Shown in pieces: positions 1 to 64,000 of a stretch of DNA of 64,000 bases; positions within the stretch are counted from its first letter, which is position 1; every line of letters starts with the position of its first letter. Origin of the DNA: Planctomycetaceae bacterium (GTDB taxonomy: Bacteria; Planctomycetota; Planctomycetia; Planctomycetales; Planctomycetaceae). A program made the translations under genes and the position numbers. Under the pieces are notes generated by a model that made no database searches, was not told the origin of the DNA, and was given only the letters and a program-made list of their open reading frames with translations. The stretch is taken from NCBI GenBank assembly GCA_024742875.1, contig JANSXP010000013.1, positions 9,218 to 73,217 on the forward strand, written 5' to 3'.

Positions 1-48
1 ATGCACCGATTCACGCGCCGCATTCACGCCAACGACTAGTGCAATCAA

Positions 49-825
49 TTAACGCAACCGAACGTGCTGCAGCACCTGTTCGTGAATGTGACCGTTCGTA
101 GCGCAGAAACTCGTTTTATCCAGCGGCGGGATGCGGCCGTCACATGTGGACACGCGGCCGCCCGCTTCTTCAATCAGCAGTCGTCCGGCGGCAAAATCCC
201 AGGGACACAGCTGGTATTCGAAAAACCCGGCCAGCTGTCCACTGGCGACCATGGCCAAATCCAGTGAAGCCGTGCCGAAGCGGCGGATGCCGTGAATCTG
301 CTGCTGGAACAGGCGGTCGATGGCAGCCAGTGTGGCCCGCATCATGTCGCCCCGATCGTAGAAGAAGCCGGTTCCCAGCAGTGATGTGGACAGATCGCGA
401 TCATCACTGACATGAATGGCTCGCTCATTGTGCCAGGCTCCCTGGCCGGCCTGAGCCACATACCAGTCAGCCGTCATGGGATTGTAGACGACCCCCAGCT
501 CGGCTTTCCCATTCACGTAGTATCCAATCGACACGGCAAAGTGGGGCACGCCATGGGCAAAATTCGTGGTGCCGTCCAGCGGATCCACGATCCACAGATC
601 GGTGGCCTCGACGCTGTCACTGTTTTCCTCTTCGCCCAGAATGCTGTGATCCGGGAAAGCCGCCTGAATCACGCTGGCGATGGCCCGCTCGGCGTTCACA
701 TCCGCATCGGACACCAGGTCCACCGAAGCAGATTTGGTCCGCATCTGCACGCCGCTTTGGAAATAGTCCTGCAGAATATCGCCGGCCGTACGCGCGGCGG
801 TGCGTGCCACATCTATGGGCTTCAC
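49..825 (-). CDS. suhB: Inositol monophosphatase family protein (SuhB/IMPase-like)
   Basis: 258-aa ORF. The translation shows IMPase signatures: the HSILGEEE metal region, WIVDPLDGTTNFAHG and a later WDFAAG. TAA stop at 49-51. Confidence 0.88.
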   Translation of the reverse strand: MKPIDVARTAARTAGDILQDYFQSGVQMRTKSASVDLVSDADVNAERAIASVIQAAFPDHSILGEEENSDSVEATDLWIVDPLDGTTNFAHGVPHFAVSIGYYVNGKAELGVVYNPMTADWYVAQAGQGAWHNERAIHVSDDRDLSTSLLGTGFFYDRGDMMRATLAAIDRLFQQQIHGIRRFGTASLDLAMVASGQLAGFFEYQLCPWDFAAGRLLIEEAGGRVSTCDGRIPPLDKTSFCATNGHIHEQVLQHVRLR

Positions 826-873
826 AAGATCACCGATCAGCTAAGGGAGAGAGCCAGACGTCCCGGCAGCCCG

Positions 874-2019
874 TCAGAAACGCGGCAGGGTGTCGCCAGC
901 AGCGTTGTCGGACTTCTTATCATCAAACATGGTGACAACCGTGGCCTGCGCCCGCAGTTTGTCCAGCACGTCTTTGCGCGACTGCGCCTGCATGCTGGAT
1001 TTCAGCTGCTGTTCGATCTGCTGCTGCACTTCCTGCAGTGGGGATGTCTCCGCGTACTGGTGCTCGGCCACCCGGTAAAGTTCCAGTCGGTTGTCTTTGA
1101 CGATCACATCCGTCATCTGTCCGGTCTTCATGCTCATCAGCATTGAGTCCAGCTGCTTGTCGGCCAGAGCGCCGGGTGTCAGCCAGCCCATGTCGCCCCG
1201 CTTTTCTGCACTAAGCGTGTCCGAATGATCGGCCGCCAGATCTCCGAAATCGGCGCCACTTTGCAGCTGCTGTAAAATGGAGGTCATCTTCTGTTCGGCG
1301 GCCGCTTTCTGTTCCGGATTGTCAAAGAACAGCACGATCTCCTGCCATCGTACGCGTTCCTCACTGGTGAAGTCCGCCTGATGGCTGCGGTAGTATTCCA
1401 CGATCTCGGGGCGATCGATGTTTTTGGGCGCGGCGGCCAGAGTGCTGAGATATCCCTGCACTTTCTGAATCCGCACAAAGCTCTCCCGCAGCAGATCGAT
1501 CGACACACCTTCTTCGGCAAGGATCTCGTTCAGTTCGCCGTCGGTGGTGACGTTGTTCTTCTTTTTGATGTCGGCGATCACATCCTGAAACGGCTCTTCC
1601 AGCGACTCGTTAATCAGTTCCTGACGGTCCGCCGGAACCGCCTTGTTGAGGGCCTGCAGCACGATCTCCTGCTCCACGTAGGAATCCAGACGATCGCGGA
1701 TCTGCTTGTACATGATGGCCTGCCGCTGCTCGTCGGTCAGCGTGGGTTCCGCTTCCACGGCGAGTCGCACGCTGCCGATCAGATCGTCAACGAAGATCGG
1801 CGCGCCGTTGACTTCCGCCACGACGGAGTTACCACCCAGCAATTCCGTGGACCCACTGATCGGGACAATGATGCCTCCTGATTTGCCGGGCTCCACATCG
1901 GCCGTTGAGCGATTCATCAGCGCCCCTCGGGGAGGCGCCTGAGCGAAGACCGGATTTTCGTCGACCAGCGATTTCCCCTGACAACCGGAGATGACCAGCA
2001 GGGCCGTCAGAGCCAGCAT
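874..2019 (-). CDS. SurA/PrsA-like parvulin-type peptidyl-prolyl isomerase, probable lipoprotein
   Basis: ORF 874..2139 trimmed to the in-frame ATG at 2017-2019, giving MLALTALLVISGC (lipobox-like signal). The C-terminal third has a parvulin PPIase pattern (RVRWQEIVLFF, GDMGWLTPGAL). Called from motifs only. Confidence 0.72.
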   Translation of the reverse strand: MLALTALLVISGCQGKSLVDENPVFAQAPPRGALMNRSTADVEPGKSGGIIVPISGSTELLGGNSVVAEVNGAPIFVDDLIGSVRLAVEAEPTLTDEQRQAIMYKQIRDRLDSYVEQEIVLQALNKAVPADRQELINESLEEPFQDVIADIKKKNNVTTDGELNEILAEEGVSIDLLRESFVRIQKVQGYLSTLAAAPKNIDRPEIVEYYRSHQADFTSEERVRWQEIVLFFDNPEQKAAAEQKMTSILQQLQSGADFGDLAADHSDTLSAEKRGDMGWLTPGALADKQLDSMLMSMKTGQMTDVIVKDNRLELYRVAEHQYAETSPLQEVQQQIEQQLKSSMQAQSRKDVLDKLRAQATVVTMFDDKKSDNAAGDTLPRF

Positions 2020-2223
2020 GCGACAGGCATGGTGGTTCAGAAGTGTTGTGTTGGAAGAGCCCACGATTGCGTCCATGCAATACGTCAAAACAAGAAGAGA
2101 CCGTCGAGAACTATATCGGCGTTCAGAAAGCGGCCTCAAGCCCGGATCGATGTGTCTTCCACAACCGGACCTTCCGCGGCCGGCAGGATTTGCCGAACAG
2201 CCCGATTTCCGCGCGAAAAGCGG

Positions 2224-2589
2224 TCAATCCAGCCACTCATCGGCCGGATCGAACTCCGGCAGACAGACAATCAGCACTTTCATGCGGCCCAAAGCTCGAT
2301 GTCGGACACCTGGGGGGATCACAATGCTCATCCCCGGCTTCACGGCGATGATCTCATCGTCCAGCTCCATCCGCGCGTCGTCTGTGCACTCCAGAAAGAA
2401 GTAAGTTTCCGTGTGCGATTTGTGATAGTGCTTTTTGGCATCCTCGCTGATTTCCGTCACGTGCAGAGTGCCGGGGAAATCCTCGTTGTCATAGAACGCC
2501 CGTCGGGCCACACCACACGGACACGGCACCCCTTTAATCTGTGAAAAGTCGGCCACGGCGTACCGCGGTGAGGGACTGTTGGACGCCAT
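2224..2589 (-). CDS. Cupin domain protein
   Basis: 121-aa ORF with ATG at 2587-2589. Cupin_2-like motifs HYHKSHTETYFFLEC and GMSIVIPPGVRHRALG. Confidence 0.7.
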   Translation of the reverse strand: MASNSPSPRYAVADFSQIKGVPCPCGVARRAFYDNEDFPGTLHVTEISEDAKKHYHKSHTETYFFLECTDDARMELDDEIIAVKPGMSIVIPPGVRHRALGRMKVLIVCLPEFDPADEWLD

Positions 2590-2653
2590 GACGTTCTGCT
2601 GGGCTGTTTGCCGCGTTGAAGACCAGGGAGGACCGCACTTCGCAGGACGGCCG

Positions 2654-5191
<2,538 letters not shown>

Positions 5192-5240
5192 TCAAGTGTG
5201 AGGCCGCTGTGAAATGCTGGTGCGGCGAGAGGCGGGAACG

Positions 5241-5561
5241 TTAGCGAGCTTTGACGAATTTGAGCGAGGTGATGGGAGGCTCCGGGTGACGCTCCTGCAG
5301 GACTGGCAGCAGCTCGTGTTTCAGATAGCTGCTGAGCTCCTCCAGAATGGCGCCATTGGTCACCGAAATTTCCAGCACTCCGTTGCGAAGTTTTCTGACA
5401 AACGATTTGCCCGCGACTCGTTCACCCGCCACCTGTTTCCAGACCTGATCCAGTTCACTGCCTGATGTCTGCTCCGCGATTCCTCGCTGGCGAACCAGCT
5501 TGTTCAGCACGTTGCCCAGGCGAGCAGGTTGTCCGGAAAAAGCGTCCATCAGAATCGGCAC
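5241..5561 (-). CDS. DUF721/DciA-like protein
   Basis: 106-aa ORF lying between dnaN and gyrB, the usual DUF721 position. VWKQVAGERVAGKSFVRKLRNGVLEISVTNGAILEEL resembles the family. Start is GTG at 5559-5561 or ATG at 5547-5549. Confidence 0.6.
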   Translation of the reverse strand: MPILMDAFSGQPARLGNVLNKLVRQRGIAEQTSGSELDQVWKQVAGERVAGKSFVRKLRNGVLEISVTNGAILEELSSYLKHELLPVLQERHPEPPITSLKFVKAR

Positions 5562-5686
5562 AGAAATTGAGGCGAGTGATCAGGACGGGCGAATGTCTGA
5601 CCGGGCGAGTGATGCCGGAGCCTGGCCTGACCGGCCCCCGCTACAGGCACAATGTGCCATGCCTGCATCAGGGTGTCTGTAACGCA

Positions 5687-6799
5687 TTAACGATTCTGAG
5701 ACAACGGCATAATGACGTAGGTGTACGAATCCTCCACGCGAAACACGGCCGCGTGTTCCGCGCTGATCAGCTGCAGTTCGACGAGCGTTTCCGGAGTCAG
5801 CACTTTCAGAAACTCGCCCACGTAGCGGGGATCAAAAGTGATGCGAATTTCTTCGTGATCGTATTCGATGGGAAGTTCAATCCGTGACTCGCCCACATCC
5901 TGAGCGCGACTGGCCAGCAGCAGTTTGGAATCACCAAAGACGAAGTCCACACCTCGGCTTTCTTCATCCGTAACAATCTGGGCCTGACGCACGGCCGAGT
6001 GAAATGAGCCACCCGTCAAATTGACCGTCACTTCTCCGGCCTTCGGAATGACGTCGCGGTATTTGGGGAAACGCCCCTCAACCAGACGGCTGTAAATCAC
6101 GCAGCGGCCAGTCCGCATGAGGACTTCGTTCTCACGCACCACCACGTCGACATACTCAGCATCATTGTCGATCGAACGCTCCAGCAGCCCCATTGCGCGG
6201 GTGGGGACCACGGTCGTCTTTTCCGGAGCCACCGGACTGCCTTCGGTTTCGCAGGCGGCGGTGGCCACGGCCAGACGACGACTGTCTGTGGCGGCCGCCG
6301 TGATGGTGCCTTCTTCAAATTCCAGACGCAGCCCGCCCAGAGCATACCGTGTGCTCTCGACGTCCGTGGCGAAGACCGTGCGACGGATCATCTGACGAAA
6401 GCTGGCGGCCGGAATCTTGAAGTAGTCGGATTCATCAAACTCCGGCACCGGAGGGAAGTCACGGGCGTCTTCCGAGGAAAGCCGGAACTGACTGCCAGCC
6501 GCATTCAGACGCAGCGTCTGCTCCTCCACTTCAATGTCAAAATCCGCACACTGCAGTTCCCGCAGAATCGAAGACACTCGGTTGGTGGGCAGCAGCGCCT
6601 CCCCGGTGGACGTGGTGGTAACGCCATCCACCGCATATCGAATGGCGACTTCCTGATCAGTGCCAACCAGTTCCACACCGCTGGACCCCACATGCATGTA
6701 AACGTTTCGCAGAACGTCTTTGGGAGTCCGCGCGGGAACGGCCGAAGCGGCCGCCTGGAAGGCGGCAGAAAAGAGGGCTCGGTCACAAGTCAGCTGCAT
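5687..6799 (-). CDS. dnaN: DNA polymerase III beta subunit (sliding clamp)
   Basis: 370-aa ORF with ATG at 6797-6799. Length fits a three-domain clamp, and the sequence pattern is typical of DnaN (LLPTNRV, EGRFPKYRDVIP, C-terminal VIMPLS). Sits just upstream of the DUF721-gyrB pair. Confidence 0.94.
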   Translation of the reverse strand: MQLTCDRALFSAAFQAAASAVPARTPKDVLRNVYMHVGSSGVELVGTDQEVAIRYAVDGVTTTSTGEALLPTNRVSSILRELQCADFDIEVEEQTLRLNAAGSQFRLSSEDARDFPPVPEFDESDYFKIPAASFRQMIRRTVFATDVESTRYALGGLRLEFEEGTITAAATDSRRLAVATAACETEGSPVAPEKTTVVPTRAMGLLERSIDNDAEYVDVVVRENEVLMRTGRCVIYSRLVEGRFPKYRDVIPKAGEVTVNLTGGSFHSAVRQAQIVTDEESRGVDFVFGDSKLLLASRAQDVGESRIELPIEYDHEEIRITFDPRYVGEFLKVLTPETLVELQLISAEHAAVFRVEDSYTYVIMPLSQNR

Positions 6800-7250
6800 A
6801 ATTTGTTACTCAAATCTTCCTTTGCGGCCCGCACATCAAGGTCTCACAGGCCGGCAAATCTTCGTGCCTTTTCAAGCGCTCCAGCATAACAGAATGGGCC
6901 CCGTTTTGCAGCGGGAGACAGTCGCCAAAACCCTTAAATTTCAAGGGTTCACAGCCTGATTTCACCCATGCTGCGGGACCACGAAATCCGTCGCCGATCA
7001 GGGGTCGACCGTCGCCCGGAAATTACCATCGGGTCCCTACGGAAAAGCCGCACGGCCAGGCGGCCTGCCCGACTTTCAAACCGGCAGCCAGCAGGGCACT
7101 TCAGTCAAAGCAAAGGGGGAGTCGGCAGGTCGGAGTTGGCGCAGAGGGCTATCAAAGTTCTGTCAGAGCCCGGCAGGTCGCGTGCCATGATCCGAGGACA
7201 CCCCGCATGGGCCGTTCGCCTCAGCCGGATGCAGCCAGACGGACACCCAA

Positions 7251-9383
7251 CTAGGCAGCGACGCGTGTGGCATCGTCTGTGCTGGCCGGAGGCGTCAATC
7301 GCTTCCGCTTGGCGCCCAGGGCCAGAAACGCGGGCAACAGCAGCAGATCGCCGACAAGAGCGGCCAGCAACAGGCAGAACATCAGCACGCCAAACCGCAT
7401 GGTGGGACGAAACGGCGACAGCCCCAGCGCCAGCAGGCCTGTGCCGGAGATCACGGCCGAAGAAATGATGGGCATGCCGGTCTGCAGGACGGCCCGTCGC
7501 ACGGCTCGATAGCGACAGCCGGTCTCACGACGACTGCCCTGGTAGCTGAACAGAAAATGGAACGTGCCGTCCACAGCCAGACCCAGAGCGATACTGGCCG
7601 TCATCATGATGCCGATATCAATCGGATAATCGGCCCAGCCGAGTGTCCCGAAGATCAGCAAAATAGGCGTCAGATTGGGGATCATGGCCACCAGCCCCGC
7701 GGACAGCGACCGCAGGGCCAGAATCATCACAATCGTGATCAGCACAAACGCGGAGGCGAAACTCTTCCAGAAGCCTTCAAAAATCTGCCCCTGTGCAAAC
7801 TCCAGCAGGGGTCCGATACCCGTAAATCGCACAGGCATGGTGTCGCAGTGAGCCGTCAGTTCGTCCATCGTCGCCCGCAGAGCAGATGGTTCGTCGTTGT
7901 CCAGTCGAATGGAGATCCGCCACAGTCGACTGCCATCCGCCAGCAGACTGGCGGTCGCCTGATCATCGCCGGAAGAGGCCAGCCGTGAGAGCGAGATCGT
8001 CTGATCGGAAATCTCTTCGGGGAAGAAGTCGGCCAGCGACAGCGCGTGACAGACGTTGTCCACGCGGGCAATCGTCGCTTCAATTTCTCGCACTTCCCGC
8101 AACCGCTCGATGAAGCTGGTCTGTGTGCTGCCAAAATCCACCACCGCTTCAATCGAAGTGGGGCTGGTCAGTTCTGACGCCACCAGCAGCGTGTCGTGCA
8201 GTACGGGATCATTTTCCGGCAGAAACTCGATGGGGCTGATGAGCGACCGCAGTGACATCAGACCCACGCTGCAGAATGCCGTCACCAGAATACCAGGCAC
8301 CAGCACAGTGACGGGACGATTGAGCACAAACATGGCGGTCGACTGCAGGCCCCATTCGGCCACCTTCGTCCGAGCAGGGTCATAGCCGCAGACCAGCAGG
8401 ATGGCGGGCGTGACGAACACGCCAACCACAAAACTGAAGAAGGTGCCAACCGCGGCCGCCGTTCCAAACGCGGGAATCGGCCCCACATCACTCACCGCCA
8501 AACTGATCAACCCGATGATGGTCGTGATGGTGGCAAACGTACTCGGCATAATGACGCCGGCGAAGGAGCGACCCACGGCATCCGGCCGGGGGTATTCGTG
8601 ACGATAGTGGCCGATGAAGTGAATCGAAGCGGCCGTCGTGAACACCATCACCATCACGGGCAGCGACGACATGATGAAGTTCATTTCCTGGCCGGACAGC
8701 CAGATCGTCGCCATCGTACACTGAATGGCAAAAAGATTGCCCACCATCAGAGCGCCGGACGTCTTCCAGCAGCCAATATTTACCCGCATCAACAGAAAGC
8801 AAATCAGCAGCGTCAGACCAAACAGCAGTGACGCACGCTTGCGGCTGCCCAGCTTGTCCAGCTGCGTGGCCACCACGGGAGCACCGGCCAGCACGGCGTC
8901 TTCCAGATCGCAGTAGCTCAGCTGATGACGGACGGCGGCAACCGTCTGCATGCGGTGATCCAGACCATGCTCGTTGATCGACACCATCAGCGTCTCGAGC
9001 GAATCATCGCTGGTGGACATCAGATTGATCAGACGTTCCCGCGCATGAGCCTCGGACACATCGTTGGCCAGCATCGATTCCAGCACGTGCTGTCGCGTCC
9101 AGCAGGCCGCAATGCCTTCCAGACCTTCGAGGCGACCGCTCAGGGCGGCGATTTTTTCCGGGGCAGGGAAGGGGCGTTCAAAGGCAATCAGAATGGTTTC
9201 GTCCGCACCAAACGTGCGACAAAACTCATCGTACTCCGTCCTGATCTCACTGTTACGCGGCAGCCACGTTTCAATGTCGTTGTTGGACGGAACCATCTCC
9301 CCCACGATGGTGAAGACCGGCAGCGCGGCCATCAGACACAGCACTAGTGAACGCGAGTATCGTGAGTAGAAATCCGTAACCAT
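7251..9383 (-). CDS. MMPL/RND-superfamily membrane transporter
   Basis: 710-aa ORF with ATG at 9381-9383. Two blocks of about six hydrophobic helices are separated by soluble loops, and FGADETILIAFE lies near the N-terminus. Substrate unknown. Confidence 0.68.
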   Translation of the reverse strand: MVTDFYSRYSRSLVLCLMAALPVFTIVGEMVPSNNDIETWLPRNSEIRTEYDEFCRTFGADETILIAFERPFPAPEKIAALSGRLEGLEGIAACWTRQHVLESMLANDVSEAHARERLINLMSTSDDSLETLMVSINEHGLDHRMQTVAAVRHQLSYCDLEDAVLAGAPVVATQLDKLGSRKRASLLFGLTLLICFLLMRVNIGCWKTSGALMVGNLFAIQCTMATIWLSGQEMNFIMSSLPVMVMVFTTAASIHFIGHYRHEYPRPDAVGRSFAGVIMPSTFATITTIIGLISLAVSDVGPIPAFGTAAAVGTFFSFVVGVFVTPAILLVCGYDPARTKVAEWGLQSTAMFVLNRPVTVLVPGILVTAFCSVGLMSLRSLISPIEFLPENDPVLHDTLLVASELTSPTSIEAVVDFGSTQTSFIERLREVREIEATIARVDNVCHALSLADFFPEEISDQTISLSRLASSGDDQATASLLADGSRLWRISIRLDNDEPSALRATMDELTAHCDTMPVRFTGIGPLLEFAQGQIFEGFWKSFASAFVLITIVMILALRSLSAGLVAMIPNLTPILLIFGTLGWADYPIDIGIMMTASIALGLAVDGTFHFLFSYQGSRRETGCRYRAVRRAVLQTGMPIISSAVISGTGLLALGLSPFRPTMRFGVLMFCLLLAALVGDLLLLPAFLALGAKRKRLTPPASTDDATRVAA

Positions 9384-9638
9384 TCCGACGCGCCATCTAC
9401 GAGGTACAACCGATCCGTAGTGGAGCTATCGAAAGAACGGCAAGTTTTGCCTCAGTGCGATCGCCAAGCGCAGGTTCGATCACACATTTTTTTGACAACC
9501 GCCTGTTGCGGCAGGAAGATTCCGCGATTCAGCAATGAGCAACCGAACCGGCGGAGGTCGGCCATCCGGCGACGTCTGCCAGAGCTGCCTGGTCTCACCC
9601 GACAGCCCGATCCGAATATCCGGAAGACTCTGGGTGGA

Positions 9639-9992
9639 CTAGTTGTTGCTGTCACTCGACAGAAACCGCCCACCGCTCATGAACATGCCATTGTCACACG
9701 GATGGCACCATTCAATCATCACACGGTACTCAAACTCTCGCGTCTCACTGGCCATCCGAACGGTCGTTTCACCCGTGCTGACACTGCCTCGGTGCAGGAG
9801 CCCAATCCCCGTGCGACTGATTTCCCGCGTCATGGCGGAAATCGTGTTGCCGCGGCCCGTCTTAATTTCCGCCGGAACCGAAAGCTCGAGCCGCTCATTG
9901 GTACGCAGGTTGGTCACATCAGGCTTGCCGATGCTTTCCAGCACCTGTCGCAGATCGTCAAGGGTTGGCCGACTCCATGGATCGCTGGACAT
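9639..9992 (-). CDS. PilZ domain protein (putative c-di-GMP receptor)
   Basis: 117-aa ORF with ATG at 9990-9992. Carries an RxxxR motif (RTNER) followed by a [DNE]xSxxG-like motif (EISRTG) at PilZ-like spacing. Confidence 0.5.
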   Translation of the reverse strand: MSSDPWSRPTLDDLRQVLESIGKPDVTNLRTNERLELSVPAEIKTGRGNTISAMTREISRTGIGLLHRGSVSTGETTVRMASETREFEYRVMIEWCHPCDNGMFMSGGRFLSSDSNN

Positions 9993-10149
9993 CGTTTTGA
10001 GCTCCGAAAATGTCTTGTGCAGTCACCCGATGTTGCGGGTGTGTTGATTCTCCCCACCGTTGTTAGTGAACTTAGGTTGGGGATCGGCATCAGGCACGAC
10101 ACTTCGGAACGAAGCAGGGGAACCCAGCAGCCTGGCAATTCAGCCTGCG

Positions 10150-11679
10150 CTAGTTCTTCTGACTTTGACGACTGGGCAGGAACAACAGGGCCGCCAGAGC
10201 AACGCAGCCCAGAATAAAGAACCACATGCGGTTGGGAGCTGCCGTGATTGTGGCCGGGCCCCCTTCCGTTCCCACGGGCTGCACAGACTCGGTGACCAGG
10301 TCTTCTGCCGGAATCTGATCCAGATCATCAAAAGCGGGTTCCATCACAAAGGGATCGGCCAGCGGCTGTGTTGAAGCATCGGCCACCGGCAGCTCAATCA
10401 CGGGCTGATCGGAAGGAACCTGTTCGGGAATCACAAGAGCTGACTCCGTCGACTGAGAGACCAGTTCAAACGGGGCGGCCGGGTTCGCATCAAACGCATT
10501 GGCGGCAACGGGAGACGGAACCAGATCCATGGATGGTGCCGCAACCGGTGAAGCCGCCAGAGCGTTCGCAGCGTCTGATTCGCTCGACTGTCCCCACTGG
10601 AACTGCGGTTCGACAGGTGCGGGTGCGGCGGCCGTCTGAGCGGACTGCCCGGCGGCAAATGCGGCCCATGGGTCATCCTCACTTTTCAAAGGGCCAAAGC
10701 CGTGACTTTCCGCGGCCGTTTCAAAGCCAGCCGGCGTGGCCGCTGCGGCGTCGGCCGTCGGAATCCGGGGAAACGGGGCGCTGGCTGCCGAAGCAGTCAC
10801 ATCACCGGTCGAATCGAGTTGATCTGACATCCCTAACGCATCCGCGAACACATCACTGGCTTCGGGAAACAACTGCTCCTGACGGGAAACGGCATCTGCA
10901 AACGCCGACTCCCGACCGGATTCGCTTACCAGTGAATCAAAGTTCAGTCCGGCGTCTGTCGCGGCGGCCAGATCAGTGGCGGGCGATTCCGGTGAAGCAA
11001 ACGGATTCCCGGACTCGGACGGCTGGTTTTGATTCAGAAAGTCGGCGAATGACTCCGACGTCCGCTCCACCGTCTCCTCCACGACCTGTGAAGCAGACGC
11101 AGTGGCGAACGGATTTTCTGCTGTGCGGTCGAACCGTTCATCGGTGGCTTCGCTCAAGTCATCGAACATCGCTTCCGCCTGCTGTTCCACCTGCTCCAGA
11201 GAGGCCACATAGCGACCCGCCTGCTCCACAGCGCGATCTGTCTGCTCGGCCGCATCAACAACCGTTCGAGTCGGCTCGGCCGCCTGTTCCTTGACCTGCT
11301 GCTTGAGCCGCTGAATCTCAGCATTGAGTTCCTCCACAGCGCGACGATCTTCCAGAGTGCCAGCGAATGGATCTTCCAGATCAGCAAACTCGTCGTCGCG
11401 GTCACGCCCAAACAGCCGACCGAAACTGAATCGCGAGGGTGGGTCCTCAACCGGATCCACGGGATCATCCACCTCGCGAGTCTGCGAAACAAGACGCGAG
11501 GCAGGGTCGCTCTCGGCTTCGTCGTACAGCTCCGCGTAAGCGTCGTCTTCGCGTTCGAGCTCTTCCAGCGTGCTGTAGTCATTGCGGCCAATGAGGTTTT
11601 TCAGCCGGGCGCCTGAACAGCCCGTACAAAACAGCAGCGTAGCGGTCAGAGCGAGTGTGAGTGGTTTTTGAGTGGCCAT
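10150..11679 (-). CDS. Acidic low-complexity envelope protein, lipoprotein-like signal plus C-terminal TM anchor
   Basis: 509-aa ORF with ATG at 11677-11679. The signal ends in LFCTGCSG, the body is D/E/A/S/P-rich, and there is a C-terminal helix (MWFFILGCVALAALLFL) with a basic tail. No recognisable domain. Confidence 0.6.
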   Translation of the reverse strand: MATQKPLTLALTATLLFCTGCSGARLKNLIGRNDYSTLEELEREDDAYAELYDEAESDPASRLVSQTREVDDPVDPVEDPPSRFSFGRLFGRDRDDEFADLEDPFAGTLEDRRAVEELNAEIQRLKQQVKEQAAEPTRTVVDAAEQTDRAVEQAGRYVASLEQVEQQAEAMFDDLSEATDERFDRTAENPFATASASQVVEETVERTSESFADFLNQNQPSESGNPFASPESPATDLAAATDAGLNFDSLVSESGRESAFADAVSRQEQLFPEASDVFADALGMSDQLDSTGDVTASAASAPFPRIPTADAAAATPAGFETAAESHGFGPLKSEDDPWAAFAAGQSAQTAAAPAPVEPQFQWGQSSESDAANALAASPVAAPSMDLVPSPVAANAFDANPAAPFELVSQSTESALVIPEQVPSDQPVIELPVADASTQPLADPFVMEPAFDDLDQIPAEDLVTESVQPVGTEGGPATITAAPNRMWFFILGCVALAALLFLPSRQSQKN

Positions 11680-11940
11680 GATGATGGACTTTCCGATCAG
11701 CGGCTTCGGTCTGCGACGCGCAAACAGATGCTCCGCTGTCAGTTTTTTCGACCCTAGGGATTAGCCCGGAAAAATCAGTCCGTTGTATTCCGCCGTTTCC
11801 GCCAATTCCGCCGCCGTCAGGTTCGGGTCCCTTAAGAGAGGCAATTCGGGCTGACACGGGACCCTTTGACGGTCACTTTCGGCGTACTTTAGACTTTCCG
11901 CTGTCATCTCATCAGATTTCCTCATGCAGGCCACCCACCT

Positions 11941-13695
11941 ATGACTCGAATTGCCACCCCCCTGTTGCTGGCCCTGCTGACGGTCCTGCCGCACGCCGTG
12001 TGCCGCGCCCAAACGGAAGCACAGAAACTCCACGCCCTGTTCGAGAGCGAATGGGAGCGGACGATGAAGGAAAATCCCACGTGGGCCTCCCAGTTGGGCG
12101 ATCGCCGATTCGCGCGCCAGTGGGAAGACCTGAGCGAAGCCGCCATTCTGAGATCTCAGGAGAAAACGCGGGCTGCTCTGGCCACCCTGCGGCTCATCGA
12201 CGTCGCTCAGCTGTCGGCCGATGACCGGCTGAACTACCGCCTGTTTGAACAGGAATACGATGCCCGTGTCGCGCTGCAGCCGTTTCCTCTGCACCTGATT
12301 CCCCTGAATCAGCGTGGCGGCATTCAGGATCAGAGCAACCTGTCTCGGTCACTGAAATTCGACAGCCTGGCAGACTATGAAGACTGGCTGGCGCGACTGC
12401 AGAGCCTGCCGGAACAAATTGACCAGACCATTGCACTGATGAAAGCGGGCATCGCTGCCGGCATGCTGCACCCCAAAGTCATCATGAAGCGGATCCCGCC
12501 CCAGATTCGCCAGCAGATTGTGGCCGACCCCAAAACCAGTCTGTACTACGAAGCCTTCCGCACGTTCGGCATTGAGATCAGTGACGCGGACAAACGCCGG
12601 CTGCAGACCGCCGCTCTGACAACCATCAAAGAAGAAATTGTGCCCGCCTATCAGCGGTTCCTGACCTTCTTCACCGAGGAATACATACCGGCCTCGTTTG
12701 ATCAGGTTGGCTGCTGGCAGCGCACCAACGGCCGACAGATGTATGCCGTGCTGGCCCGCAAATTCACCACCACCAGCCTGACGCCACAGCAAATTCATGA
12801 CATCGGACAGCGGGAGGTGAAACGCATCCGTGCCGAAATGCAGACCATCCAGAAACGAGTGGGATTTGCGGGCAGCTTTCAGGAGTTTCTCACTCACCTG
12901 CGATCTGCGCCCCAGTTTTACTACAAAGACCCCAACGATCTGCTGGCGGCTTACCGCGCCTGCTGCCGCCGCATTGACCCTCAACTGCCGAAGCTGTTCC
13001 ACCGCCTGCCAAAAACGCCCTACGAAATTGTGCCGATTCCCGCCCAGATGGCGCCCGACACCACCACCGCGTACTACCAGCAGCCCTCGGCCGATGGTTC
13101 GCGTCCTGGCCGCTATTTTGTGAACCTGTACCGTCCGCAGGACCGCCCCAAATATGAGATTGAAGCGCTGTCACTCCACGAGTCAGTCCCCGGTCACCAT
13201 TTTCAGATTGCTCTGGCAATGGAACTCGAAAACGTGCCCAGCTTTCGTCGCTTTGGCGGCTACACGGCCTTCATCGAAGGCTGGGGGCTGTACAGCGAAA
13301 AGCTGGGCGAAGAGCTGGGACTGTATCAGGACGACTATTCCAAATTTGGTCAACTGACTTATGAAATGTGGCGGGCTGTGCGACTGGTGGTCGACACGGG
13401 CATCCACGAGCTGCAGTGGACCCGTCAGGAGGCCATCGATTTCTTTGCCGCCAACACCGCCAAGTCGCTGCTGGATATTGAAAATGAGGTGGACCGTTAC
13501 ATCGCCTGGCCCGGACAGGCGCTGGCTTACAAGATTGGAGAACTGCGGATTCGCGAACTGCGTGCCCGCGCTGAAGAACGGCTGGGCGATCGATTCAGCG
13601 TGAAGGACTTTCACGAAGTCGTGCTCAAAAACGGAGCTGTGCCGCTGGACATTCTGGAAGAGCAGGTCAACAGCTGGCTGCAGACTCAGCGCTGA
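11941..13695 (+). CDS. DUF885 family protein (metallopeptidase-like)
   Basis: 584-aa ORF with a signal peptide (LLLALLTVLPHAVCRA). DUF885-type motifs HESVPGHHFQ and EGWGLYSE. Confidence 0.8.
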   Translation: MTRIATPLLLALLTVLPHAVCRAQTEAQKLHALFESEWERTMKENPTWASQLGDRRFARQWEDLSEAAILRSQEKTRAALATLRLIDVAQLSADDRLNYRLFEQEYDARVALQPFPLHLIPLNQRGGIQDQSNLSRSLKFDSLADYEDWLARLQSLPEQIDQTIALMKAGIAAGMLHPKVIMKRIPPQIRQQIVADPKTSLYYEAFRTFGIEISDADKRRLQTAALTTIKEEIVPAYQRFLTFFTEEYIPASFDQVGCWQRTNGRQMYAVLARKFTTTSLTPQQIHDIGQREVKRIRAEMQTIQKRVGFAGSFQEFLTHLRSAPQFYYKDPNDLLAAYRACCRRIDPQLPKLFHRLPKTPYEIVPIPAQMAPDTTTAYYQQPSADGSRPGRYFVNLYRPQDRPKYEIEALSLHESVPGHHFQIALAMELENVPSFRRFGGYTAFIEGWGLYSEKLGEELGLYQDDYSKFGQLTYEMWRAVRLVVDTGIHELQWTRQEAIDFFAANTAKSLLDIENEVDRYIAWPGQALAYKIGELRIRELRARAEERLGDRFSVKDFHEVVLKNGAVPLDILEEQVNSWLQTQR

Positions 13696-14609
13696 TCAGA
13701 GGTCTCAGTCAGACCCAGCTCCAACAGACGGGCCTGCAGCCGACGTTTCTTCGCGGCGTCCATGACACTGGCATAGTGCCAGCAGGCCTGCACCAGCTGA
13801 CCATGCCCGGACGTTTGCCGCCTGGCTGCCAGCTCGGCCACAAACCACGACGCCACGTGTCCGCGCTGCGATGCCGGAACCGCGTGGACGGGCAATCGGG
13901 ACAGCAGAGTGAGCCCTGGCCGCGAGGGATCGCTGCGAACACAGGCGAGCGTCAGTCGAGCGAGTTGCTGTCGCCGCCCGGCCGACAGCCGATCAAGCGG
14001 CACCAGCCGCACCGCAGACAGGACGTTCGGCCATTGATGGGGATCAAATCTGTCGCGGCGCCCCAGCATCTGATTCAGCACAGATCGCTCCGCCCGCAAT
14101 AGAAAATCGGCTGCCAAATAGAAACCGTCGCCAGCCTGCCCCAGGAGTGTCGGCCCGTTGAGTGTCGCCCCCCTGAGCCCGCCATCAGCTGGCCGACCTG
14201 CATCTGAAGGAGCGTCTGCGGCCCAGGCATGATCCGCGAGTTGCGACAGTCGATTGGGCAACCTGTCATCGGCCATCGCCTGCACCAGGCGTAACAGATT
14301 GGCGGCCAGCTGGCCGTCCAGCCACCTCTCCTGCGACAGCTGCAGCCACAGCCGGGCAGGCGCTGCCTCACGCAGGCGAGCCAGACGAACGAGCGCGGCC
14401 TCCAGCAACCGATCATCAACTTCCGCACTGCGGAGTAATCGACGACAGCGGACGGCATTCAGGGGCTGCTGACTGTCCGGAATCGTGGCGGGCGGAAGCT
14501 GATGAGGCGTGTCGTCCGTGCGACACCACATCGCGATGACCAGCAGGCCAAACGTCAGCAGACTGATTTCCACAGGTCGTGGAAACCAGTCGTTTTTTTG
14601 TAAATCCAT
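13686..14609 (-). CDS. Hypothetical membrane-anchored helical protein
   Basis: ORF 13686..14678 (TTG) trimmed to ATG at 14607-14609, giving an N-terminal TM helix (ISLLTFGLLVIAMW). Leu/Arg/Ala-rich. Lies directly downstream of the giant redox gene. Its 3' end overlaps the DUF885 stop convergently by 10 nt. Confidence 0.45.
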   Translation of the reverse strand: MDLQKNDWFPRPVEISLLTFGLLVIAMWCRTDDTPHQLPPATIPDSQQPLNAVRCRRLLRSAEVDDRLLEAALVRLARLREAAPARLWLQLSQERWLDGQLAANLLRLVQAMADDRLPNRLSQLADHAWAADAPSDAGRPADGGLRGATLNGPTLLGQAGDGFYLAADFLLRAERSVLNQMLGRRDRFDPHQWPNVLSAVRLVPLDRLSAGRRQQLARLTLACVRSDPSRPGLTLLSRLPVHAVPASQRGHVASWFVAELAARRQTSGHGQLVQACWHYASVMDAAKKRRLQARLLELGLTETSDQR

Positions 14610-14737
14610 CGTGGCATCTGCCCTTGTCCGCACGCCACTGGTAAACGGCAACGCTGCATCAGCCCCGCTGTTCAGCAAATCGCCTCCCGCGGGGTCGCTG
14701 TGCAGCTGGCCGCCCTGAGTTGGTGCGTCAGTGACCG

Positions 14738-17700
14738 TTAATGGTGATGCCCGCTATAGAGTTTGGCTTTCTGGTCGCCTTTGGAAATCACATAGGCCAG
14801 CAGGTCGAGAATCTCTTCACGCGTCAGCTTGTTGAGCACGCCCTGAGGCATGATGCTGATTTTGCTGGGATCGCGTTCGTCGATGTCGTCCTTGTCCAGC
14901 ACGCGCAGTTTCTCGGGCGCTGTGGGATTATCGAGCACGTGTACTGAGCTGTCATCCTCTTTCACAATCTGCCCGGTCACTACCCTCCCGGAGGCCAGCA
15001 CGAACGTGTAAGACTGATACTTTTTCTCGATCTTCAGCGAAGGATTCAGAATGTGCTGCAGAACGTCCTTCGGTGAATACTCGGGATTGAGCTTCGTCAA
15101 ATCCGGCCCCACGTCGGCCCCTTTGCCGTTCATTTTATGACAGCCCGCACAGCTGGCCATGGTGAACAGAGACTGCCCCACATCAAAACTGTTGCTGCGA
15201 TGCGACAGATGTTCAACATCACCCGCCAGGTCAGCCAGTTTCCATTCGGTGTTGCGATCCAGATAGGTGAGCAGTTCGTCCTTCGCTTCCAGATTTGTGG
15301 CAGCCAGATACGCGGCCGGATCCGCGTTGTACGCGTCCACATCCTCCACCACATACATGGCGCCAAACATACGACGCCAGTGCCCCGGGTAGGTGCACAC
15401 GTACGGATAGATGCCCGGTTCCGCAGGCACCTGAAACGTCAGTGCCTGCTCTTTGCCCGGTTCCAGCAAACGACTGGCCAGCAGCAATTTGTCCGATTGG
15501 GGAACGAACTGACGCTCTTTGGCGTCCGCGTCTCGGGCCGTGGATTCGGCCAGCTCACCCACTTCCTGCAGACTGCCGGGGGCCACGATGGCAAAATTGT
15601 GCGGCATGTGATCCGTGTTGGAAAAGCGGAACTCAACGGGCCGACCCGCCTGGACCACCAACTTCTCTTTGTCGTACAGCATCCGCGCGGCCACCGTTCC
15701 AATGGAAATCACACGCACGTCCAGATTCTCCAGCCGAGACAGCACCGAAGGCTGCGCGTCCGGTGGCAGCATCTTTGCCAAAGAGCGAACGTACTCCATG
15801 ATGGCCAGAGCGCGTGATCCGGTGCGGGCACTGGCCGGCATTTCACTCAGGTAACCCACCGTGTTATCGATCAGACCAGGCACCCGACCGACCGAGCGGG
15901 CATTTTCCGGCAGCGCCATCAGCACCTGCAGCGCGGCCGCGCGATTGCGCCCCGCCTTCATCAGCCGTGCCAGGTCGTCAAACAACTGGGCCTCATTGCC
16001 GGGAATGGCGCCCAGCGCCAAAATGGCCTGGTCGTGAATCGTATTGGCGCCTCCGGTCACCGACAGATTCTCCGGGGCAATGTCCTGTTTGCTGAATCCC
16101 GGTCCCTGCCACTGGACCCGCAGGCCATCACCGCCACCGTTGTCAAAATAGGTCACCAGGAACGGGTGGCTGCCGGCCGCCAGTTGCACGGTGGCCCGCT
16201 TCTCACTCATGCCGTGCAGACCGTCATGGTTGATCAGCAGCCTGTCATCCAGATAGATTCGAGAGCCATCGTCCGAGGTGATGGCAAACGTGTACTGACC
16301 GGTTGCAGGAACCGCCAGATATCCGGAGTACCGCAGGGCAAATCTGTCACGTTTGGTGATCTGAGGAATACTCAGCGATATGCCGGGCACCACACCGGAG
16401 GACTCCGGCTGCATCGCATCGAGCGTTTCCCGCGCGACGTTGGTTTTGCTGGGGTAATAGTAATCAACCGCCAGACCCGCTTCGCGCAGTCCGGCCGCCC
16501 GCGATTCCGGTTCCAGTCCGGCCGGAAGCTCAAACATCAGTTGGCGAACATCCGTATAAAGTTCAGAGCGAACCTTCTCGTCCGCCACACGAGGCACACT
16601 CGCCAGAAAATCCCGCAGACTGCGTTTGTTCTTTGATGCGGCATACAGCGCAGCGGCCCCATTGCCCTCGGCCGCCATCCAGCCGGCAAACCCCGTCTGT
16701 CGACCAATGTCCGTTTTGCCCCTGAGGGCCAGCATTTCCACGACCGGCTGCACATCCTGCAGGTCTTCTCGTGACTGCCGTGACAGCACCTGGCACAGTC
16801 CGTTCAGTGTGGCGGTGGATTCCTCCGCGTCATTTTTGAGCATCAGGCCGGCCACAAGCAGGGAGGGCTTCACCTGTTTCAGTTCCGCAAGACCAGTCAC
16901 CGCCTTCTCGAGCTGATCCGTGGAGACGGCCGTCCGCTGCAGCACGGCTTCAAACACGTCCACAGAACGATCCATGCTCAAAAGATCGGCCACACTCGCG
17001 TTGGCCAGCGCATAACGACGGGCGGCCGGTGACAGATCTTTGCTGTCGGCAATCGCCTTTCGAACCATCCCATCCACATCGATGCGGGAGCGGGCGAACT
17101 TCAGCACAGTCTCCAGTTCCGGATCCAGCGTCCGATTGGCCACTTCGAAAATGACTTCCGCCGCTTCGCCTTCATCCGCAAACGAAACGGCCGCCTTCAC
17201 GGCTTCCGCCCGCACCAGGGCGGACTCATCCCGTGCGCCAGCCAGCAGCACGGTCGACCAGTTGGCCGCCTCACGGCCCCAGTGCCCCAGCGTCCTGACG
17301 GCGGCCGCACGCACGCGGGGTTCGTCTGCCTGGAAGACGGTCGCCAGCAGTTCGCCATTGGGCGTGCGGTGTTCTTCGTGCACCCACAGACACTCCAGCA
17401 GGGCCTGAGCGTCGTCGGCATCTTTGACGTCGCGCTGCGCCGCCCAGGCGGTCACAGCGGCGATGGTTTCCTGCGAATCACGACCACTCAGCTCCAGCCG
17501 CGCCCGATAGCGGGTGCCGTTTTCTTTGGCATAGAACGCATCGCAGACTTCCGCCAAAGGACGGCCTTTCAGCCGCACAGGCTGCAGCAGGTCGCGACCA
17601 CTGGCCGTCAGTCGGAAAATCCGTCCATGCCGCGCGTCCCGGTTGGGATCCCGCATGTTGTGCTGCATATGGCCAATCAGTGCGTTGGCCCAGTCAGACA

Positions 17701-19651
17701 CATAAAGGGCGCCATCCGCCCCGATTTCCAGATCGGTGGGACGGAAGTTGGGGTCGGACGAATCCAGCAGCGGATTGACGGCCTTCGCCGTAATGTCAGC
17801 GCCGTTGTAGACTACCTCATGCTGCAGCACGCCCAGAAAACCGATGCAGTTGCAGATCAGAAAGTTGTTCTGAAAGCGTTCCGGAAAATGGCTGCTCGAC
17901 AGGCTGTCGGTGGCAGCCACCGGACGCCACTGCTTCTGAAACCACTGCTTGTTGCCCACACCCCTGCCGAGGTTCACGTAAGAGCCCGTACCGCTCGTGC
18001 CATCGTTGGCAAACTGATAACCCCACTGGTCAAAAAAGTCACCGTGAGGATTGGGACCAATGGGAAAATGAAACTCCATCTCAAACGTGCGGGGATTGAA
18101 ACGATGCACGCCGGACTGCGTGGAGCGATACGTGCCCGTGGGCGTTTCCATGGCGGCCACGTTGAAAATTCCGCGAGACCAGTACAGCCAGCCGTCGGGC
18201 CCCACCACCATGGCGTTGGCCGAATGATGAGAGTCCGCACTGGACAGTCCCTGCAGCAGTCGAATCCTCACGTCCGCTTTATCATCGCCATCCGTATCTT
18301 TCAGAAACCACAGTTCGGGCAGGGCCGCCACAATCATGCCACCGCCCCAGAACTCGAATCCCGTTACGCTGTTCAGTTCATCGGCAAACACAACGCAGCG
18401 ATCGGCCACGCCGTCACCATCGTCATCGGGCAGACACAAAATGCGGTCTTCCCGCGGCTGTGTGGGATTCCAGTGCGGATAGCTGGGCCAGACAGACACA
18501 AACAGCCGTCCATCGGTATCCACGGCCATCTGCACAGGATTGACCAGCTCGGGAAACATCTGCTCGGACGCAAACACGTTGGCTTGCAGCCCCTTATCCA
18601 GCTTCATCTGTTTGAGGCTGTCTTCTGCCGACAAGTAAGAAAACCGACCGTCGGGCAGATCACCTTTCTTGTTGGACTTCACCACCAGCTCGGCCGGAAG
18701 GTTGTCATCCCGCACAACCAGATCGCGCCCATCGGCCACCGCCCAGACGCGCTCATCGCGGTTGCCCGTCATCACGTCGAAAATCTCCATCTCACGCATC
18801 ATTACGTCCGCATTGGACTGTCCAAACCAGGCCAGTTTGGAGCGGCCGCCAAAAACGTTGTAGCCGTCCACGACGCGATAGCGGCTGAACCAGTAGTAGT
18901 TTTTGTCCAGCACCGCCTGGCGCAGTTCCTCCAGGTCCGCATCACTTTGTGGTGGTTTGGCTTTTCCGAACAGCTGTTCGGTAATCACAGACGCCACCTT
19001 TTTGTTGCCGTTCTCCAGCAGATGCACGCCGTTCATCGTCAGCGGCGAATCTGCCACGGAATACAGGGCCAGCGTGGGGTCAAACAGATTGACAAACAGC
19101 ACCTGCTGCTCCTGGCAGACAGCCTGCATGGCCTGCGTATAAGCATGCAGCCGCGCATTGTTCTCAGAGCCGTCCGGCAAATGAGGGCTGTTGAGATTTT
19201 CATGCGCAACGGGCGAGAACATGACAATCTGCGGAGGCGACTCGCCGTTGTACTGCGCGGCCTTCATGCTGGTGATGGTGGCCGCCAGATTGCGACGAAA
19301 CTCGTCCAGGCCGTCGATCCCTTTGAAGGACTCGTTGTAGCCAAAAAAACAGAACACCACGTCCGTTTCGTTTTTCGTCAGCCAGGCGCTGGCATCACCG
19401 AAGTTATCCTCACGCGGTCGCACGGTCAGCTCGTCGCCCGGCACGGCCAGGTTGCGGAACGTCAGATTTTTCTGCGGATGCAGCGCGTGAATATACGTCT
19501 CCAGCCAGCCGTGATGCTGCATACGATCCGCCGTCGTATTGCCAATGATGGAGACATGGTCGCGGGCCGAAAACTTCAACTGCTGGGCGCGGGTCATCGG
19601 GGAAAACAACAGCAGCGAGAACGCAAAAAACAGCGGGCGTGTTATAGTCAC
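14738..19651 (-). CDS. Giant multidomain PVC-type protein: SGNH/GDSL hydrolase, membrane-bound-dehydrogenase-like propeller, HEAT repeats, PA14, azurin-like cupredoxin, cytochrome c
   Basis: ORF 14738..19762. The probable start is GTG at 19649-19651, giving the signal TITRPLFFAFSLLLFSPMTRA. Motifs in order: SIIGNTTADRM and FFGYNES (GDSL-like); a long propeller-like region; HEAT repeats; PA14 (YLAVPATGQYTFAITSDDGSRIYLDD, about 16080-16350); cupredoxin (HNFAI ... YVCTYPGHWRRM, about 15360-15415); haem site CAGCH (about 15134-15160). Confidence 0.9.
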   Translation of the reverse strand: MTITRPLFFAFSLLLFSPMTRAQQLKFSARDHVSIIGNTTADRMQHHGWLETYIHALHPQKNLTFRNLAVPGDELTVRPREDNFGDASAWLTKNETDVVFCFFGYNESFKGIDGLDEFRRNLAATITSMKAAQYNGESPPQIVMFSPVAHENLNSPHLPDGSENNARLHAYTQAMQAVCQEQQVLFVNLFDPTLALYSVADSPLTMNGVHLLENGNKKVASVITEQLFGKAKPPQSDADLEELRQAVLDKNYYWFSRYRVVDGYNVFGGRSKLAWFGQSNADVMMREMEIFDVMTGNRDERVWAVADGRDLVVRDDNLPAELVVKSNKKGDLPDGRFSYLSAEDSLKQMKLDKGLQANVFASEQMFPELVNPVQMAVDTDGRLFVSVWPSYPHWNPTQPREDRILCLPDDDGDGVADRCVVFADELNSVTGFEFWGGGMIVAALPELWFLKDTDGDDKADVRIRLLQGLSSADSHHSANAMVVGPDGWLYWSRGIFNVAAMETPTGTYRSTQSGVHRFNPRTFEMEFHFPIGPNPHGDFFDQWGYQFANDGTSGTGSYVNLGRGVGNKQWFQKQWRPVAATDSLSSSHFPERFQNNFLICNCIGFLGVLQHEVVYNGADITAKAVNPLLDSSDPNFRPTDLEIGADGALYVSDWANALIGHMQHNMRDPNRDARHGRIFRLTASGRDLLQPVRLKGRPLAEVCDAFYAKENGTRYRARLELSGRDSQETIAAVTAWAAQRDVKDADDAQALLECLWVHEEHRTPNGELLATVFQADEPRVRAAAVRTLGHWGREAANWSTVLLAGARDESALVRAEAVKAAVSFADEGEAAEVIFEVANRTLDPELETVLKFARSRIDVDGMVRKAIADSKDLSPAARRYALANASVADLLSMDRSVDVFEAVLQRTAVSTDQLEKAVTGLAELKQVKPSLLVAGLMLKNDAEESTATLNGLCQVLSRQSREDLQDVQPVVEMLALRGKTDIGRQTGFAGWMAAEGNGAAALYAASKNKRSLRDFLASVPRVADEKVRSELYTDVRQLMFELPAGLEPESRAAGLREAGLAVDYYYPSKTNVARETLDAMQPESSGVVPGISLSIPQITKRDRFALRYSGYLAVPATGQYTFAITSDDGSRIYLDDRLLINHDGLHGMSEKRATVQLAAGSHPFLVTYFDNGGGDGLRVQWQGPGFSKQDIAPENLSVTGGANTIHDQAILALGAIPGNEAQLFDDLARLMKAGRNRAAALQVLMALPENARSVGRVPGLIDNTVGYLSEMPASARTGSRALAIMEYVRSLAKMLPPDAQPSVLSRLENLDVRVISIGTVAARMLYDKEKLVVQAGRPVEFRFSNTDHMPHNFAIVAPGSLQEVGELAESTARDADAKERQFVPQSDKLLLASRLLEPGKEQALTFQVPAEPGIYPYVCTYPGHWRRMFGAMYVVEDVDAYNADPAAYLAATNLEAKDELLTYLDRNTEWKLADLAGDVEHLSHRSNSFDVGQSLFTMASCAGCHKMNGKGADVGPDLTKLNPEYSPKDVLQHILNPSLKIEKKYQSYTFVLASGRVVTGQIVKEDDSSVHVLDNPTAPEKLRVLDKDDIDERDPSKISIMPQGVLNKLTREEILDLLAYVISKGDQKAKLYSGHHH

Positions 19652-19794
19652 AGCAAATCTGATCCAAAGAGAAAAGGTTGGCGACCGAGGTGGGGGGCTC
19701 CAAGCGTAACGCAGCGGCGTGAGAAACTCCAGATACCGTGTCAACACCGACGATTCGATCATCGCAACGGAAAAAACGATGCGATGAATACGAG

Positions 19795-21639
19795 CTACTG
19801 ATCTCGAAACGAGGGCCCCAGCTTCCAGCCGCCAATAGCCAGCGGCTGCAGGGGTGGCGGCTCTGGCGGATCCTCGCCCAGCATTCGCAGTGAACGGCTG
19901 ACGGACAGCCCCAGCTCACCGCCAATCCCGTACTTACTGTGGGCACGCTCCAGGTCGGGAATGGACTCTTTCATCAGCATCTCCCCCAGGCCCAGCGCAG
20001 CAGTGGACTTGACCAGAATGTCTTCGGGCACTTCCTCACTGTCGTCATGCACGCGGGCCACCAGACTCCGACGAACAGACTCAGCCGTGGGTTCACCCCG
20101 ACTGACCACGCCCAGCGCCCAGACACCGACAGCCCGTGTTTCCACCAGTGTGGGGGCTTCCTTGTTGAGCATCTGCCTGGCGATGGGAGCGATGTCTGCA
20201 CGCCCCGTCGAGGCGGCCACATGAAACAGATACCTCAGTTGAATGGAGTTAGCGTCCTTGATGCGCAGTGACGGGCCGTACTGTCCGCTGTTCAGATATT
20301 CCATCCGCTGCCGGGCCACGCGGACCACTTCATCGGACAATTCGGGGCGAGGCATCAAATGCAGCAGCCAGGCGGCCGTGACGAACACTTCGTGCCGTTC
20401 ATAAGTCAGCAGGGGCACGACAGACGATTGAAACTCGCCATGCCGCTGCTGGCCCAGCAGAAGCATGGCCTGTTCCAGCTGTTCCCAGTTGGCCTGCCCG
20501 CTTTGCAGAATCCCGCCGGCGCCGGTGACAATGTCCGGTCGCAAAGTGTCCGACTCTTCCGCCACCGCGTGCAGCGCTGCCCGCGCATCGTTACGAACGC
20601 CGATGTGTCGATCGGCCAGCATCGCCAGCAGCAGGCGGCAGTGGTCCGTGCTGGCCAGATGACGCAAAGCCCGCACAACGGCCCGACGAACGCTGGGTTC
20701 CGGATGACGGGACGCCGATGGCAGCCGATCCGCCAGTCGACGGCGATCCAGCCGCTCCAGAGCGGACCACGCCAGCGCGGCAACCGCCATGTCAGCGTCG
20801 TCGCACAGTGTGGAAAGCAGCGCCAGTCCGCGCTCAGACGGCGCTTGATCCAGCAGCATGGCGGCGAGAATCCGATCGGTCACCGGCCCGGCGGCCAGTC
20901 GATCGGCAGAATCGGTGGCTGTTGGTGGATGCAGCCGACTCAGGGAACCAGCGGCCGCCTGCCGCACCACAAACCGCACCTGATCGGACTCCACAAGTTC
21001 CTGCAGCACGCCCCTGGCCGGGTCGCACTTCGCCAGCATCAAACAGCGGCAGGCCAGAAGCACCTGTGGCTGAGAGGTTCCGCCAGGATTCTCCAGTCGT
21101 GCGAGCCACCGTTCCTGCAGCAGACCGGGCCGCACTTCCGCCAGCCACGGCTCAATGATGGTACTGAGCACATGTTCGTCAGGCCCACACAGTTGACTGA
21201 GCGCCTCGGCCGATGAACGATCATCGGCTGCCACCAGGGCCTGAGCACACACCCGTTTGACCAGCATCGAATCGGTATGCTGCAGACGGTTGCGCAACGA
21301 AGGCAGAATCCTGTCCGGCTCGGCGAGTTGCTCCCGCGCCACACGATGCAGCGCATCGGCCGCTTCCCAGTGCAGCTCATTGTCGTAATCTCCGTCGAGC
21401 ACTCGCACAAAGAAGTTCAGAAACGTGTCCGGCATGAACTCGGGGTTGCTCACCCGATCAAACACGTCCAGCATCAGCAGGCGCGTGGGCAGACGGTCAT
21501 AGCGGGTCACCGAGGGCAGCGCGAGTTCGCCTTCGTAATCGGCCGCCCAGTCGTCCGCCCGGGCCCGTGGGCAGACTGTCGCCAGGCCGACAGCCAGCAG
21601 CGAAGTCAGAAGTATCAGATTTGGCAGTGTGTTCCGCAT
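19795..21639 (-). CDS. HEAT-repeat protein, secreted
   Basis: ORF 19795..21723 trimmed to ATG at 21637-21639, 2 nt after the permease stop, giving the signal MRNTLPNLILLTSLLAVGLATVCPRARA. Repeated HEAT/PBS-lyase-like units (PEPSVRRAVVRALRHL, HIGVRNDARAALHAV). Confidence 0.7.
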   Translation of the reverse strand: MRNTLPNLILLTSLLAVGLATVCPRARADDWAADYEGELALPSVTRYDRLPTRLLMLDVFDRVSNPEFMPDTFLNFFVRVLDGDYDNELHWEAADALHRVAREQLAEPDRILPSLRNRLQHTDSMLVKRVCAQALVAADDRSSAEALSQLCGPDEHVLSTIIEPWLAEVRPGLLQERWLARLENPGGTSQPQVLLACRCLMLAKCDPARGVLQELVESDQVRFVVRQAAAGSLSRLHPPTATDSADRLAAGPVTDRILAAMLLDQAPSERGLALLSTLCDDADMAVAALAWSALERLDRRRLADRLPSASRHPEPSVRRAVVRALRHLASTDHCRLLLAMLADRHIGVRNDARAALHAVAEESDTLRPDIVTGAGGILQSGQANWEQLEQAMLLLGQQRHGEFQSSVVPLLTYERHEVFVTAAWLLHLMPRPELSDEVVRVARQRMEYLNSGQYGPSLRIKDANSIQLRYLFHVAASTGRADIAPIARQMLNKEAPTLVETRAVGVWALGVVSRGEPTAESVRRSLVARVHDDSEEVPEDILVKSTAALGLGEMLMKESIPDLERAHSKYGIGGELGLSVSRSLRMLGEDPPEPPPLQPLAIGGWKLGPSFRDQ

Positions 21640-21641
21640 GG

Positions 21642-23302
21642 TTAGTCCGGCTGACAAAGACGCCATGTCCGCAGCTGCAGGGTGATCAGCAGCAGACCGC
21701 AAAGAATTCCGGACGTCCACCACGTCCGGGGCACCAGATCAAAGGTCTCAAAACCAGAAGCGGCAATCGCGCTGAGGGCTCCGGCCATGGGATTGACGCT
21801 CAGAACACGTTCCACAAAGGTGTGACTGAATGGGGCGTCCAGATTACTCCACACAACCAGCGTGCCTGCAAACAGCAGCATCAGCAGTCCGTAACTGATT
21901 GTGGTGGCCACCGCCGTGGAACGCACGAAAGCGCTGACCGTGGCACTGACCAGCAGGGACAGGGCGGCGGAGAACAGCAGACAGACAATCACCTGCATGA
22001 CCTGTTCCCGCAGGTTGGGCTTAATGGCCATAATGACCGCATAGCCAGGCAGCGAAGCACACAGCACCAGCAGCAGTGTCAGCACCACGCTGATCAGTTT
22101 GCCGCGCAGAATACGGCCAGCGCTCAGCGGCGTAGTCCGCAGAAGGTCCCAGCCGCCCGCCTCCCGTTCGCCGGAAATCAGGCCGCCGGCAATGCCGGGA
22201 GTCAGCACGATGATCAGCGTCACCTGAGCAATCACGATGATGCCGCCAATGCGCTCCACCCCCCAGTCCACCGTGCCCATCGTGGTGGCGAACGTCAGCA
22301 GCAGCGACAGCACCGCACAGCTGGAAATCAGTCGCAGCAGCCAGTGCAGGCGGCCAAACTGCCGACTGCGAAACTCCTTAACCATCACGGGATTCAGAAA
22401 GAAGGGAATCCCGGCTTTGCGGCGCTGCGGGTCGATCAGGAAAAACAGCCGGCGGGCCACCTGACCTCCCGACGAGAGTTCATCGGTGATGACTCCCTGA
22501 GAGCGGGAACGATCCAGCAAAGAGTAATTGAACCGCCTGATGCACACGCCACTGCCGATGACAATAAACAGACCGGCATACAGAAAGTATGACTCCATCA
22601 GACTTTCGCTGTCCCGCAGTCCCACCTGAGAAACGGTCGTGCCGGAAACCATCTGCAGCATGGCGGGCACCGGAGACAGCTGTCGCAGAAAACTGGCGAT
22701 GCTGCCCAGCGGTCCTTCCATGCCTTCCAGAAACTGCCACGGAATGAGCGTGCCCACTACCAGCGCAAACGTGCAGCCATAGGCCCATCGCAGGGCTGAT
22801 TCCGGACTGCCGGCCCAGGTTCCCACCAGCATACCCAGCACGGCCAGCTGCAGACACACGACAATCAGCAGCACGTACAGCCGCAGGATGTCGGATGTGA
22901 GCGAAATACCGCCCATCGCAAAGCAGCACGTCATAGCGGGCAGCGTCATGGTCAGCAGCACGAGGATGAAGCAGAACATGGCCAGTGCTTTGCCAAAGAA
23001 AATCTCATAGCGATGCAGGGGGGAATTGAGCAGCAGTTCCATGGTGCGGCGGCGAATTTCCTTCACCAGACTGGTCGCCGGAAACGCGGGCACCACCAGA
23101 ACCACCGCGGTCAGCATGGCCATCGCCAAAGAGCGAAACGCGCCCCGCGCCTGTGATCCGGTCAGATCTGACACTCCGCTTTCGGGCCACTTCAGTAGAA
23201 TCGTGAGCGCAAAAACGACGGCCACCGTCAGCAGGATCCACAAGGTGGGTTTGTTCCGCATGATGCCCGGAATTTCCCGTTCGGCAATGACAAGACTGCC
23301 CT

Positions 23303-23306
<4 letters not shown>
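21642..23306 (-). CDS. ABC transporter permease, fused ABC-2 type (NosY/GldF-like)
   Basis: 554-aa ORF with about 12 hydrophobic helices. ATGA overlap with the upstream ATPase gene at 23303-23306. Confidence 0.75.
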
Positions 23307-24333
<1,027 letters not shown>

Positions 24334-24337
<4 letters not shown>

Positions 24338-25623
24338 TCTGTATTCCCGCTGTCCTCGCTGTATGCACCCGGCAGACGCGCACCCTCGGCCGTCATCTGC
24401 ACGCTTTCAATTTTCCAGTAGTTGTCCTGTTCGCCGTACTGAGTCGGGTCGTCCGCGTCCTGCGCAATCTGTGAATCGCTGACATCGATCTTCAGGTATA
24501 CGAACTGTCCGCTGATTCTGTTGAGGGTCTCCACCGGCAGGTCCAGCTCAAACGTGCCGACCGGGCTCGAAAGTGTCTGCAGTGGTTCCCACTGACCGGG
24601 ACCACCGACCGCGACCCCCACATCCCGCGAACCGGCACGAATTCGAATCCGTACAGAGACGTTCCGATACTCAAAGGGCACACAGACCTTCGGCAGATCA
24701 AACTTCAGCACGGTCAGCGCGCCTTTGGACACTTCAATCCAGTTGCGGCGGCGGTTGAAAAAGGCGGAACTGACGCCGCCTGAGTCGCTGGCAATGGTCT
24801 GGTAGGGCAACAAAACGGGTGGCAGCAGGACCTGCTGCCCCACGGCCGGCGGTGTCAGGTCAACAGGTACCACAAGCAGCGTGGACGACTGTCGCCTCAT
24901 TTCTGTTTCCGTATGGATTTGCGAGGGCAACTGCTGTGACCAGAACAGCACCGACAGCTCTTCAGGGAAGGCTCTCAGTCGGTCCGCGTGATTAAACAGC
25001 GTCTGGTACAGTTTCTTTCTCTGCACCTGACGCTTATTCAGCATCGTCTCGTTGCTGATTTCGCCAGGCATCAGAATGTCAGATGATTCCGTCCGCCACG
25101 CCTGCGCGTCCACCTGACGGGCCGCCATAATGTCCGGGCTGCGACTGGCCAGAATGGCGTCCTCGGGCTGCAGCTGCTGTGCGTTGGAAATGGACAGCCG
25201 CAGGCCCTTCTCATCCAGCACGGCCCGCGACGTCAAAGGGGCCGGCAACTGCAGGCTGGATGTGAGGACATAGTCAGAAATTCCGGCAGGCTGGTGAAAG
25301 TCGGCCCACTTGTGGGTGCCGATGTCAGTCCAGATAAAGCGATGCCGGGTGTCGGCCGGCGTGCTGTCAAACGTTCGCAGCGTGGCGTAGTCATGCAGCG
25401 TCAGACCGATGTCCTGGGCGTCCGGCTGGTAAACGGTGGCGATGCCGTCCGCCACCAGTGAAGTCTGGCCGGCCGCCGCATGCACAACGCGCGTCTCCAG
25501 CAGCGTGGGGGGGCGGCGGTGCGAACAGCCAGCCCCAGCGCCAGGCCCGGCACGGCCGCCAGCAGGGCCAGCGCGGGCGCGGCCACCGTCATCCAGCTGT
25601 GACGATCGCTGCGCACGAGCCAT
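24334..25623 (-). CDS. Downstream (C-terminal) ORF of a probably single, frame-disrupted large membrane protein
   Basis: The first ~38 codons (MARAQRSS...GAGAGCSHRR) are Gly/Arg/Ala-rich and look like an out-of-frame reading of TM helices. Plausible sequence begins after the C7 tract (PPTLLETRVVHAAAGQTSLVADG...). The stop overlaps the ABC ATPase start (ATGA, 24334-24337). Confidence 0.6.
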
Positions 25624-26837
25624 ACCCCCAATCCAGCCAGCAGCAGAACAAAGACTGCCAGAACCAGCAGGGGAAAACTGCGCCGAGGAATCTCGTAGCC
25701 GATTTCAGAGTGGGCGATCTCGGCCATATCATCATCCGCCAGCAGGGGCGGTGGCAGAGGAGTGAGAAACGAATCCTCGAGAATCTGCGTGGTGGTGGGA
25801 GCCGTTTGATGGCTGTTCAGTCCCTGCATGTAGACTTCGGCGGAGGCGGTCGACAGATACACGCGACCGCGGCCAATGTCCTGTTGCACCAGCAGCGGCC
25901 AGCCGTTGGCACTCCACAGCAGACTCCCCTTTTCCATCACGACGCGGGAGAAGGGCACAGGCTCATCAAAACTGCGGGTATAGGACAAATCCGCCTCCTG
26001 ACGCAGTCCGCCGGTCTCGACATGATGCTTCAGGTCCAGATCCATCAGGCTGGTTTCGTCAACAACCGAAAACGGCAGCGCATCTCCCAGCAGGGCGCGG
26101 GCCGACTCTTCGCCCATCGCATTGACGGAGACAATCGCGCGACCACCGCGTTCCACCCAGTGCCGCAGCGCGGCGCAAACGTCCGGATGCTGATGCAGCT
26201 GTGAACTGCAGATGATCATCTGATCAGCCGTGTTCAGCGCTTCGGGATGGACGCCGATGTCAGTCTCGCGAATGGCAATCAGCTTGGGGGGCTGCTGAGC
26301 GTCATCCCGCAGAGAAGAAATCAGATCATCGGAAAACAGAATCTCCCGCCGCGACGTGTCATCGGAATACACGGTCATCGACGATCCGACGCTCATGCCG
26401 TTCTGCTGCCCAATAGCAGAAACAACAAATCCATCCAGCATTTCTCCGTCGCCGCGGCGAGTGATGGTTTCGCGGCCCGCTTCTCCCGTCACGCTCATGT
26501 ATTCAAACTCAAACGCGCGGGACCGGGCCGGGTGCACGAACAGCGGCCACTGGGATGTGCGGATAGACCTGGGCGGCAGGACGATGTGGCGGCCGTACTG
26601 ATGCTGATCGCCCCCCACCTGATGGGCCAGCGACGTGATGGTTTCCGGCTCGTCCGTCTTGTTCTCAAAATGGCCCCGCACCAGACCCCAGCGGTTTTCC
26701 CGAAAGCGTTCAAAGCCACCGGATGTGATTCGGCCGCGACCCGTCTGAGCGATGACACTGTCGCCCACCAGCATTAGCAGTATCAGGCCAGCCAGTTGGA
26801 CGGCCTGCGTTACTCGAATGGCCCGAAATTTGTTCAC
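25401..26837 (-). CDS. Upstream (N-terminal) ORF of the frame-disrupted large membrane protein, GldG/Bat-like auxiliary candidate
   Basis: ORF 25401..27125 trimmed to GTG at 26835-26837, preceded by GGGAG at 26843-26847. N-terminal TM helix (VQLAGLILLMLVG), a soluble region of about 470 aa, then two TM helices (FPLLVLAVFVLLLAGLGVWLV and VAAPALALLAAVPGLALGLAV). The last ~35 codons (RCWRRALCMRRPARLHWW...) look out of frame. Confidence 0.6.
   Translation of the reverse strand: MNKFRAIRVTQAVQLAGLILLMLVGDSVIAQTGRGRITSGGFERFRENRWGLVRGHFENKTDEPETITSLAHQVGGDQHQYGRHIVLPPRSIRTSQWPLFVHPARSRAFEFEYMSVTGEAGRETITRRGDGEMLDGFVVSAIGQQNGMSVGSSMTVYSDDTSRREILFSDDLISSLRDDAQQPPKLIAIRETDIGVHPEALNTADQMIICSSQLHQHPDVCAALRHWVERGGRAIVSVNAMGEESARALLGDALPFSVVDETSLMDLDLKHHVETGGLRQEADLSYTRSFDEPVPFSRVVMEKGSLLWSANGWPLLVQQDIGRGRVYLSTASAEVYMQGLNSHQTAPTTTQILEDSFLTPLPPPLLADDDMAEIAHSEIGYEIPRRSFPLLVLAVFVLLLAGLGVWLVRSDRHSWMTVAAPALALLAAVPGLALGLAVRTAAPPRCWRRALCMRRPARLHWWRTASPPFTSRTPRTSV
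25507..25513 (-). other. C7 (plus-strand G7) homopolymer, candidate frameshift site joining ORFs 25401..26837 and 24334..25623
   Basis: The plus strand reads cagcgtGGGGGGGcggcgg. One extra C on the coding strand would read ...GLAVRTAAPPTLLETRVVHAAAGQ..., joining the two ORFs seamlessly. Confidence 0.6.
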
Positions 26838-27176
26838 GAAGTCTCCCGCGCTGTAGGTTCCAGTCGTAACATTCCAACAAGCCAGCCGTTCATCCGCAAG
26901 CAGGCCGCCACGCACCGTCCATGACTGGTCGTTCAGACCTGTCAACTGAGATCGGGCCAGCCGGCGGTGCTGGCCCGCGGAGCGACAGGCGGGCGCCCCC
27001 AGGGAGCACACCTTGCCGGAATCTGGCCCACCGACACCATTTGCGCTCCCGACGGCCCGTCCCACGGTCGACTTTTTCAAAAATGCCGTCCTTCTGAACG
27101 GGCCCGTCGTTATCCGCCCCTGCATTTGGCTACACTGCCGGGCCCTGTTTCCCTGTCATTGACCGCAAACTGCCTC

Positions 27177-29195
27177 ATGATCGTTAGCAAGAACTGGCTG
27201 GCCGAATACGTCGATGTCGACATGCCGGTCGACGAACTCACCGACCGACTGACAATGTCGGGCCTGAATCTCGAAGGGGTGGAAACTTCGGGCGACGATC
27301 TGGCCATCGACCTGGAAGTCACCAGCAATCGCCCGGACTGCCTGGGGCACATTGGCGTTGCGCGGGAAGTGAGCGTGCTGTTCGATAAAGAATTGCGCAT
27401 CCCCTCGCCGCAGCCAGCCGTCACATCGGAGTCGGCCGCAGACGCCACGGCCGTTCAGATTGACTGCCCTGATCTGTGTCACGAATACCACGCCCGCGTC
27501 ATTCGGGGCATCAAAGTGGGTCCCAGCCCAGACTGGCTGAAAGACCGGCTGGCAGCCGCTGGTATCAATTCCGTCAGCAACGTGGTGGACATCACCAACT
27601 ACGTGATGCTCGAATGCGGACAGCCCATCCACGCGTTCGACTTTGACAAACTCGACGGTGGTCGTATCGTCGTGCGTCGCGCGGGCAAAGGCGAAAAAAT
27701 CACGGCCATCGACCAGCGGGATTATGCACTGACCGAAGACATGTGCGTGATTGCCGACGCCAGCCGACCAACGGCCATCGCAGGTGTCATGGGCGGGCTG
27801 GCCACCGAGATTTCTGATGGCACGGTCAATGTGCTGGTGGAGACCGCATCGTTTGAGCCGTTGAGTGTTCGCGCGACGGCCCGCGCCCTCAAGCTGCACA
27901 GCCCCTCGTCATTTCGATTTGAACGCCGCGTGAATCGGCAGAATATCGACTGGGCGTCACGCCGCTGCTGCGAGCTGATCATGCAGGTCGCAGGCGGCGA
28001 ACTGCTGGACGGATCTGTGGTGGCCGGCGATGCCGTGGCGACCCGTGAGCCGGTCAGTATGCGGTTCTCTCAGGTACCCCGCATTCTGGGAATGGACGTG
28101 CCACCCGATGAGTGTGTTCGCATTCTCGTGGAGCTGGGTCTGGAGCTGGTTGAACGGACGACCGAGACAGCCTCGTTCACTGCGCCCGCCTGGCGACTGG
28201 ACCTCACCCGCGAGGCCGATCTGATTGAAGAAATCGCCCGCATCTATGGCTACGACCGCATCCCTGACGATGCCACGTTGCCCGTCGTAGCCACCAGTCG
28301 CAGCGTGCGTGAACAGGTGGGAGACGCCATCCGCACGGCTCTGCCGGCCTGTGGATTTTTTGAATCACTGACGCTGTCGTTTATCAGCCGTGAGCAGCTG
28401 GAGCTGTTTCGTCCCCGCGGTGACATTGCGAACGTGGCCGTCAATCACTCCACCCGCAGCAAAGAGAATCAACTGCGGCAAAGCCTGATTCCCAGCCTGC
28501 TGCACTGCCGCCGTCAGAATGAACGACACGGCACACTCAACGCGGAACTGTTTGAGGTGGCCAAGGTCTATCTGTCGGCCGGCGAAGGAAAACCGGAGCA
28601 CGAAGCCGAGCCAACGATGCTGGGCATCGTGTCCGGACGTGACTTCCTGACCCTCAAAGGCGTGGTCGAGATGATCGTCGCCCGGGTGTGCCCGCAGGCC
28701 GTGTTGACCTCTGCCCCCTGCAGTCTGAAGGAATTTGGCCATGGTCGCGGCGCGGCCCTGCAGCTGAATGGCGCAGACTTCGGCTGGCTGGGTGAACTGG
28801 ACCGCGGCGTGATTGATGCCGTGGACCTTCAGGAAGGCGCATCGGTAGCGGAAATCAACGTCAACATGCTTGAAGACGCCTTCCAGGCCGAACGCGTTTA
28901 CCAGCCACTGCCCAAATTCCCGGCCGTCACGCGGGACCTGAACTTTGTTCTGGGGGAATCCGTCACGTGGGCTCAGCTGGAAGACGCAGTGACGGGAGCC
29001 GGCGGGACACTGCTGCAGCATGTTTCCTTCGGTGGTCAGTACCGCGGCAAGGGCATTGAAACGGGTCACAAGTCCTACCTGGTGTCCTGTGTGTTCATGG
29101 CGGACGACCGGACTCTCACAACTGAGGAAGTCGACGCAGCCGTGGCGCAAATCCTGGCGGTCTGCGAAGAAAAGCTTGCTGCCAAACTGCGTTAA
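27177..29195 (+). CDS. pheT: Phenylalanine--tRNA ligase beta subunit
   Basis: ORF 26967..29195 trimmed to ATG at 27177-27179, giving [14 protein letters not shown], the canonical PheT N-terminus. 672 aa with PheT-like sequence throughout, including the C-terminal region. Confidence 0.94.
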
Positions 29196-29353
29196 CTGAC
29201 AATACCCAGAGAGAGCGAACTCTTCGCTGTCGCGGCTTGTCCTCAGTCAGGTGGCACAGGTGTGATCGGCTGCCGCTGTCTGTCTCCTGTTTGTGTGTTC
29301 TTCTGTCCCTGTTCCCCGTTTCCACAAGACGTTCTGACGCCACCGGCGAACTC

Positions 29354-29719
29354 ATGAAACGTACGCTGCTGAAATCCAAAATTCACCGGGCCACTGTCAC
29401 CGAAGCAGATCTCAACTACGAGGGCAGCGTGACAATTGACGCGCAGCTGATGAAAGCCGCCGACATTGTGCCGTTTGAACGGGTGGAAGTTTACGACATC
29501 ACCAATGGGAACCGACTGGCGACCTACGCAATTGAAGGTGAGCCAGGCTCCGGCACCATTTGCCTCAATGGAGCGGCGGCCCGCCTGGTGGAACCCGGCG
29601 ATCTGGTGATTATCTGCAGTTTTGCCGATTACACGGACGAGGAACGAGCGGTTCACGAACCGATCGTGATTCAGGTCAATCAGAAAAACAAACCACGGCG
29701 ACCCCGCAGAAAAGGGTAG
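29354..29719 (+). CDS. panD: Aspartate 1-decarboxylase
   Basis: ORF 29237..29719 trimmed to ATG at 29354-29356. [29 protein letters not shown] contains the self-cleaving Gly-Ser of pyruvoyl PanD. 121 aa. Confidence 0.94.
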
Positions 29720-29743
29720 CCCGTTTTTGACAGTGATGTTCGC

Positions 29744-30565
29744 ATGACGAGATTCGACGACGACCTCGATGAATCAACTCAGGCGAACCCGTCCAGTTCG
29801 CAGATCTCTTTGTTTCGCTGGATGCTGCTGGCCACCGCGGCCGCTTTTGGTTTTGGCGGCTTTCCGCTGGGCTCCTCCGTGCTGACGGCCGCTCTGGCGG
29901 CTCGCCCGGCGTTTGAAACGGCCCAGTGGATTCTGCAAAAGGACCCGCATCCCACCCGTGCGCGAGTGTGCGCGCTGTTTCATGTGTCTGTGGGAATCTG
30001 GCACGGCTTTCCGGCCGCACTGATCACGATTGGCGCATTCATTTTTGCCGGCAAACAATTGGGCATGGGATTTCCTCTGAAGGATCTGCAGGCCACGATG
30101 ATGGGGCTGATTGCTGCGGTCGGCTTCAGCGCTTTGGTCGGTGGGCTGGCCACATTCGGTGCGCTGCGTACTGGATTGCGGGTCTGGGCACATCCTCGGT
30201 TTGAAGCCGCCCTGCAAAAGGAGCTGCAGTCCGGCCGGAACGTCTACACCAATCACGCCGTGTTCGTGCTGGCCACGTCACTCACCATTCCCGTGCTGAT
30301 TGCGCTGCCCCTGATCCTCATGACTCCCAAACCGGCCATCGTCTGGGTGCTGGTGCTGCCCGTTTCACTGCTGTCTGTGATCGTACCGTGCCTGATGATT
30401 GGCACGCGAATCTTTGCGGAAAGCCCCCGCGCCTATTTTCTGGGAGACGGCCCGTCGTCATCCGACACGCCGGCCGGCTTTCCTGCAGCAAACGCAATAT
30501 TGCCCCCGGCTTTCAGCGAGGAAGGCCTGGAATCTCACCACGCAGACGGCGAACAGCCTGATTGA
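29744..30565 (+). CDS. Hypothetical polytopic membrane protein
   Basis: 273-aa ORF with ATG at 29744 and several hydrophobic helices. Co-directional with pheT-panD. No recognisable domain. Confidence 0.55.
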   Translation: MTRFDDDLDESTQANPSSSQISLFRWMLLATAAAFGFGGFPLGSSVLTAALAARPAFETAQWILQKDPHPTRARVCALFHVSVGIWHGFPAALITIGAFIFAGKQLGMGFPLKDLQATMMGLIAAVGFSALVGGLATFGALRTGLRVWAHPRFEAALQKELQSGRNVYTNHAVFVLATSLTIPVLIALPLILMTPKPAIVWVLVLPVSLLSVIVPCLMIGTRIFAESPRAYFLGDGPSSSDTPAGFPAANAILPPAFSEEGLESHHADGEQPD

Positions 30566-30675
30566 TCGGGCTGCCGACACCCTTCAAATTCTGCAGGACG
30601 TCTGTGCATTCCTGCCCGGATGCCGATAGACTGTGGGATCCCACACATTCGCCGTCATCTTGATTTGCGTGTGCC

Positions 30676-33600
30676 ATGCCTCCCACCTCCCGCCTGTCAC
30701 AGCTGTGCCCCGTTCGTGCTTTCGCACTGCTGTTAATCGCTCTGCTGTCCACAGCATTCGCGCCGTCCATCACTGCCGACCAGCCGCCCGTTGACGATGA
30801 TCAGCACTTTGAAACACACATTCGTCCCCTGCTGCACACGCGCTGCGTCCGCTGCCACGGAGAGAATCAGCAAAAGGGCGGACTGCGACTGGATACCCGC
30901 GAGGCCATTTTAAAGGGCGGCGACTCCGGACCGGCCGCCGTGCCTGGCCAGGCGGCCAACAGTCTGCTGATGGAAGCGGTCCGTTATGAGTCCTGGGAGA
31001 TGCCGCCAGATGGGCAGCTGAAAGACCACCGCATTGAACACCTGGAGCTGTGGATCGCTTCCGGTATGCCGTGGCCGACCCACAACGGCAAATCCGTACG
31101 ACTGTCGGGCGCGGCGTTTTCTGAGGAAGAGAAGACGTTCTGGAGTCTGCAGCCTGTCACTCAATACACCCCACCACAAACAGACTCCGACTGGGTTCGC
31201 AATCCCATCGACCAGTTTGTTCTCAGGCGATTAACGGCGGCCGGACTGGAACCAGCGCCACGAGCCGACAATCGCGTGCTGCTGCGCCGCCTGCACTTCG
31301 CCCTCACCGGCTTGCCGCCGGCACCGGCCAGTCTGAAAAAGGCTGAGCAACTGGACATACGGGCGACTGTCGATCGCCTGCTGGACGATCCCCGCTACGG
31401 CGAACACTGGGCGCGTCACTGGCTGGACATTGTTCGCTATGCTGAGTCCGACGGTTTCCGTGCGGACGGCTACCGGCCGCATGCCTGGCGCTATCGCGAT
31501 TACGTCGTGAGAGCATTCAACGACGACAAACCGTATGACGTGTTTGTCACCGAACAGCTGGCTGGTGATGAAGTCGCGCCCGACCGGCGTGACGCACTGA
31601 TTGCCACCGGCTTTCTGCGCACGTTTCTGTACGAGTACAACCAGCGCGACGCCCGCACCCAGTGGCAGGACATCCTGAATCAGGTGACGGACATCACGGG
31701 AGACGCTTTTCTGGGGATGAGTGTCAGTTGCGCTCGATGTCACGACCACAAGTTTGATCCCATCCTCCAGGAAGACTACTACCGATTGCGGGCCAGTTTC
31801 GGCACGATGCTGCCGCGTGACGACGTCCCGGCGGCCGACCTCGCAGAACGGCAGCGCTATGAGCGGCAGCTACAGCAATGGCAGCAGAAGGCGGGGCTGC
31901 TGCACGAACAGCTCGAACAGCTGAAAGGCCCCTATCTGAAAAAGCAGGCCCAGGCTGCCATTGAACGCTTCCCCGCGGACGTGCAGCACATCATGGCAAA
32001 AGCGAACGGCGAGCGCGGTCCGCTGGAACAGCAGCTGGCGGACCTGGTGCAGCGGCAGGTGCTGTTTGAGCAGGATCGAGCCAAATATTCGCCGGCCGAT
32101 AAAGCGGAGATCGAACGCCTTGAACGGGAAATCGAGCTGCTGGCCGGTCGGCCGCCAGCTCCACTGCCACCCGCATTGACAGTGGCCGACGTGAGCGCGC
32201 AGCCGTTCGCCCTGCACATCGGACAAAACGCGTCCCGCAAGGCCGTCACGGCAGGCGGATTTTCCATTCTGCAGCCTGACGTGTTTGCCCTGCAGCCACG
32301 CGGCACCTCTTCCGGACAGCGCACCGCACTGGCGAAATGGATCACGAGTGTGGACAACCCACTGACCGCGCGGGTCATCGTCAACCGCGTCTGGCAACAG
32401 CACTTTGGCACGGGACTGGTCAACACGGCCAGCGACTTTGGCCACCTGGGCGGCCGCCCCACACACCCGGAACTGCTGGACTGGCTGGCCTGCGAATTCA
32501 TGGCCCACAACTGGAGCATCAAATGGCTGCAGCGCATCATCCTCAACTCGGCCACCTGGCAGATGTCCGCCTTTCACCACCGGGAGCACACGGTCGAACA
32601 CAGCGACCCGGGCAACGCGCTTCGCTGGCGATTTGACATTCGCCGCCTGTCGGCTGAGCAGATACGCGATGCGATGCTGGTCTGCTCGGGCGAACTGCGG
32701 TCAGAAATCGGTGGGCCCAGCGTGGCGCACGACAGTCTGAGAAGATCGCTGTATCTGAAGATGCTGCGGAACAAACCGGAACCACTGCTCAGTTCGCTGG
32801 ACGGTGTGGATGGGCTGAACAGTGTGCCCCAACGGGCGACGACCACCACACCCACGCAGGCGCTGAATCTGATGAACGGAGCGTGGGTGCGTGCCAGAGC
32901 AAACGCCATGGCGCAGCGGCTGCTCGAAGAAACCAACTCCCAGGACAACGTCATTCTGGCGTCTGCCGCCTTTCAGCTGGCGCTGGGCCGCGGGCCGGAT
33001 TCGGACGAACTGGCAGCCGCCACACGGCTCATGGCCGACTCCGAATCCGCCTGGGAAAAACGGCTGCACGAGCGGCCCTTCGCTCAGTTTACCGAACACA
33101 CGGGCACGGCACTGCGAATCGGAGAGCACGGCGTCGCACCACCTGCCACCGAAGAACTCAAACCCGCCGCGCCGTTTACGTTTGCCGCCATCTTTCAGCT
33201 GGACTCGCTGTATCCGTCAGCCAGTGTGCGGACTCTGGTGTCTGCCTGGGACAACAGCAAATCGTCACACGGCTGGTCGATTGGAGTGACGAGTGAAAAA
33301 TCGGCCTACCAGCCACGCAATCTGATCCTGCAGCCCATTGGCACCGGTGGCTATGAGGTCGTGGCCTCCAATCTGCGACCTGAGCTGAAGACTCCCTGGC
33401 TGGTGGCCGTGACGGTTGATCAGCAGAAAAACGGGGGGCAGGCCACCTTCTATCTGCAACCGCTGAGTGAGAACGCGCGGCTGCAGACGGCCGTGGTCCC
33501 GTTTCAGTCGGCCGAGCAACTGAACGGAAAACTTCCCGTGAAGCTGGGAGGCCGCTGGAAGTCTGACGGCCACAACTGGGACGGGCTGGTGGATCAGGCG

Positions 33601-33855
33601 GTGTTCTTCGACCGCTGCCTGAAACAGCAGGACGTGGAACGTCTGTTCGCCGCCCGCCTGTCGGCCGACAGCATCCCTGCTTTTGATCCGCTGGCATTCT
33701 GGTCATTTGATGATCGCCGGCAGCCAGGCCGCAGCGTGCCGTCCGACCATCCACTCACCATCGCGACTTCCGTGGGCGGTTCAGCGCAGCAGTCCGGACT
33801 TAGTGAATTGTGCCACGTGCTGCTGAACTGCAACGAGTTTGTTTATATCGACTAA
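30676..33855 (+). CDS. PSCyt1/DUF1549/DUF1553 protein with C-terminal LamG-like domain
   Basis: 1059-aa ORF with a signal peptide. [17 protein letters not shown] (PSCyt1), [11 protein letters not shown] (DUF1549), [28 protein letters not shown] (DUF1553), and a C-terminal region of about 250 aa that looks concanavalin/LamG-like. Confidence 0.88.
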
Positions 33856-33897
33856 GACGTACCTGAGGCGACGCCTACCCCTTGAAAACAGTCTGAC

Positions 33898-35298
33898 ATG
33901 AATCCCTACACATCACGACGCCAGATGCTGTCCGCTGCAGGTGCCGGATTCGGCGCACTGCCACTGGCCGCTCTGCTGGCCGGTGAATCGGGCCGAAGTG
34001 AAAGTCCGACGGCCGCCAGGACACCCCATCGCCGCACCAAAGCGCTCAGTGTGATCTTCCTGTTTATGGAAGGCGGACCCAGTCACATCGATCTGTTTGA
34101 TCCCAAGCCGCTGCTGCGAAAACTGGCCGGTCAGTCTTTGCCGGATTCCTTCGACAAGCCTGTGACCGCTATGGGCGAAGTCAATTCGCCCCTGCTGGCC
34201 GATCAGCGAAAATGGCGTCAGCACGGAGAAAGCGGCCTGTGGGTTTCCGACTGGCTGCCGCATACCGCCCGCTGCATGGATGACCTGGCCGTGATTCGCT
34301 CGTGCTGGAGCAATGGCATCAATCATGCGGGTGGCGTGTGCTCCATGAACACCGGCTCACCGATTGCCGGTCGCCCCTCCCTGGGTGCCTGGGTGAATTA
34401 CGGGCTGGGCAGCGTGAATGACAATCTGCCCGCCTTTGTGGTCATGCAGGACACCAGCAGTCAGGTGGTGAATGGGGCCCGCAACTGGGGCACCGGCTTT
34501 ATGCCGGCCGTTTACCAGGGCACGCGTTTCAACACGTCCGGCACACCCATCTCCAACCTGTCGCGTCCGGAGCAGGAAGATTCGAACGCCCAGAATCGCA
34601 AATTGAAACTGCTGGACACTCTGAACGCACGGCACGCCAGCAGCCGACAGCAGCAGTCAGAGCTGGAAGCTCGCATTGCCGGGTACGAACTGGCGTTTCG
34701 GATGCAGTCGTCGGCTCCGGAAGCCGTGGATCTGGCGGCGGAAACAGCCACCACGCAGTCACTGTACGGCATGGACGCCAAAACCACCCGCACGTTTGGA
34801 CGCCAGTGCCTGCTGGCTCGACGACTGGTCGAACGCGGTGTGCGTTTTGTCCAGCTGTATCACGGAGCGGGCAGCAAATGGGATTCGCACGCGGGGATTG
34901 AAAAAAATCACAGCTACCTGTGCGCTCAGACGGACAAATGTGTGGCCGGCCTGCTGCAGGATCTGAAACAGCGGGGACTATTGGACACCACACTGGTGAT
35001 CTGGGGGGGCGAATTTGGTCGCACGCCCATGAGTGAAAAAGGAGATGGTCGCGACCACAACCCGACGGGATTCACAATGTGGATGGCGGGCGGCGGTGTG
35101 GCGGGTGGTCGCACGATTGGCAGCACGGACGAACTGGGCCTGCACGCGGTGGAAGATCGCCTGCACGTACATGACCTGCACAGCACCATCATGTGGCTGA
35201 TGGGCCTGAATCATCGAGAGGTCGTCTATTACGACAAGGGTCGGCCGGAACGCATCGATCAGAACGAAGGCACGCCGTACACGAAGATCGTCGGCTGA
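33898..35298 (+). CDS. DUF1501 domain protein (sulfatase-fold), Tat-exported
   Basis: 466-aa ORF. Twin-arginine signal SRRQMLSAAGAG. Motifs FLFMEGGPSHIDLFDPKP and GGEFGRTP...DGRDHN. This family is the usual partner of DUF1553 genes. Confidence 0.88.
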   Translation: MNPYTSRRQMLSAAGAGFGALPLAALLAGESGRSESPTAARTPHRRTKALSVIFLFMEGGPSHIDLFDPKPLLRKLAGQSLPDSFDKPVTAMGEVNSPLLADQRKWRQHGESGLWVSDWLPHTARCMDDLAVIRSCWSNGINHAGGVCSMNTGSPIAGRPSLGAWVNYGLGSVNDNLPAFVVMQDTSSQVVNGARNWGTGFMPAVYQGTRFNTSGTPISNLSRPEQEDSNAQNRKLKLLDTLNARHASSRQQQSELEARIAGYELAFRMQSSAPEAVDLAAETATTQSLYGMDAKTTRTFGRQCLLARRLVERGVRFVQLYHGAGSKWDSHAGIEKNHSYLCAQTDKCVAGLLQDLKQRGLLDTTLVIWGGEFGRTPMSEKGDGRDHNPTGFTMWMAGGGVAGGRTIGSTDELGLHAVEDRLHVHDLHSTIMWLMGLNHREVVYYDKGRPERIDQNEGTPYTKIVG

Positions 35299-35321
35299 TC
35301 CTGTCGCCTGGGAAACAGCCT

Positions 35322-35918
35322 TCAGTCACCCGCAGCATCCTGCGAATCATCGACGGCCGCACCAGGAATGATGTCGGCGGCCGAAAACCGCGATGGCACA
35401 CGGTCTGCCAGTTCGACAAACACCCACTCCAGCGGTGCTCGCGATTTGCCGGCCGTACAGCCGTCAATAATGCAGAACGCACAGAACAGCGACCAGTCGG
35501 AAATGGCGTCCACCAGGGCATCGAATCGCTCGGGGTTGCACGCGCCTTTGCCCCGCACCTGTCGCCAGAGGGCATATGGCTCATCGTGATACTGCACCAT
35601 CACAGCCAGCGCTTCGTCGTCGCAGAACTCTTCCAGAAACCGGCGCGCCAGTGAGGCGTGACTGTTCGGATGGACAATGGCCAGACCCGCCTGGGCGTCG
35701 GGCTTAAACGTGTCGTGCACATGAATCAGCAGCCGCAGTTTGTCGCACTCCTGTTCGGACAGCTGCGGACGCAGGGTGTTGAGATTGTCTTCCAGTTCGG
35801 CAATGTGCGCAGCAATCGATCCCTCCGGATGACCGGGCCGCGCCTGTCCCCACGAAAGGTTGGTCTGATAGCGTTCATCCGCCTGAATGCGGCTGAGAAT
35901 GTGTTTGAGATCTTTCAT
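35322..35918 (-). CDS. Hypothetical protein, possible HD-superfamily phosphohydrolase
   Basis: 198-aa ORF with ATG at 35916-35918 and GGAG about 8-11 nt upstream. H...HD pattern (GHPEGSIAAHI ... LLIHVHDTFK). Weak family call. Confidence 0.5.
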   Translation of the reverse strand: MKDLKHILSRIQADERYQTNLSWGQARPGHPEGSIAAHIAELEDNLNTLRPQLSEQECDKLRLLIHVHDTFKPDAQAGLAIVHPNSHASLARRFLEEFCDDEALAVMVQYHDEPYALWRQVRGKGACNPERFDALVDAISDWSLFCAFCIIDGCTAGKSRAPLEWVFVELADRVPSRFSAADIIPGAAVDDSQDAAGD

Positions 35919-36059
35919 TGTTGATACTCCATTATGATGATTGTTGTTCGCAATTCGCGAGCAGGCCGGACGCCGTCAGCACACGCTGCCGGCATCGAGC
36001 TCCACAGACGGCCTCGGGGAGGGCCCCTGGCGAGACGCGGCAACACGAGGCAGGGCGGT

Positions 36060-36109
36060 CACGCTGTGATGCGACAGCAATGAGTCGCCGCCACACAGTG
36101 ATGCGACAG
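36060..36109 (-). promoter_or_regulatory. Pair of 18-bp direct repeats (candidate operator) upstream of the 35322..35918 gene
   Basis: CACGCTGTGATGCGACAG (36060-36077) and CACACAGTGATGCGACAG (36092-36109) match at 16 of 18 positions and share a perfect 12-mer core, GTGATGCGACAG. Period is 32 bp. They lie about 140-190 bp upstream of the ATG at 35918. Confidence 0.25.
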
Positions 36110-36258
36110 GCTGACCTGTGCGTCTGGGGGCGAGCGCTGCGCGGGAAGGCGGTCCGCGGCAGGGGCTCGCAGAGTCGTCAGGGCCATTCTGACCGGATGA
36201 CGTTGCAGCGTGCCTCGCGCTCACAGACACGCGGACCGCAGGGTGGTTCGCCGTTCTA

Positions 36259-36960
36259 TCAGCCGCGAATGTCCACAGAGCGTTTCACCTCATACATCAG
36301 CAGACTGCCCGCCACTCCGGCATTCAGCGAGTCGACGGTCGCGTCCATGGGGATGCGGACGCGCTGCGAACACAGGGCCGACAGACGCGGCTGCAGACCA
36401 CGGCGTTCGTCACCAACGGCGATCAGGCAGCCACGGGGATAGGCTGTCTGATGAAACAGCGTGTCGGCATTTGGCACAGCACCCACCAGAGTGCGGCGGT
36501 GCTGACCGAGCCAGTCGCCAAGTTCCCGCACATCGGTGCGGACAATCGTCTGCCGAAAAAACGCACCCATCGACGCGCGAATCACGGCCCCGTCAAACGC
36601 GTCCAGGTGTCGTCCCACCACGATCAAACCGCCACCGCCAACGGCCGCCAGCGTGCGCAGCATCGTTCCCAGATTTCCGGGCGACTGCATCGACTCGACC
36701 ACCAGCCAGCACACGGCTGTCGTCTGCACAATGTCCGCCAGTGAGGACGTTCCGCTGGGCAGCACGCAGGCAATTCCGGACGCCTGCCTTGTCTTTGACA
36801 GACGACGAAACTGCTCGGGGGAAATTTCTGTAACGATAGTCCCGTCACGGCGAGCGTGACGCACGAGTTTCTGCGCGAGCGCTGACCGCAGCAGCACCGG
36901 GCTCACAATGATCTGATCGATCGATCGGCCTGCATCCGCCGCCGCGACGAAGTTCCGCAC
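36259..36960 (-). CDS. SpoU/TrmH family RNA 2'-O-methyltransferase
   Basis: 233-aa ORF with GTG at 36958-36960 and an in-frame stop 30 nt upstream. Motifs SPGNLGTMLRT, AVGDERRGL and RIPMDATVDSLNAGVAGSLLMYE. Confidence 0.85.
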   Translation of the reverse strand: MRNFVAAADAGRSIDQIIVSPVLLRSALAQKLVRHARRDGTIVTEISPEQFRRLSKTRQASGIACVLPSGTSSLADIVQTTAVCWLVVESMQSPGNLGTMLRTLAAVGGGGLIVVGRHLDAFDGAVIRASMGAFFRQTIVRTDVRELGDWLGQHRRTLVGAVPNADTLFHQTAYPRGCLIAVGDERRGLQPRLSALCSQRVRIPMDATVDSLNAGVAGSLLMYEVKRSVDIRG

Positions 36961-37254
36961 ACCTTCTATAAAAACTGCGCCCTGTGCTCACGCTCCCTGC
37001 GAGAGTCCCGTAGCTGCAGCAATCTGCGAATGGTGTCTTCACGCATAACCTCCTGCGGTCGGGCCGCAGCACAAAGTCAGGAAGCCGCCAAACCGTCGCC
37101 TGCGGCGCCAACCCAATCGCCCGCAGGGCGGCCGGGTTTGCAGTCCACGACAGACCTGACGCAGTCAGGTTCGCTACTTTCTGGCGTATTCACGTTCGCT
37201 GATTCCTCCAGTCGGAGTTGTTGGGGCTTATCAATGGCCGTCTGCCGCTGCATT

Positions 37255-37749
37255 TCAACGCGTGATCTCAAATTCTGTCAGCTGATCCGTCGACAGGTCC
37301 AGCAGCGCCACGGTCCACGGGTTGGCCCGATGCAGGGCGCCCGGATTGATGCAGCGAATGCCGTCATTGTCCCAGTCGATGGCCGCATGAGAATGACCGC
37401 TGAGCAGGTAATCAGGCCGGGCGGCCCGCAGAGGACGCATCTCACCAGCCAGATGACCATGAGAGACACCAATCCGCTTTCCGGACAGCTCGATTTCTCC
37501 GCCCCACCCCAGACACGTCACGCCGTGCTGCCTGGCCGCATGCTCCAGTTCCGGCACGACATCAGCGTCGTGGTTGCCAAAGACGAAATAACAGGGAAGG
37601 ACACTGCAGACCGTCACAATCTCGGGCGATGCCAGATCTCCACAGTGCACCAGCGCATCAGCGCCGGCATTCGCCAGCAGCTGAACGGCCCGCTGCGTGC
37701 GCTCGATTTGATTGTGTGTGTCGGAGAGAATACCCAGCTTCACCAGCAA
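37255..37749 (-). CDS. YfcE/MJ0936-type metallophosphoesterase
   Basis: 164-aa ORF with calcineurin-like motifs ILSDTH, HCGDL, GNHD and GHSH. Confidence 0.85.
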   Translation of the reverse strand: MLVKLGILSDTHNQIERTQRAVQLLANAGADALVHCGDLASPEIVTVCSVLPCYFVFGNHDADVVPELEHAARQHGVTCLGWGGEIELSGKRIGVSHGHLAGEMRPLRAARPDYLLSGHSHAAIDWDNDGIRCINPGALHRANPWTVALLDLSTDQLTEFEITR

Positions 37750-37785
37750 CCTTTGCGAAACAACAATGGGCGGCCGGTCGCCAGA

Positions 37786-38256
37786 TTACTGCCGAATCGT
37801 GTTGATGTCGATGCGTTCGAACTGCGACCAGCGGATGCGGGTCTGGTCACCACCGATCATCTGCACTGTGGTCGTGATGGAGGACTCGTACACGCTCAGC
37901 AGATGCACCGGGTGGTCACCGTCACCCCGCACCACATGCACTGCCCGACCGGCGGCAGCAGCCAGCCCCGTGGCGTCCTTTCCGCTGTCAGGCCGCTGCA
38001 GCAGCCGTTCGTAGTGTGCCAGCACTTTGTCGGCCGTGTCTGGAGTGACGAAACTGGTGCGACAGTGCAGCGACACACACGTGCGATCGCCGGACGCATT
38101 GACGGTCGCTCCGTCCTGCATGGTGGCGGGCCCCATCTCGGCATCGGGATACCGCCAGGGTTCGATCCGCTGCAACAGGGTTTTCGATTCGGGAGGCTGC
38201 CCGACACAGGGAATTACGGTCAGCAGTGCGGAGAGAGTCAGCAGACTGGTGGGCAT
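37786..38256 (-). CDS. Hypothetical secreted protein
   Basis: 156-aa ORF with an N-terminal signal (MPTSLLTLSALLTVIPCVG). No recognisable domain. Confidence 0.5.
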   Translation of the reverse strand: MPTSLLTLSALLTVIPCVGQPPESKTLLQRIEPWRYPDAEMGPATMQDGATVNASGDRTCVSLHCRTSFVTPDTADKVLAHYERLLQRPDSGKDATGLAAAAGRAVHVVRGDGDHPVHLLSVYESSITTTVQMIGGDQTRIRWSQFERIDINTIRQ

Positions 38257-38311
38257 TCTGATATTCCTGTTTGAAAGACGCGGTGGATCTTCATCTGTAC
38301 GAACGGCCGTT

Positions 38312-38878
38312 TCAAGGCGACCTGGGGCGCAGCAGCCAGTGAACCAGCAGCAGCCCGGCCAGCAGAGGGAGATAACGAATTCCTGCGCGCACGTGCATCA
38401 GCCGATCCATCTGCGCGGTGCGGACACGATCTGCCCGCACCATCAGCCAGCCGGGGTGACCGGTGACCGACGCGTGATGATCAGACCGACGGGGAGCCGG
38501 GTTGCGAAAAATGTGCTGCCAGTCGCACTGCGTGTAACTGGAGTCCCAGCGTGCGAGCTGGAAATCGAACCCGGAGCGGGGCGGTTTGGTCGGCGCAAGA
38601 CTGGACGCCCCACGGCGTGCCGGCCTCCCGGTGGATTCCCACGAGATGTTGACACCCAGATGATCTGTGAACAGTCCGAGTCGCCACATTCCTGAGTTCA
38701 CCTGCACAGAAACATGCGTGAACCGTGACAGCAGCCAGCAGCTGAGCACAGACGACAGACAAACACCGGCCAGAAGGCGGCCCGTCCATCGAAGCCGGGA
38801 CTGCCACGCAGCGCGGCGTTCGAGTCGCTGGCGGTCACGCGCGGCCTGCTCCCGTGCGGCCCAGTCGACGGCCGTCAT
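38312..38878 (-). CDS. Hypothetical membrane protein (TM helix near each end)
   Basis: 188-aa ORF whose ATG at 38876-38878 overlaps the kinase stop (ATGA). TM helices LLAGVCLSSVLSCWLL and YLPLLAGLLLVHWLL. Confidence 0.5.
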   Translation of the reverse strand: MTAVDWAAREQAARDRQRLERRAAWQSRLRWTGRLLAGVCLSSVLSCWLLSRFTHVSVQVNSGMWRLGLFTDHLGVNISWESTGRPARRGASSLAPTKPPRSGFDFQLARWDSSYTQCDWQHIFRNPAPRRSDHHASVTGHPGWLMVRADRVRTAQMDRLMHVRAGIRYLPLLAGLLLVHWLLRPRSP

Positions 38879-39378
38879 CGATCCAGCTCCGCAGTCAGAC
38901 GCCCCATGCTCACAGCCGGTGAGACGCCGGCTGTGTCAATCATGATGCGATCGGTGGTCCACGCTTCGTAGTGCCGCGAGGTGACATCCGACCAGGCGGG
39001 CAGCCGCAGGTTTTCAATGTCCGCAGCACGCGATTCCACCCGTCGCCGATGTTCCGTTTCACACGAACAGCAAACTTCAATATCCACGCAGTCCGCGCCG
39101 CATTCCGCAGCCACATGATGCCATTGCTGCCGGGTGAGCGCGATCGGGTTGCACAAATCCGCCACCACATCGACGCCCAGCCGCAGGCTGTCGGCCGCCA
39201 CACGGTACGCCAGCTGATAACCTTCGCTGGTAACGCTCACATCACACACATCACGCAGCGCCTGCTCGATCGTGTCGATGCGTACGTAAGCCGCCAGCCG
39301 GTGGGCGGCCAGCAGCCGGGCCAGCGTTGTCTTGCCGGTGCCTGGCAGACCGGAGAACACAAACAACTGCGGCCTCAT
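38875..39378 (-). CDS. P-loop kinase (AAA_33-like)
   Basis: ORF 38875..39426 trimmed to ATG at 39376-39378, which overlaps the upstream stop (ATGA). Walker A GLPGTGKTT sits at the N-terminus. About 167 aa, the size of a small kinase fold. Confidence 0.7.
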   Translation of the reverse strand: MRPQLFVFSGLPGTGKTTLARLLAAHRLAAYVRIDTIEQALRDVCDVSVTSEGYQLAYRVAADSLRLGVDVVADLCNPIALTRQQWHHVAAECGADCVDIEVCCSCETEHRRRVESRAADIENLRLPAWSDVTSRHYEAWTTDRIMIDTAGVSPAVSMGRLTAELDR

Positions 39379-39881
39379 GGACTGGCCTCCGCCATGGCCT
39401 GATCCACCCGATCGCACCGTTGCCATAAGCGATGACAGACCTCAACGACCAGCACGGCAGCAGCCATCAGCCAGACCACCTTATGTTCGAGATACACAAA
39501 CGTATAAGTCACCCCGGCCGCGGGATCATAACAAAATCCCAGCCCGGGTCCGTGCCAAACACGGGCCCCTGGTGTTTCCAGATCGTCTGCAGCCGTCTCT
39601 CGCAGATCTTCGAGCACACTCGCCTGATTGAAATGCTGGACGTCCGCCTCCCAGCCAATGGGCATTGCGAGGCTGACCCGTCGCACGTCGCACACCCAGA
39701 CACACTCGTCCAGCACGACGCTGACAAATCCGAAGGGCCCCTGCAGCAGAACGGTCGTGACTCTCTCAGCGCGCATGGAGGCGGCCAGCGACAAGCCGGC
39801 GATCAGCATGATGCTCAGCCGCATCAGGTACCACGCGACCCGACACGTCCGTCGCGCCATTGTCGCTGCATTCATCGTCAT
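39375..39881 (-). CDS. Hypothetical membrane protein (TM helix near each end)
   Basis: 168-aa ORF with ATG at 39879-39881. TM helices LMRLSIMLIAGLSLAA and VVWLMAAAVLVVEV. No recognisable domain. Confidence 0.5.
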   Translation of the reverse strand: MTMNAATMARRTCRVAWYLMRLSIMLIAGLSLAASMRAERVTTVLLQGPFGFVSVVLDECVWVCDVRRVSLAMPIGWEADVQHFNQASVLEDLRETAADDLETPGARVWHGPGLGFCYDPAAGVTYTFVYLEHKVVWLMAAAVLVVEVCHRLWQRCDRVDQAMAEASP

Positions 39882-39938
39882 CTCCTCATCTGACGTGTGG
39901 CCGCTGTGAAGCAGAAAATCCGGCTCCGGCCGTCTGGA

Positions 39939-40364
39939 TCAGTCAGCCACTTCGCCACGCAAAATCTCCAGCCGATTGGCGGGTGCATCGGGCGCCAGAA
40001 AATCGGGAATCGTGCGATCGGTACGCCGCGGCCGGGACAAAAACTCGACCGGCCACTCGGTCACCCGCTCTGTTTTGACATGCCGGAAAACGCCCGGCTG
40101 CGGCTCGTCGAGATATTCCCGCTGCAGGATCAGGGCCAGCGGCTCCTCGGCCCCCTCCGAATTCAAATAGCAGTCCAGCGCGTCGCGGTAAGCGGCAAAC
40201 ACATAATAGTAATCGTCGCCATCCGCCTCATCGGGCGCCCCGTCATGCGGATGCATCCACACACGATACTCGAGCACCTCGTCCCACACATAACCGCCAC
40301 CAGCATGTTGCAGAGCGTCAAATGTGCCCACCAGACTTTCATCCATCACCGCTGGATACGTCAT
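39939..40364 (-). CDS. Hypothetical acidic cytoplasmic protein
   Basis: 141-aa ORF whose ATG at 40362-40364 overlaps the oxygenase stop (ATGA). I could not place it in a family. Confidence 0.55.
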   Translation of the reverse strand: MTYPAVMDESLVGTFDALQHAGGGYVWDEVLEYRVWMHPHDGAPDEADGDDYYYVFAAYRDALDCYLNSEGAEEPLALILQREYLDEPQPGVFRHVKTERVTEWPVEFLSRPRRTDRTIPDFLAPDAPANRLEILRGEVAD

Positions 40365-40990
40365 CTGACGGCCTTTGCAGAAGTCGTCTGGCCGTCCGCC
40401 AGCTGATACATCAGATCAGAACGACACACATATTTGGTGCCGCTGGTGACGAGGCTGCCTTCGTGCACGATCGGATGCTGAAACAGCAGCCCCATGCCGG
40501 TCTGCGGCTTAATCTCCACTTCCGGTTCGGTCAGGAAGGTGGTCGCGCCACCTTCAAACTCGTCATTCAGATAGATCAAAAATGAGTAGCAGCTCCACTC
40601 CGATTCACTGCGACGAAACGACCCGTCGGTGTGCGGCATGAACCGCGTCCCCGGACGATAGCGCAGGCAGCGAAATCGCTCATTGACTCCCACCAGCGAC
40701 ATGCCATGAATGGTCGCACTGGCGCGCGGTCGGATGCGCTCCAGCAGATCATCGGCCAGCGCCTGATCGTCAAACATCACGCGTTCGTTGCTGCGAATTT
40801 TGCGGTTCACGCGCGTGCCATCCAGCGTGTTGATGGGGGCGATTTCCGGCTTGAGTGATTCCACCCGATCAATCATGGCGCGGCACTCCGCGGGCGACAT
40901 GAGATCTGGAATTTTGATGATGTAAGGTCGCTCCGTGTCGACATCGTGCGTCAAGGCGGGCCTCCCGGTTGTGCTCAATTCTGTGCTCAA
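40361..40990 (-). CDS. 2OG-Fe(II) oxygenase, prolyl 4-hydroxylase-like
   Basis: 209-aa ORF. TTG at 40988-40990 overlaps the ankyrin stop, and ATG alternatives lie downstream. Facial triad PHTDG ... VHEG and a basic residue in KYVCRSD. Confidence 0.8.
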   Translation of the reverse strand: MSTELSTTGRPALTHDVDTERPYIIKIPDLMSPAECRAMIDRVESLKPEIAPINTLDGTRVNRKIRSNERVMFDDQALADDLLERIRPRASATIHGMSLVGVNERFRCLRYRPGTRFMPHTDGSFRRSESEWSCYSFLIYLNDEFEGGATTFLTEPEVEIKPQTGMGLLFQHPIVHEGSLVTSGTKYVCRSDLMYQLADGQTTSAKAVR

Positions 40991-41556
40991 ATCTGTGCGT
41001 CGATCGATCGCAGAAAATCGATGGCCCCCGTGTTGCCGCTGTCGAGCGCGATGGCCAGGGGCGTCTGCTGATTTTCGTTGCGACGATCGTTCTTGTCTGC
41101 GCCAGCTTCGACGAGAATTCGGAGCGTCATGGCATACTCAGCCTCTTCCCCTTCGCCACAACCAGAACCGCCCCAGGCGGCCGCATACATCGCATCCAGC
41201 GATGTGGGATAAGCGCCATGGTCAAGCAGATAACGAATCGTCTCTACGCGAGCGTTGTTCGCCGCCCAGGACAGCACAGAGCGATACCAGTTGGCACCGC
41301 TGGCGTTCACATCGGCCCCCAGTTCGATCAGTCTTGCCACCAGACGCAGTTTGCCGTCATTGGCCGCATAGTGCAGGGCCGTGCTGCCTTTGATAAATGG
41401 CCGACCCTGCCTGTCGGGTCCGGGCCACGTCAATGTGGCCAGTTCGGGATGCGCGTTCAGAATGTCGATCGCTTCCTGCTCGCGATCCTGGTCGTATTTG
41501 GTGTCCAGAAGCCGATAGAACGGACTGTCCGGTGCATAAGACGTGGCATCAGTCAT
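40987..41556 (-). CDS. Ankyrin repeat protein
   Basis: 189-aa ORF with ATG at 41554-41556. ANK units GSTALHYAANDGKLRLVARLIELGADVNA, SVLSWAANNARVETIRYLLDHGA and TPLAIALDSGNTGAIDFLRS. Confidence 0.85.
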   Translation of the reverse strand: MTDATSYAPDSPFYRLLDTKYDQDREQEAIDILNAHPELATLTWPGPDRQGRPFIKGSTALHYAANDGKLRLVARLIELGADVNASGANWYRSVLSWAANNARVETIRYLLDHGAYPTSLDAMYAAAWGGSGCGEGEEAEYAMTLRILVEAGADKNDRRNENQQTPLAIALDSGNTGAIDFLRSIDAQI

Positions 41557-42427
41557 CGCAGCAGGTTTCTACAAAGCGGTCGATCGTGTGCAGGACCCAT
41601 TGTTCATCCGTCAACAGGGGAATCAAGTGCTGCGGGACCGCCTTGCTGCCGGCTGCCGTACCGATCATCTGACCGCAAATCGAACCGATCGTGTCGGTGT
41701 CACCACCTCCCCGGACGATGTCTTTGATGGTCGACAGAAAGGATGTGGAATCGGCGGCATGCAGCAGCGCCAGCGGAACGGAATCCACCACATATCCGCC
41801 GCCGCCAAACCGAGACACATACTCAGACGTCTTGAGCCGCATGGCCTCGCGCATCCGGTCTCGGGTCCGTGAATCCGGCAACCGCTCGGCAGCCGCATGC
41901 AGCAGCGGCCGGTCGAGAGGCTCTCCGGCCAGCAGACGCCGCAGCACCCGCACCACCAGCAGCGCTCCCACATAGGCCTCTTCATGGCGATGCGTGATCT
42001 GACAGACATCGTAGATGACACGTCGCTGTCGCTCATCCTCCGGATCCAGCAGAAAGGCCAGGGGAGCAATCCGCATGGCGGCCCCGTTGCCGGCGGCGTA
42101 CTCACCCACCGCGCCGGCCAGCGCCCAGTGCATGCCGGCTGCCAGTTCGGTCAGGGCTTTCAACGTACTGCTGCCCAGGCCCGCGATACCACCACGCTGA
42201 AACAGGCCAGCCATTTCCGCCGCGATCGCCTCCGGCTCGACGGCCTTTGCCTCATTGATCGCCGCGCAGGTCGCCAGGGTCAGCTGCGTGTCATCTGTCA
42301 AATCCAGCTGCGGTGGAATCACAAACTCGGCTTCCGGCCGACCCTCGTAGCGGGCGCCTAGAGCATCACCCAGCGCGCCACCCAGTAAACAGCCGCGAAC
42401 GCGATCTGACAGGCGGACAGATTTCAT
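41549..42427 (-). CDS. ADP-ribosylglycohydrolase family protein
   Basis: ORF 41549..42529 trimmed to ATG at 42425-42427, which overlaps the upstream stop (ATGA). N-terminus RVRGCLLGGALGDALG and C-terminal GGDTDTIG metal motif. Confidence 0.85.
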   Translation of the reverse strand: MKSVRLSDRVRGCLLGGALGDALGARYEGRPEAEFVIPPQLDLTDDTQLTLATCAAINEAKAVEPEAIAAEMAGLFQRGGIAGLGSSTLKALTELAAGMHWALAGAVGEYAAGNGAAMRIAPLAFLLDPEDERQRRVIYDVCQITHRHEEAYVGALLVVRVLRRLLAGEPLDRPLLHAAAERLPDSRTRDRMREAMRLKTSEYVSRFGGGGYVVDSVPLALLHAADSTSFLSTIKDIVRGGGDTDTIGSICGQMIGTAAGSKAVPQHLIPLLTDEQWVLHTIDRFVETCCDD

Positions 42428-43020
42428 CGCACAACGGTCGTTCGGTAGGGGGTGTGGTGATAGTACTTCGGACGACTGTCCAGACGCACGTGCAGCCACG
42501 CCACACCGCCGCCGGCCGTGTTGAGCCACACGGGCGGATCCCCCGTGTACTGTGACATCAATCCGCCAATGGTCCGCCAGAAGGCGTTGGTCTGCGCGGT
42601 GGTGGCTGTGCGGAGGAACGCAGCGATGTGGCCGAAATCGTCTGCCGGCGCCAGCGGCGAAGGAACCACCATCTGCGCATCGCCACTCAGGTTGGCAAAT
42701 GCCACGACGCCCTCGTTTCGCGCCGAGTCAAACTTCTCGGCGAACGTCTGCCGATCGGAACGACGGCGGGCGAAAGCAGGCGTGTCGATCACGACAAACT
42801 CAGCCGGGGCAAGTCGTGAAGTGGGTGTCAGCGCGGGCATCTCCCAGCGAAACGCGGAAAACGGACTGGCGGCCAGCAGCTTCGTGAACTCGCAACAGAA
42901 CGCCGGATCAAAAGACCAGCGGTCGATCAAATCGACGAACGTCAGCGGTCGGCCCTGTTGTTCGAGCGTGTAACGCTGCACGCGAGAAGAGATTTGCGTG
43001 ATCTGGGGGCAAATGGTCAT
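42424..43020 (-). CDS. Hypothetical protein (unplaced family)
   Basis: 198-aa ORF with ATG at 43018-43020 and coding-like composition. Conserved-looking segments FRWEMPALTP, VVAFANLSGDAQMVVPSP and WLNTAGGGVAWLHVRLDSRPKYYHH. I cannot name the family. Confidence 0.55.
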   Translation of the reverse strand: MTICPQITQISSRVQRYTLEQQGRPLTFVDLIDRWSFDPAFCCEFTKLLAASPFSAFRWEMPALTPTSRLAPAEFVVIDTPAFARRRSDRQTFAEKFDSARNEGVVAFANLSGDAQMVVPSPLAPADDFGHIAAFLRTATTAQTNAFWRTIGGLMSQYTGDPPVWLNTAGGGVAWLHVRLDSRPKYYHHTPYRTTVVR

Positions 43021-43035
43021 ACGATGAGATCGCGA

Positions 43036-43689
43036 TTAACCGAAGAAACACGCCTGACGGAACGTTGTGGCAAAACACGACTCCGCCAGACGCAGCACGG
43101 CGGGATTCAGCGTGTCGATCGAACCATCGTGCAGTGGGGGAAAGATCATTTTTCCATAGCCAAACTCGATCAGGAAAGCGGCCGCCCCGGTTTGCGGCAG
43201 CTGAATGGGCCCCGCCTGGGGATGCACAGACCAGCCGTCGTGGTCTCCCGCCGCCATTTCATCGCCAAACTTCGGCCGCGGCTCGTCATGTTCCGGAAAG
43301 CCCATCAGGTCGGCAGGATCGCTGATCATCGAGGTGTACACGGGCGTGCTGCGGACCGTGCATGCGACCGTCAGATCGTACGGATCATGGAACGGTCCAT
43401 CCATCCCCTGCAACTGGTGACACGGCTGAGCGGGCACACCATGGCTGGACACCGCCACACGATATTCGTCCATCCCTTCCAGCGCAACACCCAGTTCGCC
43501 CAGCGGAGTCTCAGAGCTGCCAGAAATCAATCGGTAGGATGGCCCGCGGTGTTGATGTGACTTACCCATCGCCGTGATCGTTCTGATTTTGGGCTCGCAG
43601 CGTTCAATCCGACTGGCACGGCAGGTGACTTCAGAACACAGATGGTCCCCGTCAATCAGCGACTGCAGAAACTGCGGCACCATATTCAC
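43036..43689 (-). CDS. Hypothetical protein (unplaced family)
   Basis: 217-aa ORF, starting at GTG 43687-43689 or ATG 43681-43683. Lies 15 nt upstream of the next gene. No recognisable domain. Confidence 0.5.
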   Translation of the reverse strand: MNMVPQFLQSLIDGDHLCSEVTCRASRIERCEPKIRTITAMGKSHQHRGPSYRLISGSSETPLGELGVALEGMDEYRVAVSSHGVPAQPCHQLQGMDGPFHDPYDLTVACTVRSTPVYTSMISDPADLMGFPEHDEPRPKFGDEMAAGDHDGWSVHPQAGPIQLPQTGAAAFLIEFGYGKMIFPPLHDGSIDTLNPAVLRLAESCFATTFRQACFFG

Positions 43690-43733
43690 GGCCGGACGGC
43701 TGAGCGACCAGATAATGAGTGTAGTTCACGCGC

Positions 43734-44252
43734 TCAGGAACCTTGCTGAGATGCCTTCGACAGCTGCCCTCGGATCAGATTGCAGAGCTCATCAAAGGAC
43801 TGCAGATCATTGGTCAGACACAGAAATCCTTTGGTTGTATGCAGCCGCAGCTGGGTGCCGCGTCCTCGCAGCACCTTCATGGACAGCAGGTCGTCTGCTG
43901 ACAGCTCCACACGTTCCACTCGCCTGCCGGGTGACAGCATACTGCTCGTCAGGCGGAAACCAAATATGGCGAGGGTCCGATTTTCTGCGTCCCACGTCAC
44001 TTTGCGGTCGTCTGTCCGCCGCCAGGTTTTCACGGCCAGGCACTGCAACGCCGCACCAGCCGCAGCCAGCAACAGCAATCCCCCCAGACGGCCGCCATCC
44101 AGCGGCCGTCCATGCTGCAGCACGGGCGTGAGCATCAACACGGCAAACAGCAGCACAGACACCCAGATCGCGGCCGACTGCACAATCAGCAGTGGCGTGA
44201 GCCGCTGACCGTAATAGCGAGAGCGAAATTCCACAGCAGCATCCTTTTGCAA
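43734..44252 (-). CDS. Hypothetical membrane protein (two TM helices plus soluble C-terminal domain)
   Basis: 172-aa ORF. TM helices LLIVQSAAIWVSVLLFAVLML and LGGLLLLAAAGAALQCLAV, followed by a beta-rich tail of about 90 aa. Confidence 0.5.
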   Translation of the reverse strand: MQKDAAVEFRSRYYGQRLTPLLIVQSAAIWVSVLLFAVLMLTPVLQHGRPLDGGRLGGLLLLAAAGAALQCLAVKTWRRTDDRKVTWDAENRTLAIFGFRLTSSMLSPGRRVERVELSADDLLSMKVLRGRGTQLRLHTTKGFLCLTNDLQSFDELCNLIRGQLSKASQQGS

Positions 44253-44291
44253 GTGACCGTGCCCGGTTGGCTGGCCGGATTGGCGAACATG

Positions 44292-44861
44292 TCAGCCGGC
44301 CGCATCAGCGCGGGGCGGGTCATCGGCCGGACCATTCCATTCGATGCGAATCCACTGGATCGGCAACGGCAGCCACGCGTAAGCGGCCACCAGATGGGCA
44401 ACGACGCCAATCGGCACCGAGATCACGAAAAAGGGAATCCGCAGCTGATAAAAGCCGTAGCACCAGATCACCCACAGGGCGGCACCGGGAATCGCGGCCC
44501 ACTTCAACCGCCGCAAAAATCTGTACAGCGCCTGTTGCCAGTCTCGAGCCGTTTCCGCTCGCCCCAGCAGGCGGTGCAGCTGCCAGGTGGCGAACTCCAG
44601 CACGGGCACGCCAGCGCGCCATGCCAGCACGAAGGTGCCCACCAGCAGTGCCGCCTGAACGACGGCCAGCTCCGGATACCAGCCCCCTCCCAGCCACATA
44701 TAGCAAATGAAGTTGTAAACGGCGGGCCCCAGCAGCACGGCCACCGTGAGCCTGACACAGTCAATCGCCGCCTGCCGTGACATCGTGGTCAGCACGGGCG
44801 GCCCCGGCTGTGGCGGCTCAAACGGATTTTCATGCATGCGGATGGCCTGGTGAATTTGCAT
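44292..44861 (-). CDS. Hypothetical polytopic membrane protein
   Basis: ORF 44292..44993 trimmed to an internal Met (MQIHQAIRMHENPF), because the upstream part overlaps the preceding gene and is Arg/Gly/Ala-rich. Three to four hydrophobic helices. The start is uncertain. Confidence 0.4.
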   Translation of the reverse strand: MQIHQAIRMHENPFEPPQPGPPVLTTMSRQAAIDCVRLTVAVLLGPAVYNFICYMWLGGGWYPELAVVQAALLVGTFVLAWRAGVPVLEFATWQLHRLLGRAETARDWQQALYRFLRRLKWAAIPGAALWVIWCYGFYQLRIPFFVISVPIGVVAHLVAAYAWLPLPIQWIRIEWNGPADDPPRADAAG

Positions 44862-44976
44862 CGGACAGCGCGATTGCCGGCCCCATGCTAACACATGCGG
44901 CGCGGGGGCCTGATACAAATTCCACGCAGCAAAAGATGGCCGCCCGGCTGTTCGACCGCACTGCGGCCCGGCCGCA

Positions 44977-46899
44977 CTACTGTCCGGCCGCACCTTCGCC
45001 TGCGCGGCTGATGTAGGCGAGGATTTCGAGGATCTCTTCCCGCGTAAATTTGTCCAGCAGCGCTTTTGGCATCATCGAGGTACTGGAGGGAATGATTTCC
45101 TCGATGTTGTCCTTCATGATCACCTTCGGCTCTTTGGCTTCCGGATTTTCCAGCAGCGAAATCGATTTCTTGTCTTCGGCTGTGACAATGCCCGAGGTGG
45201 GTTTGCCGTCCAGATCAATCACCATCTTCACCGCGTATTTGGGCTCGATGCGATAGCTGGGCTCCAGAATCTCCCGCAGGATACCATAGTGATCGCCCTT
45301 CCAGCGTTTGGCCACATCCGTCAGTTCCGGACCGACCGCACCGCCCTGACCATTCATCTTATGACAACCCAGACAGGTGGCTTCTTTGAACAGTCGCTCA
45401 CCCAGCGACGTGGGTGCGGAAATTGAGGTCTTGATGGTCTGTTTGTCAAAATCGTCGAGCTTCCAGTTCTGCACCAGCTTGCGGGTATTGCCCAGCGGAT
45501 CTTTGGGCTCCACCGGATTGCGCTGCCACTCATCCAGATCGGGCACCACCACCATCACGCCATACATCCTCATCCAGTGTCGTGGGAACGTGCACACATA
45601 CGGATACTCGCCGGGCTCGGTGGGCGCCGTAAATGTCAGCAGCTCCCGACTGCCGGCATTGACCATCGTGGTGGCAAACAGCACGTCGGAAGAGTTGGGC
45701 ACGTACAGTTTGCCGTCCAGCCCGGGTGTGGTGCCCAAAGCGGCGCCCTCCAAAGCCACATTCTTCAGCGTTCCTGTTTTGGTAATCACCAGGTTGTGCG
45801 GCATCAGGTCTTCATTCTCCAGTACCACCTGCACGGGACGCCCGGCTTCCACAGCAAAGTACGTTTTGTCGTACCGCATTTCTTCTTCCACCGTGTGCAG
45901 TCGCACCACCCGCACGACAACCTCCTGCAGACGTTTGCGAAAGGCTCGCGCGTCGTCTGCCGGCAGCCGGGCCAGCAACTCATCGGCCAGCTGCATGGCA
46001 TCCAGAAATTCGTTGGTGGTCCGCTTTGCGGCCGGAGTGGCTTCTGCAATTTTGACGAGCACGTTCGTCAGCGACTTTGCCGCCGCAACGGGTCGCTGAG
46101 CGGCCGGGATTTTGAGCAAACTGCGAACGGCGGGCGTCCGCAGCGCCTCCTGGGAGACCAGATCGGCCAAACGCTCAAACGTGTTTTCCCGGGCGACGCC
46201 AAAGGTGGCCATGGTGCGAATCGCGGCTGCCCGCACGGCAACATCCTGATCATCCGCCAGACAGGACACCACGTTGTCTCGCAGAGAATCCCGGAGGTCC
46301 CCTGCCGGCACCAGCGACACAGCCGCCAGATAAGAGACCCGTGCGTCAGCAGACACCTGCGCCTGCTGCCAGGCCTCGGCGGCTTCTCCCGCGACAATCA
46401 TGCCGGCAAATCCGGTGGACTGCAGCACACCGCTGGCCGACATAGCCTGCTTGAGTTCTTCCAGACGGCCGGTCAGCACGTCTTTCGGCTGACTGAGCAA
46501 AATGGCGGACAGCTGACGTCCGACACGCTGCTCCTCTTTGTCCTCGCCATCCAGCGACTCCAGGGCGACGAGCAGCTCGGTTGCCACATCCGTTTTGTTG
46601 ATGGCGACCAGTCCGGCCAGCGCCTCATCGCGATTCTGACGCGACAGGCCCGACCGCAGCAGGATAGCTTTGAAGACCGGCAGATACTTGACGTCGTCCG
46701 TCTTTGTTTCCACCAGCAGCAGTCGCGCGTTGTCCAGTCGCTTCAGCTGGTACTCCACAATGCGGGCGCTCTTGTCCAGATAGACTTTGGGGCGTTCCAC
46801 TTCACCATGATCGTGGCTTTGCGCCATGGCGAGGCGCGGGGTGGCCACAGCGACAAACAACAGACTCAGCAACAGACGGCGGAAAAACAAACACTTCAT
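44977..46899 (-). CDS. HEAT-repeat / azurin-like cupredoxin / cytochrome c protein (split paralogue, C-terminal module)
   Basis: 640-aa ORF with ATG at 46897-46899 and signal MKCLFFRRLLLSLLFVAVATPRLAMA. HEAT-like repeats, a cupredoxin (HNLVI ... YVCTFPRHWMRM) and haem site CLGCH. The C-terminus aligns by eye with the C-terminus of the 14738..19651 protein. Confidence 0.88.
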   Translation of the reverse strand: MKCLFFRRLLLSLLFVAVATPRLAMAQSHDHGEVERPKVYLDKSARIVEYQLKRLDNARLLLVETKTDDVKYLPVFKAILLRSGLSRQNRDEALAGLVAINKTDVATELLVALESLDGEDKEEQRVGRQLSAILLSQPKDVLTGRLEELKQAMSASGVLQSTGFAGMIVAGEAAEAWQQAQVSADARVSYLAAVSLVPAGDLRDSLRDNVVSCLADDQDVAVRAAAIRTMATFGVARENTFERLADLVSQEALRTPAVRSLLKIPAAQRPVAAAKSLTNVLVKIAEATPAAKRTTNEFLDAMQLADELLARLPADDARAFRKRLQEVVVRVVRLHTVEEEMRYDKTYFAVEAGRPVQVVLENEDLMPHNLVITKTGTLKNVALEGAALGTTPGLDGKLYVPNSSDVLFATTMVNAGSRELLTFTAPTEPGEYPYVCTFPRHWMRMYGVMVVVPDLDEWQRNPVEPKDPLGNTRKLVQNWKLDDFDKQTIKTSISAPTSLGERLFKEATCLGCHKMNGQGGAVGPELTDVAKRWKGDHYGILREILEPSYRIEPKYAVKMVIDLDGKPTSGIVTAEDKKSISLLENPEAKEPKVIMKDNIEEIIPSSTSMMPKALLDKFTREEILEILAYISRAGEGAAGQ

Positions 46900-46929
46900 A
46901 ACAGATCACACAGTCAATCGGACACACGA

Positions 46930-46961
46930 GAAGCCCGGCGTCTGGGCAGACACCGGGCTTC
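46930..46961 (-). terminator. GC-rich intercistronic hairpin between the two split-paralogue genes (terminator, attenuator or processing site candidate)
   Basis: GAAGCCCGG-C-GTCT-GGGC-AGAC-A-CCGGGCTTC has a 9-bp outer stem and a 4-bp inner stem. It lies in the 112-nt gap between the stop at 47012 and the start at 46899. No clear U-tract follows. Confidence 0.3.
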
Positions 46962-47011
46962 GAAATTCGTTCAGACACAACCACAGACGGTCGGTCACAG
47001 ATCCCGTTGGT

Positions 47012-49702
47012 TTACAGATTTTCCAGATGACGCATGGTTTCATCCAGCGTGTACTGCAGATAGCGATCGACATCACCTTCCAGCACATCCAGCGCCACCT
47101 CGATGGCGTCTTCGCCAAAGAAGCTGCAGGCTCGCACGGCTTCCAGACGCACTCGCGGATGATCATCACCAATGCGTTCGCCAATCAGCTCCAGAGCATT
47201 GGGCAGCTTGTGACGCATGTCGCACGCAATTCGCGTGGCGGCGCCACGGCAGTGATAATCCTTCGCATTGAGGGCCGCATTCAGCAGATCAGTGTCCACC
47301 ACATTGTGAGACTGCAGCACCCAGCAGGCTTCCAGGATGTTGTGCTCGTACAACTCGTCGGATTTATCAAGGCCGGCCGTCCATTTGCCCACGGCCGCCA
47401 CCACATCTTCCGTGGCACGTTCAGCCAGTTCACGACGGGCTCGATAACGCGTGCGGTCTTCGTACTCTGTCAGGGCATCCAGCACAGACGGAATCGGCTC
47501 ACCAGCCACAGCAGGCGCCTTGACCAGCGGACGGTCCTTACAAATGACACGCCAGATACGACCATGCTGATGGTCGCGGTTGGGTTCTCGCAGGTTGTGC
47601 TGCAGGTGACCGATCAGCGCCTGGTGCCAGTCGCAGATATACAGCGTGCCATCGGGAGCAAACTGAATATCGATCGGTCGGAAGTTGCCGTCCTCGCAGA
47701 ACACCAGGGCCGGCTTCTCTTTGCCCTCAAAACCGCTGCCCGCTTCTTTCATGCTGTGCTGCAGAATCGATCGATCGCCGATCACGTTGCACAGCAGGAA
47801 ATCGCCCTGATCTTCGGGCTTGAAGTGCCGACTGCTGATGATCTCGTTGCCGGCTGACGGACGCGTGCGTTTGACAATAAACTGCGGATAGACGTTGCGA
47901 CCTCGCAGCGCCGTGTCCTTGAAGTTGTTCACGCTGTCGTTGAACGATCCGCCGGCGTGCTTGGCCGGATACTCCACTTTGCCGCTGATCGGCGTGGCCC
48001 AGTAGTTGAAGCCAGGCGACGCGTCGGAAATGAAGTCCTGACCCCACTTGTCGTAAACGTGACCCCATGGGTTGGCAAACGGCAGTGACACGTGTGTGCC
48101 AAAGTGTTCGGTACGCGGGTTGTACCGCCACACGCCCGCTTCATGCATGCGGGTCAGACCATAAGGACTTTCGACCTGCGAATACTTAAACGTGCCTTCA
48201 TTGAAATACAGTGATCCGCCAGGGCCCCACTCGAAGGCTGAGATGCCGTGGTGAGAGTCGGCACTGTCAAAGCCAACCAGTTTGCGAATGCGGACATCGG
48301 CCACGTCGTCGCCGTCCGTATCTTTCAGGAACAGGATATCGGGCTGCTGAGCCACATAGGCGCCCCCGTTGCCGATTTCAAAACCGGTCGGCTGATGCAG
48401 GCCTTCGGCAAAAACGGTGCACTTATCTGCTGTGCCGTTGCCGTCTTCGTCTTCCAGAATGATGACTTTGTCATTCAGCTCGCCCTTGGGCTGCCAGTGC
48501 GGATACGACTGCATGGTCGAAACCCACAGTCGGCCTTTGTTGTCAAAGTTCAGCGACACCGGGTTGGCCAGTTCGGGAAACTGCTCTTCGGAGGCCACCA
48601 GCTGAATCTCGTAGCCGGGCGCCAGCTTAAACAGCTTCTGCTGCTCGGCCGCCGGCAGGTAATCCAGTGATCCCAGCTTGCCGCGCTTGCGGTTGGGGTC
48701 ATCGTCCCCGCCCACATTCGTCACGACTTCCAGAAACGGCAGCGTGTTGCTGTCATCACATTTGTCAGCCACGGTTTCACCGGCCGCCAGAGCCCACACG
48801 CGCTTGTCACGGTTGGCTGTCATCTGATCGAGAATGGTGCGTTCCCGCTCCATTACGTCGCGGTTGTTGTACTTGCCGTCGCCCGTCTTGCCAGCCAGAC
48901 CACGCTTGCCATAAATCGAGTAGCCGTTGACCGCACGATAGCGGTGCCACCAGTGGAAATTCTTGTCGGCCAGTTCGGCCATCAGAGATTCGGAGGGCTC
49001 CCCGGCTGCCGGCGTGCCGCCCAGCGCTTCCATCAGAATGGGAGCCAGCGCCTTGTAACCGTCATCATTGAGATGAGAACCATTGAGCGTCAGCTGTTTG
49101 TCCGTGCTTTCGAACAGCGCCTTCGTGGGCGTGTAGATGTCGGCAAACGCAACGCCCGTGTCTGCGGCCACCTGCTTCAGTGCGGCCGTGTATTTGGCCA
49201 GGTCCTGATTCTGCTGTGTTCCGTCGGTCACATTGGGATCACCAATGTCCTCAAACGCGATGGGAGAAATCAGAGCGATGCGTGGCGCCGATTTGCCGTT
49301 GTACTTTTTGCCCTGCGTTTCCTTCACCAGTCGCGCCATGTCTTTGGCGAACTGGCTGACACCGTCGTCACCGTCGAACGACTCATTGAAGCCAAAGAAG
49401 AACAGAATCACGTCCGCTTTGCTGTGGGTCAGGTGGCTGTCGGGATCACCAAAGTCCAGCGAGCGAATGCGCTCGTACGGCTCATCGCCAGGGAAACACA
49501 GATTGCGAATCGTCAGCTGCAGTTCCGGATAGGTTTGGTGCAGCAGCGCTTCACAGTGATTGTGATGCTGCATCCGCTCACCCAGTTCGTTGCCCACCAG
49601 ACACACGCGGTCGCCCGGCTGCAGTTCAAGGTCCGCAACAGAAGAAGAAGGAACAGACACGACGGTGAGCACCGTCAGCAGCGCAGCGGTCAATAGCCTC
49701 AT
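47012..49702 (-). CDS. SGNH/GDSL hydrolase / membrane-bound-dehydrogenase-like / HEAT protein (split paralogue, N-terminal module)
   Basis: ORF 47012..49747 (GTG) trimmed to ATG at 49700-49702, preceded by GAGGA, giving the signal MRLLTAALLTVLTVVSV. The GDSL-like region (CLVGNELGERM, FFGFNES), the propeller-like region and the C-terminal HEAT region all align by eye with the N-terminal about 900 aa of the 14738..19651 protein. Confidence 0.9.
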   Translation of the reverse strand: MRLLTAALLTVLTVVSVPSSSVADLELQPGDRVCLVGNELGERMQHHNHCEALLHQTYPELQLTIRNLCFPGDEPYERIRSLDFGDPDSHLTHSKADVILFFFGFNESFDGDDGVSQFAKDMARLVKETQGKKYNGKSAPRIALISPIAFEDIGDPNVTDGTQQNQDLAKYTAALKQVAADTGVAFADIYTPTKALFESTDKQLTLNGSHLNDDGYKALAPILMEALGGTPAAGEPSESLMAELADKNFHWWHRYRAVNGYSIYGKRGLAGKTGDGKYNNRDVMERERTILDQMTANRDKRVWALAAGETVADKCDDSNTLPFLEVVTNVGGDDDPNRKRGKLGSLDYLPAAEQQKLFKLAPGYEIQLVASEEQFPELANPVSLNFDNKGRLWVSTMQSYPHWQPKGELNDKVIILEDEDGNGTADKCTVFAEGLHQPTGFEIGNGGAYVAQQPDILFLKDTDGDDVADVRIRKLVGFDSADSHHGISAFEWGPGGSLYFNEGTFKYSQVESPYGLTRMHEAGVWRYNPRTEHFGTHVSLPFANPWGHVYDKWGQDFISDASPGFNYWATPISGKVEYPAKHAGGSFNDSVNNFKDTALRGRNVYPQFIVKRTRPSAGNEIISSRHFKPEDQGDFLLCNVIGDRSILQHSMKEAGSGFEGKEKPALVFCEDGNFRPIDIQFAPDGTLYICDWHQALIGHLQHNLREPNRDHQHGRIWRVICKDRPLVKAPAVAGEPIPSVLDALTEYEDRTRYRARRELAERATEDVVAAVGKWTAGLDKSDELYEHNILEACWVLQSHNVVDTDLLNAALNAKDYHCRGAATRIACDMRHKLPNALELIGERIGDDHPRVRLEAVRACSFFGEDAIEVALDVLEGDVDRYLQYTLDETMRHLENL

Positions 49703-49905
49703 TGGGATCCTCAAAATGAATTCTGGATTGGTCGCCGAAGTCAGCACTCGGCAACATCAGCCACAGCGAAACTCAGCATCCTTCAGGCATTCAGAACCGA
49801 CAGGCGGGGGGTTCTGCGTCCTGAGTCAGGTGGGAACGCTAAATCATGTCAATTGCCGGTGCGAGTGTCTTGTGGAAATCTGTCGGTTTTTAGTAATTAT
49901 CAGAC

Positions 49906-50727
49906 ATGGCCCAAATCGATCAGCAAATCGCACCGCAAACGTCCGTGTCTTCTGCGCGCCAGCTTCAGGCCGATTTTTTCAGCCAGATCGGCGCCGTGAC
50001 GCAGTTTCAACAACTGTTTGAGAACCTGCCCGATGTTTACTTTTTTGCCAAAGACGCACACAGCCGATTGATGGCGGCCAGCCGCCCCATTCTGCAGCGA
50101 TTCCAGCTCGACAGCGAAGAGGAGCTGATCGGCACCACCGACCACGATCATTTCCCCACTCACATTGCCGATAACTTCGTCCGCGACGATCTGCATGTGC
50201 TCCGCACCGGACAACCGCTGATCAATCGGGTGGAAATCTGGTACACCGAACACCGCCTGCTGGACTGGTACGTGACCGACAAACTTCCGCTGCGCAGCCT
50301 GACGGGAGAAATCGTGGGCGTGATGGGCACGGTCCGCAGTTACGAAGGTGGCCGCCGGCACGTGCTGCCGTACACCCAGATCAGTGAGGCCGTGGAGTAC
50401 ATCCGCAAGAGGCATCGTGGCAAGATCACGGTCGCCGAGGTGGCCGCCCTGGCCGGTGTATCTCCCCGCCAGCTGCATCGTCGCTTTCAGGAAGTCTTCG
50501 GCATGAGCGCTTTGGACTTTCTCACCAAGACGCGGATGCAGGCCGCCAGCGAAGAACTTCTCAAGACCGATCGCCCCATCGTGGACATTGCCATCGACTT
50601 CGGATTCTGCGACCAGAGTGCCTTCACCCGACAGTTCAAAAACCACGTCGGCCAGACGCCGCTGAAGTTTCGCCGCCAGTACAGCGACCGCGATCGCGTG
50701 ACCGCCGCGGGCGATGGGATGCAGTAA
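49906..50727 (+). CDS. AraC/XylS family transcriptional regulator with PAS-like sensor domain
   Basis: 273-aa ORF with ATG at 49906. C-terminal double HTH (ITVAEVAALAGVSPRQLHRRF and IAIDFGFCDQSAFTRQFK). Divergent from the 47012..49702 operon. Confidence 0.9.
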   Translation: MAQIDQQIAPQTSVSSARQLQADFFSQIGAVTQFQQLFENLPDVYFFAKDAHSRLMAASRPILQRFQLDSEEELIGTTDHDHFPTHIADNFVRDDLHVLRTGQPLINRVEIWYTEHRLLDWYVTDKLPLRSLTGEIVGVMGTVRSYEGGRRHVLPYTQISEAVEYIRKRHRGKITVAEVAALAGVSPRQLHRRFQEVFGMSALDFLTKTRMQAASEELLKTDRPIVDIAIDFGFCDQSAFTRQFKNHVGQTPLKFRRQYSDRDRVTAAGDGMQ

Positions 50728-50732
50728 CACGT

Positions 50733-50754
50733 CGAGCCCGTGTGCGTGGGCTCG
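50733..50754. terminator. Hairpin between convergent genes (candidate bidirectional terminator)
   Basis: CGAGCCC-GTGTGCGT-GGGCTCG (7-bp stem) begins 6 nt after the AraC TAA at 50725-50727 and is followed by CCTTTC. It lies between the convergent gene ends at 50727 and 50836. Confidence 0.3.
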
Positions 50755-50835
50755 CCTTTCGTGACGCAGTGCCACCGGAAGACAACACCTGGATCGACAG
50801 GTCACTCGTGGGTCAACAGGACGTCGGCCGACGAT

Positions 50836-51822
50836 TCACTCGCTGGACGGCGCTTCTGTCAGGCGAATCGCCTGGCGATAGTAGTCGGCCTCTGTTATCA
50901 GACCTTCCCGTTCGCAAAATGCGGCCAGCGAGGCAAACCGCGCCTGCATGTCGGGCTGCACAGAATACTGCAGTTTGGCCAGACACTCCGGACACAGTGA
51001 CAGGGGATAGCGATCAGATTCTGCCAGTGAGCCGGATCCCGACATATTGCATTCGTAAAACTCACAGTGCTTCATACTGAACATGTGCCCTGTCTCATGA
51101 CTGGCCGTCTTCAGCGTTCGTCGCAGACACTCCACAAATCCGGCCTCGCTGATCGAGGGATCACCATAACGCGCCATCGACCACACGCCCGTGCGATCTT
51201 TCAGCGACGCCTGCCCAAAGACAAAATTTGTGTTGCCGCCGGGCCACAGGTCAGTGGCCGTCAGAGCAATGCACACGGCCGCATCCGCTGGCAGGCGAGC
51301 CTTTAAAAACTCACCGTGCACCCACGCGGAACAGAACTGCTCCTCGCCGTGCCCGGGATGAATGCGACGGGCATGATCAGGCACAAGGTCCGCACCTGCG
51401 GCCGGCAGTAACTGCGCCGGACAGTCGAAATACAATCCCAGAAACTCGACGCTCAAATCGACAATCCGCGACTGCTCTGCCGAAAACTCGCCCAGCGGCA
51501 TTACATAGATGGTGTTGCGTTCTGTCGTCGGCTGGACAGGTTGTGACAGCACATACTGTGCAAACGATTGTGCCGGCTGTATCACGGTCGCCCGCCAATC
51601 TCCGGCTTTTGGTTCGCCAACCGGCACGCACAGCGGTCGCACGGCCTCCGTGGCTGCTCGCAGGTCAGCATCACGCGGCGACAGCTGCCCCTGCGCCCAC
51701 ACTCCCTGAACGGCCTGCCAGCCGACATAACCCCGTTTCCCCAGCGTGGGAGCCAGCGGCAGCAGGCACAGCAACAACAGCACGCGAGTTTTCTGCATCG
51801 TAGTCATGCCCAACCCTAGCAT
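50836..51822 (-). CDS. Archaemetzincin-type zinc metalloprotease (peptidase M54-like), secreted
   Basis: 328-aa ORF with signal TRVLLLLCLLPLAPTLG. HETGHMFSMKHCEFYECNM...CPEC matches the archaemetzincin pattern HExxHxx[GS]xxxCxxxxCxM...CxxC. Confidence 0.75.
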   Translation of the reverse strand: MLGLGMTTMQKTRVLLLLCLLPLAPTLGKRGYVGWQAVQGVWAQGQLSPRDADLRAATEAVRPLCVPVGEPKAGDWRATVIQPAQSFAQYVLSQPVQPTTERNTIYVMPLGEFSAEQSRIVDLSVEFLGLYFDCPAQLLPAAGADLVPDHARRIHPGHGEEQFCSAWVHGEFLKARLPADAAVCIALTATDLWPGGNTNFVFGQASLKDRTGVWSMARYGDPSISEAGFVECLRRTLKTASHETGHMFSMKHCEFYECNMSGSGSLAESDRYPLSLCPECLAKLQYSVQPDMQARFASLAAFCEREGLITEADYYRQAIRLTEAPSSE

Positions 51823-51992
51823 GCCGGCTGGGGTGTGCTGCGTCGTGACGTGAGAGAGACGAACAAACGGCTACAGTGCGGTAGCCGGCGCCGTGGGCGC
51901 ACGGGCGACCAGGGTTCGCGGCGGCATCACTCGAGCGGCGGCCCCGGATTGATCACATTTCGCGTTTCATCCAACCCGCCTTCGGCGTGCCA

Positions 51993-52820
51993 TCACGGGC
52001 TGCCAGGGCGACTGAGGGTCCTCCACAAAGACGGGTGGGTGCGGCCGAATTCCAGGTTCTGAAATTCGGGCTTGAGAGTCAGGGCGATGTCGCCGGCCAC
52101 GGACAGTCGTGTGGAGGTGGTGTGATTGGATTCCACCGAGTGCAGTTGATGGCCGGCGAAGATCAAAAGGTCACCGGTGGCCGGCTTGATGGACCAGACG
52201 TCGGTATTCCAGCAGTTGATCGTCCGGAGCGACGATTTGCGTTCGTCCTGCCAGTCATAGTGGAAGGCGGATTCAAAAGGCGCCGACGGAGGCGTGCGGC
52301 CCGCGTGAAAGCGGATCGCCGGACAGTCGGTCGGCACATCGACATAATAAACCCACGAAATGTCGCTGCCGGAATGGTTGTGTGGCAGCAGTGCGTCGGC
52401 CGCCTGATCGTCGACCGACTCATCAGCCGGGTCACAGATGACAAACCACGTCTTCAGACAGTGGACATTGAACAGATCGCACTTGACCCCCAGTGTCTGC
52501 AGGTAGACATCCACATGGTGCGCCAGCTGAACAAAAAAGGGGTTCAGGTCAGCCGACTGATGCAGGCGGCTTTGTCCGTGATACTCGCCCGTGAAGTGCT
52601 GACCACCCGTACCGCCTTCCGGCTGGAAGCCATACTGCTGACGTGCTTTGGCAAACAAAGGCTGCAGCTCAGCGGCCTCATCGAGACAGTTTTGATAGAC
52701 AAGTGTGGGAAACAGAGCGTGCAGCGTGGCACCGTCGGGACCACGCTGTCGTGTTGAGGGGGCTGTGTGTGTCACCGTTTCTCCAGCGGACCTGTGGGCA
52801 TCAGTGGGATGCCTCACCAT
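51993..52820 (-). CDS. Putative 2OG-Fe(II) oxygenase-like protein (TIGR02466-like)
   Basis: ORF 51993..53009 trimmed to ATG at 52818-52820. An alternative start is GTG at 52773-52775, preceded by GGAGAA. Motifs LFPTLVYQ, PHNHSGSDISWVYYV and LLIFAGHQLHSVESN resemble that family. Moderate call. Confidence 0.5.
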   Translation of the reverse strand: MVRHPTDAHRSAGETVTHTAPSTRQRGPDGATLHALFPTLVYQNCLDEAAELQPLFAKARQQYGFQPEGGTGGQHFTGEYHGQSRLHQSADLNPFFVQLAHHVDVYLQTLGVKCDLFNVHCLKTWFVICDPADESVDDQAADALLPHNHSGSDISWVYYVDVPTDCPAIRFHAGRTPPSAPFESAFHYDWQDERKSSLRTINCWNTDVWSIKPATGDLLIFAGHQLHSVESNHTTSTRLSVAGDIALTLKPEFQNLEFGRTHPSLWRTLSRPGSP

Positions 52821-53087
52821 ACCAGAAAAACGCCGGGCAGACGGTCCTGCGGCAAACGGCGAGGCCGGCCGATGACAAACCGCTGCTGCAATTTTCGAAA
52901 CTCGCCCGACACTTCGAACAGCAGACGGGGTTGTGCTCGACAGGTCGGACTGCGCGCGGACCCGCCAGTCCAATGACCGTTTATTTTTGTAACAAAAGTT
53001 TCCACGCAATCGGTCCTTTATTCGCAGTGGTCAGCGGGCGTACGATTTGAGAAGCTTACGAATTGCTCCATTTTCGGAAGGCATTTC

Positions 53088-53948
53088 ATGAATCGCTCGA
53101 TTACCGCTGTTGCTGTGGCCGGACTGTGTGTGCTGATCACGGCGGGAGCGGTTGCCCAATTTGGAGGCGGACGCCGCTACGGACGGGGCAGAGCCGACTA
53201 TGATCCCGATATCCGGCCTGACCGAGCCGGCACGCCGGACTGGAAAGTGGATACGAAGTTCCGGGACGATGTCTTTACGTTCTGCCGCATTCGCTACCGC
53301 AGCTATTCGCGGTGGAACAAATGGGCGACCGACTACCCGGACGCAGACATCAACTTCAGTTATCGCCTTCAGCAGCTGACGTCACTGCACACACATCCAG
53401 ACGGCATCATTCTGGAACTGACCGACCCACGGCTGTTCGACTATCCGTTTATCTACATCATCGAGCCAGGGGATCTGGCGTTTTCAGACGCTGAAGTCAC
53501 CGCGCTGCGAAGTTATCTGCTGAATGGCGGCTTTTTGATGGTGGACGACTTCTGGGGTCAGTACGAACTGGACAATTTTCTGTCCGAAATGAAGCGCGTT
53601 TTTCCCAAGCGAGAAGCGACCGAAATTCCGCTGGAACACCCGATCTTCCACTGTGTGTATGACCTGAAGGAACGTCCTCAGATTCCTGCGCTGGGTCGCG
53701 CTCATCCCAATTACCGTGACAGCAGCGGGCGGCTGATTACCTGGGAAGGCGGTACGGACACAGAGGATCCCCACTATCGGGGACTGTACGACGACAACGG
53801 ACGCATGATGGCCATCATCTGCCACAACACCGACCTGGGCGATGGCTGGGAACGTGAAGGGGAGGACGAATGGTACTTCAAAGAGTTTTCCGAAAAGAAA
53901 GCCTACCCACTGGGCATCAACATTGTGTTTTACGCCCTGACCCACTGA
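53088..53948 (+). CDS. DUF4159 domain protein
   Basis: 286-aa ORF with ATG at 53088 and a signal peptide. FTFCRIRY...WATDYPDADINF...YPFIYIIEPG...LRSYLLNGGFLMVDDFWG is the DUF4159 pattern, and the gene has the typical position at the head of a MoxR/Bat cluster. Confidence 0.68.
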   Translation: MNRSITAVAVAGLCVLITAGAVAQFGGGRRYGRGRADYDPDIRPDRAGTPDWKVDTKFRDDVFTFCRIRYRSYSRWNKWATDYPDADINFSYRLQQLTSLHTHPDGIILELTDPRLFDYPFIYIIEPGDLAFSDAEVTALRSYLLNGGFLMVDDFWGQYELDNFLSEMKRVFPKREATEIPLEHPIFHCVYDLKERPQIPALGRAHPNYRDSSGRLITWEGGTDTEDPHYRGLYDDNGRMMAIICHNTDLGDGWEREGEDEWYFKEFSEKKAYPLGINIVFYALTH

Positions 53949-54090
53949 TCACATCACCGGAGTCTGACACAATTGCCGCTCAGCGGCTCCGGCCTGCCTG
54001 ACAACCTGCCCAGTAGCCCCGGCTGCCCACCAGCCAGCACCATCATGAGACTCCCGTCTTTGTGATGGCACTCATACCCGAAAGACACTG

Positions 54091-55176
54091 ATGACATCAC
54101 CTGAAGAGAATGTCGACCTGCCAGACGGCCAGGCCGAGGCGAATCCGGCTGGCGAAGTTTCTGATGAACTCACGCCGGAGCGTGAACGGGAATTGATTGA
54201 CCAGCTGCGTTCGCTGCGGGGCGACATCGACAGCGAACTGTCGAAGGTCATCATTGGCCAGAAAGACGTGGTGGAGCAACTGCTGATTTCACTCTTGTCA
54301 GGTGGGCACTGCCTGATCACGGGAGCACCGGGTCTGGCCAAAACACTGCTGGTGAATTCGATCGCGCAGCTGTTTGATCTGCAGTTCAACCGGATCCAGT
54401 TTACCCCCGACCTGATGCCGGCCGACATCACGGGCACAGAAGTCCTTGAAGAGGAGAACGGCCAGCGAAGCATGCGGTTTATCCCGGGCCCCGTGTTTGC
54501 GAACGTGCTGCTGGCCGATGAAATCAACCGTACGCCGCCCAAAACCCAGTCCGCGCTGCTGGAGGCCATGCAGGAACACCAGGTCACCGCCGCCGGTCAG
54601 GTGCGCAAGCTGGATGAGCCGTTCTTTGTGCTGGCCACACAGAACCCCATCGAAATGGAGGGCACCTATCCGCTGCCCGAGGCACAGCTGGACCGTTTTA
54701 TGTTCAACGTGCTGATTGATTACCTGCCTGAAGACGATGAAGTGGCCGTGGTGCAGCAGACCACCTCAAAACGCAAAGAGAAGGTGCGATCCCTGTTTTC
54801 CGGCGATCTGATTCCCGAGCTCAATCAGGTGGTGCAGAGAGTTCCCATCGCCGAAGAAGTCGTGCGGTACGCGGTGAGGCTGGCTTCGGCATCACGACCA
54901 GGTCAGTCAGGCACGCCCGAATTCATCAACGAACTGGTGTCCTGGGGGGCCGGGCTTCGAGCCGCCCAGAATCTGGTGCTCGGTGGCAAGGCGCGAGCAC
55001 TGCTGGACGGCCGGCCGTACGTTTCCACGACCGACATTCAGGCGCTCGCTCAGCCGGTCCTGCGGCATCGTATCCTGCCCAACTATCGGGCGGAGGCCGA
55101 GGGCGTAACGACCGAAGCGCTGATTGCCCGGCTGCTGACGCACGTTGAGCATCCCAAACAGGAGGCCGTTGCGTGA
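54091..55176 (+). CDS. MoxR-family AAA+ ATPase
   Basis: 361-aa ORF. Walker A GAPGLAKT, Walker B LLADEINR, sensor region ATQNPIEMEGTYPLPEAQLDRF. Confidence 0.93.
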   Translation: MTSPEENVDLPDGQAEANPAGEVSDELTPERERELIDQLRSLRGDIDSELSKVIIGQKDVVEQLLISLLSGGHCLITGAPGLAKTLLVNSIAQLFDLQFNRIQFTPDLMPADITGTEVLEEENGQRSMRFIPGPVFANVLLADEINRTPPKTQSALLEAMQEHQVTAAGQVRKLDEPFFVLATQNPIEMEGTYPLPEAQLDRFMFNVLIDYLPEDDEVAVVQQTTSKRKEKVRSLFSGDLIPELNQVVQRVPIAEEVVRYAVRLASASRPGQSGTPEFINELVSWGAGLRAAQNLVLGGKARALLDGRPYVSTTDIQALAQPVLRHRILPNYRAEAEGVTTEALIARLLTHVEHPKQEAVA

Positions 55177-56090
55177 GCACTGCCGACGCATCCGCAAAGT
55201 CCGGTGGATCGACGTTCATGGATCCCAAAGTGGTCATGAGCATCAAGTCGCTGGAGTTGCGCGCGAAGGTGGTGGTGGACGGATTTCGCACGGGGCTGAA
55301 CAAGAGCCCGAAGCACGGTTTCTCGGTCGAATTTTCAGAATACCGCCAGTACGCCCGCGGGGATGATCCGCGATTCATCGACTGGAAACTTTACGCCCGG
55401 ACAGACCGCAGTTACATCCGCCTGTTTGAGGATGAGACCAACCTGCGCTGCTATGTGGTGTCGGACTTCAGTCGTTCCATGGCCTTCGGGTCGGTGGGTT
55501 TCACCAAGCATGACTACGGCCGCACCATTGCCGCCTCTCTGGCGTGGATGCTGAATCGCCAGGGGGATGCGGTGGGGCTGTCCGTGTTTGATGAGCGGGT
55601 GCGCAGTGTTGTGCCGGCGCGGTATCGTCCCGGACAGCTGCGTCAGATTATGGTGAATCTGGAGCAGCCGGTCAGCGGCCAGGACACCAATCCGGAAGTG
55701 GCACTGGAGCACGCGGCCCGCCGGCTGAACAAGCGGGGCTTTGTGGTGCTGATCAGCGATCTGCTGGCCCCCGTGGAGCAGGTGGAGGCCGGATTAAAAC
55801 TGCTGCGTGGCTGTGGACACGATGTGGTCGTGTTTCAGGTACTGGATCCGGTGGAACTGAATCTGGCGATCGACGGACCACGACTGTTTGAGGATCTGGA
55901 GACGCGTCAGAAAATCTACGCGGACCCCGCCCATGCGGCCGGCGATTTCGTCAGACAGATAGAGGCACACAACGCAGACGTGCAGGCCGTGTGCGAAAAA
56001 TTGGGGGCGTCGTTCGAACGGACGGTCACCAGTCAGCCACTGGAACTGGTGCTGTCCGGGTTCCTGCATGCCCGGAGGGCCGGTCGATGA
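55173..56090 (+). CDS. DUF58 domain protein (vWA-like, MoxR partner)
   Basis: 305-aa ORF whose GTG at 55173-55175 overlaps the MoxR TGA (GTGA). DUF58 motif EYRQYARGDDPRFIDWK. Confidence 0.82.
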   Translation: MSTADASAKSGGSTFMDPKVVMSIKSLELRAKVVVDGFRTGLNKSPKHGFSVEFSEYRQYARGDDPRFIDWKLYARTDRSYIRLFEDETNLRCYVVSDFSRSMAFGSVGFTKHDYGRTIAASLAWMLNRQGDAVGLSVFDERVRSVVPARYRPGQLRQIMVNLEQPVSGQDTNPEVALEHAARRLNKRGFVVLISDLLAPVEQVEAGLKLLRGCGHDVVVFQVLDPVELNLAIDGPRLFEDLETRQKIYADPAHAAGDFVRQIEAHNADVQAVCEKLGASFERTVTSQPLELVLSGFLHARRAGR

Positions 56091-56130
56091 GCGACACACA
56101 GGGCCGGCACAGTTCAGGGGGGCGTGATTG

Positions 56131-58269
56131 ATGGAGTTTCTCACGCCCCTGTTTGCTGCGATTGGCGCAGCGGCGGCCGCCGTGCCGGTCGTGCTGCACA
56201 TGCTGCGACGCGCGCCCACGCAGGACATGCCGTTTAGTCTGGTCCGCTTCCTGAAGCCATCGCAGCCGAAACTGACGAAACGCTCAAGCATCGAACACTG
56301 GCCGCTGATGCTGCTGCGAATGCTGGCGCTGGTGCTCATCGGTCTGGCCTTTGCCAGACCCTTTCTTCGACACGTTGTTTCGCTGGCGGGAGATGAACGC
56401 GCCATGCGTTCGCTGACCATTCTGGTGGACTCCAGCGCCAGCATGCGTCGAGATGGACTTTACGAGCAGGTGCAGGAAGCCGTGAAACAGGTCGTGGCGG
56501 ATCTGCGGCCGGACGACCTTCTGAGTGTCGCCACATTTTCGGCCGCCACCCGCACTGTCATCAGCCGCGACGACTGGCTGGCCGCCAGCGATGGCGAACG
56601 TACGGCGCTGGTGGACGCATTTCTGGCCGACTGGGAGCCGGACTGGAACGCTACCAACACGGGGCAGGCGATGAGAATCGCCGCCGATGAACTGGCCGCG
56701 GAGAACGCCGATCGTCCCAATATCACGCAGCGACGACTGATCGTCATCACCGACTTTCAGCGAGGCAGTGATCTGAACGAACTCAAGACAGGACAGTGGC
56801 CGGACAGCATCGAGGTGGATCTGAAAGTGGTGGAGCCTCTGGAGAAAGGCAACGCCGGACTCACATTTCTGCCGGACCGGCGTCTGGATCGCATGCGTGT
56901 GCGGCTGATGAGTGCCGGCGACACGGTCAGGCAGGACTACCGTCTGCAGATGCAAAATAAGGACGGTCAGAATGTGGGTGAGCCTGTGGCCGTGACGGTA
57001 CCGCCTGGTCAGCGGCGATCTGTGGTACTGCCAGCCGCTGACAGGGATTCCGGCGAAGTGGTCGCCATGGTGGGCCTGCTGGGCGATGATCACATGTTTG
57101 ACAACTGGGTTGACCTGCCGGCCGCCAGCAGTCCGATTGTGACTGTCGCCCACATAGGTTCGGCTACGAGGAACGACCCCGAGTCCATGCGGTACTATCT
57201 GCAGCGCGTGCTCAGCGGCAACGATGAGCGAGACGTGCGACTGGTCGATCTGATCAAACAGGACGGCGTCGTTCTGCCGGTGCCAGCGGACGCCGCACTG
57301 GTGGTTGCAACGGACGCGATCCCGCCGTCACTGATGAAGTCTGTGGAAGAGTTTCTGTCCCGCTCCGGCACACTGCTGCTGGCTCCGCCGGATGTGGCGG
57401 CCGTGAAATCACTGGGCGATTTGCTGCCGCCGGAGTTCACCGTTGAGGAGGCAGACATCGAAGATTATGCCATGCTGGGCACGCTGGATTATGAGCACCC
57501 GCTGCTGAGTGTCTTTGCCGAGTCGCGATTTGCCGACTTTTCCTCGATTCGCTTCTGGCATCACCGCCGCCTGGAATTTTCTCAGGAAAACCGCACCCAG
57601 GGTGACTGGTCCGTCATCGCACGTTTTGACACCGGACTGCCGGCGATTGCCGAAATTCGCGCGGAAGACACGGGCCGAATTTTCCTGCTGGCCGCCGGCT
57701 GGCAGCCGGCTGACAGTCAGCTGGCACTGTCCACCCGCTTTCCTCCGCTGCTGACCCGCGTGCTTTCGCTGGCCGCTCCCGTGCAGCGTGATCAGCTGGT
57801 GGCCACCGTGGGAGACAAAATTCGCCCCGGCACCCTGGTCTCAGCAGCCCGCTGGACACTCACCGGGCCCGACGAGCGAACCCTCACGACCGACGAACTG
57901 CGTGATGAACAGAATCCGGATGACGAGCCGGTCGTACAGCTGCAGACACCCGGCCGGTATCTGCTCGAAGGCGTGGCCGAGGACGGCAGCGAGCAGTCGC
58001 TGGTACTGATCGCCGGCATTGCCGCCAGTGAATCGCAGACGGAAACACTGCCGATCGGACAACTGCAGGCCCTGCGAATCGGGGTGGAATCCAATCTGCC
58101 GGGCAGCGAGGCGACCGATTCGGAGGACGAAACGGCGACCGGACAGCTCAGCGCAAATGAACTGGAAGACCGGCAGAAATGGTGGCGGCGAATGCTGCTG
58201 GCCGGTCTGGCCTGTCTGGCACTGGAAGCCGTCTGGGCCCGACGACTGGAACAAAAGGCGGCCGCTTGA
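56131..58269 (+). CDS. BatA-type N-terminal double-TM domain / vWA protein
   Basis: ORF 56128 (TTG) moved to ATG at 56131. MEFLTPLFAAIGAAAAAVPVVLHML is the BatA N-terminal pattern. MIDAS-like VDSSASM and a C-terminal TM helix (MLLAGLACLALEAVW). Confidence 0.78.
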   Translation: MEFLTPLFAAIGAAAAAVPVVLHMLRRAPTQDMPFSLVRFLKPSQPKLTKRSSIEHWPLMLLRMLALVLIGLAFARPFLRHVVSLAGDERAMRSLTILVDSSASMRRDGLYEQVQEAVKQVVADLRPDDLLSVATFSAATRTVISRDDWLAASDGERTALVDAFLADWEPDWNATNTGQAMRIAADELAAENADRPNITQRRLIVITDFQRGSDLNELKTGQWPDSIEVDLKVVEPLEKGNAGLTFLPDRRLDRMRVRLMSAGDTVRQDYRLQMQNKDGQNVGEPVAVTVPPGQRRSVVLPAADRDSGEVVAMVGLLGDDHMFDNWVDLPAASSPIVTVAHIGSATRNDPESMRYYLQRVLSGNDERDVRLVDLIKQDGVVLPVPADAALVVATDAIPPSLMKSVEEFLSRSGTLLLAPPDVAAVKSLGDLLPPEFTVEEADIEDYAMLGTLDYEHPLLSVFAESRFADFSSIRFWHHRRLEFSQENRTQGDWSVIARFDTGLPAIAEIRAEDTGRIFLLAAGWQPADSQLALSTRFPPLLTRVLSLAAPVQRDQLVATVGDKIRPGTLVSAARWTLTGPDERTLTTDELRDEQNPDDEPVVQLQTPGRYLLEGVAEDGSEQSLVLIAGIAASESQTETLPIGQLQALRIGVESNLPGSEATDSEDETATGQLSANELEDRQKWWRRMLLAGLACLALEAVWARRLEQKAAA

Positions 58270-58297
58270 TGTGGCATGATCCGACAGGAGCGAACGC

Positions 58298-61200
58298 ATG
58301 ACGGGAACATTTCTGGAACGCAGCCTGCAGCTGGTCGCCCAGCGACTGCACAAGCTTCGAATCCTCCGGCGGCAGGCGCTGTGCTGGATGCTGCTGCTGG
58401 TTCCCGCAATGGCCGCTGCGCTGTTGCTGCCGCCATCGACCGGCTTTCTGTCTGCGGAACTGTTTCTGCTGCTGGGCGTGACGGTGATGGGTCTGTGGAT
58501 GGCGCGGTGGCGGCTGCCCGAACCCTCTGCAATCGAAACGGCGCGACTGGTAGAGAAAAGTCAGCCACAGCTGAACGATGCGGTGATCACGGCCGTTCAG
58601 GCGGACGCCCGTACGCGTTCCAGTGACCGCGCGTCCGTGATGGATGAATGGGTCATCGATGAAGCCGACAAACTGGCTCGGGGTTCCAACTGGTCCGGCG
58701 TCATTCCCGGCCGCCAGATGCTCACATGGTCCTGCCTGAGCTTTCTGGGATTCTGTTTTCTCGTCACCAGTGTGGTGGCCGCCGGCCGCTGGGGCCGGGA
58801 CGTGCGGCCGTTTTCTGACCGGCCGCCACTGGAGGCGGCCCCCGGCGAATCGCTGCTGCAGGCGGCCGAGCTGACGGTGGAACCAGGCGATGTGGAAATC
58901 GAACGCGGCACCGCGCTGACCGTCGTGGCTCGCTTTGGCAGCGGCATTCCGGCAACCAGCGTTCTGGAAGTCACCACAGCGGCCGGCACGGCGAATTACG
59001 TCATGGCGCCTACCGTGGACGACGGCGTCTTTGCCGCCAGTATACCCAGTGTGGACAGCGACGGCAGCTACCGCGTGGTGTTTGGTCAGAGTGATGATGC
59101 CGTGCAGCGATTTTTGTCAGCCGCAGATTCGCCGACTGAGACCGCGGACGCTTCGCAGCCCTATCGCATCGCCACCTATGTGCGTCCCCGGGTTGACCAG
59201 GTGGATGCTGTCATTACGCCACCGTCCTACACGGGTAAAGAGCGGCAGACTGTGGAGGACACACTCCGCGTCACGGCGGTGGAGGGTTCGGATGTTGAGT
59301 TTCGCATTCACGTCAATAAGCCCGTGGCCGCTGCCGAACTGATCACCGAAGACGATGCCGTGCTGCCGCTGGATCTGACGGGCGGAGAACCGGGTGTGGT
59401 GACAGCTCACGTGACGGCCGAGACATCACAAAAGTACCGCATCGCTTTGCGCGACGAAGCTGGTCGCACGGCGGCAGAACAGACCACCATTTCGCTGAAA
59501 GTCACCCGTAATCAGCGGCCGAAAATCAAAGTCACTTTCCCCGGACGTGACACGAATGTCTCGCCTTTGCAGGAGTTTCAAATTGAAGCGGAAACGGCGG
59601 ATGACTTTGGTGTGGCGGAATTCGGCGTGCGGTATTTTCTGAGCAATGGACGGGCGGGCGAAGTGATTCTGGAACCAGCCGGTGAGACGGATGCTCCCGG
59701 ACCTGTCACAAAGCGAACAGCCGCCCACACCATTCTGCTGGAAGAGCTGGAAGCCGAGCCCGATCAGCTGCTGACGTATTCGTTCTATGTGAAGGACTTC
59801 GGGCCGGATGGCAGTCTGAGAACGACCAGCGGAGACATGCAGCTGGCCGAGGTTCGCCGCTTCGAGGAAATCTTTCGGGAATCGGCTCAAAACGGACAGC
59901 AGCAACAACAACAGCAGCAACAACAGCAACAGGGTCAGCAGGGACAACAGGCCGCAGCCGAAAAACTGATGCAGCTGCAGCGGGAAATTCTGGTGGCCAC
60001 GTTCAACACGGGCCGCACTCTGGCCGAGGCCAGTTCGCGAGAATCCATCAGGTCGCAAACCCAGGAAGACGTGGAGGTCATCACGCAGTCTCAGCAGCAG
60101 GCCCTGGACCAGCTTCTGGAACAAAAGCAGGAAGCGGCCGACCCGGAGTCTTTGCAGCTGATGGGCGAGGTGGAAGGTGCCATGGATGCCGCTTTGACAG
60201 CGCTGGGTGTTCTGCAGGAGACCCTCAGTGATGAAGCCGTGCAGTCCGCTCTGGCGGCCGAGCAGACGGTGCTGGCGGGGCTGATGAAGCTGCGAGCGCG
60301 GGAATTTGAAGTTCAGCAGCAGCAGCAACAACAACAACAGGGGCAGGGACAGGGCCAAAGTCAGGCCTCGCGACAACAGATGCAGCAGCTGGAACTGAAA
60401 AACGATCAGCAGCGTTATGAGTCGCAGCGAGAAGCGCAGGAACAGCAGGAACAGAATGCGGCGGGGAGTGAAGATCTGCAGATTCTCAATCGCCTTAAGG
60501 AACTGGCACGCCGGCAGCAGATGCTGAATGAGCGACTAAAGCAGCTGGAGTCAGAATTGCGAGCTGCCCGCACGGATGAAGAGAAAGAAGAAATTGAACG
60601 GGAGCTCAAACGGCTGCGGGAAGAACAAAGAGATCTGCTGCGAGACGTGGATGAACTGCGGGAGACGATGGACAATCAGTCCACCGAGCAGCAGCAGCAG
60701 AATCAGGAAACTCGCCAGCAGGTGGACGAAGCGCGAGAACGCGTGCAGCAGGCCTCGCGGGCGATGGATGAAGGCAAGCTGTCGGAGGCCATTTCCGAAG
60801 GCACGCGTGCGGAGCGGGAATTTGAAGACCTCGAAGAAACCTTTCGCCAGCAGACAGCCAGCCAGTTCAGCGATGCGATGAAAGACCTGCGACAGCAGAC
60901 CCGCGACATGCAGGAAACACAAAAAGAGATTGCCCGTGAATTGGCCGGGGAATCCGCCACGCCCGAGGTGCAGGGTGGTCCGCCGTCGCTGCGGACCTCG
61001 GATGACCGGGACGATCTGCAGCAGAAAGTGGCTCAGCAGCGTGACGATCTCGAACGCGTGCTCGAGCGAGCCAAAGAACTGGTGGAGCAGGCCGAAGAGA
61101 GTGAACCGCTGCTGTCACGTCGGCTGTACGATACCGTGCGGGATGTGCGGGAGAAGAAACCGGAGACCGCGCTGGAGGCGACCGAACTGCTGGTCGGCCG

Positions 61201-62386
61201 AGGGCTGTATGAACAGGGGCAGCAGGCGGAACAGGTCGCCCGGGAAGGCGTCAACGAATTGGCGCGAGGCATTGAAAACGCGGCGGATGCCGTCCTGGGC
61301 AGTGAAGAAGAATCTCTGCGACGCGCGCAGCGGGAACTGGAGAGTCTGACCGAGCAGTTGTCCTCCGAAATCGCCGAAGCCACAGGTCGTAGTCCTGAAC
61401 AGCCCGCCACGGACGAGCCGGAGACGGACGCACCACCACGGCAGGCCATTCAGCGAGCACCGCGACAGTCGGACCAGGAACGAGCGGCCGAACGCCAGCC
61501 GGGTGAAGGTCAGCAGCCGGGTGAAGGTCAGCAGCCGGGTGAAGGTCAACAACCGGGTGAAGGTCAACAACCGGGTGAAGGACAACAACCGGGTGAAGGA
61601 CAACAACCGGGTGAAGGTCAACAACCGGGACAGGGTCAACAACCGGGTGAAGGTCAACAACCAGGTGAAGGCCAGCAACCGGGACAGGGTCAACAACCGG
61701 GTGAAGGACAACAACCGGGTGAAGGTCAACAACCGGGTGAAGGTCAACAACCGGGTGAAGGTCAACAACCGGGACAGGGTCAACAACCGGGTGAAGGACA
61801 ACAACCGGGACGTGGGCAACAACCGGGACGTGGGCAACAACCGGGGCAGGGGCAACAACCGGGGCAGGGGCAACAGCCGGGACGTGGGCAACAGCCGGGA
61901 CGTGGGCAACAACCGGGGCAGGGGCAACAACCGGGGCAGGGGCAACAGCCGGGTAGCGGCAATCGGCAGGGAAACTCTTTTCTGATGAATGGAGGTCGCG
62001 AATCCGTCAACGGTGGACCTGGCAATCCAGGCGGTCGTCCGCTCACCGGCGACGATTATCGGGAATGGTCGAACCGCATGCGAGAAGTCGAAGAAATTCT
62101 GGATGATCCCGAACTGCGCAACCAGGTGGCCCAGGTCCGGGACCGCGCCCGCGCAATCCGCGCTGAATTCCGTCGCCACGGCAAAGAACCCAAATGGGAT
62201 CTCGTGCAGTCAGAACTTCTGGAGGAACTGCAGGACCTGCAAAGCCGCATCAACCAGCAGATTTCACGGATCAGCAGTGACCGTTCGATGGTCCCCATCG
62301 ATCGGGAGCCGGTCCCTGAGGAATTTGACGAACTGGTGCGGCGCTACTACGAACTTCTGGGACAAAGCCAGGGAGCCGACGAATGA
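58298..62386 (+). CDS. Giant Q-rich coiled-coil membrane protein (DUF4175-like position in the Bat cluster) with hexapeptide repeat array
   Basis: 1362-aa ORF with ATG at 58298 and AGGAG 8 nt upstream. Two N-terminal TM helices, a beta-rich region of about 450 aa, two poly-Q tracts, a long E/R/K/Q coiled-coil-like region, 25 PG[EQR]GQQ units and a conserved-looking C-terminal ~130 aa. Confidence 0.85.
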   Translation: MTGTFLERSLQLVAQRLHKLRILRRQALCWMLLLVPAMAAALLLPPSTGFLSAELFLLLGVTVMGLWMARWRLPEPSAIETARLVEKSQPQLNDAVITAVQADARTRSSDRASVMDEWVIDEADKLARGSNWSGVIPGRQMLTWSCLSFLGFCFLVTSVVAAGRWGRDVRPFSDRPPLEAAPGESLLQAAELTVEPGDVEIERGTALTVVARFGSGIPATSVLEVTTAAGTANYVMAPTVDDGVFAASIPSVDSDGSYRVVFGQSDDAVQRFLSAADSPTETADASQPYRIATYVRPRVDQVDAVITPPSYTGKERQTVEDTLRVTAVEGSDVEFRIHVNKPVAAAELITEDDAVLPLDLTGGEPGVVTAHVTAETSQKYRIALRDEAGRTAAEQTTISLKVTRNQRPKIKVTFPGRDTNVSPLQEFQIEAETADDFGVAEFGVRYFLSNGRAGEVILEPAGETDAPGPVTKRTAAHTILLEELEAEPDQLLTYSFYVKDFGPDGSLRTTSGDMQLAEVRRFEEIFRESAQNGQQQQQQQQQQQQGQQGQQAAAEKLMQLQREILVATFNTGRTLAEASSRESIRSQTQEDVEVITQSQQQALDQLLEQKQEAADPESLQLMGEVEGAMDAALTALGVLQETLSDEAVQSALAAEQTVLAGLMKLRAREFEVQQQQQQQQQGQGQGQSQASRQQMQQLELKNDQQRYESQREAQEQQEQNAAGSEDLQILNRLKELARRQQMLNERLKQLESELRAARTDEEKEEIERELKRLREEQRDLLRDVDELRETMDNQSTEQQQQNQETRQQVDEARERVQQASRAMDEGKLSEAISEGTRAEREFEDLEETFRQQTASQFSDAMKDLRQQTRDMQETQKEIARELAGESATPEVQGGPPSLRTSDDRDDLQQKVAQQRDDLERVLERAKELVEQAEESEPLLSRRLYDTVRDVREKKPETALEATELLVGRGLYEQGQQAEQVAREGVNELARGIENAADAVLGSEEESLRRAQRELESLTEQLSSEIAEATGRSPEQPATDEPETDAPPRQAIQRAPRQSDQERAAERQPGEGQQPGEGQQPGEGQQPGEGQQPGEGQQPGEGQQPGEGQQPGQGQQPGEGQQPGEGQQPGQGQQPGEGQQPGEGQQPGEGQQPGEGQQPGQGQQPGEGQQPGRGQQPGRGQQPGQGQQPGQGQQPGRGQQPGRGQQPGQGQQPGQGQQPGSGNRQGNSFLMNGGRESVNGGPGNPGGRPLTGDDYREWSNRMREVEEILDDPELRNQVAQVRDRARAIRAEFRRHGKEPKWDLVQSELLEELQDLQSRINQQISRISSDRSMVPIDREPVPEEFDELVRRYYELLGQSQGADE
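59897..59950 (+). repeat. CAG/CAA tract encoding Q12-G-QQ-G-QQ
   Basis: An in-frame run cagcagcaacaacaacagcagcaacaacagcaacag followed by ggtcagcagggacaacag. Confidence 0.9.
60314..60364 (+). repeat. CAG/CAA tract encoding Q9 then GQGQGQSQ
   Basis: An in-frame run cagcagcagcagcaacaacaacaacag followed by gggcagggacagggccaaagtcag. Confidence 0.9.
61499..61966 (+). repeat. 25 tandem 18-bp units plus 1 degenerate unit encoding PG[E/Q/R]GQQ
   Basis: Units were counted directly: ccgggtgaaggtca(g/a)ca(g/a) and variants. By type: 14 E, 3 Q (ggacagggt), 4 R (ggacgtggg) and 4 Q (gggcagggg). 61805-61876 and 61877-61948 form a 72-bp higher-order repeat with a single synonymous difference. Confidence 0.97.
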
Positions 62387-64000
62387 TGCGGCTGCCTCAG
62401 ATCGCCACATTTGTGGCAGGTGATCCGCAATGGAGTCTGCCGGCCCTTGCGATCGGAGCGGGCGGTGTCCTGCTGGCCGTCTGGCTGGGCGGGCGGCGTC
62501 AGTCCGCGCTCAGGATCGCCACCGCGTGTCGCGTGGCGGGCTGGCTGCTGATCTGCGCGTGCCTGGTCAATCCTCTGTGGAGCAGCGCTCGCCCCCGCAA
62601 AGGGGCCAACGTTCTGGCCGTTGTCACCGACGCCAGCCGCAGCCACCTGGTGGCGGTCGAAGACGGCGTCACCCGCAGCGACCGCTTCGCCGATCTGCTG
62701 AATGCGGGCGAAAGCCGCGAAGCCAATGGCTGGCTCAATCGAATCGAACAGGATTTTGAACTGCAGCGTTACCTGGCCGGCGACCGACTGCAGCGCGTCG
62801 ACAACTTTGAACAGCAGGAATTTCAACTGCCTGCATCCAACATCTGCACAGCACTGGAGCAGTTGCAGCAGCGTTTTGAGGGACAGCCACTGGCCGCTGT
62901 CGTGCTGCTTTCAGACGGTAATGCCACAGACAGCTTTGAGTCTCTGGACTCCCTGAAAACCCTGGCGCCCGTCTATCCGGTCATCCTGCCAACGGAAAAT
63001 TCGGCAGCAGATGTGGGAATCGGAGCTGTTACCGTCAACCAAACGGCCTTCGACGACGCGCCTGTCACCATTGCCGTGCAGACGCGTCAGGTGGGTGCCG
63101 AGGGACGAAACGTCAAACTGACGCTGCTCGACCAGGACCGCACACCGCTGATGACCAAATCGCAGGCGGCCGATGCCGATTCCACGGTCCGTTTTCAGGT
63201 GCGGCCCGAAACGGGCGGCACAGTGTTCTACCATGTCCGCGTGGACCTGCTGGATGAGAACGATGAGCCGGTCGCTGAGGAAGCCACCACCATCAACAAT
63301 GAACGGATGGTGGCCGTGGACCGGGGGAGCGAAAAACGCCGCGTGCTGTATGTTTCCGGACGGCCCAACTGGGAGTTCAAGTTTCTGCGACGGGCTGTGG
63401 AAACTGACCCACAGACCGATCTGGTGGGATTGATTCGCATTGCCCGCCGCGAAGCCAAATTTGACTTTCGCGGACGGGAGGGAGAATCGTCCAACTCTTT
63501 GTTTCGTGGCTTTGATGAAACCGAACAGGAACTGGCCGAAGAATACGACGAGCCGGTGCTGATCGGACTGGGCACCAAAGACGACGAACTGGACGGTGGC
63601 TTTCCCGAAGACGCCGAAGAGCTGTTTGCCTATGACGCGCTGATCGTTGACGATCTGGAAGCCCGATTCTTCACGGCCGATCAGCTGCAGCTGATTTATG
63701 AGTTTGTGGCCAAACGCGGGGGCGGATTTCTGATGATGGGCGGGCAGGAGTCGTTCCGCCAGGGACAGTACGACCGCACGCCGATCGGCGAATTGCTGCC
63801 CATTGATCTGCATCGGGATGTGGCCGCTCCGACGGGCCCGGTACGCATGAGCCTCACGCGCGATGGCTGGCTGCAGCCCTGGATTCGCCTGCGGTCTGAT
63901 GAAGCGGCGGAAACAACCCGCCTGGATCAGATGCCCGAGTTTCTCACGCTCAATGCCACCAGCTTTATTCGCCCCGGAGCTGTCGTGATGTCAACCGTCC
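62383..64000 (+). CDS. Membrane-anchored vWA-like / glutamine-amidotransferase-like Bat-cluster protein (3' end outside window)
   Basis: Missing from the supplied ORF track because it has no stop in the window. ATG at 62383 overlaps the previous TGA (ATGA). I translated the frame by hand and it stays open to 64000: MMRLPQIATFVAGDPQWSLPALAIGAGGVLLAVWLGG ... VLAVVTDASRSH ... VVLLSDGNATD ... VLYVSGRPNWEFKFLRRAV ... GGGFLMMGGQESF. Confidence 0.72.
   Translation, partial: MMRLPQIATFVAGDPQWSLPALAIGAGGVLLAVWLGGRRQSALRIATACRVAGWLLICACLVNPLWSSARPRKGANVLAVVTDASRSHLVAVEDGVTRSDRFADLLNAGESREANGWLNRIEQDFELQRYLAGDRLQRVDNFEQQEFQLPASNICTALEQLQQRFEGQPLAAVVLLSDGNATDSFESLDSLKTLAPVYPVILPTENSAADVGIGAVTVNQTAFDDAPVTIAVQTRQVGAEGRNVKLTLLDQDRTPLMTKSQAADADSTVRFQVRPETGGTVFYHVRVDLLDENDEPVAEEATTINNERMVAVDRGSEKRRVLYVSGRPNWEFKFLRRAVETDPQTDLVGLIRIARREAKFDFRGREGESSNSLFRGFDETEQELAEEYDEPVLIGLGTKDDELDGGFPEDAEELFAYDALIVDDLEARFFTADQLQLIYEFVAKRGGGFLMMGGQESFRQGQYDRTPIGELLPIDLHRDVAAPTGPVRMSLTRDGWLQPWIRLRSDEAAETTRLDQMPEFLTLNATSFIRPGAVVMSTV

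Follow-up and report, generated by a model that had tools for sequence, protein, structure and literature searches.

A tandem array of 25 hexapeptide-encoding units in a 64,000-nucleotide window of Planctomycetaceae bacterium DNA (the whole stretch analyzed here) is probably the expanded core of a disordered Gln/Gly/Pro-rich tether in a DUF4175-family inner-membrane protein, with a length that drifts by slippage; we give this reading a probability of roughly 0.7. Most probably located in the periplasm, the tether would connect a long helical stalk with a small, conserved helical domain at the C-terminus and would act as a soluble flexible spacer. Selection would act on composition and flexibility (P-G-x-G-Q-Q, where x is E, Q, or R) and not on a fixed length or sequence. 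Length could change quickly as in-frame 18-bp units mispair by strand slippage or recombine unequally, with a 72-bp duplication as the latest step, and this genome would have amplified a PGxGQQ motif that is present at low copy in close relatives.

The array and its host protein

Parsing in the frame of the open reading frame at 58298..62386 yields 25 exact 18-bp units at 61499-61948 on the plus strand (14 PGEGQQ, 7 PGQGQQ, and 4 PGRGQQ), which correspond to residues 1068-1217 of the 1362-aa host protein.

61499..61948, + strand: tandem PG[E/Q/R]GQQ array, 25 units of nine DNA unit types, Tandem Repeats Finder score 499
61499..61804, + strand: Block 1, units 1-17, PGEGQQ (14) and PGQGQQ (3), net charge -14
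61805..61948, + strand: Block 2, units 18-25, RRQQ RRQQ, two 72-bp super-units, net charge +4
61949..61966, + strand: degenerate unit 26, PGSGNR, running into the conserved NSFLMNGGRE motif

The parse confirms every detail of the original prediction, which had described 25 perfect units plus one degenerate unit, 14 E-type and 3 Q-type units among the first 17, seven exact PGQGQQ units overall, and the order RRQQRRQQ in units 18-25 as two 72-bp super-units that differ by one synonymous caa/cag change. The PGQGQQ units of Block 1 are units 8, 11, and 16, and the sole mismatch between the super-units (61805-61876 versus 61877-61948) is A versus G at offset 17, a synonymous CAA/CAG difference. Block 1 uses the codon types GGT-GAA-GG[T/A/C] or GGA-CAG-GGT, while Block 2 uses GGA-CGT-GGG and GGG-CAG-GGG and represents a unit lineage distinct from Block 1. 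Tandem Repeats Finder reports a period of 18, 25.3 copies, and 88% matches for the array, and no further array scoring at least 60 was found in positions 1-58000 of the window, which places the PG[E/Q/R]GQQ array far beyond chance.

The array peptide consists of Q, G, P, E, and R only (57, 50, 25, 14, and 4 residues, respectively), with no Tyr, Thr, or Ser. Outside codon 3, the nine DNA unit types differ at five sites, all of them synonymous third positions, and 0/10 first and second codon positions vary between units. Because all five variable sites are synonymous, this pattern indicates that the array peptide is under purifying selection. Two other open reading frames that cover the repeat, one antisense at 61115-62179 (354 aa) and one in the +1 frame at 61503-61985, were rejected as by-products of a stop-less repeat, since the sense frame is conserved in all homologues and variation is synonymous in that frame.

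The host protein matches DUF4175 (PF13779) at residues 279-484 with 34.3 bits against a Pfam gathering score of 27.3, although the match covers only profile positions 165-359 of 825. A total of 156 homologues were found, the best at 75% identity, and one of them (P0002) is called a "DUF4175 family protein" by NCBI. The NCBIfam model TIGR02302, which carries the name "aProt_lowcomp," matches residues 286-441 with 17.7 bits (E = 8e-4), below its curated cut-off of 394.3 bits. Because this score falls far under the cut-off and PF13779 is only partly covered, the protein belongs to a distant planctomycete branch and is no more than a distant relative of TIGR02302. Homologues also bear the misleading name "Immunoglobulin G-binding protein A precursor." The gene and the predicted parts of its product are as follows.

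58298..62386, + strand: host gene, 1362-aa DUF4175-family membrane protein (open reading frame, PF13779 match, homologues)
58370..58789, + strand: N-terminal membrane region with a hydrophobic hairpin (residues 25-69), a third TM helix (141-164), and a K/R-rich N-terminus (hydropathy)
58868..59854, + strand: tandem Ig-like beta-sandwich domains, residues ~191-519 (AlphaFold2 pLDDT >90, Foldseek)
59861..61384, + strand: long helical stalk, residues ~522-1029 (AlphaFold2)
61406..62029, + strand: predicted disordered linker including the array, residues 1037-1244 (AlphaFold2)
62057..62362, + strand: conserved C-terminal helical domain, residues ~1254-1355 (AlphaFold2 pLDDT >=90)

As had been proposed, the array is in frame in a predicted envelope protein. 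In a hydropathy scan the TM hairpin and the third TM helix are followed by an acidic stretch of ~1200 residues, and the whole protein has a net charge of -84. By a crude hydropathy scan and the positive-inside rule, the distribution of K and R fits an N-in, C-out topology, from which we infer that the C-terminal 1200 aa lie outside the cytoplasm, most probably in the periplasm. Foldseek returned only generic tandem Ig-like and macroglobulin-like matches for the N-terminal part, and a profile search of PDB sequences found nothing. The stalk holds two poly-Gln tracts (residues 533-551 and 673-687).

Conserved sequence flanks the array on both sides (PRQAIQRAPR upstream and NSFLMNGGRE downstream). 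In the AlphaFold2 prediction, residues 1037-1244 (model residues 868-1075, offset +169) lie between modules that are folded with confidence, yet have a pLDDT of 29-38 and lack secondary structure. This is consistent with a disordered tether and with the elastic or disordered linker that had been suggested, a disorder that low pLDDT fits without proving, as a regular beta-turn spiral would score low too. The C-terminal domain is of a bacterial type, is present in 752 cluster representatives, and is C-terminal in 150/150 among the matches listed.

Linkers, arrays, and copy number in homologues

Homologues always carry a Gln/Gly/Pro/Ser/Glu-rich stretch of 14-239 aa at the position of the array, net acidic when long, and Q/G/P-rich low complexity at this position extends across Planctomycetaceae, Pirellulaceae, and Verrucomicrobiota. 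Clear arrays occupy the linker site in 27/210 homologues surveyed. Many homologues have independent tandem arrays of their own, with periods of 4-26 aa, one of them with a 24-aa unit. These include P[GD]GQQ x24 in the closest homologue (P0001, 75% identity), a PGQGQQ-type x14 in L005, and [PS]GEGQQ in at least 18 copies in a Verrucomicrobiota MAG. PGQGQQ and PGEGQQ arrays are found in one MAG each of Fuerstiella and Verrucomicrobiota as well as on several metagenomic contigs, further homologue arrays are made of PGQQ, GEPQA, GQPQ[DG], or QQQSG, and close relatives have 1-8 copies of PGxGQQ, with 1-4 copies in the closest ones. Such a segment had been thought unusual for a bacterial envelope protein. 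Since relatives carry such a linker at the same position and independent arrays recur there, PGQGQQ and PGEGQQ among them, the array is fairly ordinary: a disordered linker that evolves fast has been expanded in this lineage. The original prediction had also named two observations that together would count against it, orthologues without any comparable repeat and a dispensable segment: comparable repeats are common, whereas linker length is dispensable in evolution, as some homologues are nearly without a linker (14-30 aa; ~20 aa in P0014 and P0034).

Searched alone against 5.8 billion proteins with HMMER, the array gave four weak matches only, and this search is uninformative on rarity because the composition correction of HMMER suppresses such queries. 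We found no record of the exact host protein, no exact match in metagenomes to a 24-nt array flank, and nothing in the genome collection nearer than 58% identity.

L030, a differently built 1568-aa protein that adjoins its own MoxR-DUF58 pair, also has a PGEGQQ array. As a counterpoint to a pure spacer, the identical PGEGQQ unit recurs in distant homologues and in this different MoxR-linked protein, a pattern that hints at a possible role for the motif beyond spacing.

As had been anticipated, relatives differ in how many units they have, and arrays of this kind break assemblies. L031 and L032 share 99.8% identity over 4377 nt but have at least 9.9 and 7.6 units, respectively, a kind of difference that between metagenomic contigs could be assembly error, and three related contigs (L009, L018, and L031) stop inside such arrays. 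It is nonetheless quite improbable that the array was created by faulty assembly or arose by neutral slippage alone, free of any constraint. Although 450 bp of near-identical 18-bp units are hard for short-read assembly and the three contig ends fall within such arrays, the array is in frame with conserved sequence on either side, comparable arrays occur in large or complete records (P0092 from Maioricimonas rarisocia, at the linker site on a contig of 7.7 Mb, and L019, from a chromosome sequenced to completion), and the synonymous-only variation at five sites points to purifying selection on the peptide. Uncertainty about the array is limited to its exact copy number.

The array has modest practical value: since its copy number is likely to vary and assemblies are likely to break there, it is usable as a strain marker and calls for caution with short-read assemblies. 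It also offers a clean example of repeat units that turn over rapidly while their composition stays constrained, here in the linker of a widespread MoxR-vWA operon component.

Operon neighborhood and charge of the array

The host gene belongs to a conserved planctomycete operon with the gene order DUF4159, MoxR, DUF58, BatA-vWA, DUF4175, and GATase1-like, and L001 has the upstream genes in the same order. Its neighbors in the window are listed here.

53088-53948, + strand: DUF4159 (Pfam)
54091-55176, + strand: MoxR AAA_3 ATPase (Pfam)
55173-56090, + strand: DUF58 (Pfam)
56128-58269, + strand: BatA-N/vWA protein (Pfam)
62383..64000, + strand: downstream gene with a double TM, a DxSxS motif, and a GATase1_like domain, running past the window end

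The downstream gene overlaps the host gene by 4 bp (ATGA). The MoxR AAA_3 ATPase, DUF58, and BatA-N/vWA genes are co-linear both in the window and in L001, the arrangement of a Bat/MoxR-vWA module. A literature search turned up no work on DUF4175 proteins from operons of this type; AdvA, a division protein of A. baumannii, bears a DUF4175 annotation and is unrelated (PMC7481262), and work on Bat operons showed no clear phenotype (PMC3557215).

One possibility, which we consider a long shot, is that PGEGQQ has a function of its own in MoxR-vWA envelope systems, for instance by presenting Glu multivalently to MIDAS sites on periplasmic vWA proteins from the same operon or by acting as a spring with tuned entropic or elastic properties; such a motif would explain the arrays in distant DUF4175 homologues (Planctomycetaceae and Verrucomicrobiota) and in L030. 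A specific version, judged to be very unlikely, would have the Glu residues of PGEGQQ units dock multivalently on MIDAS metal sites in the co-encoded vWA proteins while MoxR remodels the complex. The BatA-vWA and DUF58 proteins do retain DxSxS MIDAS motifs (DSSAS at residue 101 and DFSRS at residue 98), prediction puts the vWA domain of BatA on the array's side of the membrane, and PGEGQQ arrays recur beside MoxR-DUF58 modules, even in a different protein. However, many homologue units have no acidic residue (PGGQQ, PGQGQQ, PGQQ, and QQQSG), and some homologues have no linker. If PGEGQQ does interact with vWA partners, it would provide a first handle on the role of MoxR-vWA operons.

The acidic-to-basic gradient of the original prediction is present here, with -14 followed by only +4, but a set of 52 homologue linkers does not conserve it: mean net charge by thirds is -2.9, -3.7, and -1.7, and only 15/52 have an acidic first third and then a non-negative last third. 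This polarity had been proposed as a possible driver of self-association or phase separation; the acidic E block would then pair with the basic R block, intra- or intermolecularly. The opposite charges of Blocks 1 and 2 would allow such pairing, yet they are very unequal, the protein as a whole is strongly negative, and the R/K units of L005 sit mid-array; since polarity is not conserved across the 52 linkers, nothing supports a role of this kind and we regard it as extremely unlikely. The polarity looks like a by-product of whichever unit was duplicated last. The linker of TonB, in which an acidic (Glu-Pro)n run is followed by a basic (Lys-Pro)n run, is a precedent for the acidic-then-basic order.

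Comparison with known systems

The host protein shares with the DUF4175/TIGR02302 family Q/G-rich low complexity, predicted N-terminal TM helices, a long part predicted to be extracytoplasmic, and a gene located in a MoxR/DUF58/BatA-type cluster. It differs in that the low complexity is here homogenized into 25 near-identical hexapeptide units. A collagen-like Gly-X-Y repeat was rejected, as Gly is at unit positions 2 and 4, spaced by 2 then 4, and not at every third residue.

The glutenin-like composition that had been noted is supported by a match to Pfam Glutenin_hmw (PF03157; 53.6 bits against a cut-off of 50), in which residues 1056-1222 align to profile positions 441-620 and the array alone is matched. 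HMW glutenins contain PGQGQQ hexapeptides, Tyr nonapeptides (GYYPTS[PL]QQ), and, in x-type subunits, GQQ tripeptides, and they share with the array both tandem PGQGQQ and a size that varies mainly by copy number (PMC7795185). In contrast, the array has neither the GYYPTS[PL]QQ nonapeptides nor Tyr, most of its units bear Glu or Arg, and its host is a bacterial membrane protein that flanks the repeats with a helical stalk on one side and a C-terminal domain of bacterial type on the other, in place of the Cys-bearing storage-protein domains at both ends of glutenins. We rejected homology because the Tyr nonapeptides and Cys-bearing terminal domains are missing and the Pfam match ends at the array edges, and the likeness is convergent in composition only. 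A low-complexity linker can therefore yield a spurious above-threshold Pfam match as well as misleading homologue names.

The same likeness underlies the proposal of an elastic beta-turn spiral, in which stacked PG/GQ turns would form a spring like that of glutenin or spidroin and make the protein mechanically extensible across the envelope. The proposal draws on the seven exact PGQGQQ units, the Glutenin_hmw match above cut-off, a position between long stalk and terminal domain that would suit a spring, and the beta-reverse turns and beta-spiral reported for PGQGQQ repeats of HMW glutenin (PMC7795185). We nevertheless consider it unlikely: AlphaFold2 predicts no regular structure, the five-residue alphabet of the array excludes the Tyr nonapeptides of glutenin, and homologues swap the unit for QQQSG, GEPQA, or a 24-aa unit or nearly lose the segment, divergence that argues against a specific spiral geometry. 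In spidroin and flagelliform silk, GPGQQ and GPGGX tandem penta- and hexapeptides are linked to elasticity. The array seems to resemble them in its Pro-Gly-Gln-rich tandem units, and P0001 has PGGQQ, whereas the host protein has no poly-Ala blocks and no silk terminal domains.

A disordered tether, the reading that we prefer, has counterparts in other bacterial membrane proteins. TonB has a proline-rich low-complexity spacer that connects an inner-membrane anchor to a C-terminal domain and spans the periplasm (PMC5413942). Built from X-Pro dipeptides, the TonB spacer forms a stiff polyproline-II rod, whereas the array has Pro at one residue in six and Gly at two in six, which predicts a flexible chain; Pfam detects no TonB_C domain in the host protein, and with one Pro per six residues there are no X-Pro dipeptide runs. 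The P/Q domain of ZipA in E. coli differs from the array in that it is cytoplasmic, is not a regular tandem array, is not Gly-rich, and belongs to an unrelated protein. As described in PMC6904479 (citing Ohashi et al. 2002), this domain is Pro/Gln-rich, unstructured, and ~100 aa long and tethers a membrane anchor to a C-terminal globular domain, and it shares with the array linker the plan of a Pro/Gln-rich flexible tether from anchor to C-terminal domain.

A hexapeptide array in a predicted envelope protein

Parsing of the assembled sequence from 61499, in the frame of the DUF4175-family host gene (58298..62386, +), yields 25 units of 18 bp that encode PGEGQQ (14), PGQGQQ (7) or PGRGQQ (4), and units 18–25 (block 2) comprise two 72-bp super-units whose sole difference is one synonymous A/G. 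This agrees exactly with the original prediction, including the degenerate unit that follows. Tandem Repeats Finder (TRF) assigns the array a score of 499 (period 18, 25.3 copies, 88% matches), and we found no second tandem array scoring at least 60 over window positions 1–58000. There are nine DNA unit types, and block 2 represents a unit lineage separate from block 1 (units 1–17) because its fourth codon is GGG. Outside the third codon, five sites vary, all of them synonymous third positions, while none of the 10 first and second positions does, a pattern that points to purifying selection on the P-G-x-G-Q-Q peptide in the host-gene frame. Overlapping ORFs at 61115-62179 (-; 354 aa) and 61503-61985 (+, frame +1; 160 aa) are not genes and owe their existence solely to the absence of stop codons from the repeat when read in these frames.

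The array occupies residues 1068–1217 of the 1362-aa host protein, which matches DUF4175 in Pfam (34.3 bits, cut-off 27.3) and has only a weak NCBIfam match, TIGR02302 (short name "aProt_lowcomp"). A hydropathy scan places a TM hairpin at residues 25–69 and a third TM helix at 141–164; the K/R-rich N-terminus and the acidic region past TM3 suggest an extracytoplasmic location for the C-terminal 1200 residues. AlphaFold2, run on residues 170–1362 with a 53-sequence alignment (mean pLDDT 75.9), predicts the layout below, with the array as the core of the disordered stretch. Foldseek matched the beta-sandwich domains to tandem Ig-like and macroglobulin-like domains, and a profile search of PDB sequences found no solved structure of any relative.

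Features of the host protein and its 3′ neighborhood
residues ~191-519: tandem beta-sandwich domains, confident in AlphaFold2
residues ~522-1029: long helical stalk, AlphaFold2
residues 1037-1244: unstructured stretch, AlphaFold2 pLDDT 29-38, without secondary structure
residues ~1254-1355: C-terminal helical domain, confident in AlphaFold2
61949-61966: degenerate unit PGSGNR, directly after the 25 units
62383-64000: downstream gene, its start overlapping the stop codon of the DUF4175 gene (ATGA), running off the window end

Two more poly-Gln/Gln-Gly tracts occur in the protein, at the start of the stalk (59894-59950, residues 533–551) and within it (60314-60358, residues 673–687). The first of these sites shows a long Q run in the 53-sequence consensus as well, and that tract is therefore conserved in position. 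AT skew reaches 0.397 and GC skew 0.154 at 60001-62000 (elsewhere about 0.16 or less) because the Gln/Glu-rich stalk and linker are encoded by CAA/CAG/GAA codons, which make the coding strand rich in purines.

Six closely spaced genes form a cluster (DUF4159, MoxR AAA_3 ATPase, DUF58, BatA-N/vWA, DUF4175 and a GATase1-like membrane protein) in which the host gene comes fifth and two junctions have 4-bp overlaps, and gene order is the same around its closest homologue (P0001, 75% identity). The product of the downstream gene combines a GATase1_like domain with a BatA-like double TM and carries a DxSxS motif, which reads DASRS at residue 83. Leptospira with deleted bat genes showed no clear phenotype (PMC3557215). 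The remaining window is ordinary planctomycete chromosome (gyrB, pheT, PSCyt1/PSCyt2/PSD1 proteins). It includes what look like fused and unfused paralogues:

14738-19762 (-): 1674-aa protein with GDSL lipase, DUF7133, HEAT, PA14, Copper-bind and cytochrome c domains
47012-49747 (-): 911-aa GDSL-DUF7133-HEAT protein, first of two adjacent genes over which that set is split
44977-46899 (-): 640-aa Copper-bind plus cytochrome c protein, the second

In L001, the locus compared for gene order, the operon likewise has a GDSL-DUF7133-HEAT gene upstream of it.

Arrays at the same linker position in relatives

Conserved flanks (~SEIAxATG upstream, ~SFLMxGGRE...PLTGD downstream) are recognizable in all 156 homologues, mostly from Planctomycetaceae and Fuerstiella MAGs. 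The stretch between them spans 14 to 239 residues, is rich in Q/G/S/P/E and net acidic when long, and is almost absent in four homologues (P0014, P0032, P0034 and P0035). The nearest relatives carry 1–4 copies of PGxGQQ, and P0001 instead repeats a 15-bp unit encoding P[GD]GQQ about 24 times. Scanning a single genome from each species yielded 27 related loci, many of which have in-frame tandem arrays at the same linker position by TRF.

Linker arrays at loci from the genome scan (L003 to L028) and on metagenome contigs (L029, L031 and L032) (locus; source; array)
L003; Planctomycetaceae MAG; PGQGQQ x4
L005; Fuerstiella sp. F4-SAH-21; PGQGQQ-type x14, one PGRGQQ, higher-order periods 36-72 bp
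L009; Planctomycetaceae MAG; PGQQ x14
L010; Fuerstiella sp. MAG; QQQSG x15
L018; uncultured Pirellula sp. MAG; GEPQA x8
L020; Verrucomicrobiota MAG; degenerate [PS]GEGQQ, at least 18 copies
L028; MAG labelled Pirellula staleyi; GQPQ[DG] x18
L029; metagenome contig; PGEGQQ, at least 11 units
L031; metagenome contig; PGEGQQ at 6814-6992, at least 10 units (at least 9.9), contig ending within the array
L032; metagenome contig; PGEGQQ at 4242-4377, about 8 units (7.6)

In a wider survey anchored on the C-terminal domain (752 cluster representatives, E-value up to 0.001), the domain stands at the C-terminus in 150/150 among the matches listed. A clear tandem array with a period of 5–26 residues lies directly upstream of it in 27/210 homologues surveyed, including P0092 from Maioricimonas rarisocia (QQPGNQQG x11, on a 7.7-Mb contig), and by survey array score (117) the window's array surpasses the others in both length and homogeneity. 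On these comparisons the window's array clearly exemplifies a habit of the family, rather than the unusual feature of a bacterial envelope protein that it had been thought to be. The source name of P0092, "Immunoglobulin G-binding protein A precursor", is probably a mis-annotation set off by repeats and low complexity.

Copy-number variation and a risk of assembly collapse had also been anticipated. An exact 26-nt E-unit junction matched four metagenome contigs, three of which (L029, L031 and L032) are homologues with PGEGQQ arrays. L031 and L032 share 99.8% identity over 4377 nt; their difference in unit number reflects either a real difference in copy number between near-identical genomes or an uncertain assembly, and matches the expectation on either reading. 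Three contigs (L009, L018 and L031) end within their arrays, directly showing the assembly hazard. No same-species sequence was found among protein records, the one-genome-per-species collection or metagenomes. A protein search with the array as sole query gave four weak matches, composition filtering suppressing queries of this kind.

Charge, recurrence of PGEGQQ and the tether reading

Net charge is −14 in block 1, +4 in block 2 and −84 over the whole host protein. Although this gradient was proposed as a possible driver of self-association or phase separation, no consistent acidic-to-basic order was found among 52 homologue linkers (mean net charge per third −2.9, −3.7 and −1.7), and the polarity is most simply a trace of the last duplication, that of the 72-bp RRQQ unit.

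A differently built 1568-aa protein on the fourth contig matched by the E-unit junction (L030; metagenome contig Ga0115002_10014205, 496-5202) has a signal-like N-terminus and a long Ala/Glu-rich helical region, followed by PGEG[QE]Q x28 and then PGEGQ x27. It has no DUF4175 match, its extreme C-terminus (RRYFE) faintly matches RRYYE of the host protein (pairwise E = 0.004), and its gene is directly followed by MoxR (5380-6405) and DUF58 (6489-7391) genes of its own. The identical PGEGQQ unit turns up both in distant homologues and in L030, each time next to MoxR/DUF58/vWA genes, and this is the sole observation that goes beyond "filler". It is conceivable that the Glu interacts with the MIDAS of co-encoded vWA proteins, since the motifs are retained in these proteins and, for BatA, prediction puts the vWA domain on the array's side of the membrane, but we give this low probability because units in many lineages contain no acidic residue.

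The comparisons, with the predicted topology and disorder, fit a flexible, hydrophilic, disordered tether from stalk to terminal domain, with a conserved composition and a length and unit that would drift fast by slippage. The original prediction is upheld in part: the linker is rich in Gln, belongs to a predicted envelope protein, varies in copy number and is predicted to be disordered, the proposed disorder check having given the low pLDDT across residues 1037–1244. Glutenin kinship and charge-gradient-driven behavior find no support. Prediction alone leaves room for a beta-turn spiral, but the variety of units tolerated at the linker site speaks against any specific geometry.

The likeness to HMW glutenin is real at the hexapeptide level and exceeds the Pfam threshold (Glutenin_hmw, 53.6 bits, cut-off 50), but the match is confined to the array, and the Tyr nonapeptides and terminal domains that define the family (PMC7795185) are both missing from the array and host protein; the likeness is one of convergence in composition. 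The tether has functional analogues in ZipA, with its unstructured Pro/Gln-rich tether (PMC6904479), and in the periplasm-spanning proline-rich linker of TonB (PMC5413942), although the latter differs in being a stiff rod.
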